From Bacilli bacterium (GTDB lineage Bacteria; Bacillota_I; Bacilli_A; RF39; UBA660): 64,000 nt of DNA. Below are positions 1 through 64,000 of the stretch, piece after piece (position 1 is the first letter of the stretch; every line of letters begins with the position of its first letter). The notes beneath the pieces are model-generated. The model saw only the letters and a list, made by a program, of their open reading frames with translations. It made no database searches and had not been told where the DNA came from. The position numbers and the translations under genes are program-made. Location of the stretch: positions 48,385 to 112,384 of the forward strand of contig JAFXTH010000004.1 in the NCBI GenBank assembly GCA_017525035.1, in the 5' to 3' direction.

Positions 1-3000
1 AAGAATAAATCCTCACCATCTATCTTGTTAGACATTTCTTCACTAAATATTAGCTCAATTGAATTCTTAGTTTGATGTACTTCTTTTACTTCATATTTTT
101 TAGCAAGTGATTCAAACAATTCTTCATACATATAAGTAATTACTTTTTCATCTAATTTACCGAATCTGTCTTCAAGTTCTAATTTGACTTGATCAAATTT
201 TTCTTTAGAATCAATTTCATTAATCTTCTTATGTATTTCAATTTTTAAATCAGTATCTTCAACATAAGAATCATCTATATGTGTTTCTACACTTAATAAA
301 GGTCTTTCATCTTTTACTGGTTCTTCTTCTATTTCTTCACCTTTAAGTTTTGCTACTTCTTCATTAAGTATTTTCAAATATAACTCAATTCCTATGTTAT
401 CAATAAATCCAGCTTGTTCACTTCCTAGGATATCTCCTGCTCCTCTTATTGATAAATCTCTTGTTGCAATAGAGAAACCACTACCTAGTTCAGTGAATTC
501 TTTTATTACATTTAATCTTTTAACTGCCACTTCATTTAATATCTTATTCTTGTTGTACATAAGATATGCATAAGCAATTTTATTACTTCTTCCTACTCTA
601 CCTCTTACTTGGTATAGTTGACTTAATCCAAAGTAATCTGCATTTAAAATTATTATTGTGTTAACGTTAGGTATATCTATTCCTGTTTCGATAATTGTAG
701 TACATAGCAACACATCATATTCGTGATTAATGAAATCAATCATTCTGTTTTCTAAGTCTTCTTTACTCATTTGACCGTGCGCTACAACTATTTTGGCATC
801 AGGTAATAATTTTTCTAATTCTATCTTCTTTGCTTCAATATCTTCTACTCTGTTATAAAGGATGAATGTTTGACCATTTCTAGATAATTCCTTATATACT
901 GCATCTTTAATGATATGTGAATTTTCTTCCATTACATATGTTTGTACTGGGTATCTATCTACTGGTGGTGTCTCAATTAGTGACATACTTCTTAGCCCTG
1001 TCATAGACATTTGTAATGTTCTTGGTATTGGCGTTGCAGTAAGAGTTAGAACATCAACATTTTCTTTATATTCTTTTATCTTTTCTTTATGAACTACTCC
1101 AAATCTTTGCTCTTCATCAATTATTAATAGTCCAAGATCTTTAGGTCTTATATCATTACTTAATAATCTATGTGTTCCAAAAACAACATCTACTTTTTTC
1201 TCTTCCAAATCACTTATTATTTTTTTGGTTTCTTTTGCTGTTGTGAATCTATTTAGGAGTGCAATGTTTACTGGATAGTTTTTAAATCTTTCTTTTGCAC
1301 TTTCATATTGTTGATTTGAAAGGATTGTTGTTGGGCATAAATATAAAACTTGTTTTCCATCATTAACTGCTTTAAAAATTGCTCTGAATGCTACTTCTGT
1401 TTTTCCATATCCAACATCACCGCATAGCAATCTATCCATTGGTGTAGACGATTCCATATCATCTTTTATTTGTCGCGTTACTAATAATTGATCTTTTGTT
1501 GGTGTATATTCAAATTCACTTTCAAACATTTCTTGAAGCTCATTATCTTTGCTGAATCTATATCCTTGTTTCATTTCTCTTAGAGCATATATCTTCAATA
1601 ATTTTTCAGCTATATCTTTTACTTTGTTTTTAACTCGTAGTTTTGTTTTCTCCCATTCAGTACCACCTAGTTTGTTTATCTTAGGTGCTACTCCTTCTTT
1701 TCCAGTATATTTACTTATTAGTTCAATTTTTTCAACTGGAATATATAGTTTGTCTTTTCCTTGATAAAGTATTTCTAAGTAATCTTTTAATAATGTTCCT
1801 TGATTTAGAGTTTTAATACCATTATAGACTCCTATACCATGAAGGCTGTGAACTACATAATCTCCTATTTCTAGATTATTTATATTTTTAATTTTGGCTG
1901 AATACTTAAAGCTTGTTTTGTATTTTGATTTATTAACATGCTTGTTAAATAATTCTGTTTCAGTTAATAAAATGTAATTTTGATACATAAATCCTTTGTT
2001 TAAACTTTTCCTTATTATGTTTATTCTGTTTTCAATTATATTTGTAGGATTAGTTATTAAATATTGTTCAGTTATGTATTTTGTAAAACTTTTTATTTGA
2101 AAATCTTTTAATGCAATTATGATTGTTTTACCAAGATATAAGTTATCCCTTAAATATTTATTGATTAAATCAATATTTTCATTGAAATTATCTACTTCTT
2201 TTATTGTAAAGTCGATTATGTCATTTTTAGGTAAATCCTCAATTATGTTATCAATAGTGTTGTAGTATATCACTTTATCTATTTTAACTTCATCTAGATT
2301 ATACATGTAATTATCTGTAAACTGTTTATCTCTATCCGTTCTATATTCTAGGATTTGTTCTAACATAGTTGTGAAACTTACTTCTATTTGCTTATAGTTT
2401 TTAAATACTGTTATTGGTTCTTCTAGATAATCATATAAAGAATTAATTTTACCATTAGATAATTCTTTTAAATATTTTTGATTGTTTTTTTCTGTGTCAA
2501 AATAATCATCAATTAAAAATTCAGAATTTGGATATATTTCACAGTTGCTAATTTCTTCAATTGTCTTTTGTGTATCTTCATCAAATATTCTTATTGACTC
2601 AATTTCATCCCCAAAGAATTCAATTCTATATGGATGCTCTTTGCCAATTGGGAATATATCTATTACGAATCCTCTTATACCAACTTCTCCTGTTTTTGTT
2701 ACTATTGTTTCTTGTTGGTAACCAATGGCGTTTATTTGTCTTATTAATTCTTCTCTTTCAACTTCATCACCTTTTTTTAGTTTTATTATTGAATTAATAT
2801 ATTTTTCTTTTGTTGGTAGATATCTTAAATAACCATTTAGATGTGTTATTACTATCTTTTTGCCTTTCATTAGTGTTGCATTTAATGTTTCCAATCTAGT
2901 TGTTTTTAAATCTGGGCTTATAGCAATTGATTCACTGGTTAAGAAATCATCCATTGGAAACAAATAAGTATTATTGTTATATTCAGACAAAAAAGTATTC

Positions 3001-3160
3001 AATAGATTAGCTTCATATAATGTTGAAGTTACTATTAAAATACTTTTATCTTGTGTTTCAAAAACTTTATTTATATACAACGAAAAGAATTCGTCGTTCA
3101 ATCCGACCAATCCTACTTTTTTTGAATCTTTAATTGTAACTAAGTCTTCAAATAAGTTCA
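1..3160 (-). CDS. mfd: Transcription-repair coupling factor Mfd. Only the N-terminal part is in the window; the gene runs off the left edge.
   Basis: The reverse-complement ORF starts at ATG 3160, preceded by AGGAG. The translation MNLFEDLVTIKDSKKVGLVGL...EFFGDEIESIRIFD matches the Mfd N-terminal and UvrB-like domains. It sits immediately downstream of pth, as in Bacillus. Confidence 0.8.
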
Positions 3161-3170
3161 TATTATCTCC

Positions 3171-3728
3171 TTAGTTGTTATATTTACCCATTAACCTATC
3201 AAAGTCTAAGTTTAAAAAATCTTCAAGCAATTCATCTATTGTTGGTTTCATTTTTTCAATAGTTTCTTTGTCTTCTTTAGAAAATTTTCCTAATACATAA
3301 TCTTTTGTATCAATTAATTTGTTATTAGATATACCTATCTTTAATCTTTTAAAGTCTTCTGTGTTTAGATGAAGTGCAATATTTTTAAGGCCATTATGTC
3401 CTCCGCTTGAACCTTTTGATCTTAATCTTATTCTTCCTACTTCTAGATCCAAATCATCACTTATTACTAAAATGTCGTTTATATCTATTTTGAAAAAATT
3501 AACAAACTTTCCTACTACTTCTCCAGATAAGTTCATATAAGAAAGTGGTTTTACTAATAATATTTTTTCTCCATTAATTGTTGTTTCTGCATACAATCCA
3601 TTAAATTTTTCTTTGTCAAAAGTAATATTCAATTTTTTTGCAAAAGAATCAATAAATATATATCCAGTATTATGTCTTGTGTTTTCGTATTCTTTTCCTG
3701 GGTTTCCTAGTCCTACAATTAACTTCAT
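3171..3728 (-). CDS. pth: Peptidyl-tRNA hydrolase.
   Basis: The 185-aa product begins MKLIVGLGNPGKEYENTRHNTGY, the conserved Pth N-terminus. Confidence 0.9.
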   Translation of the reverse strand: MKLIVGLGNPGKEYENTRHNTGYIFIDSFAKKLNITFDKEKFNGLYAETTINGEKILLVKPLSYMNLSGEVVGKFVNFFKIDINDILVISDDLDLEVGRIRLRSKGSSGGHNGLKNIALHLNTEDFKRLKIGISNNKLIDTKDYVLGKFSKEDKETIEKMKPTIDELLEDFLNLDFDRLMGKYNN

Positions 3729-3732
3729 ATTA

Positions 3733-4461
3733 TCATCCCCTTTCTTTAAACATATCTTTAACTACTTCAGTATAATCTCCATTTTCATTATGAGCAATAA
3801 TTGGTGGAAGAATTTTTAATCCTGGATTACCATTTTTTCTTCCTTCAATTAATACCATATTAGAATTTGTATTTTCTTTAGGATAAATTAACTGTATTCT
3901 TTTTGGTTCAATATTATTTTTCTTGAACAAATCAATTATCTCAATTAATCGATCTGTCCTATGTACCATTGCAAATACACCATTATTATTTAAATATTTT
4001 TTAGCTATAATAACTAATTCTTCTAAAGTAATTTCTTTTTCGTGTCTTGCTATAGTTTTCTGTGGTGTGTCATTAACATTTGAATTTTCATCTAATCTAA
4101 AATATGGTGGATTAGATACGATAACATCAAAAGAATTTATTTCAAAATATTTATCTAAATTTTTCATATTATCGTTAATCAATGTTATTTGATTTTCAAG
4201 TTTATTTAGTTTAACAGATTCAACTGCTAAATCGTATATTTCCTTTTGCAATTCTATTCCATATATTGGAGCTTCTGTTCTTGTTGTTAAGATTAAAGGA
4301 ATAGGCGCATTACCTGTTCCTAGGTCTAACACTTTGTTTATTCTTGTATTAATTGTAACAAAGTTTGGAAGTAAAACTGAATCAAGTGAAAAATTAAAAT
4401 ATTTATCATCTTGAACAATTTTCATTCCTTTATAGTTTAATAAATCATTTATTACTTTCAT
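3733..4461 (-). CDS. N6-adenine-specific SAM methyltransferase (TrmN6/YabB-like, tRNA1(Val) m6A37). The start codon is uncertain; alternatives are 4476 (TTG) and 4425.
   Basis: It has an LDLGTGNAPIPL SAM-binding motif and a VIVSNPPYF (NPPY) motif. It follows yaaT, as yabB does in Bacillus. Confidence 0.7.
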   Translation of the reverse strand: MKVINDLLNYKGMKIVQDDKYFNFSLDSVLLPNFVTINTRINKVLDLGTGNAPIPLILTTRTEAPIYGIELQKEIYDLAVESVKLNKLENQITLINDNMKNLDKYFEINSFDVIVSNPPYFRLDENSNVNDTPQKTIARHEKEITLEELVIIAKKYLNNNGVFAMVHRTDRLIEIIDLFKKNNIEPKRIQLIYPKENTNSNMVLIEGRKNGNPGLKILPPIIAHNENGDYTEVVKDMFKERG

Positions 4462-5245
4462 TTTTGCTATACTCAACTTCTACTTGTGTCTTATCTGGCT
4501 TTTCAATAGTAATTTTATTATTCAATACATTTAATGAAACTACCTTACCTTCAACACCATCAACTTTCATTTTTGTTCCAATACTTGGAAAATCTTTTTT
4601 TAATTCAGTGTATGTATCATCTTCATAGTTTAAGCAGCAAAGAAGTCTTCCGCATATTCCATTTATTTTTGTTGGATTTAGTGATAAATTTTGATTTTTT
4701 GCCATGTTAATTGAAACGCTGTTGAAATCATTTAGAAATGAACTACAGCATAGTATTCTACCACAAGGTCCAATACCACCAATTTCTTTTGCCTTATCTC
4801 TTACACCAACTTGTCTTAATTCAATTCTTGTTTTATATTGTCCTGCTAATTTTTTAGCAAGTTCTCTAAAATCAACTCTTTCGTCTGCTAAGAAATTAAA
4901 TACTAATTGATTTCTATCTAATGTATAACTACAATCAATAAATTTCATATCTAATTTTAAATCACTAGAAATTTTTCTTGCTTTTTCTATTGCTTCGCTG
5001 CATATTTTTTTGTTTTCTTGTGCCTTTCTAACATCTTCTTTTGTAGCAATTCTAAGTATTGGTCTTAGAGGAGTTACTATTTTAGTATCTGGAATTTGCA
5101 TTATATCTGTTACGGCAGTACAAAATTGTAGACCCCTTTCAGTTTCTACAACTAGCTTGTCTCCTTTTTTTAGATTTAATCCATTAATTGAAAAGAAATA
5201 AACTCTATTTCCTGTTTCAAAATTTATTCCTATAACATCATGCAT
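4445..5245 (-). CDS. yaaT: PSP1-domain protein YaaT (RicT-like, stage 0 sporulation protein).
   Basis: The 266-aa product has a PSP1-like sequence with Cys clusters (GPCGRILCCSSF, CGRLLCC). Its position directly after holB matches the Bacillus holB-yaaT synteny. Confidence 0.7.
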   Translation of the reverse strand: MHDVIGINFETGNRVYFFSINGLNLKKGDKLVVETERGLQFCTAVTDIMQIPDTKIVTPLRPILRIATKEDVRKAQENKKICSEAIEKARKISSDLKLDMKFIDCSYTLDRNQLVFNFLADERVDFRELAKKLAGQYKTRIELRQVGVRDKAKEIGGIGPCGRILCCSSFLNDFNSVSINMAKNQNLSLNPTKINGICGRLLCCLNYEDDTYTELKKDFPSIGTKMKVDGVEGKVVSLNVLNNKITIEKPDKTQVEVEYSKNESNK

Positions 5246-6086
5246 CTACATCAACTCCAGTCATTAATATAATTAATTTATCAATTAATAATTTTGTATT
5301 TGGATTAAATTTTAATCTCGAAATACATGTATTAATTGCATTAATTTTATTTTTAATTGTTTTAATATCATTTTTATTACTTATATATTCAATCTTATCA
5401 ATATCTGATATAAAGTAATTAACTTTTTTATTTATTTTAAATTGTATCACATCATCATATATATACAATAAATTATTTAAGAAATCTTGAATATATTTTC
5501 TATCAGAAAGTTTTTTGTAATCGATCTTATCTTGAAAGGCAATTGCGTATTCTTTGTTATCTTCTATATTTTTTATAAATTCGAACATATTTTCTATATA
5601 TTCTCTATCAACCACATTGAACTTGTCCTCGTTATTTACATATCTTAATACTTGGCATCGTGAAACAATCGTATTTATTACATTGTTTTTATTTTCAGTT
5701 GTAAGAATTGCAATAATTCCTTCTTCTGGTTCTTCTATAAATTTAAGAAGTTTGTTTGCTGATGATGCATTTAGTTTTTCAGCACCATCAATTATATATA
5801 TTCTTTTATTTCCATATATTGATTTTGTTTTTAATTTATCTTTTAATACTTCTATTTCTTCTGTTTTAATTAGATTTGTATCACTTTGTATTATTATTAA
5901 ATCGCTATTTAATTCTAATTCTTCAATTGTTTGTATATCATCAACTGATAATATTTTTCTTACTAATTCTTTAGCTAATTCTATTTTATTATTGGAGTTT
6001 GTTTCTATTAGGTATGCATGATTAATTTTATCTTTTTTAACATATTTGGAAATATATTCGTTAAATTTTGTTAAATCATTATTCAT
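5238..6086 (-). CDS. holB: DNA polymerase III delta-prime subunit.
   Basis: The 282-aa product resembles an AAA+ clamp-loader subunit (HAYLIE, RCQVL sensor region) and sits between recR/bofA and yaaT. Confidence 0.65.
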   Translation of the reverse strand: MNNDLTKFNEYISKYVKKDKINHAYLIETNSNNKIELAKELVRKILSVDDIQTIEELELNSDLIIIQSDTNLIKTEEIEVLKDKLKTKSIYGNKRIYIIDGAEKLNASSANKLLKFIEEPEEGIIAILTTENKNNVINTIVSRCQVLRYVNNEDKFNVVDREYIENMFEFIKNIEDNKEYAIAFQDKIDYKKLSDRKYIQDFLNNLLYIYDDVIQFKINKKVNYFISDIDKIEYISNKNDIKTIKNKINAINTCISRLKFNPNTKLLIDKLIILMTGVDVDA

Positions 6087-6090
6087 GCCA

Positions 6091-6282
6091 TCACCTCCAA
6101 TAAAAAATTTTTAGTATTGCTACCAACGTTGCTAACCCTGGAATGTCTAGAAATGATACGATACCTAATGTATAAAAATTAATGGGTATCATAATATTAT
6201 AAGACGTTGCCACTAAGTTATATGTATATAAAAGTATAAAAGCAAATACTATTTTTCTAATTATTTTTATTACTGTTTTCAT
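6091..6282 (-). CDS. bofA: BofA-family small membrane protein (pro-sigma-K processing inhibitor-like).
   Basis: The 63-aa, two-TM protein contains IMIPINFYTLGIVSFLDIPGLATLVAILKIF, which resembles the B. subtilis BofA core (PINLVT...GIPGIAALVVIKQF). It lies downstream of recR, as bofA does in Bacillus. Confidence 0.55.
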   Translation of the reverse strand: MKTVIKIIRKIVFAFILLYTYNLVATSYNIMIPINFYTLGIVSFLDIPGLATLVAILKIFYWR

Positions 6283-6320
6283 GAAATCACCTAATTTAAT
6301 TTATGAAAACATGTACATCT

Positions 6321-6917
6321 TTATTCTATTTCTTTTCTATCTGACAATGCTCTTTCTAGAGTCATTGAATCTATATATTCTATATCTGTTCCAATTGGAA
6401 TACCGCTTGCAATACGAGTTACTTTAATGTTCATACCTTCAATTATTTTCTTGATATACAATGCAGTTGTTTCACCTTCTATACTTGGTTTAACCGCAAT
6501 TATTATTTCATCGTATTTTTCTTTTTGAATTCTTTTTACTAATTTATCTATTCCTATATCATCTGGATCTATTCCATCTAGTGGTGATATTAATCCATCT
6601 ATTACATGATATTCTCCATTATATGATCCGACTCTTTCAAATAAGAAAATACTTTTTGGATCTTCAACAACACATAGTACTTTTTTATTTCTTAAGCTGT
6701 TGCTGCAAATATCACATACTTCTTTATCAGTTATTCCATTACATACAGAACACTTTCTTATTTTTTCTTTAGCGCTAGTAATTGAGTTTGCAAAAAAGTC
6801 TGTTTTTTCCTGATCTTCATTAAGTAAGAAAAAAGCCATTCTTTCGGCTGTTTTTTCTCCTACACCAGGAAGCAATTTAAAACTTTCTATTAAATTCTTT
6901 AAACTTTCTGGATACAT
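6321..6917 (-). CDS. recR: Recombination protein RecR.
   Basis: The 198-aa product has an N-terminal HhH (LPGVGEKTAERMAFFLL), a C4 zinc finger (CSVCNGI...CDIC) and a Toprim domain. Confidence 0.9.
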   Translation of the reverse strand: MYPESLKNLIESFKLLPGVGEKTAERMAFFLLNEDQEKTDFFANSITSAKEKIRKCSVCNGITDKEVCDICSNSLRNKKVLCVVEDPKSIFLFERVGSYNGEYHVIDGLISPLDGIDPDDIGIDKLVKRIQKEKYDEIIIAVKPSIEGETTALYIKKIIEGMNIKVTRIASGIPIGTDIEYIDSMTLERALSDRKEIE

Positions 6918-7216
6918 TAGAATAATCCTGGCATCATATTTGTGTATTTAGACATTTTTTGTTCTCTTAGTTCATCTACTTTTTGGAAAGCATTGTTTAA
7001 TGCAACCATTATCATATCTTCTAGTATTTCTAAATCATCTTTTTCAAGACTATCTTTGTTAGAAATAGTAATAGATAATACTTCTTTCTTTCCATTTACT
7101 TTTACTTTTACTAAAGAACTTTCACCTTCAAATTCTGTTTTTTCTATTTCTTCTTCTTGTTTTTGCATATCTTTTTGCATTGTTTGTGCTTGTCTCATTA
7201 AAGCTTGTATATTCAT
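6917..7216 (-). CDS. ybaB: Nucleoid-associated protein YbaB/EbfC.
   Basis: The 99-aa product is in the dnaX-ybaB-recR arrangement and has the typical C-terminal MMPGLF. Confidence 0.85.
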   Translation of the reverse strand: MNIQALMRQAQTMQKDMQKQEEEIEKTEFEGESSLVKVKVNGKKEVLSITISNKDSLEKDDLEILEDMIMVALNNAFQKVDELREQKMSKYTNMMPGLF

Positions 7217-7234
7217 ATTTATCTCCTCATCTTT

Positions 7235-8776
7235 CTATTCATCAAATAATTCTTTTGCTTTATCTTTTAAAGTTTTTTTTGTTTTTTCATTTTTTGGTTC
7301 TTCTTGATATTTGAACTTATCTTTATTGTTTTTATACTCTGCAGTATATTTTTTCCAATCATCTTCAGATAAGCATACAACCATATATTTTCCACCAAAT
7401 GTTTGATTTATTATTTTATTTACTACATCTATATCACTATTTACTTGAGTTGCAATACCATTTAATTTTGATATAAGTATTATATTTGTATCACTTGCTG
7501 CTACTGGCATAGTATCTGATGATAATAATCTTGCTATATTTCCATATTGTTCATCAAACGCTAGGTCTTTTATTTTGTCCCAATTACTTCTTATTTCAGA
7601 AATAATTGTTTTTTGTGGATTATATAATGTATTACCTACTCTTATTTCTATGATATTTTCATCTATTTTATTAGATTCAACTGGTTCTTTTATATTTTTC
7701 TTTAATTCTTCTTTTACTTCATTTGATTGTTTAAACTCTGTTTTGGTTTCTTTTATTGGTTCTTCATCTAGTAAACAATTTATTATAGTTACTTCAAATA
7801 TTATTTTTGGATTTTCTGACTTTTCCATTAAAGTAACCATTTGGTCTAATTCATTTATTAATTTACATAAAGATCTATCATATTTTTTTTCTAATACTAT
7901 TTCATCTCTTAAATATTCAATGATGTTATTAGCTAACTTTAATAAATCTATTCCTTCATTATAAAAATCATTAATTTTTACTATTAATTGTTCTATATTT
8001 TTATTTTGAAATAATGTTATAAAATCATTTAAATCTTGTTCTGAAACGTTTCCTGATATTTCTTTAATTGTGTTAGCAGTTATTGTTTTATCAGTATATG
8101 CCGCAGCTTTTTCTAATAAGCCGATAGCATCTCTTAGCCCGCCATTAGAATATTTTGATATTTCGCTTAATGCTGTATCATCAATATCTATATTTTCTTT
8201 TGTTGATATTTCTTTTAATTTTTGTGTCATTGATTGTGTATCAATCTTTCTAAATTCCAATGTTTGGCATCTTGATATTATTGTTAATGGTACTTTTTGT
8301 AGTTCTGTTGTTGCAAGTACAAAAATTGCATGTTCTGGTGGTTCTTCTAATGTTTTTAGTAATGCATTAAATGCACCAGTTGAAAGCATATGTACCTCAT
8401 CTACAATATATACTTTATATTTTAGTTCTGAAGGAACAAACGATATTTTATTTTTTAATTCTCTTATTTCGTCTACACCATTATTTGATGCTGCATCAAT
8501 TTCTATAATATCTACGCAGCCTGGTTCAATAGATATTTTGCAACTATCACATTTTTCACATGGAACACCATTTTTTGGTGATTCACAGTTAATTGTACGC
8601 GATAATATTTTAGCTATTGAAGTTTTACCTGTTCCTCTAGGTCCATAAAAAAGATACGCATGAGAAATATGATTATTTTCTATAGCATTTTTTAATATTT
8701 GTATTGTTACTTTTTGTCCTACTACTTCATCAAAGTTTTTAGGGCGATATTTTCGATATAATGCTTGAAATTTCAT
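7235..8776 (-). CDS. dnaX: DNA polymerase III tau/gamma subunit.
   Basis: Walker A GPRGTGKTS is present, as are clamp-loader motifs and a zinc module (CEKCDSCK). The start was chosen at ATG 8776 because AGGGGG lies 6 nt upstream; the track's TTG at 8794 is less likely. Confidence 0.9.
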   Translation of the reverse strand: MKFQALYRKYRPKNFDEVVGQKVTIQILKNAIENNHISHAYLFYGPRGTGKTSIAKILSRTINCESPKNGVPCEKCDSCKISIEPGCVDIIEIDAASNNGVDEIRELKNKISFVPSELKYKVYIVDEVHMLSTGAFNALLKTLEEPPEHAIFVLATTELQKVPLTIISRCQTLEFRKIDTQSMTQKLKEISTKENIDIDDTALSEISKYSNGGLRDAIGLLEKAAAYTDKTITANTIKEISGNVSEQDLNDFITLFQNKNIEQLIVKINDFYNEGIDLLKLANNIIEYLRDEIVLEKKYDRSLCKLINELDQMVTLMEKSENPKIIFEVTIINCLLDEEPIKETKTEFKQSNEVKEELKKNIKEPVESNKIDENIIEIRVGNTLYNPQKTIISEIRSNWDKIKDLAFDEQYGNIARLLSSDTMPVAASDTNIILISKLNGIATQVNSDIDVVNKIINQTFGGKYMVVCLSEDDWKKYTAEYKNNKDKFKYQEEPKNEKTKKTLKDKAKELFDE

Positions 8777-8805
8777 ATTATTCCCCCTTAACAAATATCA
8801 ATAAT

Positions 8806-8814
8806 ATTATATCA
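8806..8814 (-). promoter_or_regulatory. Candidate extended -10 element (TGaTATAAT) for dnaX.
   Basis: The minus strand reads tgaTATAAT about 30 nt upstream of the dnaX ATG, and the region further upstream is AT-rich. There is no strong -35. Confidence 0.35.
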
Positions 8815-8856
8815 TATATATACAACAAATTAGTATATTTTCTTTATATTTTTATT

Positions 8857-8874
8857 ATGTTTCACGTGAAACAT
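8857..8874. repeat. 18-bp perfect palindrome ATGTTTCACGTGAAACAT (motif A, copy 1).
   Basis: Perfect dyad symmetry read directly from the sequence. It lies about 45-65 bp upstream of the putative dnaX -10. Confidence 0.9.
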
Positions 8875-8896
8875 TATTTTTCAAAAACAGTTATAG

Positions 8897-8913
8897 TTAC
8901 ACGTGAAACATTA
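8897..8913. repeat. Motif A copy 2 (TTACACGTGAAACATTA; imperfect left arm).
   Basis: It shares CACGTGAAACATTA with copies 1, 3 and 4. Confidence 0.85.
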
Positions 8914-8928
8914 CTTTTTTTTAATAAA

Positions 8929-8950
8929 AAATATTTCCCGGGAAATATTT
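8929..8950. repeat. 22-bp perfect palindrome AAATATTTCCCGGGAAATATTT (motif B, copy 1).
   Basis: Perfect dyad read directly from the sequence. Confidence 0.9.
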
Positions 8951-8971
8951 TTGACTTTTTTTAGGCATTTT

Positions 8972-8993
8972 TATTTCCCGGGAAATATTTCCC
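8972..8993. repeat. Motif B copy 2, TATTTCCCGGGAAATATTTCCC. It holds two overlapping palindromes, TTTCCCGGGAAA and GGGAAATATTTCCC.
   Basis: Read directly from the sequence. Half-sites TTTCCC/GGGAAA alternate in both arrangements. Confidence 0.9.
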
Positions 8994-9005
8994 AAACTTT
9001 TTTAT

Positions 9006-9030
9006 TGTTACACGTGAAACATTATCCACA
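9006..9030. repeat. Motif A copy 3 fused to a consensus DnaA box (TGTTACACGTGAAACATTATCCACA).
   Basis: CACGTGAAACATTATCCACA is identical to 9630-9649, and TTATCCACA is the perfect DnaA-box consensus. It lies immediately downstream of the tadA stop codon. Confidence 0.9.
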
Positions 9031-9034
9031 ATTA

Positions 9035-9457
9035 TTATTTATTTCTAATATTGGTAAAGGCATCTTTAATTATTTTTTCACAGTTGTCTATAATAATTTT
9101 GTTGTTAATCTGTTTAGCTTCAATATTAGAATCGATAACATTATTTTTTGCACCATATACTACTTTGGATATTTTTGTTGCTTTTATTACTTCTTTGCAC
9201 ATTGGACAAGGTTCTAGTGTTGTATATAATACACAATCTAAAAGACGCCAATTATTCAATTTTATATTTGCCTTTTCAATTGCTATAATTTCTGCATGCT
9301 TCGTTATTACTTGTTTTGAATCTCTTAAATTATGTCCTTTTGATACTATTTCATTATTTCTAACAATTACTGCACCAACTGGTATTTCATTTTTATTAAA
9401 AGCTTTTAATGCTTCTTTATATGCAATATTCATAAAATAATTATCATCATTTATCAT
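9035..9457 (-). CDS. tadA: tRNA-specific adenosine deaminase TadA (CDA-fold deaminase).
   Basis: It has the HAEIIAI and PCPMC zinc motifs. The start was taken at ATG 9457, with GGAG 6 nt upstream. The 27-codon N-terminal extension in the track overlaps the SRP RNA gene and is probably not translated. Confidence 0.8.
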   Translation of the reverse strand: MINDDNYFMNIAYKEALKAFNKNEIPVGAVIVRNNEIVSKGHNLRDSKQVITKHAEIIAIEKANIKLNNWRLLDCVLYTTLEPCPMCKEVIKATKISKVVYGAKNNVIDSNIEAKQINNKIIIDNCEKIIKDAFTNIRNK

Positions 9458-9479
9458 ATGATCAACTCCAATAAAAAAT

Positions 9480-9553
9480 GATGCACATAAGCACAGACAT
9501 GTTAAGGCTGCTACATTCCTGTTCTGACCTGGTTCCACCGTACTTATTGCATC
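9480..9553 (-). ncRNA. ffs: Small (4.5S-type) signal recognition particle RNA.
   Basis: The minus strand contains ACCAGGUCAGAACAGGAAUGUAGCAGCC. This matches the universally conserved SRP RNA domain IV (E. coli 4.5S ACCAGGUCAGGUCCGGAAGGAAGCAGCC). The flanks CCAGGUCAG and AGCAGCC are identical and the GGAA tetraloop is present. The long helix is closed by GAUGCA/UGCAUC and AUAAG/CUUAU pairing. It is preceded by a TTGATT-N17-TAAAAT promoter and followed by AUUUUUUAUU. The exact ends are approximate. Confidence 0.75.
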
Positions 9554-9559
9554 AATGTA

Positions 9560-9588
9560 ATTTTACTATAAAAACGCGATATAATCAA
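9560..9588 (-). promoter_or_regulatory. Sigma-A-type promoter for ffs (and possibly tadA): -35 TTGATT (9583-9588), -10 TAAAAT (9560-9565), spacer 17.
   Basis: Read from the minus strand. The predicted transcription start (about 9553) coincides with the 5' end of the SRP RNA helix. Confidence 0.55.
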
Positions 9589-9612
9589 CAAAAAAGAGAA
9601 TTATTCATTCTC
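9588..9612 (-). terminator. Intrinsic terminator at the end of gyrA. The hairpin is GAGAAUgaauaAUUCUC and contains the gyrA UAA stop; it is followed by UUUUUUG.
   Basis: A 6-bp stem plus U-run read on the minus strand. It is AT-rich and therefore weak. Confidence 0.4.
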
Positions 9613-12204
9613 TTTTTCTTCTTCTGTTTCACGTGAAACATTATCCACAGTTTCTGTTAGTTCCACATTTTCTCCAATTTCATCAGTTTCTTCCATTTCT
9701 TCTTTCGCAATTATTGCGGTAGTAGAAACTTTTTGTTCTTCTTTTAATGAAATTAATCTTACTCCTTGAGTATTTCTACTTAATGTAGATATTTGATTAA
9801 TACTTATTCTAATAGTCATACCACTATCAGTAATAATAATTAAATCTTCATCTTCATATACTGTTCTTAATGATACTAAACATCCATTCTTATCAGTAAT
9901 ATTAAGAGTTTTAACTCCTTTGCTTCCTCTATGAGTTAATCTGTATTCATCTATTGGAGTTTTCTTACCATATCCTTTTTCAGTAACAATTAATACTTCT
10001 GCATTTGGTTCAACTACTTCTGCACCAATTACAGTCTCATCTTTTCCTAATTCTATACCTTTAACTCCAGAACTTCCTCTTCCCATTACACGAACTTCTG
10101 TTTCATTAAATCTAACTAATTTACCATTGCTTGCTCCGATGATTATTTCTTTAGTACCATCAGTCTTTCTAACTGCAATTAACTCATCATCATCCTTAAG
10201 AATTATTGCTTTTTTACCATTTGATCTAATGTTATCAAATTCTTCTCTAGCAGTTCTCTTAATTAATCCGCGTTTTGTTATGAATGTTAAGAATGATTGA
10301 TCACTTTCAGCGCTTATTGTTACAACTGAAGTAATTTTTTCTTCTTTTTCTAGTGGTAATAAGTTAACTATTGGTAATCCTTTAGCTTGTCTTGAGAATT
10401 CAGGTACTTCGTAACCTTTCATTCTATATACTTTACCTAAATTACTAAACATTAAAATATAATCATGTGTCTTCATTGATAATAGTTTTTCTGGGAAATC
10501 TTCCTCATTTGTAGACATTCCTTTAATACCAACTCCACCACGATGTTGAACTTTGAATGTATCATTAGTAATTCTCTTAATATATCCTTTATTTGTTAAT
10601 GCAATTAAGATGTTTTCTACTGGTATTAATGATTCATCTTCAATATAATCAACTGCTGTCATATCAATTGTAGTTCTTCTATCATCACTATATTTAGATT
10701 TTATTTCAAGCATTTCTTTCTTGATAATTTCTAATACTTTTTGTTCTGATGCTAGAATTGACTTCAATTCTTCTATTTCTGCAAGAAGTGCAGCAAGTTC
10801 TGCTTCAATCTTATCTCTTTCTAATCCAGTTAATCTACGTAATTTTAATTCTAGAATTGCATCTGTTTGAATTTCTGAAAGCCCAAATTTTTCCATTAAG
10901 CTTTCTTTAGCTTCAACATCAGTTTCTGCATTTCTAATAATTTTAACTACTTCATCAATATTATCAAGTGCTATCTTATAACCTTCTAAGATATGTACTC
11001 TCTTTTCATCTTTTGCAAGATCAAATCTTGTACGTCTTATAATAACTTCTTTTTGGAAGTCTATATATTTAGATATAATTGATTTTAAACTTAATGTCTT
11101 TGGAGTTAATCCATCAAGCATTAATAAGATAATTCCATAAGTAACTTGGAAATTTGTATGTTTATATAAATTATTTAATACTACTTGTGGATTAGCATCT
11201 TTCTTTAATGTAATTGTGATTTTTACTCCATCTTTTAAATCTGTATGGTAATCAGCAATTCCATCAATAGTTTTGTTATGTACAAGTTCAGCTACCTTAT
11301 TCTTTAATTCCATTGTATTAACACCATAAGGTACTTCTGTAATAACTATATTGCTATGAGAACCTTGATCTTCAATTATAGCCTTACTTCTAATAGTAAT
11401 TGTTCCTCTTCCTGTATCGTACGCTTGTTTGATACCAGAGTTACCTAAAATAAGTCCACCTGTTGGAAAATCAGGTCCTTTTATGTGTTGCATTAATCCT
11501 AAAGTGTCGATATCAGGATTATCTATGTATGCTACACATCCATCTATTACTTCACCTAAATTATGTGGTGGAATATTAGTTGCCATACCAACAGCTATTC
11601 CCATTGCACCATTTACTAATACATTTGGAAATCTTCCAGGAAGAACTCTTGGTTCTTTTCTTGTAACATCAAAGTTATCATCCATATCAACTGTATCTTT
11701 GTTGATATCTCTTAATAATTCTAGTGATATTTTAGCAAGACGTGATTCTGTATAACGCATTGCTGCTGCTCCATCACCTTCGATATTACCAAAGTTACCA
11801 TGTCCATCAATTAACATATATCTTTGGTTAAAATCTTGTGCCATTCTAACCATTGCTTCATAAATTGAAGAATCTCCATGTGGATGGTAATTACCCATAA
11901 CTTCTCCAACTGTTTTAGCACTTTTTCTGTGTGGTTTATCTGGAGTATATCCTGATTCATACATTGACCACAAAATACGTCTATGAACTGGTTTTAATCC
12001 ATCACGTAAATCAGGAAGTGCACGTGAAGCAATAACACTCATTGAATATTCCAAGAATGATGTTTTAACTTCTTCAACAATATTGTTTTCAGCTAAACTA
12101 TCTCTTTCATGAAAATATCCACCAAAATTGTTATCAACTTCTACTCTTTCAAGAGATTCATCGAATTCTTCATCTATTTGTTCTTTGTTTTCTTCGTTAT
12201 CCAT
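9601..12204 (-). CDS. gyrA: DNA gyrase subunit A.
   Basis: The 867-aa product contains [25 protein letters not shown], the active-site region (YHPHGD) and an acidic C-terminal tail. It also has an N-terminal acidic extension of about 40 aa. Confidence 0.95.
9625..9649. repeat. Motif A copy 4 plus a consensus DnaA box (TGTTTCACGTGAAACATTATCCACA), embedded in the last codons of gyrA.
   Basis: The 16-bp perfect palindrome TGTTTCACGTGAAACA is followed by TTATCCACA. On the minus strand it encodes ...TVDNVSRET... of the GyrA C-terminal tail. Confidence 0.9.
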
Positions 12205-12220
12205 TCAACTCCACTCCCTT

Positions 12221-14143
12221 CTAAATATCTAAGTTTTGAACGTATCCAGCATTTTCTTCTATGAATTTTCTTCTTGGATCTACTTCATCACCCATTAGTT
12301 TTTCAAAGATTGCATCTGCTGCTACACAGTCATCTACAGTTATTTTTCTTAATACACGCTTTTCTATGTCCATTGTAGTCTCGTTTAACTCTTCAGCGTC
12401 CATTTCACCTAATCCTTTCATACGAGCGATTTCTGCCCTGTTTCTGACGTTTTCAGGTAATGTATTTAAATAACTTTCTAGTTCTTGTTCATTTAGTACA
12501 TATTTTCTTGTTTTACCATGTTGAATTCTAAATAATGGAGGTTGTGCAGCATATATATGCCCTGCTTCAACGATTGGTTTAAAGAATCTATAGAATAATG
12601 TTAGTAATAATACTCTTATGTGTGATCCATCAACGTCGGCGTCGGTCATTATTACTATTTTGTCATATCTAAGTTTTGATAGGTCAAATTCTTCACCAAT
12701 TCCAGTACCAAATGCAGTAATTATTGTTCTAATTTCTTCATTTGATAATGCTCTATCTAATCTTGCTTTTTCAACATTTAATATTTTTCCTCTTAATGGA
12801 AGAATAGCTTGTGTCATTGAATCTCTACCTTTTTTAGCAGAACCACCTGCTGAATCTCCCTCGACTATAAAGATTTCAGATACTTTTGGATCTTTACTCT
12901 TACAATCTGATAATTTTCCAAAGAAGTTTGTTGTAGCTAAGTCACTCTTTCTTGTTATTTCTCTTGCTTTTCTTGCTGCATTTCTTGCACGACACGCTAA
13001 CATAGCTTTACTAACTATTGCACGTGCATCATCTGGATTTTCTAATAAAAATCTTTCAAATCCTTGTGCAAAAACATTATCTGCAAGTTTTCTTACTTCA
13101 GAGTTTCCAAGTCTTCCTTTTGTTTGTCCCTCAAACTGTGGATTTGGATGTTTACAAGAAATAATCATTGTTAATCCTTCTTTAACATCATCTCCAGTTA
13201 GAGGTTCATCTTTTTCTTTTAATATATTATTTTTTCTAGCATAATTGTTGATAACTCTTGTTAAGGCACGTCTTACACCTTCTTCATGAGTACCACCATC
13301 ATGAGTATTTATATTATTAACAAATGAATATATATTTTCATTGTATCCAGTGTTATACTGCATAGCAACTTCAAAGAATACTCCATCTTCTTCTCCATCT
13401 AAGTGAATAATATCTTCATGTACTGGAGTCTTACCAGTATTAATGAATTTAACATATTCACTAATACCACCTTCATATAAGAATGTTTGTCCTGTAGTAT
13501 CTTCATCATCTCTATCATCTCTTAAATTAATTGATAATCCTTTATTTAAGAATGCTAGTTCTCTTACTCTAACCATTAATGTTTCATAATTATAAATGTC
13601 AGAATCAAATATTTCAGGATCTGGTTTGAATGTTACTGTAGTACCTGTTCTATTTTTATCACATTCTCCAATTACTTTTAATGGCTCAATAGTATGCCCA
13701 CCATTTTCAAATTTCATGTAGTTAACTTTACCATCTTTGTATACTGTTACTTCTAACCATTTTGATAAAGCATTAACTACTGATGCACCAACTCCATGAA
13801 GACCTCCAGATACTTTGTATCCTCCTCCACCAAATTTACCACCAGCATGTAATACAGTATAAACTGTTTCTACTGTTGATTTTCCAGTTTTTGGGTGAAT
13901 ATCTGTTGGTATTCCACGTCCATCATCTTTAACAGTAATTGAATTATCTTTATTAATTACTATTTCAATATTATGACAAAAACCAGCTAATGCTTCATCT
14001 ATTGAATTATCTACAATTTCCCATACTAAGTGATGTAATCCTTTTACATCAGTAGTACCTATATACATTCCTGGTCTTTTTCTTACAGCTTCAAGTCCTT
14101 CTAAAACTTGTATAGAAGATGAATCATATTTTTCATTATCCAT
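12221..14143 (-). CDS. gyrB: DNA gyrase subunit B.
   Basis: The 640-aa product has the GHKL ATPase motifs ([19 protein letters not shown]), a Toprim domain ([14 protein letters not shown]) and [12 protein letters not shown]. Confidence 0.95.
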
Positions 14144-15260
14144 TTCCTTTTCCCACCTTTTCTATAATGTTACCTTTTACTACTTTGAATATTTTAGCAG
14201 AAGATAAGAAATTTTTATTAATACCTCTAGTATCATTAGTAGTAACTATTACTTGAATATCATTATTAATATATTTAATTAATTTATTTCTAGTTTTAAT
14301 ATCAAGTTCACTAAATACATCATCTAATAATATTATAGGATTTGTATTAGTCATTTCCTTAAATATATTTATTTCTGATAATTTTAAGGCAATTATTGCA
14401 ACTTTTTGTTGTCCTTCTGAACCAAATACCTTTATATCATCCTCTCCTATTAAGAATCTTAGTTCATCTCTATGAGGACCATATAAAGTCATACCATTAT
14501 CAATTTCTTTCTTTAAAGAATTCTTATATTTTTTTTCTAATCTTTCTTTTAAGTTTTCTTCATTAAAACTATCAATATCAATATTAGGTTCATATATTAT
14601 ATGAAAGTTCTTAATACCTAATATATCTTCATATATTTTAGAAACATTATCATTTAATTGATCAATAAAGTTCTTTCTTTCAATATAGATATCTATCTCC
14701 CTTTCTATTAGATTTTCGGTAAGACTATCGAGATATCTTCTATCTGGATTAGAACTATTACTTAACATTTTTAAATAATTATTTCTAATTTTAAGTATTT
14801 TATTGAATTCATTATACTTTTTAATATAATTTTTTGATAATTGAGAAAGTTCAATATTTAAGAAATTTCTTCTTTCTGCTGGTGTTCCTTGAAGAATATT
14901 AATATCTTCAGGACATACTAATATAACATTTAGATTAGTAATATAATCAGATATCTTATAAATATCATTATTATTTACTTTTACTTTCTTTACTCCATCT
15001 TTAATTTCTACAGATAGATTCTTTAAAATATTATTATCTTTAGTCTCACCTTTTACTTTAGTAGCTGTTTCATTCTTCATAACTAAGTTTGAATCAACAG
15101 TTCTATAAGATTTAGTAAGTGCTAAAAAATAAATACTTTCTAATATATTGGTTTTACCTTGAGCATTATCTCCTATAAATAAATTTATATTTTTATCAAA
15201 ATCTATTTTTAATTTTTTAATATTTCTAAAATTTACTAGATTAATTTTTCTTAAAATCAA
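14136..15260 (-). CDS. recF: DNA replication and repair protein RecF.
   Basis: The 374-aa product has Walker A GDNAQGKT and an SMC-like signature. It sits in the recF-gyrB arrangement. Confidence 0.9.
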
Positions 15261-15344
15261 GAATTTTTGTAAAAAATGCTCATATTCTCACCTTAACCTA
15301 TATTAGTATACCTATACACACAATATAATTATATCACAAATTGA

Positions 15345-15378
15345 GGTCTAAAACAAAGAAAAAAGGGAATTAATCCCT
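15345..15378 (-). terminator. Terminator-like hairpin (GGGAuuaauuCCC) that contains the ComK-like stop codon and is followed by a U-run.
   Basis: Read on the minus strand. The stem is weak (4 bp) but is flanked by A/T runs on both sides, so it may act bidirectionally. Confidence 0.3.
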
Positions 15379-15828
15379 TTTTTTTGCATTTAATCTCTTA
15401 AAAATTATTGATTCTAATTTTGATGATCGATAAATTTGATTTTCTAAAGATAATTTTGATATATCAAATATCATTTCTTTCCCATTTTTAAAGTAAATTT
15501 TAGTCTTATTATCTACTTTTTCAATTGATTTTATGCTGTTTAAATTAATCCAGCAACAATCATCTAATAATGATGACTTAATAGGAAAAAATATTAGTAC
15601 ACTACTTTCTTCTACTAATATTGGTAATTTGTAGCTGCAATCTAGTATTTTTTTAGCTCCTTCTACCCTACCCATGTAACTACTACCATAGTATTTACAA
15701 CTTTCATCCATTATTTTGTAAGCATCATTATCTAGTATTACATCATAATCTTTTTCAATAATTCTAGTTTTCCCCACATCTGTCGATATTACAGCGTAAG
15801 TATCTTCATTAATTTCATAACAATTCAT
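15370..15828 (-). CDS. comK: ComK-family protein (competence transcription factor homolog).
   Basis: The 152-aa product aligns with B. subtilis ComK across its core. CKYYGSSYMGRVEGAK aligns with CRFFGSSYAGRKAG. CCWINLNSIKSIEK aligns with CGWISHVHVKEFKA. YFKNGKEMIFDISKLSLENQIYRSSKL aligns with TFSNGKTMELPISYNSFENQVYRTAWL. Confidence 0.75.
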   Translation of the reverse strand: MNCYEINEDTYAVISTDVGKTRIIEKDYDVILDNDAYKIMDESCKYYGSSYMGRVEGAKKILDCSYKLPILVEESSVLIFFPIKSSLLDDCCWINLNSIKSIEKVDNKTKIYFKNGKEMIFDISKLSLENQIYRSSKLESIIFKRLNAKKRD

Positions 15829-15831
15829 ATA

Positions 15832-15859
15832 TATCCCCCTTTGTTTGAGGATATATTAT
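15832..15859 (-). promoter_or_regulatory. Hairpin (AUAUAUCC...GGAUAUAU) that overlaps the ribosome-binding site and start codon of the ComK-like gene.
   Basis: The minus-strand mRNA reads AUAUAUCCUCAAACAAAGGGGGAUAUAUAUG. The 3' arm includes the last Gs of the SD (AAAGGGGG) and the spacer before AUG. Confidence 0.4.
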
Positions 15860-15869
15860 CACTTTATTT

Positions 15870-15886
15870 TGTCGAAAATTGTCGAA
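15870..15886. promoter_or_regulatory. Tandem TGTCGAA repeats (15870-15876 and 15880-15886, 10-bp periodicity) matching the Spo0A 0A-box consensus, upstream of the ComK-like gene.
   Basis: The exact heptamer occurs twice. An overlapping minus-strand TATAAT lies at 15886-15891. Confidence 0.4.
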
Positions 15887-15903
15887 TTATATCGTAATAT
15901 TAA

Positions 15904-17034
15904 TTAATATGTTCTAATTGGTACTACTAATTGAAGTAATCCATCGTCTTTTGTATTTTTAATAACAATTGGTTTTACTTCTCCAACAAATGACATTTCA
16001 ACTTCTTCAGTACTTAATGCATTTAAAGCATCCATCATATATTTAGCAGAAAATGCAATAGTAATATCTTCTTTATTGTTCTTTTTAATATTCATCTTCA
16101 TTTCTGCTTTACCTTTTTCATTAGAAACTGATTTAACTGTTAATAAATCACCTTTTGTTGATAAAGATACAATATTTTTCTCTTTATCAGTTGTTAAAAT
16201 ACTTGCTTGTTCTATAACATTATATAATTGTGATAAATTTCCAGTTATAGTTAAGCTAAATTCTTCAGGTATAGATTTATTAGTTGGAGGATAATTTCCA
16301 TTAATTAATCTAGATTGAAATAATAAATCATTACTTTCAAATAAGATTTTATTGTTAAATACGTGTAATTTAACCTCTTCCTCACTAGAATCTAGTATTC
16401 TTGAAAATTCAATAATATTCTTTCCAGGAATAATTAAATTATAATTTTCTTCAACAGTTTTATCTAATCTTAAGTTCTTTCTAGCTAATCTATATGAATC
16501 TGTTGCTACACATTCAAGTAAATCACCATTAATTTTGAAGCTAATACCTGTTAACACTTCCCTTGATGTATCATTTGATGTTGCAAAAGCTGTTTCTTTA
16601 ACTATACTTAATAAATCTTTTGTTGTAATAGTTATAAAGTTTTCACTCTTCTCTAGATTAATATTTGGATAATCATTCTTATTAATAACATTTAAATCAT
16701 ATTTAATAGATTCATCATCTGTATATATAAGAACTTTAGTTTCATCAAATACTTCAATATTAATTTCTTCTGCAGGAATTACTCTTATTATTTCTACTAT
16801 ATCCTTACCATGAAGTATAACTACTCCTTCTTTTTCAACATTTATACTTTTCTTATCTATAGGTATAAATTTTTGAATAGTAATATCATTATTAGATGCA
16901 GTAAGTGTTAAGCCTTTTTTATCAAGATCAAACTTTATTCCTGCTAATGTAGGTATTAAATCTTTTGTTGCTATTGCTTTAGAAACTTTGTTAAGATTTT
17001 CTAATAATAAATCCTTTTTAATTTTTAATTTCAT
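15904..17034 (-). CDS. dnaN: DNA polymerase III beta sliding clamp.
   Basis: The 376-aa product lies immediately downstream of dnaA. It has a beta-clamp three-domain composition (MKLKIKKDLL...LQLVVPIRTY). AGAGGT is the ribosome-binding site. Confidence 0.9.
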   Translation of the reverse strand: MKLKIKKDLLLENLNKVSKAIATKDLIPTLAGIKFDLDKKGLTLTASNNDITIQKFIPIDKKSINVEKEGVVILHGKDIVEIIRVIPAEEINIEVFDETKVLIYTDDESIKYDLNVINKNDYPNINLEKSENFITITTKDLLSIVKETAFATSNDTSREVLTGISFKINGDLLECVATDSYRLARKNLRLDKTVEENYNLIIPGKNIIEFSRILDSSEEEVKLHVFNNKILFESNDLLFQSRLINGNYPPTNKSIPEEFSLTITGNLSQLYNVIEQASILTTDKEKNIVSLSTKGDLLTVKSVSNEKGKAEMKMNIKKNNKEDITIAFSAKYMMDALNALSTEEVEMSFVGEVKPIVIKNTKDDGLLQLVVPIRTY

Positions 17035-17159
17035 TTTTATTACCTCTTTCTTTTATATGATTTTCTTATTATAGGAGTGGAAAATGTTTATAACTATGTT
17101 TTAGCCTTAAATTATTGAATATTGCTTAACATTTAATCCACAATCCTGTTGATATTTTG
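17035..17159. promoter_or_regulatory. The dnaA-dnaN intergenic part of oriC, with a weak DnaA box TTAATCCACA (17134-17143) and AT-rich unwinding-element-like sequence.
   Basis: The position is typical of the second oriC half in Firmicutes. The boxes have 1-2 mismatches. Confidence 0.45.
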
Positions 17160-18542
17160 TTAATTATGTATATTTTTTTCTAGTTTATCTATCTCATCTG
17201 CTAAGCTTTTATTATTTTTTATTTCTTGTTCTATTTTCTCACAAGAATGCATAACAGTTGAATGATCTTTTCCACCAAATTCAATTCCTATTTTAGGAAA
17301 TGATTCATCAGTATGTTTTCTACATAAATACATGGCTATTTGCCTTGGAAATGCTATATTTGCATTTCTTTTCTTTGATTTTAAGTCATCAATAGATATT
17401 TTAAAGTAATCTGCTACTATCTTTTGAATTCTACTTACATCATTTTTCTCACTATATCCTGCATTTATATATTCTTTTAAAGCTTCAATTGCAAGATTTA
17501 TATCAATTTCTGCACCCATCATTGTGGAATATGCTATTAATCTTGTTAGGCTTCCAATTAAACTTCTTATATCTGTACCTATATTAGATGCCATATATTC
17601 GATGACATTATCAGGTATTTGTTTATTTATTGATTCAGCAGCTATTAATTTCTTATATATTGCTACTTTTAAATCAAAATCAGGAGGATTAATATTTACT
17701 GATAATCCCCAACTAAATCTAGTCCTAAGTCTATCTTGTAGTATATTTAAATCATTTGGAGATCTATCAGATGAAATAATAATTTGTTTTTCATCATTAT
17801 GTAATGTATTAAATGTATGGAAGAACTCTTTTTGTGATTCTTCTTTTTTTGCTAGATATTGAATATCATCTACTATTAATACATCCACATCTCTATATTT
17901 CTTTTTAAAGAAACTAATATTATCAAAATCACTTTTATTTTCATTTTTTCTAGTAATATCAATAAATTCATTAATAAATGTTTCACTAGTTATGTATAAA
18001 ACTCTTTTATTACTATGCTTTTCTATATAATTACCTATTGCATACATCAAATGAGTCTTCCCTAGCCCACTATTACCATATATAAACAGTGGATTATACA
18101 TTTTACCTGGGTTTTCTGCTACTGCAACCGCTGCAGCATGTGCAAATTTATTACTATTTCCGACTACAAAGTTTTCAAATGTATATTTTTTATTAAGATT
18201 TGATTCAAAGTTATTAGCTTCATTTTCTTCATATAAAGTATTTGCAAGGTCTTCTGTGTCTACGTTACTTAAAATTTCTTTCTCTTCTTCCTCTATATCT
18301 TCTTGTATAAGGAATTCAAGTTCAACCGTCTCCCCTATCTCTTCAATAAAACAAGAAGTTATTAAGTCTTTATATTTAGCTCTTAAGTGATCCTTATGAA
18401 GAAGCATTGGAACTATTATTTTTGCTACACCGTTATTTAAACTATATAATTTTGTATCTTGGAACCACGTTTCGAAGCTCAGAGAGCTTAACTCATTCTT
18501 GATTTTTGTTAAGATTTTTGACCATAATTCTGTGTTATTCAT
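17160..18542 (-). CDS. dnaA: Chromosomal replication initiator DnaA.
   Basis: The 460-aa product has the AAA+ motif GNSGLGKTHL and a C-terminal DNA-binding domain. It is divergent from rpmH. Confidence 0.95.
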   Translation of the reverse strand: MNNTELWSKILTKIKNELSSLSFETWFQDTKLYSLNNGVAKIIVPMLLHKDHLRAKYKDLITSCFIEEIGETVELEFLIQEDIEEEEKEILSNVDTEDLANTLYEENEANNFESNLNKKYTFENFVVGNSNKFAHAAAVAVAENPGKMYNPLFIYGNSGLGKTHLMYAIGNYIEKHSNKRVLYITSETFINEFIDITRKNENKSDFDNISFFKKKYRDVDVLIVDDIQYLAKKEESQKEFFHTFNTLHNDEKQIIISSDRSPNDLNILQDRLRTRFSWGLSVNINPPDFDLKVAIYKKLIAAESINKQIPDNVIEYMASNIGTDIRSLIGSLTRLIAYSTMMGAEIDINLAIEALKEYINAGYSEKNDVSRIQKIVADYFKISIDDLKSKKRNANIAFPRQIAMYLCRKHTDESFPKIGIEFGGKDHSTVMHSCEKIEQEIKNNKSLADEIDKLEKNIHN

Positions 18543-18893
18543 GTCATCAAGCCCCCCGCCTAATAATTACAAGAATTATTGTAGACTAAATGTTCAAAAA
18601 AGAAAAGAGAAAATCAATAAAAAAAATTATCAACAAGAATTGCACAAAGTTTTCCATAATTAATATCTTTTATTTATATATGTTATATAAGTTTTCCACA
18701 TTTTCCACAAATTTTTAGTCACATTGTGTAGAAATTTGTTTACAGATTTATCAACAATGTTGTTAATTATGTGAATAAGTTTAAAATGTTAACATATTTA
18801 TGTTGATAACTTTTTATTTTAATGATATCATTTTATTGACATTTAGAGATTTACTTTATATAATAATGTAGATTTTAGTTTGGAGGTGGAATT
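18543..18893. promoter_or_regulatory. oriC: oriC upstream region. It holds a cluster of DnaA-box-like 9-mers and an AT-rich stretch ending in the rpmH promoter.
   Basis: TTATCAACA occurs at 18628 and 18748. TTTTCCACA occurs in tandem at 18692-18700 and 18701-18709. The reverse boxes are TGTGAATAA (18770) and TGTTGATAA (18801). The region lies between divergent dnaA and rpmH. Confidence 0.7.
18836..18864 (+). promoter_or_regulatory. rpmH promoter: TTGACA (18836-18841), 17-nt spacer, TATAAT (18859-18864).
   Basis: Consensus -35 and -10 with ideal spacing, about 30 nt upstream of the rpmH GTG. Confidence 0.7.
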
Positions 18894-19013
18894 GTGAAAA
18901 GAACTTATCAACCAAATAATAGAAAAAAAGCTAAAAAACACGGTTTCTTTGCTCGTAAAAAAACAAAAGTGTTAAACAAAAGAAGAAGTAAAGGTCGTAA
19001 AAAATTAGTTTAA
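18894..19013 (+). CDS. rpmH: 50S ribosomal protein L34.
   Basis: GTG start with GGAGGTGG as the ribosome-binding site. The product [39 protein letters not shown] is the canonical L34 (39 aa). It is missed by the ORF track because it is under 60 aa. Confidence 0.95.
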
Positions 19014-19017
19014 AATT

Positions 19018-19041
19018 CCACTGTAATCAGTGGCTTTTTTG
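19018..19041 (+). terminator. Intrinsic terminator or attenuator between rpmH and rnpA (CCACTG-taat-CAGTGG followed by TTTTTTG).
   Basis: A perfect 6-bp GC-containing stem plus T-run immediately after the rpmH stop. Confidence 0.6.
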
Positions 19042-19056
19042 TTTCAAGAGGTGTAT

Positions 19057-19395
19057 ATGGATAAAATACATACAGTTAAACATAGTAGGGACTTCTCAAA
19101 TATCATTCATAATGGCAAATTTGTTAAGAATAATTTTTATGTCATATATTATAAGGATAATGGGTTAACAAATTACCGCTTTGGTATTTCTGTAAGTAAA
19201 AAACTAGGAAATTCTGTTCATAGAAATAAGTATAAAAGACAGATGCGTTTTATTATTGATAAATATAAAAAATCCTACCAAAATTCATTTGATTATATTA
19301 TAATAATTAGAGATGGGTTTATTAGTAATGATTTTACTTTAAAGGACAATAATTTTGTTTCTTTAATTGATAAAATAAATAATAATATAAGGTAA
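19057..19395 (+). CDS. rnpA: RNase P protein component.
   Basis: It lies downstream of rpmH. The product is basic (KKLGNSVHRNKYKRQMR), consistent with RnpA. The start was chosen at MDKIHTVK; the track start at 19030 is a possible alternative. Confidence 0.85.
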   Translation: MDKIHTVKHSRDFSNIIHNGKFVKNNFYVIYYKDNGLTNYRFGISVSKKLGNSVHRNKYKRQMRFIIDKYKKSYQNSFDYIIIIRDGFISNDFTLKDNNFVSLIDKINNNIR

Positions 19396-19404
19396 GGAGA
19401 AAGC

Positions 19405-20322
19405 ATGAAAAAGATCAATAAAAAATTAGTACTGCTTTTATTACTTGTATTTCTTGTAACAGGGTGTACTACTCAGTTAAAAGATGGTAATAATAAAGCA
19501 GTTCAAAATCCTACTACAGGACAAACATTAACAAAAAATATCTTATGTCAACCAGAAGATGAAGAAACAAGAGGATTATATTTAGCAAATAATATAAATA
19601 TTGAAGAAATGCCAAAATGTGAGAATTTTTCTCCAACAGATGGTGGATATGATGGTGTATGGTCTAGTTTAATTGTTAAGCCTCTTGCATGGCTAATTAT
19701 TAAGTTAGGTAGTTTAGTAAAAGATTATGGTTTAGGATTAATATTAACAAGTTTAATTATTAGATTAATTGCATTCCCATTAACAAGAAAGACAGCAATG
19801 CAATCTGAGTTAATGAAGAACGCAAAGCCAGAGCTTGATAAACTAGAAAAGAAATACGAAGGTAAAAAAGATCAAGAATCAATGATGAAGAAGTCAAATG
19901 AAATGGCTATGATTTATAGAAAATACAATATAAATCCAATAGCAGGATGTTTATTTGCACTAATACAAATTCCATTATTTATTGGTTTCTTAGAAGCTAT
20001 AAATAGGGTACCAGCAATATTTGAAGGAACTTTTGCAGGATTCCAATTAGGAACAACTCCTATGACTGGATATTCAAATGGTAATTTCATTTATTTGATA
20101 CTTACAGGAATAGTTGCAGCATCTACTTATTTCTCATTAAAGATGAATTCAGCATCTAACCCAGATAATGATCAAATGAAGATGATGGGTAGAATAATGT
20201 TCTTTATGATTTTAATAACATCAATCTTTATGACTTCAGCATTGAATATATATTGGATTACTACTAACTTATTCACAGTAGTACAAAATATATTAGTTAA
20301 AAGACAGAAAGAGAAGGTATAA
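19405..20322 (+). CDS. yidC: Membrane protein insertase YidC/SpoIIIJ (lipoprotein type).
   Basis: It has a lipobox (LVTGCTT) and multi-TM segments consistent with the YidC/Oxa1 core. It sits in the rnpA-yidC-jag arrangement. Confidence 0.85.
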   Translation: MKKINKKLVLLLLLVFLVTGCTTQLKDGNNKAVQNPTTGQTLTKNILCQPEDEETRGLYLANNINIEEMPKCENFSPTDGGYDGVWSSLIVKPLAWLIIKLGSLVKDYGLGLILTSLIIRLIAFPLTRKTAMQSELMKNAKPELDKLEKKYEGKKDQESMMKKSNEMAMIYRKYNINPIAGCLFALIQIPLFIGFLEAINRVPAIFEGTFAGFQLGTTPMTGYSNGNFIYLILTGIVAASTYFSLKMNSASNPDNDQMKMMGRIMFFMILITSIFMTSALNIYWITTNLFTVVQNILVKRQKEKV

Positions 20323-20325
20323 AAG

Positions 20326-20937
20326 ATGGAGAAGTACGTATTTTCTGGTAAGACAGAAGAAGAAGCATTAGAAGCAGCATTAAGTGAATTAAATGTTGAA
20401 AAGAAAGACATCTTATATGATGCTAAAGAACAAAAAGGTGGATTATTCAAAGGAAAGAAAGTAGAAATCTCTGTTACAAAGAAATCTGATATTAATGAAT
20501 ATATTAAGAGTGTAGTACTTAAAATAGTTACAGATATGGGATTTGATGCAAAGATTGAAACTAAAGTACGTGACGATATATTAAATTTAACAATATATAG
20601 TGATAATAATAACTTACTAATTGGTAGAGATGGAAAGAACATGAATGCTTTATCAACAATAGTAAAACAAATCATTCAAAGTGAACTTGGAATGTACTAC
20701 AAATTTAATCTAGATGTTGGAGAATATAAATTAAAACAACAAAAGAATTTAGAAAGAATGGCAAAACGAATTGCAAGAGAAGTTGCAAAAAGTAAGGTTG
20801 AAGTTAAGCTTGACCCAATGAATTCTTATGAAAGAAGAATAGTTCATAACATCTTAAACGATGATAGATATGTATACACTGAAAGTGTTGGGGAAGAACC
20901 AAACAGATGTGTAGTAATAAAAATAAGAAATGATTAA
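20326..20937 (+). CDS. jag: Jag/KhpB RNA-binding protein (KH and R3H domains).
   Basis: The 203-aa product lies downstream of yidC and has a C-terminal R3H-like region (ERRIVHNILNDD). Confidence 0.8.
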   Translation: MEKYVFSGKTEEEALEAALSELNVEKKDILYDAKEQKGGLFKGKKVEISVTKKSDINEYIKSVVLKIVTDMGFDAKIETKVRDDILNLTIYSDNNNLLIGRDGKNMNALSTIVKQIIQSELGMYYKFNLDVGEYKLKQQKNLERMAKRIAREVAKSKVEVKLDPMNSYERRIVHNILNDDRYVYTESVGEEPNRCVVIKIRND

Positions 20938-20965
20938 GGACTTATGTCCTTTTTCTTTTTTTTTA
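20937..20965 (+). terminator. Intrinsic terminator after jag (AGGAC-ttat-GTCCT plus a long T-run).
   Basis: Read directly from the sequence. Confidence 0.6.
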
Positions 20966-20975
20966 TAAATAAATG

Positions 20976-20992
20976 TGCTATAATTTCACGTG
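20976..20992 (+). promoter_or_regulatory. Extended -10 (TGcTATAAT, 20976-20984) for mnmE, followed immediately by TTTCACGTG, a half-copy of motif A.
   Basis: Read directly from the sequence. It is the only other occurrence of the motif-A core outside the tadA/dnaX region. Confidence 0.45.
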
Positions 20993-21007
20993 TTAGGAAG
21001 TGGTATC

Positions 21008-22360
21008 GTGAATGATATTATTGTTGCTATTTCAACAGCTTTAGGTAAAGGTGCAATTTCTATTGTAAGATTATCAGGTGAAGGATGTATTGATTTAGTA
21101 AATAAATGCTTTAAAGGAAAAAATTTAACTAAAGTTGATAGTCATACAATCAATTATGGTTTTATTGTTGATAATGATACAATTATCGATCAAGTTCTAA
21201 TTAGTGTTATGAAAGCACCAAAAACATACACTAGAGAGGATGTTGTCGAAATAAATTGTCATGGTGGTATTGCTGCAACTAATAAAATACTTGAATTAAT
21301 GGTATTAAATGGTGCAAGACTTGCCGAACCAGGTGAGTTTACTAAACGTGCATTTTTAAATGGAAGAATAGATTTAGTAGAAGCTGAAGCTGTAATGGAT
21401 TTGATTAATTCAAAAACAGAAAAGGCTAGAATACAGTCAGTTAACCAATTAGAAGGAAGACTAACAAGCGTAATTAGAAAATTTAGACAAGAATTACTTG
21501 AACTTCTTGCAAATGTTGAAGTTAATATAGATTATCCTGAATATGAAGATATTGAAGTTGTTACTATAGATAACATTAAAGATAGAGTAGGTGTAATGAA
21601 GAATAACCTTACTGAAATAATTAAAGAAAGTGAAAACAGAAAAATCATTAAAGATGGTATTAATGTTGCTATAGTAGGAAGACCAAATGTAGGGAAAAGT
21701 AGTATTTTAAATAAACTTCTTGGAGAAAACAAAGCAATAGTTACTGATATTGCAGGAACAACAAGAGATATAGTAGAAGGAAGTATAACATTAAATGGTA
21801 TATTGTTAAATTTTATAGATACAGCGGGAGTAAGAGATACTTTAGATGTAATAGAACAAGTAGGTGTAGAAAAAAGCTTTGAACAAATTGAAAAATCTGA
21901 TTTAGTAATACTTGTTCTTAACAACAATGAAGAAATAACTAAAGATGATGAAGTTTTAATAGATAAAGTTAAAACTAAAAAATATATTACTGTTATTAAC
22001 AAAAAAGACTTAGATAAGAAACTTGATATATCTAAATATGACTTAGAAAATGTTATATATACTGATACATTATCAGTTGATGGAATAGAATCATTAAAGA
22101 GTAAGATTATTGAACTATTTAATCTTGATGAAATAGATAATAATGTTGATATATTTACTAATACAAGACAAATAACACTTGCAAAAGAAGCATTAAATGT
22201 ACTTAGCGATGTTGAAACAGGTATTAATAATGATGTGCCAGTAGATATGGTATCTATTGATATTAAAAGAATATGGACTCTTCTTGGAGAAATTCTTGGA
22301 GAAAATTATAGTGATGAATTAATTGATCAATTATTCAGTCAGTTCTGTTTAGGAAAGTAG
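21008..22360 (+). CDS. mnmE: tRNA modification GTPase MnmE.
   Basis: The N-terminus NDIIVAISTALGKGAISIVRLSG is typical, the G-domain has GRPNVGKSS and DTAG, and the C-terminus ends in the CxGK motif (CLGK). GTG 21008 with AGGAAG upstream was preferred over the track start at 20990. Confidence 0.9.
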   Translation: MNDIIVAISTALGKGAISIVRLSGEGCIDLVNKCFKGKNLTKVDSHTINYGFIVDNDTIIDQVLISVMKAPKTYTREDVVEINCHGGIAATNKILELMVLNGARLAEPGEFTKRAFLNGRIDLVEAEAVMDLINSKTEKARIQSVNQLEGRLTSVIRKFRQELLELLANVEVNIDYPEYEDIEVVTIDNIKDRVGVMKNNLTEIIKESENRKIIKDGINVAIVGRPNVGKSSILNKLLGENKAIVTDIAGTTRDIVEGSITLNGILLNFIDTAGVRDTLDVIEQVGVEKSFEQIEKSDLVILVLNNNEEITKDDEVLIDKVKTKKYITVINKKDLDKKLDISKYDLENVIYTDTLSVDGIESLKSKIIELFNLDEIDNNVDIFTNTRQITLAKEALNVLSDVETGINNDVPVDMVSIDIKRIWTLLGEILGENYSDELIDQLFSQFCLGK

Positions 22361-22378
22361 TTACTACTTTCTTTTTTA
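22353..22378 (+). terminator. Intrinsic terminator after mnmE (GAAAGTAG-tta-CTACTTTC then TTTTTT).
   Basis: A perfect 8-bp stem overlapping the stop codon, followed by a T-run. Confidence 0.6.
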
Positions 22379-22411
22379 TGTTATACTTTTTATATTGAAA
22401 GAGGGATTAAT

Positions 22412-23500
22412 ATGAATGATGTAACTTCTTTTTTTAATAGAGAAATAAAAGAAAAAGATGCTATTTCTTTTTTAATTAATGGTAGAAAAAAGAATAATCA
22501 ATTTTATAATTATCTAACAAGAAAAATAATATCTCAATTAGAAGTTAGTTATCATTTATATCCAATTGGTCCTGCTTTGCTTGTTTATAATACTAAAAAT
22601 ATTCTCTCTCCAATATTTGAGGATAAAGATCCTTATGTGCTAAGTAAGATAGATAAACTTGATAAAGATAATAAAGATCATTTAGTATTCTCAAAAGCAT
22701 ATACAGATAAATTATCTATGCGCTGGGAATATAATATTTCTTTAGAAGAATTTAAAGAAAAAATAAGCAAATATCTAACAAAAGAGCAAAATGAGCAGGT
22801 AAAAGGACATTATAAAAATTTAAAGAAATGGATAGAAATAACTATTACAAATAAATTAAATAGCATGCCAAATATAGAAATAGAAAAACAAATATATATA
22901 AAATGTTTTGATAATTATATGAAATCAACTAATGAATTTAAAAAATATATAGAATATTTAAAAAAAGATATAATATCAAATTATAAAGTATATCAAATAA
23001 TATTCACACATGATTTCAAAAGAGCTAGATTATTGGAAATAATACACTATATAAGGGAAAAAATTATAAGTGACATGCTAATAAAATATGATAACAACTA
23101 TAGAAAATATGATCTAACCACATTAACTAATAATAAATTCTTTAAAGCAACAGTAAAACCAAATCAAATAGTTAGTAGTTTAATTGCATTAGATAATGAA
23201 TATGAATCGGCAAAGAAAATAAATAATACAGAGAAGTATATTGAAGCAGTAACTATAATTTTCCAAAAGTTTATAAAAATACATCCATATAAAGATGGAA
23301 ATGGAAGAACATCTAGATTATTACTAGATATAATGCTTTTAAATAAGGATATTTTTCCACCAATTTTATATGATACAAATTATGATAGAGCTAACTTAGA
23401 TACACCAAGCCACGAGTATACATTACATAATAATGAAAAACCAATAATAGAGTTCATTAAAAATAGAATTAAAATTACAAATAAAGAATATATAAAATAA
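22412..23500 (+). CDS. Fic/DOC-family protein (putative AMPylation/adenylyltransferase domain).
   Basis: The Fic motif HPYKDGNGRTSRLL matches the consensus HPFx(D/E)GNGR. Confidence 0.7.
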   Translation: MNDVTSFFNREIKEKDAISFLINGRKKNNQFYNYLTRKIISQLEVSYHLYPIGPALLVYNTKNILSPIFEDKDPYVLSKIDKLDKDNKDHLVFSKAYTDKLSMRWEYNISLEEFKEKISKYLTKEQNEQVKGHYKNLKKWIEITITNKLNSMPNIEIEKQIYIKCFDNYMKSTNEFKKYIEYLKKDIISNYKVYQIIFTHDFKRARLLEIIHYIREKIISDMLIKYDNNYRKYDLTTLTNNKFFKATVKPNQIVSSLIALDNEYESAKKINNTEKYIEAVTIIFQKFIKIHPYKDGNGRTSRLLLDIMLLNKDIFPPILYDTNYDRANLDTPSHEYTLHNNEKPIIEFIKNRIKITNKEYIK

Positions 23501-23594
23501 TCAAATAAATAATTGTGGTACATTGTGTAAAATGGCATAGTTTATTTGATTTTTTTATCTAAAAATAGTATTATTGTGTTTAGCGGTGGTTGAA

Positions 23595-26500
23595 ATGAAA
23601 TTATTAAACTTAGGATTAGATGTCGGTTCTACTACTGTTAAGCTAGTTGTTTTAGACAGTAAAAAGAATATATTATATAAGGAATATAGAAGACATTTTT
23701 CTGATACAAAGAAAACAATAGGAGATTTACTAGGGGAAGTTATTAAAAAGTATTCTAAAGATAAATTTACTATTACTATGACAGGAAGTGGAGCGCTTGC
23801 GCTTGCTAAGTTTTTGGATGTAAATTTTGTTCAAGAAGTAATTGCATGTAAAAATGCAATTTTTGAGTATGCAAAAGGAGTAGACGTTTGTATAGAACTT
23901 GGTGGAGAAGACGCTAAGATTATTTATTTTGATCATACTATAGAACAAAGAATGAATGGTACTTGCGCAGGAGGTACTGGATCTTTCTTGGATCAAATGG
24001 CGGTTTTATTAAATACTACTACAGAAGGACTTAATGAATATGCTAAAAAGGGTGAAACAATATATCCTATTGCATCAAGATGCGGTGTATTTGCTAAAAC
24101 AGATATTCAACCTTTATTAAATGAAGGAGCTAAAAAAGAAGATATAGCATTATCAATAATGCAAGCTGTTGTTAATCAAACGATAAGTGGACTTGCTTGT
24201 GGTAAACCAATCAAAGGTAATGTAATATTCTTAGGTGGACCATTAACATATTTATCAATGCTAAGAGAAAGATTTATAAAAACATTAAATCTTAAAGATG
24301 AAGAAATATATGCCCCAGAAGATGCTAATTTATTTGTGGCAATAGGAAGTGCTCTTGATACAGAAGAAAAGAAAGAATTTACTAATAAGGAATTAAGTAA
24401 ATTAAAAGAGAAATTAAATGAGTTCACAGAAAGTGAATCAGTAGATTTACCTGCATTATTTAAAGATGATAAAGAATATGCAAAATTTAAAAAGAGACAT
24501 TCTAAAGCATCAGTTAAAAGAAGAGATTTAGCAAAATATCATGGAGATATATTCTTAGGAATAGATGCAGGAAGCACAACCTGTAAGGTTGTTGCAATTA
24601 GCTCAAAAGGTGAACTTTTATATGAAAATTATAAGAGTAATAAAGGTACACCAGTTGATACTGTTAAAAATATGTTATTAGATTTTTATTCTAAATGTCC
24701 TAAAAACACAGTTATAAGACAATGCGGTTCTACAGGATATGGAGAGTTATTAATTAAAACAGCATTTAATTTAGACATTAGTGAAATAGAGACTATGGCT
24801 CATTTTGAAGCAGCAAGATATTTCTTAAAAGAAGTTGAAAGCATTATAGATATCGGTGGTCAAGATATGAAATATATCAAGATCAAAGATGGTTCAGTTA
24901 ATTCTATAATGCTTAATGAAGCTTGTTCGTCTGGATGTGGATCATTTATTGAGACATTAGCTAAAAGTCTTGAAATAAGCATAGATGATTTTGTTGATCT
25001 TGCCGTAAAAAGTAAAGCACCAATTGATTTAGGTAGTCGTTGTACGGTGTTTATGAATAGTAAAATTAAACAAACACAAAAAGAAGGTAGACCGCTTGGT
25101 GATATCTTTGCAGGTCTTTCTTATTCAGTAATTAGAAATGCTATTCAAAAAGTAATGAAAATAAGAGATATGGAAACTCTTGGATCTAAAATAGTTGTTC
25201 AAGGTGGTACATTCTTAAATGATGCAGTATTAAAAGCATTTGAAAATATTACAGGCAAAGAAGTAATAAGACCAGATGTAGCAGGATTAATGGGTGCTTA
25301 TGGAGTAGCATTAATCGCACTTGATAGTTATAAAAAGTATAAGGATAAAGATATAAAGAGTTCTATATTAAATGTAGACGAGATAAATAATCTAGAAATT
25401 AAAACATCTGTTGCAAGATGCCAAAGATGTGAAAACCATTGTGCTCTTACTATAAATAGATTTAATAAAAAAGCTTTTATTTCTGGTAATAGATGTGAAA
25501 GAGGTAGTGGTAACAATGGAAGTAATACAACTCTTCCAAATATGTATTCATGGAAATATGATAGACTATTTGGTTATGAACCACTAGATAATGCTCCTCG
25601 TGGAGAAATAGGAATACCAAGAGTACTTAATATGTATGAAAATTATCCATTATGGTTTACTATACTTACTAATTTAGGATTCAAAGTAGTATTATCAGAT
25701 CATTCAAATAGAAGAATTTATGAAAGCGGAATTGATTCAATACCTAGTGAATCAGTATGTTATCCAGCTAAATTAGTACATGGACATATGGTTAATTTAA
25801 TAGAGAAGGGTGTTAAAACAATTTTTTATCCATGTGTAATATTTGAGAAAGAAGAATTTAAAAACACAGATAATCATTATAACTGTCCAATAGTACAAAG
25901 TTATGGAGAATCCATAAAACTAAACTTAGAAGATTTAAAAAGTAAACACATTAAATATATAAATTCATTCTTACCTTTAGAAGAAAAAACATTAATCAAT
26001 TTATTCTTAAAACTTCCTGAATTTAAAGAATATAAATTTAATAAAAAAGAAGTTAAAGAAGCAGTACATAAAGGATTCTTAGAACAAGAAAAGTTTAAGG
26101 AAGATGTTAGAAAAAAGGGAGAGGAATTCTTAAAATACATTAATGATCATGATGAAAAAGCAATAGTACTTGCAGGAAGACCATATCACTTAGATAAGGA
26201 AGTAAATCATGGTATTGATACAATGATAAATTCTTTAGGTCTTGCTGTATTATCAGAAGATTCAATATGTCATTTAAGTAAATTAGAATCAAATTTGCGT
26301 GTAGTAAATCAATGGGAATATCATGCAAGAATATTCCATGCAGCTGATGTAGTATCACAATATGATAACATTGAACTTGTTAATCTAAACTCATTCGGAT
26401 GTGGACTTGACGCTATTATTACGGATCAGGCTGAAGAAATACTAAGATTTAACAATAAGTTATTTACTACAATAAAAATAGATGAAATAAATAATCTTGG

Positions 26501-27809
26501 AGCAGCGAAGATAAGAATTAGATCTTTGATTGCATCAATGAATAAAAGGATTGAAAGTAATAAATATTCTCCATATGAATATGAGAAGAATTATTTTAAG
26601 AAAAGTGATAAAGAACATATATTACTTCTTCCAGATATGACAGCATTCCATATGCCTTTACTTGAGTCAGTATTAAAAAGTTGTAAATATAAAGCAGTAT
26701 ATCTAAGAGAGACGACAGATAAGACTATTGAAACAGGACTTAAATATGTTAATAACGATGCATGTTATCCTGCAATAATAGTAACTGGTCAATTAATTGA
26801 GGCGTTACAAAGTGGTAAATATGATCTAGATAACACAAGTGTTATTATTACTCAAACTGGTGGAGGATGCCGTGCTACTAACTATATTGGATTAATTAGA
26901 AAAGCACTTAAAGATGCTGGTCTTGAAAAAGTTTCTATATTATCATTCAATTTAAGTGGAATGGAAAAAGAACAAGCATTCAAGATAACTCTTCCAATGG
27001 TTAATAAATTATTACAAGCGGTTGCATATGGTGATTTATTAATGAAACTTCTTTACTCAACAAGACCTTATGAAGTAAATAAAGGTGAAAGTAAGAAGTT
27101 ATATGATAAATGGAATGATATTTGTTATAAAGCAGTAACAAAGGGTAGCATTAGAGAATATAGAAAGAATGTTAAAGCGATTGTTAAAGATTTTGATAAC
27201 ATTAAGGTAAAATTAACAGATAAGCCTAAAGTTGGAATTGTTGGAGAAATCTTAATTAAGTATCATACTTTTGGGAATGATAATTTAGTTGATAAACTTG
27301 AAAAAGAAGGATCAGAAGTATGTGCTCCAGAATTAATGGGATTTGTTAAGTATTGTGCATTCGATAGTATCGCACGAGATAAATTGTTAAAGAAAAATTC
27401 ATTCTATTCATATGCTTGTAAAAAATTAATAAGCATTATTGGATTTTATGAAAAGCCAGTAAACAAAGCATTGGATAAGACAAGATTTAGAAAGACAACA
27501 GATATTTATAAATTATCTAAGAATGTTGAAGGTATTATATCTTTAGCAAACCAGACTGGTGAAGGTTGGTTCTTAACTGGTGAAATGATTGAATTTATTA
27601 AAGAAGGTATAAATAATATCGTCTGTGTTCAACCGTTCGCATGCCTTCCAAACCATATAGTGGGTAAGGCAGTTATAAAAAGAATTAGAGAACTTTACCC
27701 AAATAGTAACATAGTTGCAATAGACTATGATCCAGGTGCAAGTCATACTAATCAAGTTAACAGAATTAAGTTAATGTTAACTGTGGCAAAAGAAAAGCAA
27801 AAGAAATAG
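23595..27809 (+). CDS. Giant fusion protein with two BadF/BadG/BcrA/BcrD-type activator ATPase domains fused to a 2-hydroxyacyl-CoA-dehydratase (HgdB/D-component-like) domain. It is annotated in databases as a 'CoA-substrate-specific enzyme activase'.
   Basis: The two ATPase domains begin GLDVGSTTVKLVV and GIDAGSTTCKVVA. A Cys-rich linker follows (CQRCENHC, CERGSG), then about 700 aa of dehydratase-like sequence. The start was chosen at ATG 23595 after GGTGGT. Confidence 0.65.
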   Translation: MKLLNLGLDVGSTTVKLVVLDSKKNILYKEYRRHFSDTKKTIGDLLGEVIKKYSKDKFTITMTGSGALALAKFLDVNFVQEVIACKNAIFEYAKGVDVCIELGGEDAKIIYFDHTIEQRMNGTCAGGTGSFLDQMAVLLNTTTEGLNEYAKKGETIYPIASRCGVFAKTDIQPLLNEGAKKEDIALSIMQAVVNQTISGLACGKPIKGNVIFLGGPLTYLSMLRERFIKTLNLKDEEIYAPEDANLFVAIGSALDTEEKKEFTNKELSKLKEKLNEFTESESVDLPALFKDDKEYAKFKKRHSKASVKRRDLAKYHGDIFLGIDAGSTTCKVVAISSKGELLYENYKSNKGTPVDTVKNMLLDFYSKCPKNTVIRQCGSTGYGELLIKTAFNLDISEIETMAHFEAARYFLKEVESIIDIGGQDMKYIKIKDGSVNSIMLNEACSSGCGSFIETLAKSLEISIDDFVDLAVKSKAPIDLGSRCTVFMNSKIKQTQKEGRPLGDIFAGLSYSVIRNAIQKVMKIRDMETLGSKIVVQGGTFLNDAVLKAFENITGKEVIRPDVAGLMGAYGVALIALDSYKKYKDKDIKSSILNVDEINNLEIKTSVARCQRCENHCALTINRFNKKAFISGNRCERGSGNNGSNTTLPNMYSWKYDRLFGYEPLDNAPRGEIGIPRVLNMYENYPLWFTILTNLGFKVVLSDHSNRRIYESGIDSIPSESVCYPAKLVHGHMVNLIEKGVKTIFYPCVIFEKEEFKNTDNHYNCPIVQSYGESIKLNLEDLKSKHIKYINSFLPLEEKTLINLFLKLPEFKEYKFNKKEVKEAVHKGFLEQEKFKEDVRKKGEEFLKYINDHDEKAIVLAGRPYHLDKEVNHGIDTMINSLGLAVLSEDSICHLSKLESNLRVVNQWEYHARIFHAADVVSQYDNIELVNLNSFGCGLDAIITDQAEEILRFNNKLFTTIKIDEINNLGAAKIRIRSLIASMNKRIESNKYSPYEYEKNYFKKSDKEHILLLPDMTAFHMPLLESVLKSCKYKAVYLRETTDKTIETGLKYVNNDACYPAIIVTGQLIEALQSGKYDLDNTSVIITQTGGGCRATNYIGLIRKALKDAGLEKVSILSFNLSGMEKEQAFKITLPMVNKLLQAVAYGDLLMKLLYSTRPYEVNKGESKKLYDKWNDICYKAVTKGSIREYRKNVKAIVKDFDNIKVKLTDKPKVGIVGEILIKYHTFGNDNLVDKLEKEGSEVCAPELMGFVKYCAFDSIARDKLLKKNSFYSYACKKLISIIGFYEKPVNKALDKTRFRKTTDIYKLSKNVEGIISLANQTGEGWFLTGEMIEFIKEGINNIVCVQPFACLPNHIVGKAVIKRIRELYPNSNIVAIDYDPGASHTNQVNRIKLMLTVAKEKQKK

Positions 27810-27829
27810 AAATATTTCTTTTTTTTTAT
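27808..27829 (+). terminator. Intrinsic terminator (palindrome AGAAATATTTCT plus T9).
   Basis: Read directly from the sequence. Confidence 0.5.
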
Positions 27830-27872
27830 TATAATTTGTTATATAATACAATAGATTTTGGAAGTGATATTT

Positions 27873-29729
27873 ATGTATGACGTTATTGTAATTGGTGGAG
27901 GACACGCTGGATGTGAAGCATGCCTTGCAAGTGCTCGTTTAGGAAAAAAGACATTACTAGTAACAGGAAAAATTAAAAATATTGCAGATATGCCATGTAA
28001 TCCATCAATTGGTGGACCAGCAAAAGGTATTATTGTTAGAGAAATAGATGCCTTAGGTGGTGAAATGGGTAAAAATATAGATAAAAGTTTTCTTCAAATG
28101 AAGATGCTTAATACTAAAAAAGGTCCAGCTGTTAGAGCACTTCGTGCCCAAGCAGATAAAGTAACTTACCAAAAAGAGATGCAAGAGACTATACTTAATC
28201 AAAAAAATCTTGAAGTATTAGAAGCAATGGCAGAAGATTTAATTGTTGAAGATAATAAAATAAAAGGTGTTATTACAAGAGACGGCACAAAAATAGAAGG
28301 TAAAACAGTTATTATTACAACAGGAACTTACTTAAAAGGTATGGTTTTATATGGTGCAACTAAGATATCAAGTGGACCACATGATGAAGAACCATCTCTA
28401 CATTTAAGTGATGCATTAAAAAGAGTAGGATTTACAATAAAACGTTTAAAAACTGGTACACCACCAAGAATTAAGAAAGAAAGTATTGATTATTCAAAGG
28501 CTGTTATTCAACCAGGCGATCAAGAATTATATAATTTTTCTTTTTCCAATACACCAAATTATAATCCAGATGAACAAATACCATGTTATTTGATATATAC
28601 AACGCCAGAAACACATAAAATTATTAAAGAAAACTTAACAAAATCAAGTATGTATGGTGGTTATGTTGAAGGAGTAGGACCAAGATATTGTCCTTCAATT
28701 GAAGATAAAATAGTTAAATTTGCAGATAAGGAAAGACATCAAATATTCTTAGAGCCAGAAAGTATTTATTATGATGATATATATATTCAAGGTTTCTCAA
28801 CAAGCATGCCACATGATGTTCAAGAAAAAATGGTTCACAGTCTTCCGGGACTTGAGAATGCTGAAATAGTTAAATATGCTTATGCTATTGAATATGATGC
28901 AATAGATTCAATGCAATTAAAACCAAGCCTAGAAACAAAAATTGTAGAAAACTTATTTACTGCAGGACAAATAAATGGTACAAGCGGTTATGAAGAAGCT
29001 GCAGGTCAAGGATTAATTGCAGGAATAAATGCTGCAAGAAAACTTGATAATAAAGAACCATTAATATTAAAAAGAAATGAAGCATATATAGGTGTATTAA
29101 TAGATGACTTGGTAACCAAAGGTGTTATTGATCCATACAGATTATTAACATCACGCGCAGAATATAGATTATTATTAAGACATGATAATGCTGATATAAG
29201 ACTAATGGATTATGGTCATGACATTGGACTTATAGATTCTAAAGAATATAATAAATTTAAAAACAAATTAGAAGATATAGAAAAACTAAAAGAATTATTA
29301 AAATCAATTAAATTAACTCCTAAAGAAGATACTAATAAATATATTGAATCTTTAGGAAGTGCTAAATTACTTGATTCGATTACGCTATATGAATTATTAA
29401 AAAGACCAGAAATAGAATATGATTCAATCAAACAATATGTTAATGAAGAGTTTTCTAGTGATGTTATTGAACAAGTAGTAATAAATATTAAATATGATGG
29501 ATATATTGCTAAAGCTAATAAAGAAGCAGAAAAGATGCTAGAATATGAAAATATTAAATTAAGCGATACACTTGATTATTCAGTTATTCCTAATCTTGCT
29601 AAAGAAGCAGTACAAAAACTTAATGAAATAAAACCTATATCAATAGGGCAAGCATTAAGAATAAGTGGAGTTAATCCAGCAGATATCACAATGATATTAT
29701 TATATTTAAAGAGGAATAAGAATGAATAA
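27873..29729 (+). CDS. mnmG: tRNA uridine 5-carboxymethylaminomethyl modification enzyme MnmG (GidA).
   Basis: The product begins MYDVIVIGGGHAGCEA (FAD-binding), has the length of a full GidA, and is followed by rsmG. Confidence 0.95.
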   Translation: MYDVIVIGGGHAGCEACLASARLGKKTLLVTGKIKNIADMPCNPSIGGPAKGIIVREIDALGGEMGKNIDKSFLQMKMLNTKKGPAVRALRAQADKVTYQKEMQETILNQKNLEVLEAMAEDLIVEDNKIKGVITRDGTKIEGKTVIITTGTYLKGMVLYGATKISSGPHDEEPSLHLSDALKRVGFTIKRLKTGTPPRIKKESIDYSKAVIQPGDQELYNFSFSNTPNYNPDEQIPCYLIYTTPETHKIIKENLTKSSMYGGYVEGVGPRYCPSIEDKIVKFADKERHQIFLEPESIYYDDIYIQGFSTSMPHDVQEKMVHSLPGLENAEIVKYAYAIEYDAIDSMQLKPSLETKIVENLFTAGQINGTSGYEEAAGQGLIAGINAARKLDNKEPLILKRNEAYIGVLIDDLVTKGVIDPYRLLTSRAEYRLLLRHDNADIRLMDYGHDIGLIDSKEYNKFKNKLEDIEKLKELLKSIKLTPKEDTNKYIESLGSAKLLDSITLYELLKRPEIEYDSIKQYVNEEFSSDVIEQVVINIKYDGYIAKANKEAEKMLEYENIKLSDTLDYSVIPNLAKEAVQKLNEIKPISIGQALRISGVNPADITMILLYLKRNKNE

Positions 29730-30429
29730 AGAAGAATTTATTAAAGAAGTAGAAGCTTTAGGAATAGAAGTAGATGACAATAAATTAAATTTATTAGAAA
29801 TGTTTTATAATTTATTAATTGAATGGAATGAAAAAATTAATCTAACTACTATAACTAATCATGAAGAAGTATATTTAAAACATTTTTATGATAGTTTAAC
29901 TTTATACAAGGAAATTGACTTAGATAATGAAATTAAATTATGTGATGTAGGTAGTGGAGCTGGTTTTCCTGGAATAGTTATTAAGATATTTTTTCCAAAG
30001 GTTAAGATTACACTTATTGATTCACTACAAAAAAGAGTTAATTATCTTAATGAAATAATTAAAGAGTTAGGCTTAACAGATATAGAGGCTTTCCACTATA
30101 GAATGGAAGACTATTCAAAAGAACATACTGAAGAGTTTGATTATATTACAGCAAGAGCAGTAGCAGATTTGAGTATAATTTCTGAAGTATCAGTAAGAGC
30201 ACTTAAAATAAATGGTTCTTTAGTATTTATGAAAGCCAATTGTGATGAAGAACTTGAAAGATTTATTCCAAATGCTAAGAAGCTTGGATTAGTAATAGAT
30301 AATATTAATAAATTTCAATTACCTATTGAAAATAGTAATAGAACATTAATAAGTATTAAGAAAGTTTCTAAAACAAATAGTATATATCCAAGAAGAATAG
30401 ATATAATAAAAAAAGAATGCATTAAATAG
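29722..30429 (+). CDS. rsmG: 16S rRNA (guanine527-N7)-methyltransferase RsmG (GidB).
   Basis: The 235-aa product has the SAM methyltransferase motif DVGSGAGFPG and lies downstream of mnmG. Confidence 0.9.
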   Translation: MNKEEFIKEVEALGIEVDDNKLNLLEMFYNLLIEWNEKINLTTITNHEEVYLKHFYDSLTLYKEIDLDNEIKLCDVGSGAGFPGIVIKIFFPKVKITLIDSLQKRVNYLNEIIKELGLTDIEAFHYRMEDYSKEHTEEFDYITARAVADLSIISEVSVRALKINGSLVFMKANCDEELERFIPNAKKLGLVIDNINKFQLPIENSNRTLISIKKVSKTNSIYPRRIDIIKKECIK

Positions 30430-30481
30430 TATTCTTTTTTTTATTTATGTATTATAATCAAAATATAAAATAGGTGATGAA

Positions 30482-31807
30482 ATGAAAAATAAGAAAGAAA
30501 AAGCTTTCACGTTAATTGAATTATTGGCAGTTATTATAATCTTGGGAATACTTATGATTATAGCAATTCCAAGTGTTACTAGTTACATTTCAACATCAAG
30601 AAAAAGCGCATATATTGATACTGCTAGACAGGTTATAGCAAGTACAAGAAATTTAGTTAATAGTGGAAAATTAAGTATGTTTGATAGAAGTGCAACATAT
30701 TATATCCCAACAAGTTGTATTAAACTTGAAAATAGTAATACTCCAGTATCTCCTTATGGAGATTTTGAAAGAGCATATATAGTAGTTACTTACGAAGGGT
30801 CAAATTATAACTACTATTGGGTAAGTGTAGATGAAACAGGACAAGGAATTAGTACACTTACTAAAGTCGATGATTTGGATGAAGATTTAATTAAAACAGG
30901 ATTAAAAGGATCAGATATTGTTTTAGAAAATATTTCTGGAAAGAATCGATTAGTAGAATTCACAGCAGATTGTAAGAATACAATCAATCATGTTGATGAT
31001 GCTGGTTCAGATGCTGCAAATACAACAGATAATATTACATGGACTTATAATGATATGAGTATAAGTGTTGATGTTCATTTATCACAGTGTAACATAAGTG
31101 GCGATTATAAAATTTGTTATAATGCAACAATCGATGCTTCTAATGTTGGAGAAAATGCAACAATTAAATATTTTGAAGCTATATTTGATATTCCGCAAGG
31201 TACTGAATTAGTTCATCAAGGGTATGATCCAGATAAGTTAAAAGCAGAAATTGTTGATGGAAAATTAAAAATTATTGGAAACTCTGGACAAAATACATGG
31301 AATTTTTTAACACCAAGTAACGGATCAAGTCACTTATCAGGTGGTTTCCAAATTAAATTCCCTAAAGATGTTGATTTTGTATTACAAAATGGTAAAATTC
31401 AATATGTTGAATTAGTTAGTGGTGTTCAAGAAGGTAATTCATCAGGAGTTCAAGGCAATGCTTCTGATATGAATATTGATCTTGCAAAACTTAATATTAG
31501 ACTTGTAAGAGATAATTACTATAATAGTGGAAATGGTAAATATACTGCACAATACACTGTATATGTTAAAAACATTTCTGATTCTGATATTACTGATTGG
31601 TCATTTGTTCTTGAAGCACCAGATACTATTACTAATATATCTTCATATAACCCATTAATTTATAGTAAGAGTGGAAATGTTTATACATTTACTCCATTTG
31701 AATGGGATAATGAATATAGAACATTGTCACCAAATGAAACAGCACACTATGATAAAAAATTGGTAATAGAGACAACTGATATGAACGCTATTCCAACAAT
31801 TAGATAG
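30482..31807 (+). CDS. Large type IV pilin-like protein with a prepilin-type N-terminal domain.
   Basis: The N-terminus MKNKKEKAFTLIELLAVIIILGILMIIAIPS is a class III signal-peptide/methylation motif, with Ala instead of Gly at -1 and the conserved Glu at +5. It is followed by about 400 aa of Ser/Thr/Asn/Gly-rich, beta-rich sequence. Confidence 0.65.
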   Translation: MKNKKEKAFTLIELLAVIIILGILMIIAIPSVTSYISTSRKSAYIDTARQVIASTRNLVNSGKLSMFDRSATYYIPTSCIKLENSNTPVSPYGDFERAYIVVTYEGSNYNYYWVSVDETGQGISTLTKVDDLDEDLIKTGLKGSDIVLENISGKNRLVEFTADCKNTINHVDDAGSDAANTTDNITWTYNDMSISVDVHLSQCNISGDYKICYNATIDASNVGENATIKYFEAIFDIPQGTELVHQGYDPDKLKAEIVDGKLKIIGNSGQNTWNFLTPSNGSSHLSGGFQIKFPKDVDFVLQNGKIQYVELVSGVQEGNSSGVQGNASDMNIDLAKLNIRLVRDNYYNSGNGKYTAQYTVYVKNISDSDITDWSFVLEAPDTITNISSYNPLIYSKSGNVYTFTPFEWDNEYRTLSPNETAHYDKKLVIETTDMNAIPTIR

Positions 31808-31814
31808 AAATAAA

Positions 31815-31847
31815 AAGAAAATAATTCAATTATTTTCTTTTATTTTT
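31815..31847 (+). terminator. Intrinsic terminator after the pilin-like gene (AAGAAAATAAT-tca-ATTATTTTCTT plus T-rich tail).
   Basis: An 11-bp perfect stem read directly from the sequence. Confidence 0.55.
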
Positions 31848-31904
31848 AACTAAAATACATTATAATGTTATAGTAGGGTAGTGTAAAAAGAAGAGGGTGT
31901 TGCT

Positions 31905-33218
31905 ATGAATGACAATAATAGCGAAGTAGTATATTTATATTTGGATGATATTATTCCAAATAGATTTCAACCAAGAGAAGTATTTGATGAACAAGCATTA
32001 AAAGAATTAGCTGTATCAATCAAAGAACATGGAGTTATACAACCAATTATTGTAAGACAGGTTGAAAATAAATATGAAATTATTGCAGGAGAAAGAAGAT
32101 ATAAGGCATCAACAATGGCAGGTCTTACAAAGATACCTGCAATTGTTAAGAATTTAGATGATAAAGAAAGTTCTAAAATAGCTTTAATAGAAAATCTTCA
32201 GAGAAAAGATTTATCACCAATTGAAGAAGCAAGAACATATCAAAAGATTCTTGAAATTGAGGATAATATGACTCAAGAAGAACTTGCTGCTACTATGGGT
32301 AAAACTCAATCTTCTGTATCTAATAAATTAAGATTGTTAGCATTACCTGAAGAAGTTCAAGATGCTTTATTGAAAGATAAAATATCTGAAAGACATGCAA
32401 GAACATTATTAAACTTAGAAGATAGAAACGATCAAATAAAGATGATGGATCGAGTAATAGAAAATAAAATGACAGTAAGAGAGCTTGAAAAAGCAATTAA
32501 AGAATTTAAAGATCCTACAAGTATTGTGGAAGAAAATCAAGCTATAGATGCAGCTCCAGCGATTGTAAATGTTGATGATGCATCACTTAGTGCTAGCGAT
32601 TTAGTAAATGAAGAATCACAATCAACAGAAAGAACATTGGCGGATACATTTATGGATATTAAAAATGGAATAGACACAGAAACAAATACTGAAGCAGTTT
32701 CTGTTGAAGAACAAATAGACGCAATTGATCCAACAGAAGTAAATATAGACAAAATAAGAGAAAGTGCAGTGGACATTGGAGGAGCAAAAGTTGAAGAGGC
32801 TACAGAAGTAAGTCCTGAACCACAAATGGGATTTAAATTTGTTCCATCGTTCAGTTCAGCAGGAACAGTAACAGAACCTCCAACAACACCGGAAGTTGTG
32901 GCAGTAGAACCCGTAACAGAAGCACCTGCGCCAACTGAAGAAGTATCAGATATATCTCCTGCTTTTGAACAACCATCTCAAGACTTAGTTAATAAAGAAC
33001 CAACACTAGATGAAATAAATCAACCAGATACAATTGCAGCAGAGATTGGAAACCAACCTATAGCAATAGCAGCAGGTGGTAAAGATATATCAACAGCTAT
33101 TGAAAAAATAAAAGAAGAAGTTGATAGTTTAAAGAATGATGGCTACAACGTAATGCTTGATGAAATGGATAATAAAGACAATTATTTGATTTCAATTATT
33201 TTTAAGAAAGATGCATAG
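31905..33218 (+). CDS. noc: ParB-family nucleoid occlusion protein (Noc-like) with a long acidic/Pro/Thr-rich C-terminal extension.
   Basis: The N-terminal ParB motifs are present (IIAGERRYKAS, HTH region). It lies between rsmG and soj, the Noc position in Bacillus. Residues from about 230 to 437 are low-complexity (EPVTEAPAPTEEVSD...). Confidence 0.7.
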   Translation: MNDNNSEVVYLYLDDIIPNRFQPREVFDEQALKELAVSIKEHGVIQPIIVRQVENKYEIIAGERRYKASTMAGLTKIPAIVKNLDDKESSKIALIENLQRKDLSPIEEARTYQKILEIEDNMTQEELAATMGKTQSSVSNKLRLLALPEEVQDALLKDKISERHARTLLNLEDRNDQIKMMDRVIENKMTVRELEKAIKEFKDPTSIVEENQAIDAAPAIVNVDDASLSASDLVNEESQSTERTLADTFMDIKNGIDTETNTEAVSVEEQIDAIDPTEVNIDKIRESAVDIGGAKVEEATEVSPEPQMGFKFVPSFSSAGTVTEPPTTPEVVAVEPVTEAPAPTEEVSDISPAFEQPSQDLVNKEPTLDEINQPDTIAAEIGNQPIAIAAGGKDISTAIEKIKEEVDSLKNDGYNVMLDEMDNKDNYLISIIFKKDA

Positions 33219-33242
33219 TTTTCTTTCTTTTTTTTTCTAAAA

Positions 33243-33268
33243 AAGGATTTATTAATCCTTTATTATTT
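33243..33268 (+). terminator. Intrinsic terminator after noc (AAGGATT-tatt-AATCCTT plus T-rich).
   Basis: Read directly from the sequence. Confidence 0.5.
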
Positions 33269-33306
33269 GGTAAAATAATATAGAAGTTATTAAGAAGGTG
33301 ATGTAG

Positions 33307-34092
33307 ATGGGAAAAATGATTTCTTTAGTTAATCAAAAAGGTGGAGTTGGTAAAACTACTACTAGCATTAACTTATCTGCGTCTTTAGCTTATTTAGGTA
33401 AAAAAGTATTATTATTAGATTTAGATCCACAAGGAAATACCACTACTGGTATTGGTATGAATAAAGGTGATATAGATAGAACTATCTATGATGTATTAAC
33501 TGGAAAATGCAATATTGAAGATGCTATTATCCACACACAATACAAGAGATTGGATTTAATTCCAGCAACTGTTAACTTAAGTGGATTAGACACTGAATTT
33601 TTCGAAAAATCTAAAGAAGAACCTAACTTTGTTAAAGGAGCACAATTAAAAAATAAAATTAAATCAATTAGAGACAATTACGATTATATTATCGTTGATT
33701 GCCCACCATCACTAAGTATTATTACAATAAATGCTTTGACTGCATCAAACTCAGTTATAATACCAGTTCAATGTGAGTTCTTAGCACTTGAAGGTATTAT
33801 GCAATTATTAAATACAATTATGATGGCACAAAAACAATTAAATCCTAGTCTTGAAATTGAAGGAGTTTTACTAACAATGTTAGATTCAAGAGCAAATTTA
33901 GGATTTGAAGTAGTTGAAGAAATCAGAAAGTATTTCAAAGAAAGAGTTTATAATACAATTATTCCAAGACTTGTTAGACTTGCAGAGTCTCCATCTCATG
34001 GGAAGCCAATAATAGCATATGATCCAAAATGTAGAGCAACTGATGCTTATATAAATTTAGCGAAGGAAGTGATTGAGAGAAATGGACAATAA
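33307..34092 (+). CDS. soj: Chromosome partitioning ATPase ParA/Soj.
   Basis: The 261-aa product has the deviant Walker A NQKGGVGKTTT. Confidence 0.9.
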   Translation: MGKMISLVNQKGGVGKTTTSINLSASLAYLGKKVLLLDLDPQGNTTTGIGMNKGDIDRTIYDVLTGKCNIEDAIIHTQYKRLDLIPATVNLSGLDTEFFEKSKEEPNFVKGAQLKNKIKSIRDNYDYIIVDCPPSLSIITINALTASNSVIIPVQCEFLALEGIMQLLNTIMMAQKQLNPSLEIEGVLLTMLDSRANLGFEVVEEIRKYFKERVYNTIIPRLVRLAESPSHGKPIIAYDPKCRATDAYINLAKEVIERNGQ

Positions 34093-34966
34093 CACTTATA
34101 AAAGAAGAGCTTTAGGAAAAGGATTAGAGGAACTATTTAACAACGAACAAATTAATTTTGATCAAATTGAGGAGAAAATACTAGATTCAAGTACAAGAGA
34201 TGAAATAGTAGAATTGCCAGTTGATGAGTTAAGACCTAACCCATATCAACCTAGAAAAGTATTTGATGAAGATAAGTTAAATGAACTAGCTAATTCAATT
34301 AAAGAACATGGTATTTTTCAACCAATTATTGTTAAGAAAAGTTCAATAAAAGGTTATGAAATAATTGCCGGTGAAAGAAGAGTTAAAGCTTGTAAAATTG
34401 CTGGTATTGAAAAGATACCTGCTATAGTAAGAGATTTCACTGATGAACAAATGATGGAAATTGCATTGCTAGAAAACTTACAAAGAGAAAATTTAAACTC
34501 AATAGAAGAAGCAATGGCTTATAAAAACTTGCTTGATGCAATGAAAGTAACACAAGAAGAACTTGCTAAAAGGTTAGGTAAGAGTAGAAGTCATATTACT
34601 AACATGTTAGGACTTCTAAATCTTCCTGAAGAAGTAAAAGATATGATTGTAGAAGAGAAAATATCTATGTCTCATGCAAGAGTATTAAGTAAGATGGAAA
34701 ATAAAGAAGAAGTTATAGCACTTGCTAATAGAATTGTTAATGAAAGATTAAATGTTAGAGATATAGAAGATGTATCTAAAGATGAATCTATCAAGAAAAC
34801 ACATAAGATTAAAGTAAAACAAAACAATAAATATGAGTATATTCAAAATACAATGTGTGAAAAACTAGGTACAAAAGTTAAGATAACTTCTAATAGAATA
34901 AATATTACATTTACTAATGATAATGATCTAAATAGAATATTAGAAATATTAAATATTGGTGAATAA
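34082..34966 (+). CDS. spo0J: Chromosome partitioning protein ParB/Spo0J.
   Basis: It has ParB box motifs (IIAGERRVKACK, HTH LAKRLGKSRSHITN) and overlaps the soj stop. The start was chosen at MDNNTY; the track starts at 34073. Confidence 0.85.
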   Translation: MDNNTYKRRALGKGLEELFNNEQINFDQIEEKILDSSTRDEIVELPVDELRPNPYQPRKVFDEDKLNELANSIKEHGIFQPIIVKKSSIKGYEIIAGERRVKACKIAGIEKIPAIVRDFTDEQMMEIALLENLQRENLNSIEEAMAYKNLLDAMKVTQEELAKRLGKSRSHITNMLGLLNLPEEVKDMIVEEKISMSHARVLSKMENKEEVIALANRIVNERLNVRDIEDVSKDESIKKTHKIKVKQNNKYEYIQNTMCEKLGTKVKITSNRINITFTNDNDLNRILEILNIGE

Positions 34967-34969
34967 AAT

Positions 34970-35155
34970 ATGGATGATAAAAAAATAGAAATAGGCACAA
35001 TAGTTACTATGAAAAAAGGACATCCTTGTGGTGAGAACCTATGGGAAGTTGTAAGAGTTGGTGCAGACGTTAAACTAAAATGCACTAAATGTGGAAGAAT
35101 TATAATGATGCCTAGAATCGAATTTAATAAAAAGATTAAAAAAATTGTAAGTTAG
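34970..35155 (+). CDS. DUF951-family small protein (YyzM-like).
   Basis: The 61-aa product has paired Cys motifs (HPCG...CTKCG). Confidence 0.5.
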   Translation: MDDKKIEIGTIVTMKKGHPCGENLWEVVRVGADVKLKCTKCGRIIMMPRIEFNKKIKKIVS

Positions 35156-35163
35156 GAGCAAAT

Positions 35164-36762
35164 ATGAAAAATAGAAAAAGAATTCATTTTAAAAAATATT
35201 CATTTCATCCTATTACTGCATTTATAATAATGACTGTTTTAGTTATGATATTAAGTTTCTTTTTATCATTATTTCAAATCCAGGCTACTTACTCTAAAGT
35301 AAATGCATCTGGAGAACTTGAAAGTGTACTAGTAACAGTTCAAAATGTTTTAAATTTTGAAGGGATTAAATATTTGATTAGTAATGCTGCTAAAAACTTT
35401 GTAGCATTTACGCCACTTAGTACATTGCTAATTGGTTTAATAGGTTTATCAGTTGCCCATGCTAGTGGCCTTATTGATACATTTATTAAAAGAGGAACAT
35501 TAAAGGTAAATAATAAGAAATTAACATTTTTATTTATTTTTGTAGCAACTATTTCAAGTATTATTAATGAAGTTGGATATGTAATATTAATACCACTTTC
35601 TGCACTAGTATTCCTTGCAAATGGAAGAAACCCACTGCTTGGTATAACTGCAACATTCTGTGGTGTTGCTTTTGGCTATGGCGTAACAATATTTGCGGGA
35701 AGTGCTGAAATTAATCTTGTTCCAATAACTGAAGGTGCAGCAAGATTAGTAGATGGTGGTTTCCACGTAAGCTTATTATCAAACTTATTTGCGATAATAG
35801 CCTCTTCAGTTGTGGTATCTATTGTAGGAACATATTTAATAGAAAATGTAGTATCAAAAAAAGTTGGTAGATATCATTTAGCATCAAACGAAGATACTAG
35901 TGGAGAAACAAGAGAAATTAAAATAGAAGCTGTTGAAGAAGAACAACAAAGAAGATTAGAAGCAGAAGTAAGAGAGAAAAAAGGATTAAAATATGCTCAA
36001 ATTACTTTTATAGTATTTGCTTTACTTTTTGCTTATATGATAATACCTAATTTACCTGGAAGCGGATTACTTCTTGATATGAAAGAAAAAGCATACATTA
36101 ATCAATTATTTGGAGAGAATGCATACTTTCAAGAAGGATTTACATTCTTAATATCAATGATGTTTTTGCTTATGGGAGTTGCTTATACAATTGGTGCCAG
36201 AACAATTAAAAGTGATAAAGAACTAGTTGAAAAGGCAACTACATATTTAAAAGATGTTGGGCATTTATTTGCACTAATATTCTTTGCGTCACAATTTATA
36301 GCAATATTTAAGAAAACAAATATAGGTAATGTTATGGTTGCATTTGCATCAACAATTATAAGAAACTTACCATTCTCTGGTATTCCTTTAATTGTTACAG
36401 TAGTAATACTCATTGCGTTATCAGGATTATTTGTTACAACACAAGTATCAAAATGGACAATTCTTGCTCCATCAGTAGTACCTTTATTAATGCAAAATAA
36501 TATATCTCCGCAATTTACTCAATTCTTGTTTAGAGCTGGAGATTCAATGGCAAAAGGATTAACGCCACTTCTTGCTTATTTTGTTATTTACTTAGGATAC
36601 TTAAACATATATAATACAGAAAAGGAACCAATTACTATTAGAAGAGCGTTATCATTTGTATATCCATATGGCTTAGTAATAGGTTTAACTTGGATATTAA
36701 TATTAGTACTATTCTATATAGTTGGTATTCCAATAGGTCCTGGTGTTTCACCAGCATTATAA
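35164..36762 (+). CDS. AbgT-family transporter (p-aminobenzoyl-glutamate / MtrF-like).
   Basis: Twelve or more TM segments. VQNVLNFEGIKYLISNAAKNFVAFTPLSTLLIGLIGL and HVSLLSNLFAIIASSVVVSIVG align with E. coli AbgT conserved blocks. Confidence 0.65.
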   Translation: MKNRKRIHFKKYSFHPITAFIIMTVLVMILSFFLSLFQIQATYSKVNASGELESVLVTVQNVLNFEGIKYLISNAAKNFVAFTPLSTLLIGLIGLSVAHASGLIDTFIKRGTLKVNNKKLTFLFIFVATISSIINEVGYVILIPLSALVFLANGRNPLLGITATFCGVAFGYGVTIFAGSAEINLVPITEGAARLVDGGFHVSLLSNLFAIIASSVVVSIVGTYLIENVVSKKVGRYHLASNEDTSGETREIKIEAVEEEQQRRLEAEVREKKGLKYAQITFIVFALLFAYMIIPNLPGSGLLLDMKEKAYINQLFGENAYFQEGFTFLISMMFLLMGVAYTIGARTIKSDKELVEKATTYLKDVGHLFALIFFASQFIAIFKKTNIGNVMVAFASTIIRNLPFSGIPLIVTVVILIALSGLFVTTQVSKWTILAPSVVPLLMQNNISPQFTQFLFRAGDSMAKGLTPLLAYFVIYLGYLNIYNTEKEPITIRRALSFVYPYGLVIGLTWILILVLFYIVGIPIGPGVSPAL

Positions 36763-36774
36763 GGGGGAATTTAA

Positions 36775-37872
36775 ATGAGTTTAAAAGCAGGTATTGTAGG
36801 ACTTCCTAATGTTGGAAAATCTACTTTGTTTAATGCAATTACAAAACAAAATATTTTGGCAGCAAATTATCCATTTGCTACAATTGAACCTAACGTTGGT
36901 GTAGTTATAGTAAATGATTACAGATTAGATAGATTAACAGAGATCTATAAGCCAGCTAAGACAACTCCAACAGCATACGAATTTACTGACATTGCTGGGC
37001 TTGTTAAAGGAGCTAGTGAAGGTGAAGGTTTAGGAAACAAATTTCTATCACATATAAGAGAAGTAGATGCAATTGTAGAAGTTGTAAGATGCTTTGACGA
37101 TAGCAATATTATTCATGTTGATAGTAAGATTGATCCTGTTAATGATATTGAAGTTATTAATCTTGAATTAACTTTATCTGATTTAGAAATAGTTAATTCT
37201 AGAATAGATAAAATAAAGAAAAAAGCAGAAACTAATAGAGATAAAGAAGCTTTAGAAGAATACGAAATATTAAAGAAAGCTAAAGAAGCGCTAGAAAAAG
37301 GTACAGCTCTTAGAAGAGTAGAATTTACTAAAGATGAAAAGATATATTTCAAAAGCTTTAATCTTCTAACAATGAAACCTATTATATATATGGCTAATGT
37401 TAAAGAAGATGAATTAACAATTGAAAATGATTATGTTAAGAAAGTTAGAGAATATGCTTCTCAAGAAGGTTCTAAAGTAGTTAAGGCTTGCGCTAAAATG
37501 GAAGCTGATTTAAGTGACTTATCTGATGAAGATAAAAAGGAAATGTTAGAGTCTGTCGGTATAGAAGAAAGTGGTCTTGATCAATTAATTAAGGCAACTT
37601 ATGATTTATTGGGACTAGCTACATATTTCACTGGAGGACCAGATGAAGTAAGAGCATGGACATTTAAAAAAGGAATGAATGCTAAAGAGTGTGCCGGTAT
37701 AATTCATACTGACTTTGAAAAAGGTTTCATTAAGGCAGAAATTATGTCGTATGAAGACTTAGACAAATATGGTAGCGAATTAAAAGTAAAAGAAGCAGGT
37801 AAAACACGTCTTGAAGGTAAAGACTACCTTATGCAAGATGGAGATATTTGTTACTTCAGATTTAATGTTTAG
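36775..37872 (+). CDS. ychF: Ribosome-binding ATPase YchF (Obg-family GTPase).
   Basis: The G1 motif GIVGLPNVGKSTLFNA is present, along with a C-terminal TGS domain. Confidence 0.95.
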   Translation: MSLKAGIVGLPNVGKSTLFNAITKQNILAANYPFATIEPNVGVVIVNDYRLDRLTEIYKPAKTTPTAYEFTDIAGLVKGASEGEGLGNKFLSHIREVDAIVEVVRCFDDSNIIHVDSKIDPVNDIEVINLELTLSDLEIVNSRIDKIKKKAETNRDKEALEEYEILKKAKEALEKGTALRRVEFTKDEKIYFKSFNLLTMKPIIYMANVKEDELTIENDYVKKVREYASQEGSKVVKACAKMEADLSDLSDEDKKEMLESVGIEESGLDQLIKATYDLLGLATYFTGGPDEVRAWTFKKGMNAKECAGIIHTDFEKGFIKAEIMSYEDLDKYGSELKVKEAGKTRLEGKDYLMQDGDICYFRFNV

Positions 37873-37896
37873 AGGTTTATTTTTAAACCTCTTTTA
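37871..37896 (+). terminator. Intrinsic terminator after ychF (AGAGGTTTA-tttt-TAAACCTCT plus T-run).
   Basis: A perfect 9-bp stem read directly from the sequence. Confidence 0.65.
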
Positions 37897-37917
37897 TTGT
37901 ATAATTAATATATGTAG

Positions 37918-38619
37918 GTGATAGTAGTGAAGCCAGTAATAGGTATTATAGGAAGAGTAGAATATCCTGGAGGAACAGGAAAGATAGCAGTTAATGAAAG
38001 TGTTAGAAGAAAAGTAGTAAGACATGGGGGGAATCCATTATGTATACTATGTCCTCAGGATGTTGATTATACGAATGAAAAATACGAAGATCAAAAAGAA
38101 TTAACTGAAGAAGAAAAAGAAATGGTAATTAAACAAATAAGTCTTTGTGATGGAATATTAATGCCAGGTGGTTTTAAGTTCTTAAGATGTGAAAGATTTA
38201 TTTTAGATTATATAGTTGAAAACGATATTCCTACTCTTGGAATATGCTTAGGAATGCAGTTAATATCAAATTATAAAAAAGAAGAGATTTGGAATGAAAA
38301 GAATCCAGAAGGATTTAATCATTCAAGCCCTGATGTGGATTATGTACATTATGTTACTTTGGATAAGAATAGTAAATTATATAGCATAATTGGTAAAGAA
38401 AGATTTATGGTTAACAGTAGGCATAATTATCATGCACTTCCAACAGAGTATTGTGAGATAGTTGCAGTAAGTGATGACAATATAGTTGAAGCAATTGAAA
38501 TAAAGGACAAAACATTCCAAATCGGAGTACAATGGCACCCAGAAGATTTAGAAGACGAACAAGCTAATAAATTGTTTGATAGATTTATTGAAGAAGCTAA
38601 AAAAAATATGGTTAAATAA
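37918..38619 (+). CDS. Class I glutamine amidotransferase-like / peptidase C26 (gamma-glutamyl hydrolase-like).
   Basis: It has the nucleophile elbow GICLGMQL and the distal His-Glu (QWHPE). Confidence 0.6.
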   Translation: MIVVKPVIGIIGRVEYPGGTGKIAVNESVRRKVVRHGGNPLCILCPQDVDYTNEKYEDQKELTEEEKEMVIKQISLCDGILMPGGFKFLRCERFILDYIVENDIPTLGICLGMQLISNYKKEEIWNEKNPEGFNHSSPDVDYVHYVTLDKNSKLYSIIGKERFMVNSRHNYHALPTEYCEIVAVSDDNIVEAIEIKDKTFQIGVQWHPEDLEDEQANKLFDRFIEEAKKNMVK

Positions 38620-38636
38620 CCAAAAGGAGGATTATT

Positions 38637-39182
38637 ATGCATGTAATAATCGCAGGTACAGCTAGAAGCGGTAAAACAACACTCTCGCTTTTACTGAATG
38701 AATATGGTTATACGCATTACAAAATGGACTCTATAAAAAGAGGAATATGTGAGTCGTTTAGCCTAAAATATGATAATTGGGAAGATGTCTCTCCAATTAT
38801 ATGTAACATTATTAATAAGATTATTCAGGATAACAAGACTGATACGAATTATCAAAAAGAAAAATATTTATTTGATACGCCATTCATTTATCCTAAGGAT
38901 TTAGAAACAATAGATACTAGTGACACAATAATAATATTCTTGGGATATGCTCATATAGATGTTGATAGTGAAGTAGAACTGATAAGAAAATACGACAAAG
39001 ATTATTACTGGACTAAGCAAATTAGTGATGAGCAACTGAAAGAATGGACAATAGATAATATTGAGTATTCAAAGCATTTGGAACAAGAGTGCAAAAGGCT
39101 CGGTATTAAATACTTTGATACTTCATTTAATAGAGATGAAGTGTTAGAGGAAGCAAAAAAATATATAATAGAAAATAATTAG
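38637..39182 (+). CDS. Small P-loop NTPase / nucleoside-kinase-like protein.
   Basis: Walker A IIAGTARSGKTTLS sits at the N-terminus of the 181-aa product, a size typical of small-molecule kinases. Confidence 0.4.
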   Translation: MHVIIAGTARSGKTTLSLLLNEYGYTHYKMDSIKRGICESFSLKYDNWEDVSPIICNIINKIIQDNKTDTNYQKEKYLFDTPFIYPKDLETIDTSDTIIIFLGYAHIDVDSEVELIRKYDKDYYWTKQISDEQLKEWTIDNIEYSKHLEQECKRLGIKYFDTSFNRDEVLEEAKKYIIENN

Positions 39183-39193
39183 TAGGTGGTTTT

Positions 39194-40267
39194 ATGAATG
39201 ATTTAAAGTTAATAGTAATGGACAACATAGCAGCAGTAGGAAAAGAAGTTGATGAATTTCTTCAAGAGATGAACAAGCATGATAAGTCTTATATGATGGA
39301 ACATGTAAGAACAAGATTTAATAATGGAGAAGGAAAAATTGGGATTGATGAAACAGCAAGAGATAAAGATGTATTTATCTTAAGTGATGTAGGCAATTAC
39401 AGCATTACTTATGATATGCATGGAATGAAGGTTCCTATGGGACCTGATGAACATTTCCAAGATATTAAAAGAGCAATAAGTGCCGTTGGAGGATACGCTA
39501 AAAGAGTAACAGTAATAATGCCTTTATTATATCAATCAAGACAAGATAAAAGAAAAGGAAGAGAGTCACTTGATTGTGCAATTGCACTTCAAGAATTAGA
39601 ACGTTTAGGTGTTCAACATATTATTACTTTTGATTGTCATGAAAGAAAAGTTGCTAATGCAATACCAAATATACCATTTGAAAATTTCTATCCAACAAAT
39701 ATAATATTGGAAGAATTAATTAAAAATGAAAAAATATTTGATAACTTATTAGTAATAAGCCCAGATATGGGAGCAATGGAAAGAGCTAGATATTACGCTG
39801 ATATGTTGTCTTGTGATGTTGGTATGTTCTATAAAAGAAGAGATTTAACAAAAGTTGTTAACGGAAAGAATCCAATAGTAGAACATGCATATATGGGTGC
39901 TGATGTTAAGGATAGAAATGTAATTGTAGTAGATGATATGATTGCAAGTGGAGCATCTATGATTGAAGTTGGAGAAAAGTTAAGAGAAAAAGGCGCAAAG
40001 AAAATTTTCTTTATAACTACATTCTCATTATTCTCTGAAGGAATTGAAGTGTTTGAAGAAGCATATAATAACAAAGCATTTGATAAATTATTTACTACTA
40101 ATTTAACTTATGTACCTGAAGAATATAGTAAATATAGATGGTTACATAGGATAGATTGTTCAAAAAGAATTGCTGAAATAATAGATTACATTAATAAAGG
40201 AAAATCATTAAGAAAGATTGTTCATAGTAACGATCGAATAATAGAACTTCTTAATAAGAAAAATTAA
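39194..40267 (+). CDS. Ribose-phosphate pyrophosphokinase (PRPP synthetase) family protein, divergent.
   Basis: It aligns with B. subtilis Prs across both PRTase-like halves: LVISPDMGAMERARYYA with IVSPDHGGVTRARKLA, VIVVDDMIASGASM with AILIDDIIDTAGTI, and YQSRQDKR with YARQDRK. Confidence 0.6.
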   Translation: MNDLKLIVMDNIAAVGKEVDEFLQEMNKHDKSYMMEHVRTRFNNGEGKIGIDETARDKDVFILSDVGNYSITYDMHGMKVPMGPDEHFQDIKRAISAVGGYAKRVTVIMPLLYQSRQDKRKGRESLDCAIALQELERLGVQHIITFDCHERKVANAIPNIPFENFYPTNIILEELIKNEKIFDNLLVISPDMGAMERARYYADMLSCDVGMFYKRRDLTKVVNGKNPIVEHAYMGADVKDRNVIVVDDMIASGASMIEVGEKLREKGAKKIFFITTFSLFSEGIEVFEEAYNNKAFDKLFTTNLTYVPEEYSKYRWLHRIDCSKRIAEIIDYINKGKSLRKIVHSNDRIIELLNKKN

Positions 40268-40337
40268 TTATTAAAAAAAGTTAGTTAAACTAGCTTTTTT
40301 TTGTTATAATTAAAATAGAGAGTGAGGCTAAAGTGAT

Positions 40338-41114
40338 ATGGATAATAATCAAGTAGTTAACAATACCCCTGAAGTAAATAAACCAAAGAAAAATAATAGT
40401 ACAATGATATTAATAGCAGGTATTATATTAATAATAATAGGAGTTATATTATATTTCGCTGTATTTAATAAAGGTGGAAATAGTAACAATACAAACGAAG
40501 GAAATAGTACAAATACAAACACAAATACGAACGTAGTGGATGATGGTATTGATTATAAAGAACAAGCAGCACCAGGATCATTCGATGATATTGGAAATCA
40601 AACAACAGGAATAAAATATGGTAATGGTAAAACATCTAAAGTCGAATTCAAATACGTTGAAGATGTATTAACAGAAGTTACAATAAACGAGAAAAATGGA
40701 ATCTTTATTGAAGCTAATGAAAGTTTAGTTGGTGTATATCAAATATCTGATAGTGCAGTTTTAATAAAGAAAAATAAAGAAACAGGGAAAATAGAAGCAT
40801 ATTGTTACAAATTAGACGGTGAATTCCTAATGTTACAAGAGATTACTGTGCCAAATATGAAATATTCAAAAATGGAAGTTAATGGTAATAATATTGATTT
40901 TTACTTCACAGCACATAGTGGTAACACAATTAATTTAGAAAACAAAAAAGTAAATGCATGTAATGCAGGTGAATTAAATAACAATAATATTACAGATGAT
41001 TATGTGGTTGAAGAAGTTCTTGAAATAAATTATACAGAAGATGATTCATCATTCCACATTGATACACCACAAAGTATGTTTAAGACAGTAGCAGATCTTA
41101 AAAAGAGTTGTTAA
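40338..41114 (+). CDS. Hypothetical membrane-anchored protein with an N/T-rich linker.
   Basis: A single N-terminal TM segment is followed by GNSNNTNEGNSTNTNTNTN low complexity. Confidence 0.35.
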   Translation: MDNNQVVNNTPEVNKPKKNNSTMILIAGIILIIIGVILYFAVFNKGGNSNNTNEGNSTNTNTNTNVVDDGIDYKEQAAPGSFDDIGNQTTGIKYGNGKTSKVEFKYVEDVLTEVTINEKNGIFIEANESLVGVYQISDSAVLIKKNKETGKIEAYCYKLDGEFLMLQEITVPNMKYSKMEVNGNNIDFYFTAHSGNTINLENKKVNACNAGELNNNNITDDYVVEEVLEINYTEDDSSFHIDTPQSMFKTVADLKKSC

Positions 41115-41120
41115 AAATAA

Positions 41121-41162
41121 AAAGAAAGGACAAAAAAACTTTACAAATCCTTTCTTTTTTGT
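41121..41162 (+). terminator. Intrinsic terminator (AAAGAAAGGA...TCCTTTCTTT plus TTTTG).
   Basis: A 10-bp stem with a 17-nt loop, followed by a T-run. Confidence 0.5.
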
Positions 41163-41231
41163 TATATTACTTACGAGTATTTTAATACTCCTTGCCAGTA
41201 GTATGGCCAAAGTCCAAAAGGAGGTGTAATA

Positions 41232-41522
41232 ATGAACAAATATGAATTAACTTTTATAGTTAAACCTGATCTTGAAGAATCTCAAATAAAGAGTGTTAAC
41301 GATTCAGTTAAAGCTAAGTTAAATGAGATGAAGGCAACTGTTCTAGAAGAAAAAGAATGGGGTCAAAGAGAACTAGCTTATGAAATTAACAAATACAAAA
41401 CAGGTTATTATTTCTATTATTTAATTGAAGAAAAAGATGCAGAAGCTGTTAAAGAGTTTGATCGTGTTGCTTTAATTAATGAAAATATTATTCGTCACTT
41501 AGTAGTTAAAGTAGAAGAGTAA
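41232..41522 (+). CDS. rpsF: 30S ribosomal protein S6.
   Basis: The 96-aa product begins MNKYELTFIV and sits in the rpsF-ssb-rpsR arrangement. Confidence 0.9.
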   Translation: MNKYELTFIVKPDLEESQIKSVNDSVKAKLNEMKATVLEEKEWGQRELAYEINKYKTGYYFYYLIEEKDAEAVKEFDRVALINENIIRHLVVKVEE

Positions 41523-41536
41523 GAAAAGAGGAATAT

Positions 41537-42007
41537 ATGAATAAAGTTTGTTTAGTTGGACGTCTTACTAAAGACCCAACATGTGAATATGTTAATACAA
41601 ATAATGGGAGCGTAGCTCGTGCAAGATTTACTATCGCAGTAGATAGAGGTTTTGCATCTGGAAATCAAGATGGTAAAACAGCTGATTTTATTAGTGTTGT
41701 AGCTTGGAGAAAACAAGCAGAAAATATAACTAAATTCCAAAAGAAGGGAAATCAAATAGCTGTTGAAGGAAGACTTCAAGTAGATAGTTATACAGGAAAA
41801 GATGGAAATCAAGTATGGTCAACTTATGTAGTTGCAGATACTATTCAATTCCTAGATAGAAAAGGAGATGCACCATCAAATGCAAATTTTGAAGATGCAG
41901 ATGTTTCTCCTAGTGATTTCTCAAGCGAGTCATCAAATCAAGGTGCAAGTGTTTGGGATGCAGGTTCTAATATTGAAATTGATCCAGATGAGTTACCTTT
42001 TTATTAA
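41537..42007 (+). CDS. ssb: Single-stranded DNA-binding protein.
   Basis: It has an OB fold and an acidic C-terminal tip DPDELPFY. Confidence 0.9.
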   Translation: MNKVCLVGRLTKDPTCEYVNTNNGSVARARFTIAVDRGFASGNQDGKTADFISVVAWRKQAENITKFQKKGNQIAVEGRLQVDSYTGKDGNQVWSTYVVADTIQFLDRKGDAPSNANFEDADVSPSDFSSESSNQGASVWDAGSNIEIDPDELPFY

Positions 42008-42024
42008 GAAGGGAGATAATTTAA

Positions 42025-42240
42025 ATGGCAGAATTCTATAGAAAAAAGAAAAAAGTATGTTTTATGTGTGCTGGACACGATGTTAATTATAAAGATGTTG
42101 AAACATTAAAGAAATTTGTTAACGAAAGAGGTAAGATTTTACCTAGAAGAGTTACAGGTAACTGTGCTAAACATCAAAGACATGTAGCTAGCCAAGTAAA
42201 AATTGCAAGACAAATTGCATTATTACCATATGCTAAATAG
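42025..42240 (+). CDS. rpsR: 30S ribosomal protein S18.
   Basis: The 71-aa product lies downstream of ssb and has a basic S18-like sequence. Confidence 0.9.
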
Positions 42241-42264
42241 TATCCGTAAGGATACTTTTTTATT
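42241..42264 (+). terminator. Intrinsic terminator after rpsR (TATCC-gtaa-GGATA plus CTTTTTT).
   Basis: Read directly from the sequence. Confidence 0.6.
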
Positions 42265-42372
42265 GACAAAAAGCGTAAATTATGTGTAAATGTTACACTT
42301 TTATTGACAATTGCTTAACAAAAACTAGTCATCCTGGTTTATAATTAAAATTGATAAAGTGGGTGATGCTAG

Positions 42373-42708
42373 ATGAAAAGCGTAAAAACGAATAGTAAAA
42401 CGCACGGATATAAGCAATCTAAATTCAAAAAGAAGACATTGCGTATCCTACTTTTTGGTGTGCCTAGCTTAATTGTTATGATTTATTTCTTTACATATGC
42501 ATTTAATATGTCTTTAGAAATAGTATCAAAGTATGATGAGAAGGAAGAATTAGAGCACGATTTAAATGATCTTAAAGAGAAGGAACAAGAACTATCGACC
42601 GATGTTTTAAAACTTCAAGATCCTGAATATGTAGCAAGATATTTAAGGGAAAAATATTATTATTCAAAGAATAATGAGTATATAATAAAATTGCCAAATA
42701 AAAATTAA
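42373..42708 (+). CDS. Septum formation initiator family protein (FtsB/DivIC-like).
   Basis: A single TM segment is followed by a coiled coil and the conserved DPEYVARYLREKY segment. Confidence 0.6.
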   Translation: MKSVKTNSKTHGYKQSKFKKKTLRILLFGVPSLIVMIYFFTYAFNMSLEIVSKYDEKEELEHDLNDLKEKEQELSTDVLKLQDPEYVARYLREKYYYSKNNEYIIKLPNKN

Positions 42709-42740
42709 AGATTTAATTACAAAATTAAATCTTTTTTTGT
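42708..42740 (+). terminator. Intrinsic terminator (AAGATTTAATT-acaa-AATTAAATCTT plus TTTTTG).
   Basis: An 11-bp stem read directly from the sequence. Confidence 0.55.
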
Positions 42741-42800
42741 GGTGTTTTCCTTGATTATATTGGTTATTTATTCTAAAATATATCTTGTTGTGGTGATAAT

Positions 42801-44126
42801 ATGAAAAGGGTAAAAGAATTTTTAATTAAAGAAGTAAAAATAAAAGATAATGACACAATAGTACTTGGAAATTCAGGTGGTCCTGATTCCATGTATCTTT
42901 TAAATGTACTTTTAGATTTAAGAAAAAAACTCAACTTAAAAATAGTATGTGCACATGTTAATCACAACGTTAGGTTAGAAAGTGAAAAAGAACAAGAATT
43001 CTTAATGAATTATTGCAAAGATCATGATGTTTTGTTTGAAGTAATGAAAATAGAAAAATATGGTGATGATAATTTTCACAATCAAGCAAGAACTATTAGG
43101 TATAACTTTTTTGAAGATATTGTTAAGAAGTATGATGCAAATTACTTAATGACAGCACATCATGGTGATGATTTGATTGAGACAATACTTATGAGAATTG
43201 TAAGAGGATCAACACTAAAAGGTTATAGTGGATTTGAAAAGATTATAGATAATGGTACTTATAAAACAGTAAGACCACTTGTATTTTTAACTAAGGATTA
43301 CATAGAAAAGTATGATAAAGAGCATAACATACCATATGTAACTGATCAATCTAACTTCAAGGGAAAGTATACACGAAATAGATATAGAATGAATGTACTT
43401 CCTTTCTTAAAAGAAGAGGATTCTAAGGTAAATGAAAAGTTTTTAAAGTTTAGTGAGACTTTAGAAGACTATGATAGATTTATAAATGAAGAGATACAAA
43501 AATCAATCGATAAAGTTTATAAAAACGATATTATAGACATAAATAAATATAAAGAGTTAGATAAATTAATTCAGAAGAAAATGATTTCTAAAATCTTAGA
43601 AGAAATCTATAAAGAAGATTTAATGATTATTAACGATAAACATGTTAAATTGATTAATGATCTGTTATTGTCTAAAAGATCTAATGCTAAAGTATGCTTA
43701 CCACACAATATTGAAGTAGTTAAAGCTTATGACAAAGCTAAATTTAGTAAAGAAATTAAAGAAGTAATTGATTATAAGATTGAAATAACTAATTATACTA
43801 CACTTCCTAATGGACATAAATTAGAAGTAGTTGATGAGATTGAATCAAATAATAATGATGTTTGTAGATTAGATAGCAATGAAATTAAACTTCCACTTTA
43901 TGTTAGAACTAGAAAATATGGTGATAAGATGTATCTTAAGAAAATTAATGGAGCAAGAAAAGTTAAAGATATATTTATTGATTGTAAGACTCCAGCAAAT
44001 GAAAGAGATAGATGGCCAATTGTCGTTGATTCTGAAGACAAAATTGTTTGGATTCCAAGCATTAAAAAATCTAAATTTACAAAGTTAAAAAATGAAAAGT
44101 ATGATATAATAATTAAATATAGTTAA
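42801..44126 (+). CDS. tilS: tRNA(Ile)-lysidine synthetase.
   Basis: It has the PP-loop SGGPDS and lies immediately upstream of ftsH, as in Bacillus. Confidence 0.85.
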   Translation: MKRVKEFLIKEVKIKDNDTIVLGNSGGPDSMYLLNVLLDLRKKLNLKIVCAHVNHNVRLESEKEQEFLMNYCKDHDVLFEVMKIEKYGDDNFHNQARTIRYNFFEDIVKKYDANYLMTAHHGDDLIETILMRIVRGSTLKGYSGFEKIIDNGTYKTVRPLVFLTKDYIEKYDKEHNIPYVTDQSNFKGKYTRNRYRMNVLPFLKEEDSKVNEKFLKFSETLEDYDRFINEEIQKSIDKVYKNDIIDINKYKELDKLIQKKMISKILEEIYKEDLMIINDKHVKLINDLLLSKRSNAKVCLPHNIEVVKAYDKAKFSKEIKEVIDYKIEITNYTTLPNGHKLEVVDEIESNNNDVCRLDSNEIKLPLYVRTRKYGDKMYLKKINGARKVKDIFIDCKTPANERDRWPIVVDSEDKIVWIPSIKKSKFTKLKNEKYDIIIKYS

Positions 44127-44140
44127 AGAGGAGGCGCGTT

Positions 44141-46099
44141 ATGAATAAGAAAAATGTTAAAAGAGGTTTATTACCTTATGTATTTTTAATATTAATTATT
44201 CTTGGAGTATGGTATTTTGTAGCTTTAGGTAGTTCTAAAGTTAATGATTTAACATATGACAAGTTATTATCAGAATTAAGAGAAGGAAATGTTACTGAGG
44301 TTGTTATTACACCACATTCAAGTGAAGGTGTTTATAAAATTACTGGTAAGTTAAAAGGATATGAGGAAAGAGAATCATTTAAAGTAAAAGTTCCACTTAC
44401 TGATTCAATTATTTCACAAATGATTTCAATTGATGAGTCATTAAACTATGAACTTAATACTGAAGATGATCCAGGAAGTAGTCCAATACTTTATATCATT
44501 GTTAATGTAGTACCATTAGTTTTAATACTAGGAGTTGGTTACTGGTTCTTATCTAGGCAAATGGGTGCTGCTGGTAAATCAATGGAATTTGGTAAGAGCA
44601 AAGCAAAATTAAGTACAGATAAGAATAAAACTACATTTAAAGATGTAGCTGGATTAAAAGAAGAAAAAGAAGAAGTAAAAGAATTAATTGATTTCTTAAA
44701 AAATCCAAAGAGATTCCAAAAGTTAGGTGCTAGAATTCCTAAGGGAGTTTTATTAGTAGGACCTCCTGGAACAGGTAAAACTTTACTTGCAAAAGCAGTT
44801 GCAGGAGAAGCAAATGTTCCATTCTACTATATCAGTGGATCTGACTTTGTTGAGTTATTCGTAGGTATCGGTGCAAGCCGTGTTAGAGACATGTTTAAGG
44901 AAGCTAAACATAATGCACCATGTTTGATATTTATCGATGAAATTGATGCTGTAGGACGTCAAAGAGGTACTGGTTTAGGTGGAGGACATGATGAAAGAGA
45001 GCAAACACTTAACCAATTATTAACTGAGATGGATGGATTTGGAGCAAATGAAGGAATTATCATTATTGCTGCAACTAACCGTGCTGATGTTCTTGACCCA
45101 GCATTATTAAGACCAGGAAGATTTGATAGACAAGTAATTGTTAATTTACCTGATGTTAAAGGAAGAGAAGAAATACTAGAAGTACATGCAAGAAATAAGA
45201 TTTTAGCACCTAGTGTATCATTAAAGAACTTAGCCAAGAGAACTCCTGGATTTAGTGGAGCAGATCTTGAAAACTTATTAAACGAAGCTGCACTTTTAGC
45301 AGTTCGTGGTAACAAAGAACAAATTACAATGAAGGAAGTTGATGAAGCAACTGACCGTGTATTAATGGGACCAGCTAAGAAGAGTAAGAAATATACTGAA
45401 GCTGAAAGAAGAATGGTTGCATTCCATGAAGCAGGTCATGCTGTTATTGGACTTAAATTAACAAATGCTAGTGAAGTTCAAAAGGTTACTATTATACCTA
45501 GAGGACACGCTGGTGGATACAATATGATGGTTCCAAGAGAAGAGAAGTATACTGCTACTAAGACTGAATTATTAGAAGAGATCACTGGACTTCTTGGAGG
45601 AAGAGTATCAGAGGAATTAACTTTTGGAGAAATTTCTACTGGGGCTCATAACGATTTTGAAAAAGCTACTAAGATTGCAAGAGCTATGGTTACTGAATAC
45701 GGAATGAGTGATTTAGGACCTGTTCAACTTGAACAACAAGAAGGTGGAGTATTCTTAGGAAGAGATTATGGTAAGACACGTAACTTCTCAAATGAAGTTG
45801 CTCATGAAATAGACCTTGAAATGCGTAAGATTATTGATGAATGTTATGAAAAGGCTAAGAAGTTATTAAGCGATAATGCTGATTTAGTTAAGTTAATCGC
45901 TGAAGCACTTCTTGAATATGAAACTCTTACTAAAGAGCAAATTGATTATCTTGTTAAAAATGGAAAGATGCCTGAAGAAGAGGAAACTGAAGAAGTAGAA
46001 GTACTTGATGAAAAGGTAGATAAACCAAAAAGAACTAGAAAAGTAAAAGAAGAAAAAGAAGAAGAAGAACAAGATAGTGAAGATGAAGATGAGGATTAA
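44141..46099 (+). CDS. ftsH: ATP-dependent zinc metalloprotease FtsH.
   Basis: It has an AAA domain (GPPGTGKT) and the HEAGH zinc motif (FHEAGHAV). Confidence 0.95.
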
Positions 46100-46125
46100 G
46101 GTTTTACTTAATCCTTTTTTATGTT
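46093..46125 (+). terminator. Intrinsic terminator after ftsH (AGGATTA...TAATCCT plus TTTTT).
   Basis: Read directly from the sequence. Confidence 0.45.
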
Positions 46126-46156
46126 AAAATAATAATATAATAAGGAGGAGAATAAT

Positions 46157-46996
46157 ATGGAAGATTCAAAGAAAAAAACATCAAAAGTATGGTTAATAAT
46201 TATTGTAATTATATTGATGATTATAACTTTCTGTCTTGGCTTATTTTTAAGCAATATATTATGTAAAAAGTGTGATGATAAGAAAGATCAAGAGATAGTA
46301 GAAACAAAAAAAGAAGAATTATCTGATAAAGGTATTAAAAATGTAATGGAGCGTTTCGAAGCAATTAAGATATCATCTGATAGATTATACGAAAATGATA
46401 AGTTTGAAATATCCCAAATTAATCTAAACGAAATGCTTGTAACTGCTTTAAGTAGACAAAACATACCTAGTGTATGTGCTAATGAAGGTGATTATGTTGT
46501 GCTACTAAGTGAAATAAATGATGAACTTGAAAGATATATAGGAAAAACAGTTACAACAGATGACATTAAAAAAGTAAAAGAAGTATCTATGGGAAATCCA
46601 TATGATTACCATTATTCTATCAAAGCAACAGATAACATCAGATTTGATGTTAAGAACTTCGTGTGTGGTGGAGAATTTGATGCTGATGACTATGTATACG
46701 GAAACATTATCAAAGGCGAAAGAGTTGGAGATTATGTATATATTTATGAGAAGAAAGCATTCGGAAGTTATGATCAAAAAAGCCTTGAGAAAGATATTTT
46801 TAAAGTAAATTATTATACTGATTATAAAAAGACAGGAAAAATAGTAGAAACATTAGATTCAATGGAATTTAGAGATAAAGAAGGAAATATAAAACCTACT
46901 GCTATACCTAATTGGGATTTGTATAATACTTACAAATATACGTTTAAACTAATAGATGGAGCATATTATTTTCAATCATTTGAACTAGTAAAATAG
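46157..46996 (+). CDS. Hypothetical membrane-anchored protein.
   Basis: The 279-aa product has an N-terminal TM segment. No motif was recognised. Confidence 0.35.
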   Translation: MEDSKKKTSKVWLIIIVIILMIITFCLGLFLSNILCKKCDDKKDQEIVETKKEELSDKGIKNVMERFEAIKISSDRLYENDKFEISQINLNEMLVTALSRQNIPSVCANEGDYVVLLSEINDELERYIGKTVTTDDIKKVKEVSMGNPYDYHYSIKATDNIRFDVKNFVCGGEFDADDYVYGNIIKGERVGDYVYIYEKKAFGSYDQKSLEKDIFKVNYYTDYKKTGKIVETLDSMEFRDKEGNIKPTAIPNWDLYNTYKYTFKLIDGAYYFQSFELVK

Positions 46997-47047
46997 AATG
47001 TACGAAAGTGCATTCTTTTTTATGATATAATATTTTTGGTGAGCGAC

Positions 47048-48034
47048 ATGTGGAAAATAGGAAACGTAGAAATAAAAAATAAAGTTGTTTTAGCACCAAT
47101 GGCAGGAGTATGTAATTCTGCTTTTCGTCGTATTGTTAAAGAGATGGGATGTGGATTAATATATGCTGAAATGGTTAGTGATAAAGCAATCTTTTTTAAC
47201 AATCAAAAAACAATTGAAATGCTTTATATGACTGATGAAGAACGCCCTATTGCTCAGCAAATATTTGGTAATGATGAAGAATCATTTGTTAATGCAGCAA
47301 AATTTATTTATGAAAATATGCATCCAGATATTATAGATATAAATATGGGGTGTCCAGTTCCTAAAGTTGCAGTAAGGGCACAAGCAGGAAGTGCACTTTT
47401 AAAAAATCCAGAAAAGATAAAAAAAATAGTAACAAGTGTTGTTAATGCTGTTCCTATTCCAGTAACTGTTAAGATAAGAAGTGGATGGGATGCTAATAGT
47501 ATAAACGCAGTAGAAGTTGCTAAGATTTGTGAAGAAGCTGGAGCTAGTGCAATATGTGTTCATGGAAGAACAAGAAGCCAGGGGTATTCTGGTAAAGCAG
47601 ATTGGAATATTATTAAACAAGTTAAAGAAGCAGTTACTATTCCAGTTATCGGAAATGGTGATGTAGTAGATATCTACAGTGCCAAGAAAATGCTTGATGA
47701 AACTGGTTGTGATGCCATTATGATTGGCAGAGGTTGTCTTGGCAATCCATGGATATTTAAAGAAGTAAATGAATATATAGAAAATAACAACATAATAGAT
47801 AAACCAACACCATTAGATAGAGTAAATATGTGCTTAAAGCACTTAACTTATTTAAAAGATATTAAAGTATCTAAAGTAGCCGTTTTAGAAATAAGAAACC
47901 ATGTAGCATGGTATTTAAAAGGAATAAAAGGTTCTAATGAAATAAAAAATAAAATCTTTAAGACTAAAGATTTAGATGAAATATATGATATCTTAAATGA
48001 TTATAAAAAATATGTAGAGGAGGAATATAAATGA
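47048..48034 (+). CDS. dusB: tRNA-dihydrouridine synthase.
   Basis: It has the Dus motif LAPMAGVCNSAFR and a TIM-barrel FMN site. Start ATG 47048 follows GGTGAG. Confidence 0.85.
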   Translation: MWKIGNVEIKNKVVLAPMAGVCNSAFRRIVKEMGCGLIYAEMVSDKAIFFNNQKTIEMLYMTDEERPIAQQIFGNDEESFVNAAKFIYENMHPDIIDINMGCPVPKVAVRAQAGSALLKNPEKIKKIVTSVVNAVPIPVTVKIRSGWDANSINAVEVAKICEEAGASAICVHGRTRSQGYSGKADWNIIKQVKEAVTIPVIGNGDVVDIYSAKKMLDETGCDAIMIGRGCLGNPWIFKEVNEYIENNNIIDKPTPLDRVNMCLKHLTYLKDIKVSKVAVLEIRNHVAWYLKGIKGSNEIKNKIFKTKDLDEIYDILNDYKKYVEEEYK

Positions 48035-48609
48035 AAGCCACATCAGCATCAAGATTTGGAGCGTTTGTTATTGATGCAATAATAGTATTATTCGTATCTG
48101 GACTAATTGTAGGGTTCTTACCAACAACAAAAAAATATGATATTGCAGCAGAAAAGCAAAGCGAGCTAATCGATAAAATTTTATCAACAGAGGTAGAACT
48201 TGATAAGGCATATGATGAAATATATGAAATAAGATATGAACTGGATAAGGAGTCTATCCATATAACACTTGTAACAATTATAATTTATTTAGCATATTAT
48301 GGTACTTTTGCCTACTATAAGAATGGCCAAACTTTAGGTAAGAAATTGATGCGTATTAAGGTCGAGGCAGAGAATGACTCAAATATGACTTTTATACTCA
48401 GAACAGCGTTTATTCATGGTGAATTTACTGCATTAATATCTGTTGTCGGTGTGTTATTCTTGGATAAATCAGCTTATGCAGGATTATATGCGATATGCTC
48501 TTTGGTTAACTTTGCAATTCTTCTTATTTCAGCTATCTTTTGCATGGTAAGAGAAGATGGAAAAGGGTTACATGATTTGTTGTTTAAAACAAGCGTAATT
48601 AAAGAATAA
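48031..48609 (+). CDS. RDD-family membrane protein.
   Basis: Three TM segments and a conserved R-D/E-D region (MVREDGKGLHD). Confidence 0.5.
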   Translation: MKATSASRFGAFVIDAIIVLFVSGLIVGFLPTTKKYDIAAEKQSELIDKILSTEVELDKAYDEIYEIRYELDKESIHITLVTIIIYLAYYGTFAYYKNGQTLGKKLMRIKVEAENDSNMTFILRTAFIHGEFTALISVVGVLFLDKSAYAGLYAICSLVNFAILLISAIFCMVREDGKGLHDLLFKTSVIKE

Positions 48610-48696
48610 TTTGTTTGTGTAAGAATGATGAAATTTCTTTAAAATATTGAAATATAAGGCTTTATTGTTGTATAATTTTTTTAGAGGAGGAAAAAA

Positions 48697-50115
48697 ATGA
48701 AAAAACATAATTTGTTTAAAGTAGTTATGATAGTTTTACTTGTTTTGGTATTAGTATCTTGGTTCTTACCAGTATATAACATATCAAATGCAGGTACAGA
48801 ATTTGAATCTGGAGATAATATTCGTGTTGGATTCTTTGCTTTAATATCTTTTATTGCTATTGCATTGCAGTATTTTAGCCATATTGCTATGTATATATTG
48901 GCTATTGGAGCATTATATGGTGTTCTATATAAAGTTCCAGTTTATAGAAAACTATTAGATAAGATAGTATCAGGATTCAAAGGATACGAATTATTATTTA
49001 TGGGAATAGTAATGGCTATTGTAACAGTATTAACTTCAATGGTAGGATTATCTTTACCAATACTTGCATTTTTCCCACTTATCATATCTGTAATCTTAAT
49101 GATGGGATACGATAAAGTAACTGCAGCTATGGTAACAGTTGGATCTGTTTCTGCTGGAATGATTGGAACAGTTTTCTCAGCAAATGCAGTTTCAGGAATA
49201 TCTACTTTATTAGAAGTTCCTGCGAATACAGAAGTACTTAGCAAGATTATCTTATTATTAGTATCTTTTGCTATAGTATTCTTAAATGTATTCCTATATT
49301 CAAGAAAACATCGTAAGAAAGAAGTTGTTGTTGAGGCATATTTAGTACCTGAAGAAACAACTACAAAGAAGCCAGTATGGCCATTAGTTGTAATATTAGA
49401 TGTAGTATTAATAGTTCTAGGATTAGCATTCTTCTCTTGGGAACTATTCAATGTTACATTCTTCAAAGATATTACTAATAGTTTAATAAGTGCAGATGGT
49501 GGAAATATAACAAAAGGATTCCTAACTGCATTAAATGCACTTCTTGGTGTAAGTAGTGATGTTGAATTTGGTAAATGGACTTTGATTGAAGGTACTGCAT
49601 TACTAATACTTGCAAGTGGTTTAATTGGATTTGTTTACAGACAAAAATTTGATGAATGGCTAAAGAATATGGCAGAAGGTGCTAAAAAGGCATTAAAACC
49701 TGCTTTACTAGTTATTTTAATATATGCTGTTTTGGTATTTACTACAAACGTACCAATCTACTATACATTAACTAATTGGTTTATGTCATTAAACGGAGAA
49801 TTACATGTATTTATAATGATGATTGTTGCAATTATCTTCATAATCTTAGGTGTAGATGCTTACTATGGATTAAGAGCTGGTCAAGGTTACTTAGCATCAA
49901 TCCTTGCAGTAGATGCTTCTAAAAATGTAATTATTGCATTAATTTGGCAAGCTATGTATGGATTCACAATGTTAATATCACCAACTAGCGTAGTATTAAT
50001 GGTTTCATTAGGATATTTAAATTTATCTTATGGAAAATGGATGAAATCTATTTGGCCATTGATATTAGAATTGCTTGCAGCATCAACAATTCTTCTATAT
50101 ATATTTGCAAGATAA
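48697..50115 (+). CDS. YfcC-family (AbgT/DcuC superfamily) putative transporter.
   Basis: Polytopic membrane protein. PILAFFPLIISVILMMGYDKVTAAMVTVGSV resembles the E. coli YfcC block APLMVRLGYDSITTVLVTYIATQIG. Confidence 0.5.
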   Translation: MKKHNLFKVVMIVLLVLVLVSWFLPVYNISNAGTEFESGDNIRVGFFALISFIAIALQYFSHIAMYILAIGALYGVLYKVPVYRKLLDKIVSGFKGYELLFMGIVMAIVTVLTSMVGLSLPILAFFPLIISVILMMGYDKVTAAMVTVGSVSAGMIGTVFSANAVSGISTLLEVPANTEVLSKIILLLVSFAIVFLNVFLYSRKHRKKEVVVEAYLVPEETTTKKPVWPLVVILDVVLIVLGLAFFSWELFNVTFFKDITNSLISADGGNITKGFLTALNALLGVSSDVEFGKWTLIEGTALLILASGLIGFVYRQKFDEWLKNMAEGAKKALKPALLVILIYAVLVFTTNVPIYYTLTNWFMSLNGELHVFIMMIVAIIFIILGVDAYYGLRAGQGYLASILAVDASKNVIIALIWQAMYGFTMLISPTSVVLMVSLGYLNLSYGKWMKSIWPLILELLAASTILLYIFAR

Positions 50116-50141
50116 AGAAACTTTTAAAAGTTTCTTTTTTT
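50114..50141 (+). terminator. Intrinsic terminator (24-bp perfect palindrome AAAGAAACTTTTAAAAGTTTCTTT plus TTTTG).
   Basis: Read directly from the sequence. Confidence 0.6.
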
Positions 50142-50199
50142 GTATATTTATTGAAATCTTCCTTCATTATGTTCATAAGATTGTATGAAGGGAGATTTT

Positions 50200-52179
50200 A
50201 TGTTTTCTACTTTTACAAATGAATTAAAAAAGCATCTTTATAATGCCAAAAAAGAAATGAATGAATTAAAACATTCATATATCGGGTCTGAGCATTTTAT
50301 TCTAGCTGTGCTAAAGGATAGTAATAATCTGTCTAGAATATTAAATAATTATGGAATAACATATGATAGATTTAGAAAATCAGTAATTGATTTGGTAGGT
50401 ATTGGTAACTCTAATGAATCTTTGTTTATATATACACCTCTTTTTAAGAAGGTTTTGGAAGATGCTATACAAATTGCCAAGAATAATAATTTAGATGTTT
50501 CAATGGAAAATGTTTTTTTATCTATAATGGATGAGGCTGAAGGAGTAGCATACCGTATTTTCTGCGATTATCTAATTGATATTGATTCTTTATATGATGA
50601 AGTTGATGATTTAAATGTTTCTTTTATACCTAAGAATAGGTATATTGATGAAGTAGGAATTGATTTATGTAAGAAAGCTATCAATGATGATGTTGATCCG
50701 GTAATAGGAAGAGAGAAAGAAACAGATAGGCTAATTGAGATAATATGTCGAAGAACCAAAAGGAACCCCTTGCTAATAGGCGAAGCAGGTGTTGGCAAAA
50801 CATCTATTGTTGAAGAATTTGCAAGAAGGTTGGCTTTTAAAGAAGTCCCACAAAAACTACAAAATAAAAGGGTAGTAAGTATATCTATGGCTAGTTTGGT
50901 AGCAGGTACAAAATACCGTGGAGAATTTGAAGAGAAGGTATTAAAGATATTTGATGATTTAGAAAAAAGCGATGATGTAATTGTGTTTATTGACGAAATA
51001 CATACATTAGTCGGAGCAGGTGGTGCTGATGGAGCAATCGATGCGAGTAATATCTTGAAACCAGCTTTAGCAAGAGGAAAAGTAATTGTTATCGGTGCCA
51101 CAACAACCAAAGAATATAACAAGTATATTGAAGATGATAAGGCACTAAGTAGAAGGTTTCAAACAATAATGGTGGAAGAACCAAAAGAAAAAGAATTATT
51201 TAACATATTAAACAAATTAAAAACTAAATACGAAGAATATCATAATGTTTCAATAAGCACGTCAATTCTTAAATATATAATTAAACTGTCAAAAATATAT
51301 TTGCCATATAGAAAAGAGCCAGACAAATCTATAGATATATTAGATGAAGCTTGTTCTAAAATATCTATCGGCAAAGATAAAGAAACAATTAAAAAATCAA
51401 ATTACTTAAAAAGAATTGCTAAAATAAACATAATGAAAAGTAATATGCTGATGTTAAATAAATATGCTGAGTTAATAAAACTAAGAAACGAGGAGAGAAA
51501 ATTATTATCTAATATTAATAAAATAGATTTAAAAATTATGACTAATAATAGACGAAAAAAACTAACTAAGGAATCAATTGATGATGTTATTTCTTTAAGG
51601 AGCAATATTACATTGTATAATAGTTTGAATACCAAAAGTGTATTATCAACACTAAAAAAAGAACTTAAAGCCAGGTTTACTGGTCAAAATGATGCAATTA
51701 ATAAGTTGATTGAGCAAACAAAAGAGTATATAAATATCAACAAACATGACAAATTACTATATTTTACATTTAATGGTAATGATTGTGAGTATATGAATTC
51801 TTTTGCCAAACTATATGGAAAGATTTTACTTGATGATCGTACTACTGTAATTGACTTAGAATCATATAGATCTATTGATACTTTCATTATGAATAACAAA
51901 TCCTTGATTGAAAACTTAAAAGAATATCCACAATCTTTGTTGATATTTAATAATCTAGATAATGCTATTTATGATATTAAAGATTATATAAACAAAATTA
52001 TTAAAGATGGCAAAATAGAATTAGAAAAAGATACTGTTTATATTAATCACTTAATTGTCATAAATATAGAAAAGAAAAAAGAATCTAATTTAGGTTTTAA
52101 TAACTTTAATAAGATAGATAGTAATACTTTAAATGTAATACATTTTAATAAAGAAGAAAAAGAACATATTGTGATATAA
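50200..52179 (+). CDS. ClpC/ClpE-like AAA+ protein with an intact first ATPase domain (D1) and a degenerate, truncated second domain (D2).
   Basis: It has Clp-N-like repeats, D1 Walker A GEAGVGKTS, Walker B VIVFIDEIH and sensor-2 PDKSIDILDEA. In the D2 region the Walker A is lost (YFTFNGNDCEYMNSF where LxGPxGVGKT is expected). The C-terminal domain is missing; the product is 660 aa against about 810 for ClpC. Confidence 0.6.
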   Translation: MFSTFTNELKKHLYNAKKEMNELKHSYIGSEHFILAVLKDSNNLSRILNNYGITYDRFRKSVIDLVGIGNSNESLFIYTPLFKKVLEDAIQIAKNNNLDVSMENVFLSIMDEAEGVAYRIFCDYLIDIDSLYDEVDDLNVSFIPKNRYIDEVGIDLCKKAINDDVDPVIGREKETDRLIEIICRRTKRNPLLIGEAGVGKTSIVEEFARRLAFKEVPQKLQNKRVVSISMASLVAGTKYRGEFEEKVLKIFDDLEKSDDVIVFIDEIHTLVGAGGADGAIDASNILKPALARGKVIVIGATTTKEYNKYIEDDKALSRRFQTIMVEEPKEKELFNILNKLKTKYEEYHNVSISTSILKYIIKLSKIYLPYRKEPDKSIDILDEACSKISIGKDKETIKKSNYLKRIAKINIMKSNMLMLNKYAELIKLRNEERKLLSNINKIDLKIMTNNRRKKLTKESIDDVISLRSNITLYNSLNTKSVLSTLKKELKARFTGQNDAINKLIEQTKEYININKHDKLLYFTFNGNDCEYMNSFAKLYGKILLDDRTTVIDLESYRSIDTFIMNNKSLIENLKEYPQSLLIFNNLDNAIYDIKDYINKIIKDGKIELEKDTVYINHLIVINIEKKKESNLGFNNFNKIDSNTLNVIHFNKEEKEHIVI

Positions 52180-52199
52180 TCTTCTTAGGAGGACTTCTT

Positions 52200-53298
52200 A
52201 TGGAACTTTATGAACTACGTAAAAATATATCTGCTGCAAATGATGAAGTAGCAGACTTATGGAGGTTACTTTGACATCGATAATAAGATTGTCAAAATTA
52301 ACAACTTAGAAAAAGAAATGTCTCTTCCTAATTTTTGGGATGATCAAGAAAGAAGCTCAAGTATTATTAATGAACTTAATGATTTGAAATCCATTGTTAA
52401 AGATATAACAACACTAGATAAAGAAGTTAAAGACTTGAACACTGTTGTTGAAGATGAACTAGATGATGAAACCAGTTTGTTAATTGAAGAAGAATACAAT
52501 GATACTAATGAGAGATTAGAAAAACTTAAATTATTACTTTTATTAAGTGATGATTATGATAAAAATGATTGTATATTTGAAATACATTCTGGTGCAGGTG
52601 GAACTGAAGCTTGTGACTGGGCTAACATGATTTATCGAATGTATACAAGATGGTGTGATAAAAAAGGTTACAAGTATACGCTAATTGATTACCAAGAAGG
52701 TGATGAAGTTGGTATTAAAAGTGTATCAATAGAAGTAAAAGGTATGTATGCTTATGGATATTTAAAATGTGAGAAAGGTATTCATAGACTTGTAAGATTA
52801 TCACCTTTTGATGCTAATCATAAAAGACATACATCTTTCGCATCTGTTTTAGTAACACCAATTATTGAAGACTCAAATGATATTGTAATTAATGATAAAG
52901 ATTTAAAAATAGATGTTTATAGATCAAGTGGTAATGGTGGGCAAGGGGTAAATACTACTGATTCAGCAGTTAGAATTACCCATTTACCAACAAAGATTGT
53001 AGTAACATGCCAAAATGAAAGAAGCCAATTACAAAACAAAGAACAAGCAATGAAAATATTAAGAAATAAACTTAAGGTTCTTGAAGTAGAAAAGAAGAAT
53101 ATGGAAATGGAAGAAATAAAAGGAGAACAAATGAATATTGAGTTTGGCTCTCAAATTAGAAGTTACGTAATGCATCCATATTCAATGGTAAAAGACCATA
53201 GAACTAAATGTGAAACAAGTAATGTTTTGGGTGTTCTTGATGGCGATATAGATATGTTTATTGAATCAAAACTTAAAGATAATAACCAAAAAGAGTAG
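52200..53298 (+). CDS. prfB: Peptide chain release factor 2, with a programmed +1 ribosomal frameshift at CTT TGA C (52269-52275).
   Basis: Frame 0 reads MELYELRKNISAANDEVADLWRLL then UGA. An internal SD, GGAGG, lies 3 nt before CUU UGA C. The +1 frame continues as DIDNKIVKINNLEKEMSLPNFWDD..., contains the SPF motif (RLSPFD) and GGQ (SSGNGGQGVNTTDSAVR), and reaches the stop at 53298. Confidence 0.9.
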
Positions 53299-53319
53299 AA
53301 GAATACTCTTTTCTTTTTT
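53290..53319 (+). terminator. Intrinsic terminator after prfB (AAGAGTA-gaagaa-TACTCTT plus TTTCTTTTTTT).
   Basis: Read directly from the sequence. Confidence 0.6.
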
Positions 53320-53419
53320 TGTTTACACATAAATGACTATTTTTCTCTATTTTACTGATATTTCATAGATTTTAACTTGTATATATGTTATAATTTTACG
53401 TAGAATAGAGGTGATTTTA

Positions 53420-54121
53420 TTGGCTGAGTTAATTACATTAACAGGAGTTAATAAAAAATATAAAAATGGAGTTACTGCTATTTATGACTTAGATTTATCA
53501 ATCAAAAAAGGTGAATTCGTTTTTATTATAGGTGGGTCTGGTAGTGGTAAATCTACTCTTATAAAGATGCTTTATAGAGAAGAAAAACCTAATAAAGGTG
53601 AAATCTCTATAGGTGGTATTAATGTTGCAAAATTAAGAAATAGTAAAGTATATAAATTAAGAAGAAGATTAGGAATTGTATTCCAAGATTATAGACTTCT
53701 TCCTAAATTAACAGTTTATGAAAACGTTGCCTTTGCACTTGAAGTTATTGGTACTAAAAGTAATGAAATTAGAATTAAAACATTAAGGGCACTAGAGCTA
53801 GTTGGATTAAAAGGAAAGATAAGAAACTATCCTGATGAGTTATCTGGAGGAGAACAACAAAGAGTTGCAATAGCAAGAGCTATAGTAAATAATCCTAAAT
53901 TAATTCTTTGTGATGAGCCTACTGGAAACTTGGATCCTAAAATGAGTTTAGAAGTTGTTAAAGTACTAGAAGATATTAATAAAACTACAGGTGCTACTAT
54001 TATAATGGCAACACATGATAAAGAAATTGTTAATAAATTTAAAAAGCGTGTTGTTGCTATTAAACAAGGTAGAATTGTAAAAGATTATGAAGAAGGGAAG
54101 TACGATAATGAATCTATTTAG
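53420..54121 (+). CDS. ftsE: Cell division ATP-binding protein FtsE.
   Basis: It has ABC ATPase motifs (GGSGSGKSTL, LSGGEQQRVAIARA). A TTG start at 53420 follows AGAGGTGA; the track's GTG at 53411 is a possible alternative. Confidence 0.85.
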   Translation: MAELITLTGVNKKYKNGVTAIYDLDLSIKKGEFVFIIGGSGSGKSTLIKMLYREEKPNKGEISIGGINVAKLRNSKVYKLRRRLGIVFQDYRLLPKLTVYENVAFALEVIGTKSNEIRIKTLRALELVGLKGKIRNYPDELSGGEQQRVAIARAIVNNPKLILCDEPTGNLDPKMSLEVVKVLEDINKTTGATIIMATHDKEIVNKFKKRVVAIKQGRIVKDYEEGKYDNESI

Positions 54122-55013
54122 AATGATTAGGTATGGTGTACGTGATGCCTTTAAAAGCGTACGAAGAAATCTTTCTTTATCTCTTGCTTCTGTATCTTGT
54201 ATAAGCATTACATTAATAGTTGTTGCACTTGCACTTCTAGTAGCATTCAATGTAGAAAACTTTTCACAAAAAGCTGGAGATAACGTAACAATTGTTACAT
54301 ATTTGCAACTTGGTGCTACAGAAGATGATATAACAGCTTTTGAAACAGAGTTAAAGGGAATGGATAACATTGTTCAAGAATGGACAAAACAAACTCCAGA
54401 GGAAAGAAAACAAAGTCTTATTGAAGAAGAGGAACTACTAAGTAATATCGGATCTACAATAGAAAATCCAGAAGAAGTATTTCATTATAGATACGATTTA
54501 AAAGTAGAAGATGTAGCAAAAATTGAAGATACAAAAAATGCCCTTAAGGCACTAGATGTAGTTGATACTGCTGAATATGGTGATGATACGGTAACTCGTA
54601 TGATTGATTTATTTAATATTGCTGGTAGAGTAGCAACTATAGTAGCAGTTATATTGATAATTGTTACAGTATTCTTGATTGTTAACACAATAAAATTAAC
54701 AATTTTCTCTAGAAAAAGAGAAATATCAATAATGAGAGTTGTTGGAGCAAGCAACATGACAATAAAAAATCCATTCATAATAGAAGGGTTCTTAATTGGA
54801 TTAATGGGATCAATAGTTCCTGTGCTTGCAACAATATTTGGATATAGAGCATTCTATGATAAGTTAGATGATGGTCATTTTATGACATTTTGGTTAGAAT
54901 TCTTAAATCCAACTCCATTCATTTATTTCGTTTCATTAATCATAGTTATTATTGGTGTTACTGTAGGTATGATTGGTAGTAGTAGAGCAGTAAGGAAGTA
55001 TTTAAAAGTATGA
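54108..55013 (+). CDS. ftsX: Cell division permease FtsX.
   Basis: It has four TM segments and a large extracellular loop, and lies downstream of ftsE, overlapping it. Confidence 0.85.
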   Translation: MNLFRMIRYGVRDAFKSVRRNLSLSLASVSCISITLIVVALALLVAFNVENFSQKAGDNVTIVTYLQLGATEDDITAFETELKGMDNIVQEWTKQTPEERKQSLIEEEELLSNIGSTIENPEEVFHYRYDLKVEDVAKIEDTKNALKALDVVDTAEYGDDTVTRMIDLFNIAGRVATIVAVILIIVTVFLIVNTIKLTIFSRKREISIMRVVGASNMTIKNPFIIEGFLIGLMGSIVPVLATIFGYRAFYDKLDDGHFMTFWLEFLNPTPFIYFVSLIIVIIGVTVGMIGSSRAVRKYLKV

Positions 55014-56236
55014 TGAAGATAGCTAAGAGATTTTTAGTTGTTTCTATCATTGTGGGTTTGTTCTACTCATCATTTAGCAACGTTAATAATGTATATGCTG
55101 CAAATAATGTAACGTTAGGATACTATGAACAACAACTTGCAAATTATAAAAAGAAAGCTGAAGAGACACGAAAGGCAATTAATAAAACAGAAAGCGAGAT
55201 TAGATCTTCAGAAGGAAGAATTGAAAATTTAAAAAATGAAACTGCAACACTATCAAATGAAATTAAAAAATTAAATGAGGAAATAGAAAATTATAAAAAG
55301 AGCATTGAAGAAAAATTAAGCCAATCAAGACAAGTTTTGGAATATATGCAATTATCTAATGACAGAAATGTTTATTTGGATTATGTATTTAAAGCTGATT
55401 CAATAACAGATTTGATAAATAGAAGTTATACAATTCAAGAATTAATGGATTATAACAATAGGACTGTTGGTGAGTTAGAACAAATAATTAAAGACAATGA
55501 AAAAAGACAAGCTGAAATAGATAAGCGTAAAGAAAAAATTAAACAAACTCAAACAGAACTTGAGCATAATATTGTTTCGCTTGGTGAAGAAAAAGCCGTT
55601 CTTACTACAGGTGGTGTTGATACAGCAAGCCAAATTAAGATGTATGAAGAACTTGTTAATGCATATAAAAAGCGTGGATGTAAAACAAATGATATAATTG
55701 GTGTAGACTGTGCTGTTCAAGGTGGAACAGGAATATTCAGAAGACCAACAACTACTGGATATATTACACAAGAGCAATATTATAATAATGCTAATAGTTA
55801 TCATAGAGCAGTTGATATTGGAAGTAAAAATGGAAGAAGAGAAAAGATTTATCCGATTGCTGATGGTACAATCGTAGCAAAATATACTGATATTTATGGA
55901 GCTTTAGTTTTAGCAATAGAACACTATAATATAACAGATGGTAAATGGTATACATCTTTATACGCTCATATGAGCAGTTATGCTCCTGGATTAAAAATAG
56001 GTAACAAAGTTACAAGTAATCAATATATTGGTTATATGGGTGATACTGGATATTCATTTGGTATCCACTTACATATGGAGGTAATTCCATGTAGACTTAA
56101 TAATCCAAGTGATAGAAACTGTTATTCATTAAATGCATATTTGAATTATGCTCCAAAAGTTATAAGAAATGGATTTAATTTAAGAAAATTAATTAGTTTC
56201 CCTAAAGGATTATATAATTCATGGTATTCAAGATAG
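55010..56236 (+). CDS. Coiled-coil M23 peptidase-domain protein (EnvC/PcsB-like partner of FtsEX).
   Basis: A signal peptide is followed by a long coiled coil. The C-terminal M23 motifs are HRAVDIG and GYMGDTGYSFGIHLHMEV. Confidence 0.75.
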   Translation: MMKIAKRFLVVSIIVGLFYSSFSNVNNVYAANNVTLGYYEQQLANYKKKAEETRKAINKTESEIRSSEGRIENLKNETATLSNEIKKLNEEIENYKKSIEEKLSQSRQVLEYMQLSNDRNVYLDYVFKADSITDLINRSYTIQELMDYNNRTVGELEQIIKDNEKRQAEIDKRKEKIKQTQTELEHNIVSLGEEKAVLTTGGVDTASQIKMYEELVNAYKKRGCKTNDIIGVDCAVQGGTGIFRRPTTTGYITQEQYYNNANSYHRAVDIGSKNGRREKIYPIADGTIVAKYTDIYGALVLAIEHYNITDGKWYTSLYAHMSSYAPGLKIGNKVTSNQYIGYMGDTGYSFGIHLHMEVIPCRLNNPSDRNCYSLNAYLNYAPKVIRNGFNLRKLISFPKGLYNSWYSR

Positions 56237-56256
56237 ACGAAAGTCTATCTTTTTTG
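56234..56256 (+). terminator. Intrinsic terminator (TAGAC-gaaa-GTCTA plus TCTTTTTTG).
   Basis: Read directly from the sequence. Confidence 0.55.
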
Positions 56257-56257
56257 T

Positions 56258-56283
56258 GCAAAAAAAATAAAGCTAATTAAGCT
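56258..56283 (-). terminator. Minus-strand terminator for the 56277-56747 gene (AAAGCU-uaauu-AGCUUU plus U8). The hairpin includes the stop codon.
   Basis: Read on the minus strand. The two terminators are convergent. Confidence 0.5.
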
Positions 56284-56747
56284 TTATTTCTTGCAAATAA
56301 CATTGGTATTTTTCTTATTCTTCTTTTTGCAGGTGCTTGTGGTTTTTCTGGCATTTGTGTTTGGCTCATTGATTTTAGTTCTTCAGAATCAAGTGTTCTT
56401 GTAACTATTACAATGTCATCAGCATACCAATAATCAACTATTCCTACTGTTTTTTCACCAAGCCCTTCACGTTTACTAATAAACAAGCTAACGTCTATAG
56501 TTCTATCACTAATAGATTTTCTTGCTACTGAAGTCACTTGCTTATTACTATTCTTTAACCTAAGATTTTCTGTAATTGTCATTTCCTCATTATTTTTTTC
56601 AAATGAAGAATTTTTAAGATCATATTTTACATAATCTTTTTTTCTTACTACAGCAGATAACAATCTAAAATCTTTAGCATATCTCTTTCCTATTGCTTTA
56701 TACATTCTTTTAGCGCCTTCGCTATTTAACTCTTCTTTGGTTAACAT
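56277..56747 (-). CDS. Hypothetical protein.
   Basis: 156-aa ORF, basic at both ends. No motif was recognised. Confidence 0.35.
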   Translation of the reverse strand: MLTKEELNSEGAKRMYKAIGKRYAKDFRLLSAVVRKKDYVKYDLKNSSFEKNNEEMTITENLRLKNSNKQVTSVARKSISDRTIDVSLFISKREGLGEKTVGIVDYWYADDIVIVTRTLDSEELKSMSQTQMPEKPQAPAKRRIRKIPMLFARNKA

Positions 56748-56803
56748 AATATACCCCTCTCAGACGAAGATATATTATATTACATTTTGCTTAATTTGTC
56801 AAT

Positions 56804-58258
56804 TTAGCGAGTGAAAATGTTATTATATTCATCAAATAATGTTGTATCCAATTTGAAATTAATCTTTTTATCTTTATCTTTATATATTCTTTTAACTAAC
56901 TCTACTAGTTTGTCTTTGTTTTCTTTTTCAAAATATTTAAAAGGTATTATAGTACCATGTGTTTTATCTTTAATTTTTAATTCCTTGTATGTTGGAAGTG
57001 GTGTTACTATTACTTTTGTATTTAATGATAATGCTTCTAGAATACAATATGGCATTGCCTCACTATCACTTAACAATACAAAGTAATCAGCATCATTTAT
57101 ATATGGCATTGGATTACTAGTTCTATGTCTATATACTAATCCACCTTTGTTTGTACCTTCATTAACGTCAGTAAATACATTCCATGTGTAAGGAATTTCT
57201 AATTCATCTAAAATATTTGCTAGTATTTCAATTCTTTCAGGGCATTTAATCTTTGATGATCTTTGTGCTGAAACAAGTTTTAGATGTGGCTTAACTGCTT
57301 CATTATCAATTTTAAATGGATTTAAAACATGATCTATTTTCTTTGTTGGAAAATAACCTTCCGCTTTTTTAGCAGTTATTTTAGATACTCCTATATATTT
57401 TGAATATATATCATTCTTATAATGCGCAGAGTTTGGATAATCACTCATATTACCATGAATAAACATATAGTTTTCTTCAAGTGCAAATATGTTCTTTGGA
57501 TAATGATAATCAGAGTAAGATACTAATAATCTATCACACATATAGTTAACTGTATATGATCTTTTAACACATCGTATTCCATAACTTTCAAATGATCTAG
57601 CCATTTTAGCATTTAAACTATCATACAACATAGTTATGTCATATTTTTTAGCGAAACATCTTCCAATATTTCTTACCCAGCTTATATAACCATTGAATGT
57701 ACCGTCGCAGTTTGTACTGAAATAAATAATATTTTTATAATATTCATTTCTTTTTATGTCAGTATACATAAAGTTATGAACTAATTTTTTTCCTTTAGGA
57801 TTGTGAAAGTAAATGATATCACCTATAGCAGTTCTTTTTTCAAATTCTTTCTCGATTATTTCATTAATGCCTTTATTTGTCTTAACATTTAAGATATTAA
57901 ATAGTTTATTTCTATTAAAGATAAAACTCCAAATATATTCTTCTGCATATGGATAAATATCTTTCAACTCTTTAGGGTCTGTTAAAACTTTCATATTGTT
58001 TTTATATTCGTAATCAATAATATAGTTAATAAAACAACAATCAAAGTCTTCTTTGATTTTTTCGGTTACTTTTTCTAAATATGTTTTATCAATTCTGTCT
58101 TCTTCTTTAATAAAAGTTATATACTTACAGTGTGTTTTTTCTACTAATTCTTTAATGTTTGATCCGTCTGAGTAGATAACTTGAATATTGTCGTTTAATT
58201 TAAAATCTTGTTCTTTTCCTAAAATTACTATTACTAAATCTTTCATTGTATACTCCAC
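56804..58258 (-). CDS. Putative glycosyltransferase (two-domain; the C-terminal part is GT1/GT4-like).
   Basis: In the 484-aa product, the C-terminal EALSLNTKVIVTPLP resembles the GT-B donor-binding E-x7-E region. The N-terminal half is not assigned. Confidence 0.35.
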   Translation of the reverse strand: MEYTMKDLVIVILGKEQDFKLNDNIQVIYSDGSNIKELVEKTHCKYITFIKEEDRIDKTYLEKVTEKIKEDFDCCFINYIIDYEYKNNMKVLTDPKELKDIYPYAEEYIWSFIFNRNKLFNILNVKTNKGINEIIEKEFEKRTAIGDIIYFHNPKGKKLVHNFMYTDIKRNEYYKNIIYFSTNCDGTFNGYISWVRNIGRCFAKKYDITMLYDSLNAKMARSFESYGIRCVKRSYTVNYMCDRLLVSYSDYHYPKNIFALEENYMFIHGNMSDYPNSAHYKNDIYSKYIGVSKITAKKAEGYFPTKKIDHVLNPFKIDNEAVKPHLKLVSAQRSSKIKCPERIEILANILDELEIPYTWNVFTDVNEGTNKGGLVYRHRTSNPMPYINDADYFVLLSDSEAMPYCILEALSLNTKVIVTPLPTYKELKIKDKTHGTIIPFKYFEKENKDKLVELVKRIYKDKDKKINFKLDTTLFDEYNNIFTR

Positions 58259-58327
58259 TTATTATATTTTTAATTATAACATTAATTACTATATATATGT
58301 TAAAATATTTTTGTAATAGGAGATAAA

Positions 58328-58660
58328 ATGAGAGATTATATGAAAGAATATATTGAAAAGATTGATAAAATAATTGATGAAAAGAAAATTAATAATAAAG
58401 AAGAATTGTTAAGCGAGCATTTAGTTAAAATTCAATTCTTTCAACATGAAAGATTAATTCACTTTTTAGTTACAATGCTATTTGCAATTATGTTTTTAAT
58501 GACATTCTTGTATTCGTTAAATAACTTTAATATTGGATTAATTATATTAAACATTTTATTGTTATGTTTATTGGTACCATATATATTTCATTATTACTAT
58601 TTAGAAAATAGTGTTCAATATATGTATAAGCAGTATGATATGTTAAAAAATAGTAAATAA
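58328..58660 (+). CDS. Small hypothetical membrane protein.
   Basis: 110-aa product with 2-3 TM segments. Confidence 0.3.
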   Translation: MRDYMKEYIEKIDKIIDEKKINNKEELLSEHLVKIQFFQHERLIHFLVTMLFAIMFLMTFLYSLNNFNIGLIILNILLLCLLVPYIFHYYYLENSVQYMYKQYDMLKNSK

Positions 58661-58759
58661 TTCTAAATTAATTGTACTTTGCTGTATCCAAAGCCCGGTA
58701 TTTCTTTACTTTTTGGCCTTTTTGTGGTATAATGTTACGTAATCAAGGGGGTATAGTGT

Positions 58760-59458
58760 ATGGGAAGAAGTGAATTAATTCATTACGATGAGTCAAGAAA
58801 AGGCAAAGAATTGTTTTTTCCTGAAGGGCCTTCAAAAAAAGCTAGTGCACCAAGAAGTAAATTTTTTGAACTTGTTGGTGATCCAAGTCAAATAATTAAA
58901 GTCGGTGTTCATAATTTCAATGCTAATGAAACAATGAATATGTTAGAGCGCTTTAGCCTAGTTAGAAACAATGTTAGAATGACTAAATTACCTAATGGCT
59001 ATTTTACTGAAAAAGATGTTGTTACTGGTTCTGTAGTACCTTTTTATCCAGATACTACATCTTTATATCAAATATTAGAAACACATAATGTTGAAGAATT
59101 GCTAAAACATTATCAACGTGATGATGATCCAGTGCATAACTTATTTCTTTTCTTTGATGAAAACTTGGATAGATTAGAAGAGTTGGTAGATAATGGTTTA
59201 TATTACACAGATTTTAATCATGGTAATATTTTGTTTAGCAATAATGAATCACATTTAATAGACTTTGATCCTGGATATGTACGTACACCAAGCAAAGAAA
59301 ATTATAAAGCTGTTCTTGATTCTTATGATTTATTATTGTTTATAGCGCTTAAAAGATTTGAATTATTAGACCTATGTACTTATAAATCTAAAAATTTTAA
59401 AGCAATGAGAAAAAGACTTGAGAAAGTTGAGAATAAAGTTAGAAGAAGAATGCATTAA
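58760..59458 (+). CDS. Protein-kinase-like fold protein (Kdo/WaaP/APH-like) with Asn at the catalytic-Asp position.
   Basis: It has DFNHGNILFSNN (HxNxxxxN where kinases have HxDxxxxN) and IDFDPGY (a DFG/DFE-like metal-binding motif). Confidence 0.35.
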   Translation: MGRSELIHYDESRKGKELFFPEGPSKKASAPRSKFFELVGDPSQIIKVGVHNFNANETMNMLERFSLVRNNVRMTKLPNGYFTEKDVVTGSVVPFYPDTTSLYQILETHNVEELLKHYQRDDDPVHNLFLFFDENLDRLEELVDNGLYYTDFNHGNILFSNNESHLIDFDPGYVRTPSKENYKAVLDSYDLLLFIALKRFELLDLCTYKSKNFKAMRKRLEKVENKVRRRMH

Positions 59459-59495
59459 AGCATTCTTTTTGTTATAATTAATTTAGGGTGATGAT

Positions 59496-60110
59496 ATGGA
59501 AAAATTTTCTAAAGAAAAAATACTTGAAGTTGCAAACGAAATATTTGAAAGTTGTGATGTAGTTGCAAAACACGGAACTTGGTTTCATAAAGCTATGAGC
59601 ATAATGGAGACAGGACTTGATTATGATAAAACTACTATGGCTGGACAAGTATCTAAGGATCCGGTTAAGTTAGTTTCTTATGGGTGGAAAGAAGTACCAG
59701 CAGGTGAAGCTGCAAATGTTATTTTGGCACTTCCTAAAACATTTATTAAAAAACTAAATGGTATGAACGATGAGCAATACAAAGAGTGGCTTGCAAAGTT
59801 TCTTAATAGAGGACCAGATGCTGAAATACTTTTATATGCAGCATCAGAAAAACATAGTACGGGTATAATTGAATATAAAGGTGTAACACTTCAAGGAACA
59901 GAGAGTTGTCATCTTCCTAGAGAGTTTGTTAAAGGAAGTTTCTTTTTCTGTGACAACAAAACTTATTTTGATTTCATAAAAAATCCAGAAGAAGCTTTAG
60001 AGCATTTAACATACGTTGAAAATGAATATTTCTTTGACAATTTAACACCTGAAGAACAGGATAAATTTGTTGAAGCGTTTAGAGGTAGGGGAAGACAACC
60101 TGCAAAATAA
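59496..60110 (+). CDS. Hypothetical protein.
   Basis: 204-aa ORF with good coding statistics. No motif was recognised. Confidence 0.35.
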   Translation: MEKFSKEKILEVANEIFESCDVVAKHGTWFHKAMSIMETGLDYDKTTMAGQVSKDPVKLVSYGWKEVPAGEAANVILALPKTFIKKLNGMNDEQYKEWLAKFLNRGPDAEILLYAASEKHSTGIIEYKGVTLQGTESCHLPREFVKGSFFFCDNKTYFDFIKNPEEALEHLTYVENEYFFDNLTPEEQDKFVEAFRGRGRQPAK

Positions 60111-60172
60111 TAAATAAGTGGTATAATCTTCTAGCAATGTGTTAGAATATTTTACTAAAAGGAGTGAGAACT

Positions 60173-62125
60173 ATGTTTAAACTACATTCAAATTTTAAAC
60201 CTACTGGTGATCAGCCTAGGGCAATTGAAGAATTAACAGCGGGTATAAACGATGGTAAAAAACATCAAGTCCTTCTTGGTGTTACTGGTAGTGGTAAAAC
60301 ATTTACTATGGCTAATGTAATTGCAAATGTTAACAAACCAACATTAGTACTTGCTCATAATAAAACTTTGGCAGGACAATTATATAGTGAATTTAAAGAA
60401 TTATTTCCTGAAAATCGTGTCGAATATTTTGTATCATATTATGATTATTATCAGCCAGAAGCTTATGTACCATCTACTGACACATATATAGAAAAAGACT
60501 CATCTATCAATGATGAAATAGATGAGTTAAGACACGCTGCTGCTAGTTCCTTATTAACAAGAAAAGATACAATAGTAGTAGCATCAGTATCATGTATCTA
60601 TGGTATCGGTGAACCAGAAGAATATAAAGATAAAATGCTAACTTTGAATGTTGGAGATACAATAGACAGAGATAAAGTATTAAATAAACTTGTTGATATG
60701 TTGTATGAAAGAAATGATATAGATTTTAAACGTGGTACTTTTAGAGCAAGAGGAGATGTTTTAGAAGTAATACCAGCAAGTGAAAGAACAAATGGAATTA
60801 GAATAGAATTCTTTGGTGATGAAATAGATAGAATTAGTGAAATAGATGCCTTAACAGGAGTTGTTAAAGTAAATAAAAAGACTGTTTCTATTTTCCCAGC
60901 AAGCTTATTCGTTACAAGCGATGAAAAACTAGAAGAAGCTATGAAAAGAATTAGAAAAGAATGCGACGAAAGAGTAAAATATTTTAAAGAAAATAATAAA
61001 CTAATTGAAGCACAAAGAATTGAAGAAAGAACTAACTATGACTTAGAGATGTTATCTGAGACTGGTTTTTGTTCTGGAGTAGAAAACTATTCAAGGCATA
61101 TGGCTTTAAGAGAAGAAGGAGAAACTCCTACAACGCTAATGGACTTCTTTGGTGATGATTACTTATTAATTGTCGATGAATCTCATGTAACTCTTCCACA
61201 GGTAAGAGGTATGTATAATGGAGATAGAGCAAGAAAGATGAATCTAGTAGAGTATGGATTTAGACTTCCTAGTGCATTAGATAATAGACCATTAAGATTT
61301 GAAGAATTTGAAAATAAAATAAAACAAGCTATATATGTATCTGCTACACCAGGTGATTATGAACTTGAAAAGACAAATAATAAATTTACTGAACAAATAA
61401 TAAGACCAACAGGTTTATTAGATCCAATAATAGAAGTTAGACCATCAACAGGTCAAATAGATGACTTAGTTGGAGAAATAAAAGATAGAATTAGTAAAAA
61501 TGAAAGAGTATTGATAACAACTTTAACTATTAGGATGGCTGAAGAATTAACTAACTATTTAAAAGAATTGGATATAAAAGTAGCATATCTTCATACTGAA
61601 GTTAAAACTCTTGAAAGATTAAGAATAATAAGAGACTTACGTCTTGGTAAATATGATTGTATCGTTGGAATAAATTTATTACGTGAAGGTATTGATATTC
61701 CTGAAGTAAGTTTAATAGGTATTTTAGATGCTGATAAAGAAGGATTCCTAAGAAGCGAAAGAAGCTTAATCCAGACAATTGGTAGATGTGCAAGAAATGC
61801 AAATGGTAAATGTATTATGTATGCAGATAAAATTACTGAATCAATGGATAAAGCCATAACTGAAACCAGAAGAAGACGTGAAATACAAAATAAATATAAT
61901 GAAGACAATGGAATTGTTCCAAAAACAATTATTAAAGAAATCAGAGACTTAATAAGTAATGTTGATGAATCTAAAAAGACTAAGGATAAAGCTAAGAAAG
62001 AAACAAAACTTGACCGTGAATTAAATGTTGAAGAAATCGAAAGAGAAATGAGAGAAGCAGCAAGAAACTTAGACTTCGAAAGAGCTATGGAATTACGTGA
62101 TATTTTGTTTGAATTAAAATCATAA
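60173..62125 (+). CDS. uvrB: Excinuclease ABC subunit B.
   Basis: The N-terminus [19 protein letters not shown] is typical. Walker A GVTGSGKT, the helicase motifs and the C-terminal UVR domain ([29 protein letters not shown]) are all present. Start ATG 60173 follows AGGAG. Confidence 0.95.
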
Positions 62126-62137
62126 TATTCTTAGTAC

Positions 62138-62992
62138 ATGGTATTAAAAATGAAACGAAGATTTAAAAAAATATATGTAGAGATAACAAATAGATGTAAT
62201 TTGAAATGTTCCTTTTGTAGTAAGTTAGATCGAGAAATAAAAGAAATGTCTTTAGAAGATTTTAAAACAGTTATATCTAAGATTAAACCTTTTACTGATT
62301 ATATTTATCTACATGTTAAAGGGGAACCTTTATTACATTCTAGACTTGATGATATATTATCTATTTGTGATAAAGAAAATATTCAAGTAAATATAACTAC
62401 TAATGGAACATTATTAAAAGATAAACTAAATATTTTGTCTAGTCATGCATCTATTAGGCAGATAAATGTTTCACTACATTCAGAAAATAATTTTAAAGAT
62501 TATTTTGAAAATATATTTGATGCTTGTGATAAGTTATCTGAAAAAATTTATATAAGTTATAGAATTTGGAATCTTGATGAATTGCATTTGGATGAAAAAT
62601 CCACTACTATTGTGGATAAAATAATCAATCACTATAAGTTACCAACAAAAGTTGTTGATAAACTTAAAAAAGATAAAGATACAACAATATCTAATAACAT
62701 ATTTGTTAATAAAGATAATTTGTTTACTTGGCCTGATAGCTTTAGTAACTATGATTTAGATGGAAAGTGCTACGGACTTAATACTCATATTGGTATTTTA
62801 GTTGATGGCACAATTATTCCCTGTTGTTTAGATGGTAATGGCCAAATCAACTTAGGTAATATATTTAAAAATAACCTAGAAGATGTGTTAAACAGTAAAA
62901 AAGTTTTAGACATGATAAATGGCTTTAAAAACGGTAAATCTATCTGTCAACTTTGCAAGAATTGTAATTTTAGAAATAGATTTATTAAATAA
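62138..62992 (+). CDS. Radical SAM protein with a C-terminal Cys-rich (SPASM/twitch-like) region.
   Basis: It has CNLKCSFC (CX3CX2C) and a C-terminal CYGL...IPCCLDG...CQLCKNC cluster. Confidence 0.6.
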   Translation: MVLKMKRRFKKIYVEITNRCNLKCSFCSKLDREIKEMSLEDFKTVISKIKPFTDYIYLHVKGEPLLHSRLDDILSICDKENIQVNITTNGTLLKDKLNILSSHASIRQINVSLHSENNFKDYFENIFDACDKLSEKIYISYRIWNLDELHLDEKSTTIVDKIINHYKLPTKVVDKLKKDKDTTISNNIFVNKDNLFTWPDSFSNYDLDGKCYGLNTHIGILVDGTIIPCCLDGNGQINLGNIFKNNLEDVLNSKKVLDMINGFKNGKSICQLCKNCNFRNRFIK

Positions 62993-63020
62993 AAATAATT
63001 AAACTTGTGATATAGTATTA

Positions 63021-63902
63021 TTGGGTGAGTATATGAAAAGGGTAAAGCAATTAGTATTATTATTTGTTATTGGTATTCTTTTATTACCAACTCTTGTTAA
63101 GGCATCTAGCTTTGAAGTTGATGAAAATATGTATGTAGAAATAGATGATACATTATGGTATGTTTTCACAAGAAATAATATCGCCGATAATGAAGAATTA
63201 GAAAAATTAAATATTACATATGAATATATGAATAATTTCTTTGAAAGAAATCATGCTTATTTAGATGCAGTATTACTTTATAAAAATACAAATGATGTAT
63301 TAGAACTATCAGTTAGAAGAGTAGCTGCTGGTGGTGCAACTAATTCTAGTAATTATTCAGATGAAGAATTTTTAGATATCATTAAAGAAAATTTGACTAA
63401 TAAAAATGAAAATCCATCTGTAGTAGAAATTTATGAAAGAAATGGTTATAAATATGCATATGCAGAATATGTAGATCAAGGATACTATATTATGGATTAT
63501 TATGTAATAATCAATGGTTATAGTTATACTATTTCAACGCAAAAGGCGAAAGCATTTGATGCTGATGATAAAGCTAAGATAAAAGCAATAATTGATTCAA
63601 TATCATTTAATGTTGATACAAGTATGAAAGAACCATCAAAAGGTGGAACAGGTGAGATTGTTAAGAAAGCATTAATTGGTGGATTAATAGGTGGTGCTAT
63701 TGGTGGAGTGTCTGCTTTAATAATATCAGCAACTAAAAAGAAAAAAGTTAACAATATGAATTATAATCAAAATCAATATAATAATATGAATGGATACAAT
63801 AATAATTATTATAGTAATGGAAATACTGGCTATAATAATAATGGAAATTATTATAACAATAATAACTATTACAATAATAACAACAATAATAATCGATATT
63901 AA
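63021..63902 (+). CDS. Secreted/membrane-anchored protein with a C-terminal TM segment and an Asn/Tyr-rich low-complexity tail.
   Basis: It has a signal peptide, a Gly-zipper TM segment (LIGGLIGGAIGGVSALII) and then NYNQNQYNNMNGYNNNYYSNGNTGYNNNGNYYNNNNYYNNNNNNNRY. Confidence 0.4.
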   Translation: MGEYMKRVKQLVLLFVIGILLLPTLVKASSFEVDENMYVEIDDTLWYVFTRNNIADNEELEKLNITYEYMNNFFERNHAYLDAVLLYKNTNDVLELSVRRVAAGGATNSSNYSDEEFLDIIKENLTNKNENPSVVEIYERNGYKYAYAEYVDQGYYIMDYYVIINGYSYTISTQKAKAFDADDKAKIKAIIDSISFNVDTSMKEPSKGGTGEIVKKALIGGLIGGAIGGVSALIISATKKKKVNNMNYNQNQYNNMNGYNNNYYSNGNTGYNNNGNYYNNNNYYNNNNNNNRY

Positions 63903-63926
63903 GGCTATTAAGCCTTTTTTCTTTTG
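63901..63926 (+). terminator. Intrinsic terminator (AAGGCT-atta-AGCCTT plus TTTTTCTTTTG).
   Basis: Read directly from the sequence. Confidence 0.55.
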
Positions 63927-64000
63927 AATAATTTTAATTGTTATGATATTATATAATCGTTTATTTGAGGTGATACTATGGATGAAATAATAATTAAAGG

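Follow-up and report, generated by a model that had tools for sequence, protein, structure and literature searches.

A clpC ortholog of uncultured Bacilli with an intact first AAA+ module and a degenerate second module that may be retained as a docking scaffold for ClpP

Unfoldases of the double-ring Hsp100/Clp type have a central place in bacterial proteostasis and serve as antibiotic targets. In NSF and in Pex1/Pex6 one ring works while the other (D2 of NSF, D1 of Pex1/Pex6) is a structural or assembly ring; these proteins belong to other families, their dead rings usually retain nucleotide binding, and not one of them serves to dock a protease. SMAX1 is catalytically degenerate, and SMAX1 and D53, which are Hsp100-like strigolactone-signalling repressors of plants, are themselves eukaryotic signalling substrates; they lack a ClpP partner, and nothing points to an active D1 motor in them. 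Of the two rings of E. coli ClpA, D2 is held to be the main motor and also the one that communicates with ClpP, and laboratory dead-D2 variants, whose D2 ring is ATPase-inactive, fail on many substrates (PMC7568338). Such variants combine an active D1 ring and a catalytically dead D2 ring with an IGF loop that is available for ClpP, as appears to be the case in the protein described here; they differ from it in that their D2 still binds ATP and keeps its pore loops and lid, whereas in the natural protein the nucleotide-binding motifs of D2 are gone and the protein is kept by selection. The apicoplast-encoded ClpM of Plasmodium, a ClpC-family protein of a reduced genome, has one degenerate AAA+ module (bioRxiv 10.64898/2026.05.20.726455). 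It is the mirror image of the present case, in which D2 is the degenerate module and the ClpP motif is kept.

The gene under study lies in a 64-kb stretch of DNA from an uncultured member of the Bacilli, which we refer to as the window. The coding sequence and its flanking features are as follows.

50200..52179, + strand: complete coding sequence of the D2-dead ClpC ortholog, 659 aa, with its stop codon at 52177-52179
50188..50194, + strand: ribosome-binding site AAGGGAG, 5 nt before the ATG at 50200
50114..50141, + strand: AT-rich terminator-like palindrome, AAAGAAACTTTT/AAAAGTTTCTTT and then a T run, read from the sequence, directly 3' of the dcuC-like gene
52200..53298, + strand: prfB, immediately downstream and a member of the conserved syntenic block

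The longest open reading frame at this position runs from 50185 to 52179 on the + strand, and the in-frame ATG at 50185 abuts the ribosome-binding site. The start was placed at the ATG at 50200 because the AAGGGAG site precedes it and because database orthologs of the protein begin MFSTF. The 659-aa product is identical to NCBI MBR4671776.1 (P0001; 'MAG: Bacilli bacterium'). The prfB gene contains the programmed +1 frameshift site CTTTGAC at 52269-52275, which shows that UGA is a stop codon in this organism. An assembly artefact or a frameshifted pseudogene could be ruled out, since identical DNA is present in at least six independent assemblies and diverged species carry conserved short forms as well. 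The palindrome upstream implies that the clpC-like gene may be transcribed alone; it was not flagged by the consensus terminator scan, which needs at least three G-C pairs, and the sigma-70 and terminator consensus scan stayed at background level in the AT-rich DNA of this region. The Rfam scan gave no match near the gene. A search for the CtsR operator GGTCAAANANGGTCAAA with up to three mismatches returned a single match, which was intragenic and below chance expectation, and therefore does not point to control by CtsR.

The best sequence and structure match of the 659-aa protein is ClpC of the MecA-ClpC-ClpP system of B. subtilis and S. aureus. The best phmmer matches were the ClpCs of these two species (E = 1e-101, over aa 6-626), and Foldseek with the full-length model placed ClpC-ClpP complexes at the top. 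The likeness extends to the N-domain, the KYR pore loop of D1, the short UVR-like M-domain and the (V/I/L)GF loop. The differences are that the D2 here is without Walker A and B, pore loop, sensor-1, Arg finger and lid, that the protein has 659 aa against 810-818 aa, and that ctsR, mcsA and mcsB are absent upstream and no CtsR box was found. The N-terminal two thirds comprise the following features.

50200..50649, + strand: Clp_N domain of two helical repeats, aa 1-150, from Pfam, structure matches and AF2 helices
50650..51384, + strand: D1 AAA+ module, aa 151-395, with every catalytic motif intact
50779-50802, + strand: D1 Walker A, GEAGVGKT, aa 194-201
50911-50919, + strand: D1 pore loop, KYR, aa 238-240
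50986-51003, + strand: D1 Walker B, FIDEIH, aa 263-268
51148-51162, + strand: D1 Arg fingers, SRRFQ, aa 317-321
51385..51609, + strand: ClpC-type short M-domain (coiled-coil linker), aa 396-470
51463-51495, + strand: UVR-like motif YAELIKLRNEE, within the M-domain

An earlier note on this DNA had described the N-domain and D1 as intact, and Pfam agrees: Clp_N, AAA and AAA_lid_9 were all found and all D1 motifs are present. The Clp_N match (aa 21-72, E = 6e-14, 52.5 bits against a cutoff of 20.7) covers the first repeat, the only one above threshold; the second has diverged, yet it is predicted to be helical by AlphaFold2 (AF2) and aligns to ClpC N-domain structures, which the whole N-domain matches at E = 1e-14 to 1e-17. 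In D1 the AAA (aa 196-327, 60.5 bits) and AAA_lid_9 (aa 335-434, 75 bits) matches are both above threshold, PDKSIDILDEA lies at aa 374-384, and the motifs are unchanged throughout alignments A1 and A2 and in all of 33 sequences compared. The M-domain aligns to residues ~412-470 of S. aureus ClpC, and AF2 predicts helices there at 394-418 and 422-448.

D2 has a different character, and its features are listed below.

51610..52176, + strand: D2 remnant, aa 471-659, a five-stranded alpha/beta core of AAA+ type that has neither nucleotide-binding motifs nor lid
51775..51798, + strand: former Walker A of D2, GNDCEYMN for GPTGVGKT, from alignment, starting at G526
51937..51960, + strand: former Walker B of D2, LLIFNNLD for hhhhDE (LLDE), from alignment

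The loss of the P-loop had been recognised in the earlier note from a manual alignment, which proved right, and the loss goes further than this one motif. Asn585 occupies the position of the catalytic Glu of Walker B and is invariant in 13 of 13 D2-dead relatives, so that all the natural variants resemble, at this position, the laboratory E>Q trap. The D2 pore loop GSPPGYVGY is deleted, sensor-1 (TSN) and the Arg finger are lost, and the sensor-2/lid subdomain is absent. The domain scan suggested in that note gave a sub-threshold AAA_2 score on D2 (19 bits, where 27 are required), and ClpB_D2-small (PF10431) had no Pfam match anywhere in the 659-aa protein. An end about 150 aa early, as had been claimed, holds in relation to the ClpCs of B. 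subtilis and S. aureus (810/818 aa), while the difference from the nearest intact orthologs (756 aa) is 97 aa. The C-terminus is indeed rich in K, N and I (48% of the last 60 aa), but the description of it as low-complexity sequence was too simple, as these 60 residues can be aligned with D2 from beta4 through the IGF loop to beta5, and AF2 models the strands. The protein stops 10 residues beyond the large-subdomain strand beta5; in several lineages the end comes directly after beta5, just past that subdomain.

AF2 modelling of D2 alone gave a five-stranded AAA+ core (pLDDT 80.8, pTM 0.79), which Foldseek matched to ClpB NBD2, ClpC D2 and SMAX1 D2 with TM 0.66-0.74 and which superposes on ClpB NBD2 and ClpC D2 at 2.6-3.0 A rmsd over ~155 residues. 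The top match was the SMAX1 chain of 9klv, presumably its D2 (E = 1.2e-8, TM 0.68), although identity of the remnant to SMAX1/D53 is only 14-16%. The alignments and the model together establish D2 as a pseudo-AAA+ domain without nucleotide-binding motifs that keeps a predicted five-stranded alpha/beta core, and the pseudo-ATPase module with a shortened C-terminus that had been proposed is thus borne out. Its sequence is strongly diverged, as a HMMER scan with the D2 fragment against 1.84 billion representatives gave eight matches at E <= 0.001. The same scan led to the discovery of a second, larger group of D2-dead ClpCs, two members of which come from MAGs named as Erysipelotrichales.

The genomic position of the gene was informative as to its origin. 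As had been noted, prfB and ftsEX lie directly downstream; the accompanying remark that secA usually stands there has no bearing on this clade, in which the gene before prfB is clpC and not secA. The order tilS-ftsH-dus-RDD-DcuC-clpC-prfB-ftsE-ftsX-M23 recurs in related uncultured Bacilli and is identical around short (659/658/653 aa), intermediate (673 and 721 aa) and intact (756 aa) forms. Its place following ftsH and dus is reminiscent of the ftsH...dusB...clpC order of B. subtilis. Because the 659-aa gene occupies the same slot as the intact 756-aa ClpC it is a positional ortholog, and gene order and sequence together establish it as the clpC ortholog of its lineage rather than the paralog for which it had been taken. 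A specialised extra paralog, which would stand beside a bona fide two-ATPase clpC and modulate it through, for example, mixed hexamers or adaptor titration, seems highly improbable to us. The data are at the level of loci, so that another Hsp100 gene may be present elsewhere in the genome; against this, the gene sits in the ancestral clpC slot with flanks identical to those of the intact 756-aa ClpC of sister species, and neighbour-joining trees of the N-domain and D1 place the D2-dead clade as sister to the intact 756-aa orthologs and not as an old paralog family of its own. A protein scan of 185k species-representative genomes, among which this clade is absent, returned only two unrelated ClpC/ClpB-like loci (L005 and L006).

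Membership of ClpC is indicated by Clp_N, the D1 motifs, the short UVR-like M-domain, the (I/L/V)GF loop and orthology. The protein has no functional Walker A/B in D2, no D2-small lid with sensor-2 and no curated equivalog score: the NCBIfam models tested (ClpA, ClpB and ClpV) match the N-terminal two thirds only, and the equivalog cutoffs were missed by ClpB (349 bits against 1232) and ClpA (343 bits against 993). Other Hsp100 classes were considered and rejected. A ClpB/Hsp104 disaggregase is ruled out by the short, ClpC-like M-domain, the presence of the LGF loop and the dead D2. ClpE is ruled out because the N-terminus is Clp_N as opposed to a zinc ribbon, and the match to the solved ClpE structure begins only at aa 154. 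ClpX has a zinc-binding N-domain, which this protein lacks, having Clp_N in its place.

The part of D2 that may be of most importance for function is a short tripeptide near the C-terminus.

52090..52098, + strand: putative ClpP-docking tripeptide L631-G632-F633, from alignment with intact ClpC orthologs

The presence of an (I/L)GF loop had been put forward as a check, and L631-G632-F633 stands, in the alignment, where the intact orthologs have (I/V)GF. In all 13 D2-dead sequences G-F is unchanged and follows an L, I or V; the G and the F are among only nine invariant columns of the 189 in D2, and the columns flanking them in the loop are 23-62% conserved. The loop (aa 629-642) is predicted to be disordered, with pLDDT < 50, which is what a flexible docking loop should show. 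Retention of [LIV]-G-F within a hypervariable loop argues against a ClpP-independent form of the 'adaptor' role entertained in the earlier note and for a protease partnership that has been kept. A ClpP-independent protein of this kind would be a D1-only chaperone or regulator, a holdase, remodeller or adaptor-like factor acting through its N-domain, D1 and M-domain, with D2 as an oligomerisation scaffold and LGF as a relic or a site for another partner. We regard this as unlikely, though it has some evidence in its favour. No clpP was found by tblastn in the 64-kb window or in 19 fetched loci, using approximate E. coli and B. subtilis ClpP queries. As clpP occurs in Bacilli in the order uvrBA...whiA-clpP, the 10 kb past the right end of the window were also searched; this stretch holds uvrA-lgt-nusG-rplKAJL and no clpP. 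The search covered ~100 kb in all and says nothing about the rest of the genome. By our own count from the motif table, the second D2-dead group retains a hydrophobic-G-F/Y in 26 of 37 sequences, and in some members the tripeptide is changed or lost (LGL, LQF). ClpP-independent roles of ClpC have been reported (PMC10128030). Set against these points is the conservation of [L/I/V]-G-F in 13 of 13 D2-dead relatives inside a loop that is otherwise hypervariable and predicted to be disordered. Moreover, ClpB-type Hsp100s, which do not bind ClpP, are without the (I/L/V)GF loop, and we know of no structural reason for keeping LGF without ClpP.

The reading that we prefer, with a probability of roughly 60%, is that the protein is a ClpC powered by D1 whose D2 may act as a nucleotide-free docking scaffold for ClpP. 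ClpC-like hexamers would still be formed, with D1 as their sole motor, whose KYR pore loops would grip and push the substrate. The dead D2 ring could then be a passive conduit and a platform from which six LGF loops reach into hydrophobic pockets on ClpP, and the complex as a whole would be a low-power, D1-driven ClpCP protease. Regulation by adaptors through the N- and M-domains is probably kept, and the substrates suited to such an enzyme may be unstructured or weakly folded, in what would be a small-genome, host-associated bacterium. Since D2 is the main motor in ClpA, a D1-only enzyme would be expected to be weak. A functional parallel is offered by ClpX, which would resemble it in having one active ATPase ring per hexamer and IGF-type loops for docking to ClpP. 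The motor of ClpX, however, is one of the HCLR clade and is stacked directly on ClpP, whereas here a D1 of the classic clade would be separated from ClpP by a dead ring. Further observations count against the D1-driven ClpCP that we favour, namely that D2 has no nucleotide-binding motifs left, so that its ring would have to assemble without bound nucleotide, that clpP is absent from the ~100 kb examined, that the tripeptide is altered or missing in part of the second group, and that the whole gene evolves more quickly than its neighbours. The short form offers a compact construct with which it could be tested whether D1 alone feeds ClpP. Current database labels ('ATP-dependent Clp protease ATP-binding subunit' and 'AAA family ATPase') give no hint that the D2 half is dead.

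Analysis of substitution rates helped to distinguish function from decay. A relaxed C-terminal half had been anticipated, and the dN/dS comparison found it: omega for D2 is 0.32 (bootstrap interval 0.19-0.47) between the window and locus L013 and 0.43 (0.24-0.73) against L003, compared with 0.055-0.08 for D1, as low as in housekeeping neighbours, and 0.13-0.15 for the N-domain. Constraint on D2 is thus relaxed about 3-fold yet omega is significantly below 1, and pN is below pS in D2 (Fisher p = 8e-8 for the window and L013, p = 3e-5 for L003) and well below it in every domain. These comparisons make clear that weakened but real purifying selection maintains the core of D2 together with its [L/I/V]-G-F loop. 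A plain pseudogene, an alternative raised at the outset, does not fit, because pN is well below pS in every domain and because the reading frame and a length of 651-659 aa have been kept over dS ~0.9-1.6 in at least four lineages; no frameshift or stop was found in the clpC-like gene of any lineage examined over this range.

It could also be argued that the D2-dead protein is mostly useless and is slowly eroding toward loss, its residual constraint reflecting the avoidance of toxic misfolding. A stepwise decay series would be consistent with this, as would the rate of the gene, whose change at the amino acid level is 4-10 times faster than that of most neighbouring genes. Between the window and L013 its identity is 78% against 94-99% for most neighbours (RDD is at 70%), and its dN is 0.125 against 0.01-0.03 for those neighbours, RDD aside; such speed fits a reduced importance. 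The ratio of D2 dN to D1 dN is 3.4-4.1 here and 1.4 in an intact pair, and 12 of 17 within-species amino acid polymorphisms fall in the M-domain and D2. We nevertheless consider slow erosion to be quite improbable, given the low omega of D1, the intact frames, the steady length, the end just after beta5 in several lineages and the LGF motif in all 13 D2-dead relatives.

The decay series itself can be followed through related species. It leads from intact forms to one in which only the Walker-B E>N change is present (743 aa), then to forms with further motif losses, and then to loss of the lid. Comparison of these sequences establishes that catalysis went first (Walker-B Glu->Asn), that the P-loop, pore loop, sensor-1 and Arg finger followed, and that the lid was the last to go; the middle steps vary, including the order in which the pore loop and Walker A were lost. 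It might tentatively be suggested, at somewhat under even odds, that ClpC has been converted repeatedly in nature, in at least two lineages of Bacilli, into a one-engine protease activator in which D1 is the only motor and a lid-less, nucleotide-free D2 is kept purely for docking to ClpP, the Walker-B Glu>Asn change being recurrent and possibly early. If this is true, a ClpCP can work in vivo without ATP hydrolysis by D2, and the beta-core with the IGF loop would define a minimal D2 scaffold that suffices for coupling to ClpP. The decay states of sister species amount to a natural dissection, in which the scaffold and the IGF loop are separated from ATP hydrolysis, pore loops and lid. Throughout the series D1 and the [L/I/V]GF loop are kept.

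The D2-dead ClpC of the window is a real feature, and its gene is a single plus-strand ORF whose longest frame runs from 50185. An AAGGGAG ribosome-binding site with 5-nt spacing precedes the ATG at 50200 and all database orthologs begin MFSTF, so the gene is placed at 50200-52179. Consensus terminator and promoter scans returned nothing informative around clpC, and the palindrome listed below was read by eye; because it is terminator-like and, with its T-run, comes after the dcuC-like gene, clpC probably has a transcript of its own. The window has a G+C of ~28% and contains a replication origin (GC skew switches sign near 18-19 kb), with dnaA, dnaN, recF and gyrBA on the minus strand. In prfB, ORF0 runs from the ATG at 52200 to CTT TGA C at 52269-52275, downstream of an SD-like GGAGG (52261-52265), and reading continues in the +1 frame to 53298; this low-GC organism therefore reads UGA as a stop (genetic code 11).

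Features around clpC
50114-50141: AT-rich palindrome and T-run after the upstream dcuC-like gene
50200-52179, +: clpC, 659 aa
52200-53298, +: prfB, with a programmed +1 frameshift of the classical type

The protein is a ClpC-derived variant rather than a canonical class-I Clp ATPase, since the N-domain, D1, M-domain, ClpP loop and orthology are all found and a functional D2 and D2-small lid are not. In the domain scan that the earlier note proposed, Clp_N, AAA and AAA_lid_9 of Pfam matched above threshold, AAA_2 stayed below it in D2 (19 bits vs a cutoff of 27) and ClpB_D2-small gave no match, while the NCBIfam ClpA, ClpB and ClpV equivalogs covered the protein only over its first two thirds, with scores of about one third of their cutoffs. 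The best phmmer matches among PDB sequences were the ClpCs of S. aureus and B. subtilis (E = 1e-101, residues 6-626 aligned). D1 has its full set of motifs. The loss of the D2 P-loop, proposed earlier from a manual pairing, is confirmed by alignment, and the losses exceed those claimed. The K/N/I-rich C-terminus described in the same place is correct as to composition (K, N and I make up 48% of the last 60 residues), but the stretch is not without counterpart, as it aligns to beta4 and beta5 with the IGF loop between them.

Motifs of the two AAA+ modules of the window ClpC, from alignment
aa 194-201: D1 Walker A, intact
aa 238-240: D1 KYR pore loop, intact
aa 263-268: D1 Walker B, intact
aa 317-321: D1 Arg fingers, intact
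aa 374-384: D1 PDKSIDILDEA, intact
D2 Walker A position: GNDCEYMN for GPTGVGKT
D2 Walker B position: LLIFNNLD for hhhhDE
D2 pore loop GSPPGYVGY: deleted
D2 sensor-1 TSN, Arg finger NRI and sensor-2 GAR: all missing
D2 lid subdomain: absent in its entirety

The homologue search, which took in 5.8 billion proteins, returned an identical protein (P0001, MBR4671776.1, 'MAG: Bacilli bacterium') with near-identical variants, similarly short proteins of 78%, 68% and 59% identity (658, 651 and 653-658 aa), and a large set of 753-762 aa with 45-49% identity and an intact D2. The order tilS-ftsH-dus-RDD-DcuC-[clp]-prfB-(YitT)-ftsE-ftsX-M23 is common to all forms examined, whether short (window/L007, L013, L003), intermediate (L016, 721 aa; L022, 673 aa) or intact (L001 and L015, 756 aa). 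Because the flanking order is identical, the window gene is the positional ortholog of the canonical two-ATPase ClpC. It was previously called a paralog; since it occupies the slot of the intact 756-aa ClpC, that term has to be given up, and a true extra paralog is highly improbable.

Selection on the gene is uneven. The D2 dN / D1 dN ratio is 3.4-4.1 in the short clade vs 1.4 for the intact pair, and omega in D2 is 0.32-0.43 vs 0.055-0.08 in D1, so that D2 is relaxed about 3-fold and yet is not neutral. This agrees with the earlier expectation of relaxed constraint in the C-terminal half, whereas the dN/dS near 1 over the whole gene that would mark a plain pseudogene was not found. A slow decay of the gene toward loss would be in keeping with the relaxation of D2 and is harder to reconcile with the low omega of D1; we regard it as quite unlikely.

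Omega by region (Nei-Gojobori, NG86, approximate in AT-rich genomes)
Window vs L013, short form, 78% aa identity, dS ~0.9: N-domain 0.13; D1 0.055; M-domain 0.12; D2 remnant 0.32 (bootstrap interval 0.19-0.47; pN = pS rejected, p = 8e-8)
Window vs L003, short form, 59% aa identity, dS near saturation: N-domain 0.15; D1 0.08; M-domain 0.35; D2 remnant 0.43 (bootstrap interval 0.24-0.73; pN = pS rejected, p = 3e-5)
L001 vs L015, intact forms: D2-large 0.14

M-domain plus D2 hold 12 of the 17 amino acid variants seen within the species. Between the window and L013, clpC has 78% aa identity vs 94-99% for most neighbours. The adjoining RDD-family gene (48031-48609, +) evolves quickly as well (70% in this pair and 46% in a second, where most other flanking genes have 87-94%), so quick evolution is not peculiar to clpC in this block.

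D2 motif states extracted from 120 homologues form a series in which the D1 motifs and an [I/L/V]GF loop are present throughout.

States of D2
Intact D2: 756 aa
P0105/P0113, 743 aa: Walker-B Glu>Asn; P-loop and lid kept; sensor-1 and sensor-2 changed; pore loop degenerate
P0070, 721 aa, and P0025/P0028, 727 aa: Walker B dead, P-loop and lid kept; the latter two also without pore loop
P0036, 673 aa, and P0120, 689 aa, both complete ORFs: P-loop dead too, pore loop kept, lid lost
651-659-aa clade including the window: all D2 motifs lost

In a neighbour-joining tree of N-domain and D1 the D2-dead forms other than P0105/P0113 make up one clade, sister to the intact forms, a topology that is tentative because the tree carries no bootstrap support. 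The catalytic Walker-B Glu of D2 gives way to Asn in each of the 13 D2-dead relatives (window aa 585, nt 51952-51954), and the proteins with Asn include P0105/P0113 ('LIDN'), where P-loop and lid are otherwise still there; the change could be an initial step that recurs, or else a marker of shared ancestry. The D2-small lid of the intact orthologs (L001 vs L015, clpC aa 669-756) has 36% identity and an omega of 0.57 (bootstrap interval 0.26-1.03), and these 756-aa ClpCs are already ~55-60 aa shorter than Bacillus/Staphylococcus ClpC. Such poor conservation and shorter length suggest that C-terminal constraint was loosening before the death of D2.

When the D2 fragment was run with HMMER against all of 1.84 billion representatives, only 8 matched at E <= 0.001; one of them, P0124 (666 aa), used as a query, led to ~36 further clusters of ClpC-like proteins of 580-716 aa. 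In all of this second and larger D2-dead group (P0124-P0161), two members of which come from MAGs named Erysipelotrichales or Erysipelotrichaceae, the D1 motifs are intact while D2 is dead; some, such as P0124, also lack the M-domain. Counted from the motif table, hydrophobic-G-F/Y is kept in 26/37, x-G-L (e.g. LGL) stands in 7/37 and the tripeptide is lost in 4/37, with Asn at the Walker-B Glu position in ~26/37. The genes (L017, 4526-6526; L018, 10001-11974; L019, 10001-11767) adjoin ispD and in some cases groESL, with secA-prfB nearby, a neighbourhood that recalls the clpC...ispD region of Bacillus. As this group separates from the window clade in the N+D1 neighbour-joining tree while intact forms lie nearer to that clade, at least two independent D2 losses are suggested, although this tree, which carries no bootstrap values, is compatible with a single origin too.

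The tripeptide L631-G632-F633 aligns with the (I/V)GF of intact ClpC orthologs, so that the ClpP-binding loop for which a check had been proposed is present. Of the 189 D2 columns, only 9 do not vary across the 13 distinct D2-dead sequences (L489, I500, N585, I597, I600, I621, G632, F633 and F649), N585 being the position of the former catalytic Glu; the residue preceding G-F is L, I or V in all 13, and other loop columns are only 23-62% conserved. ClpB-type Hsp100s, which do not dock ClpP, are not known to have an IGF-type loop, and its retention here suggests that an interaction with ClpP survives. A chaperone or regulator that works independently of ClpP is unlikely, given that [L/I/V]-G-F persists in a loop otherwise so variable.

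The full AlphaFold2 model (33-sequence alignment) has a mean pLDDT of 82.8, and the D2 remnant modelled alone a pLDDT of 80.8 and a pTM of 0.79. Five strands are predicted in D2 (520-526, 548-552, 580-584, 619-625 and 646-648) with helices interleaved, along with a beta-hairpin (605-614) and an LGF loop that is disordered (629-642). Foldseek matched the full model to ClpC chains of ClpC-ClpP complexes and the D2 remnant to ClpB NBD2, ClpC D2 and, as top match, the SMAX1 chain of 9klv, presumably its D2 (TM 0.66-0.74; rmsd 2.6-3.0 A over ~155 residues). From strands and superposition, the C-terminus lies just after beta5, just past the large AAA+ subdomain.

The window protein is a clpC ortholog with an intact D1 under strong constraint and a conserved LGF loop, and its D2, which is predicted to be folded, is dead for catalysis and nucleotide binding, lid-less and under weakened purifying selection. 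It probably forms a hexamer with D1 as the only motor, the D2 ring serving as a passive channel and platform for ClpP docking. In ClpA, 80-90% of the ATP hydrolysis falls to D2, and many substrates are not processed when the D2 ring lacks ATPase activity (PMC7568338), so a D1-only enzyme should be weak; this may suffice for clients that are unstructured or brought by adaptors, in a small host-associated genome. The ClpC family is the closest known system, sharing N-domain, D1, M-domain and ClpP loop but not the functional D2 and lid. Plasmodium ClpM is a mirror image, in which D1 is the degenerate module and the ClpP motif is absent, and SMAX1/D53, NSF D2 and Pex1/6 D1 are functional analogies only. 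In the full-text literature searched, whose coverage is incomplete, no D2-dead ClpC from nature with a retained ClpP loop is described.

ComK is the classic example of a protein that MecA hands to ClpC-ClpP in B. subtilis. At the origin, recF and dnaN have a comK homologue between them (15370-15828, -; Pfam ComK, E = 3e-38), and a pilin-like ORF (30482-31807) has an N-terminal methylation motif; with both in the window, a competence/ClpC regulatory axis may be relevant to the D2-dead ClpC.

Rfam detected no rRNA genes in the 64-kb window, its sole match at gathering threshold being the bacterial small SRP RNA (9470-9559, -). In an otherwise standard origin-proximal set, mnmE and mnmG are separated by an insertion (22412-27809, +) that encodes a Fic-domain protein (22412-23500) and, after it, a BcrAD_BadFG ATPase/DUF2229 fusion of 1411 aa (CoA-enzyme activase). 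Another ORF, of 279 aa and without Pfam match (46157-46996, +), separates ftsH from dus; L013 has none at that position, and an unannotated 279-aa gene lies elsewhere in L003 (2064-2903). Near the origin a ParA/Soj ATPase gene has a ParB-like gene on either side, of 437 and 297 aa (31905-33218, 33307-34092 and 34073-34966, +); at 437 aa the first of the two ParB-like products is of unusual length and possibly Noc-like.
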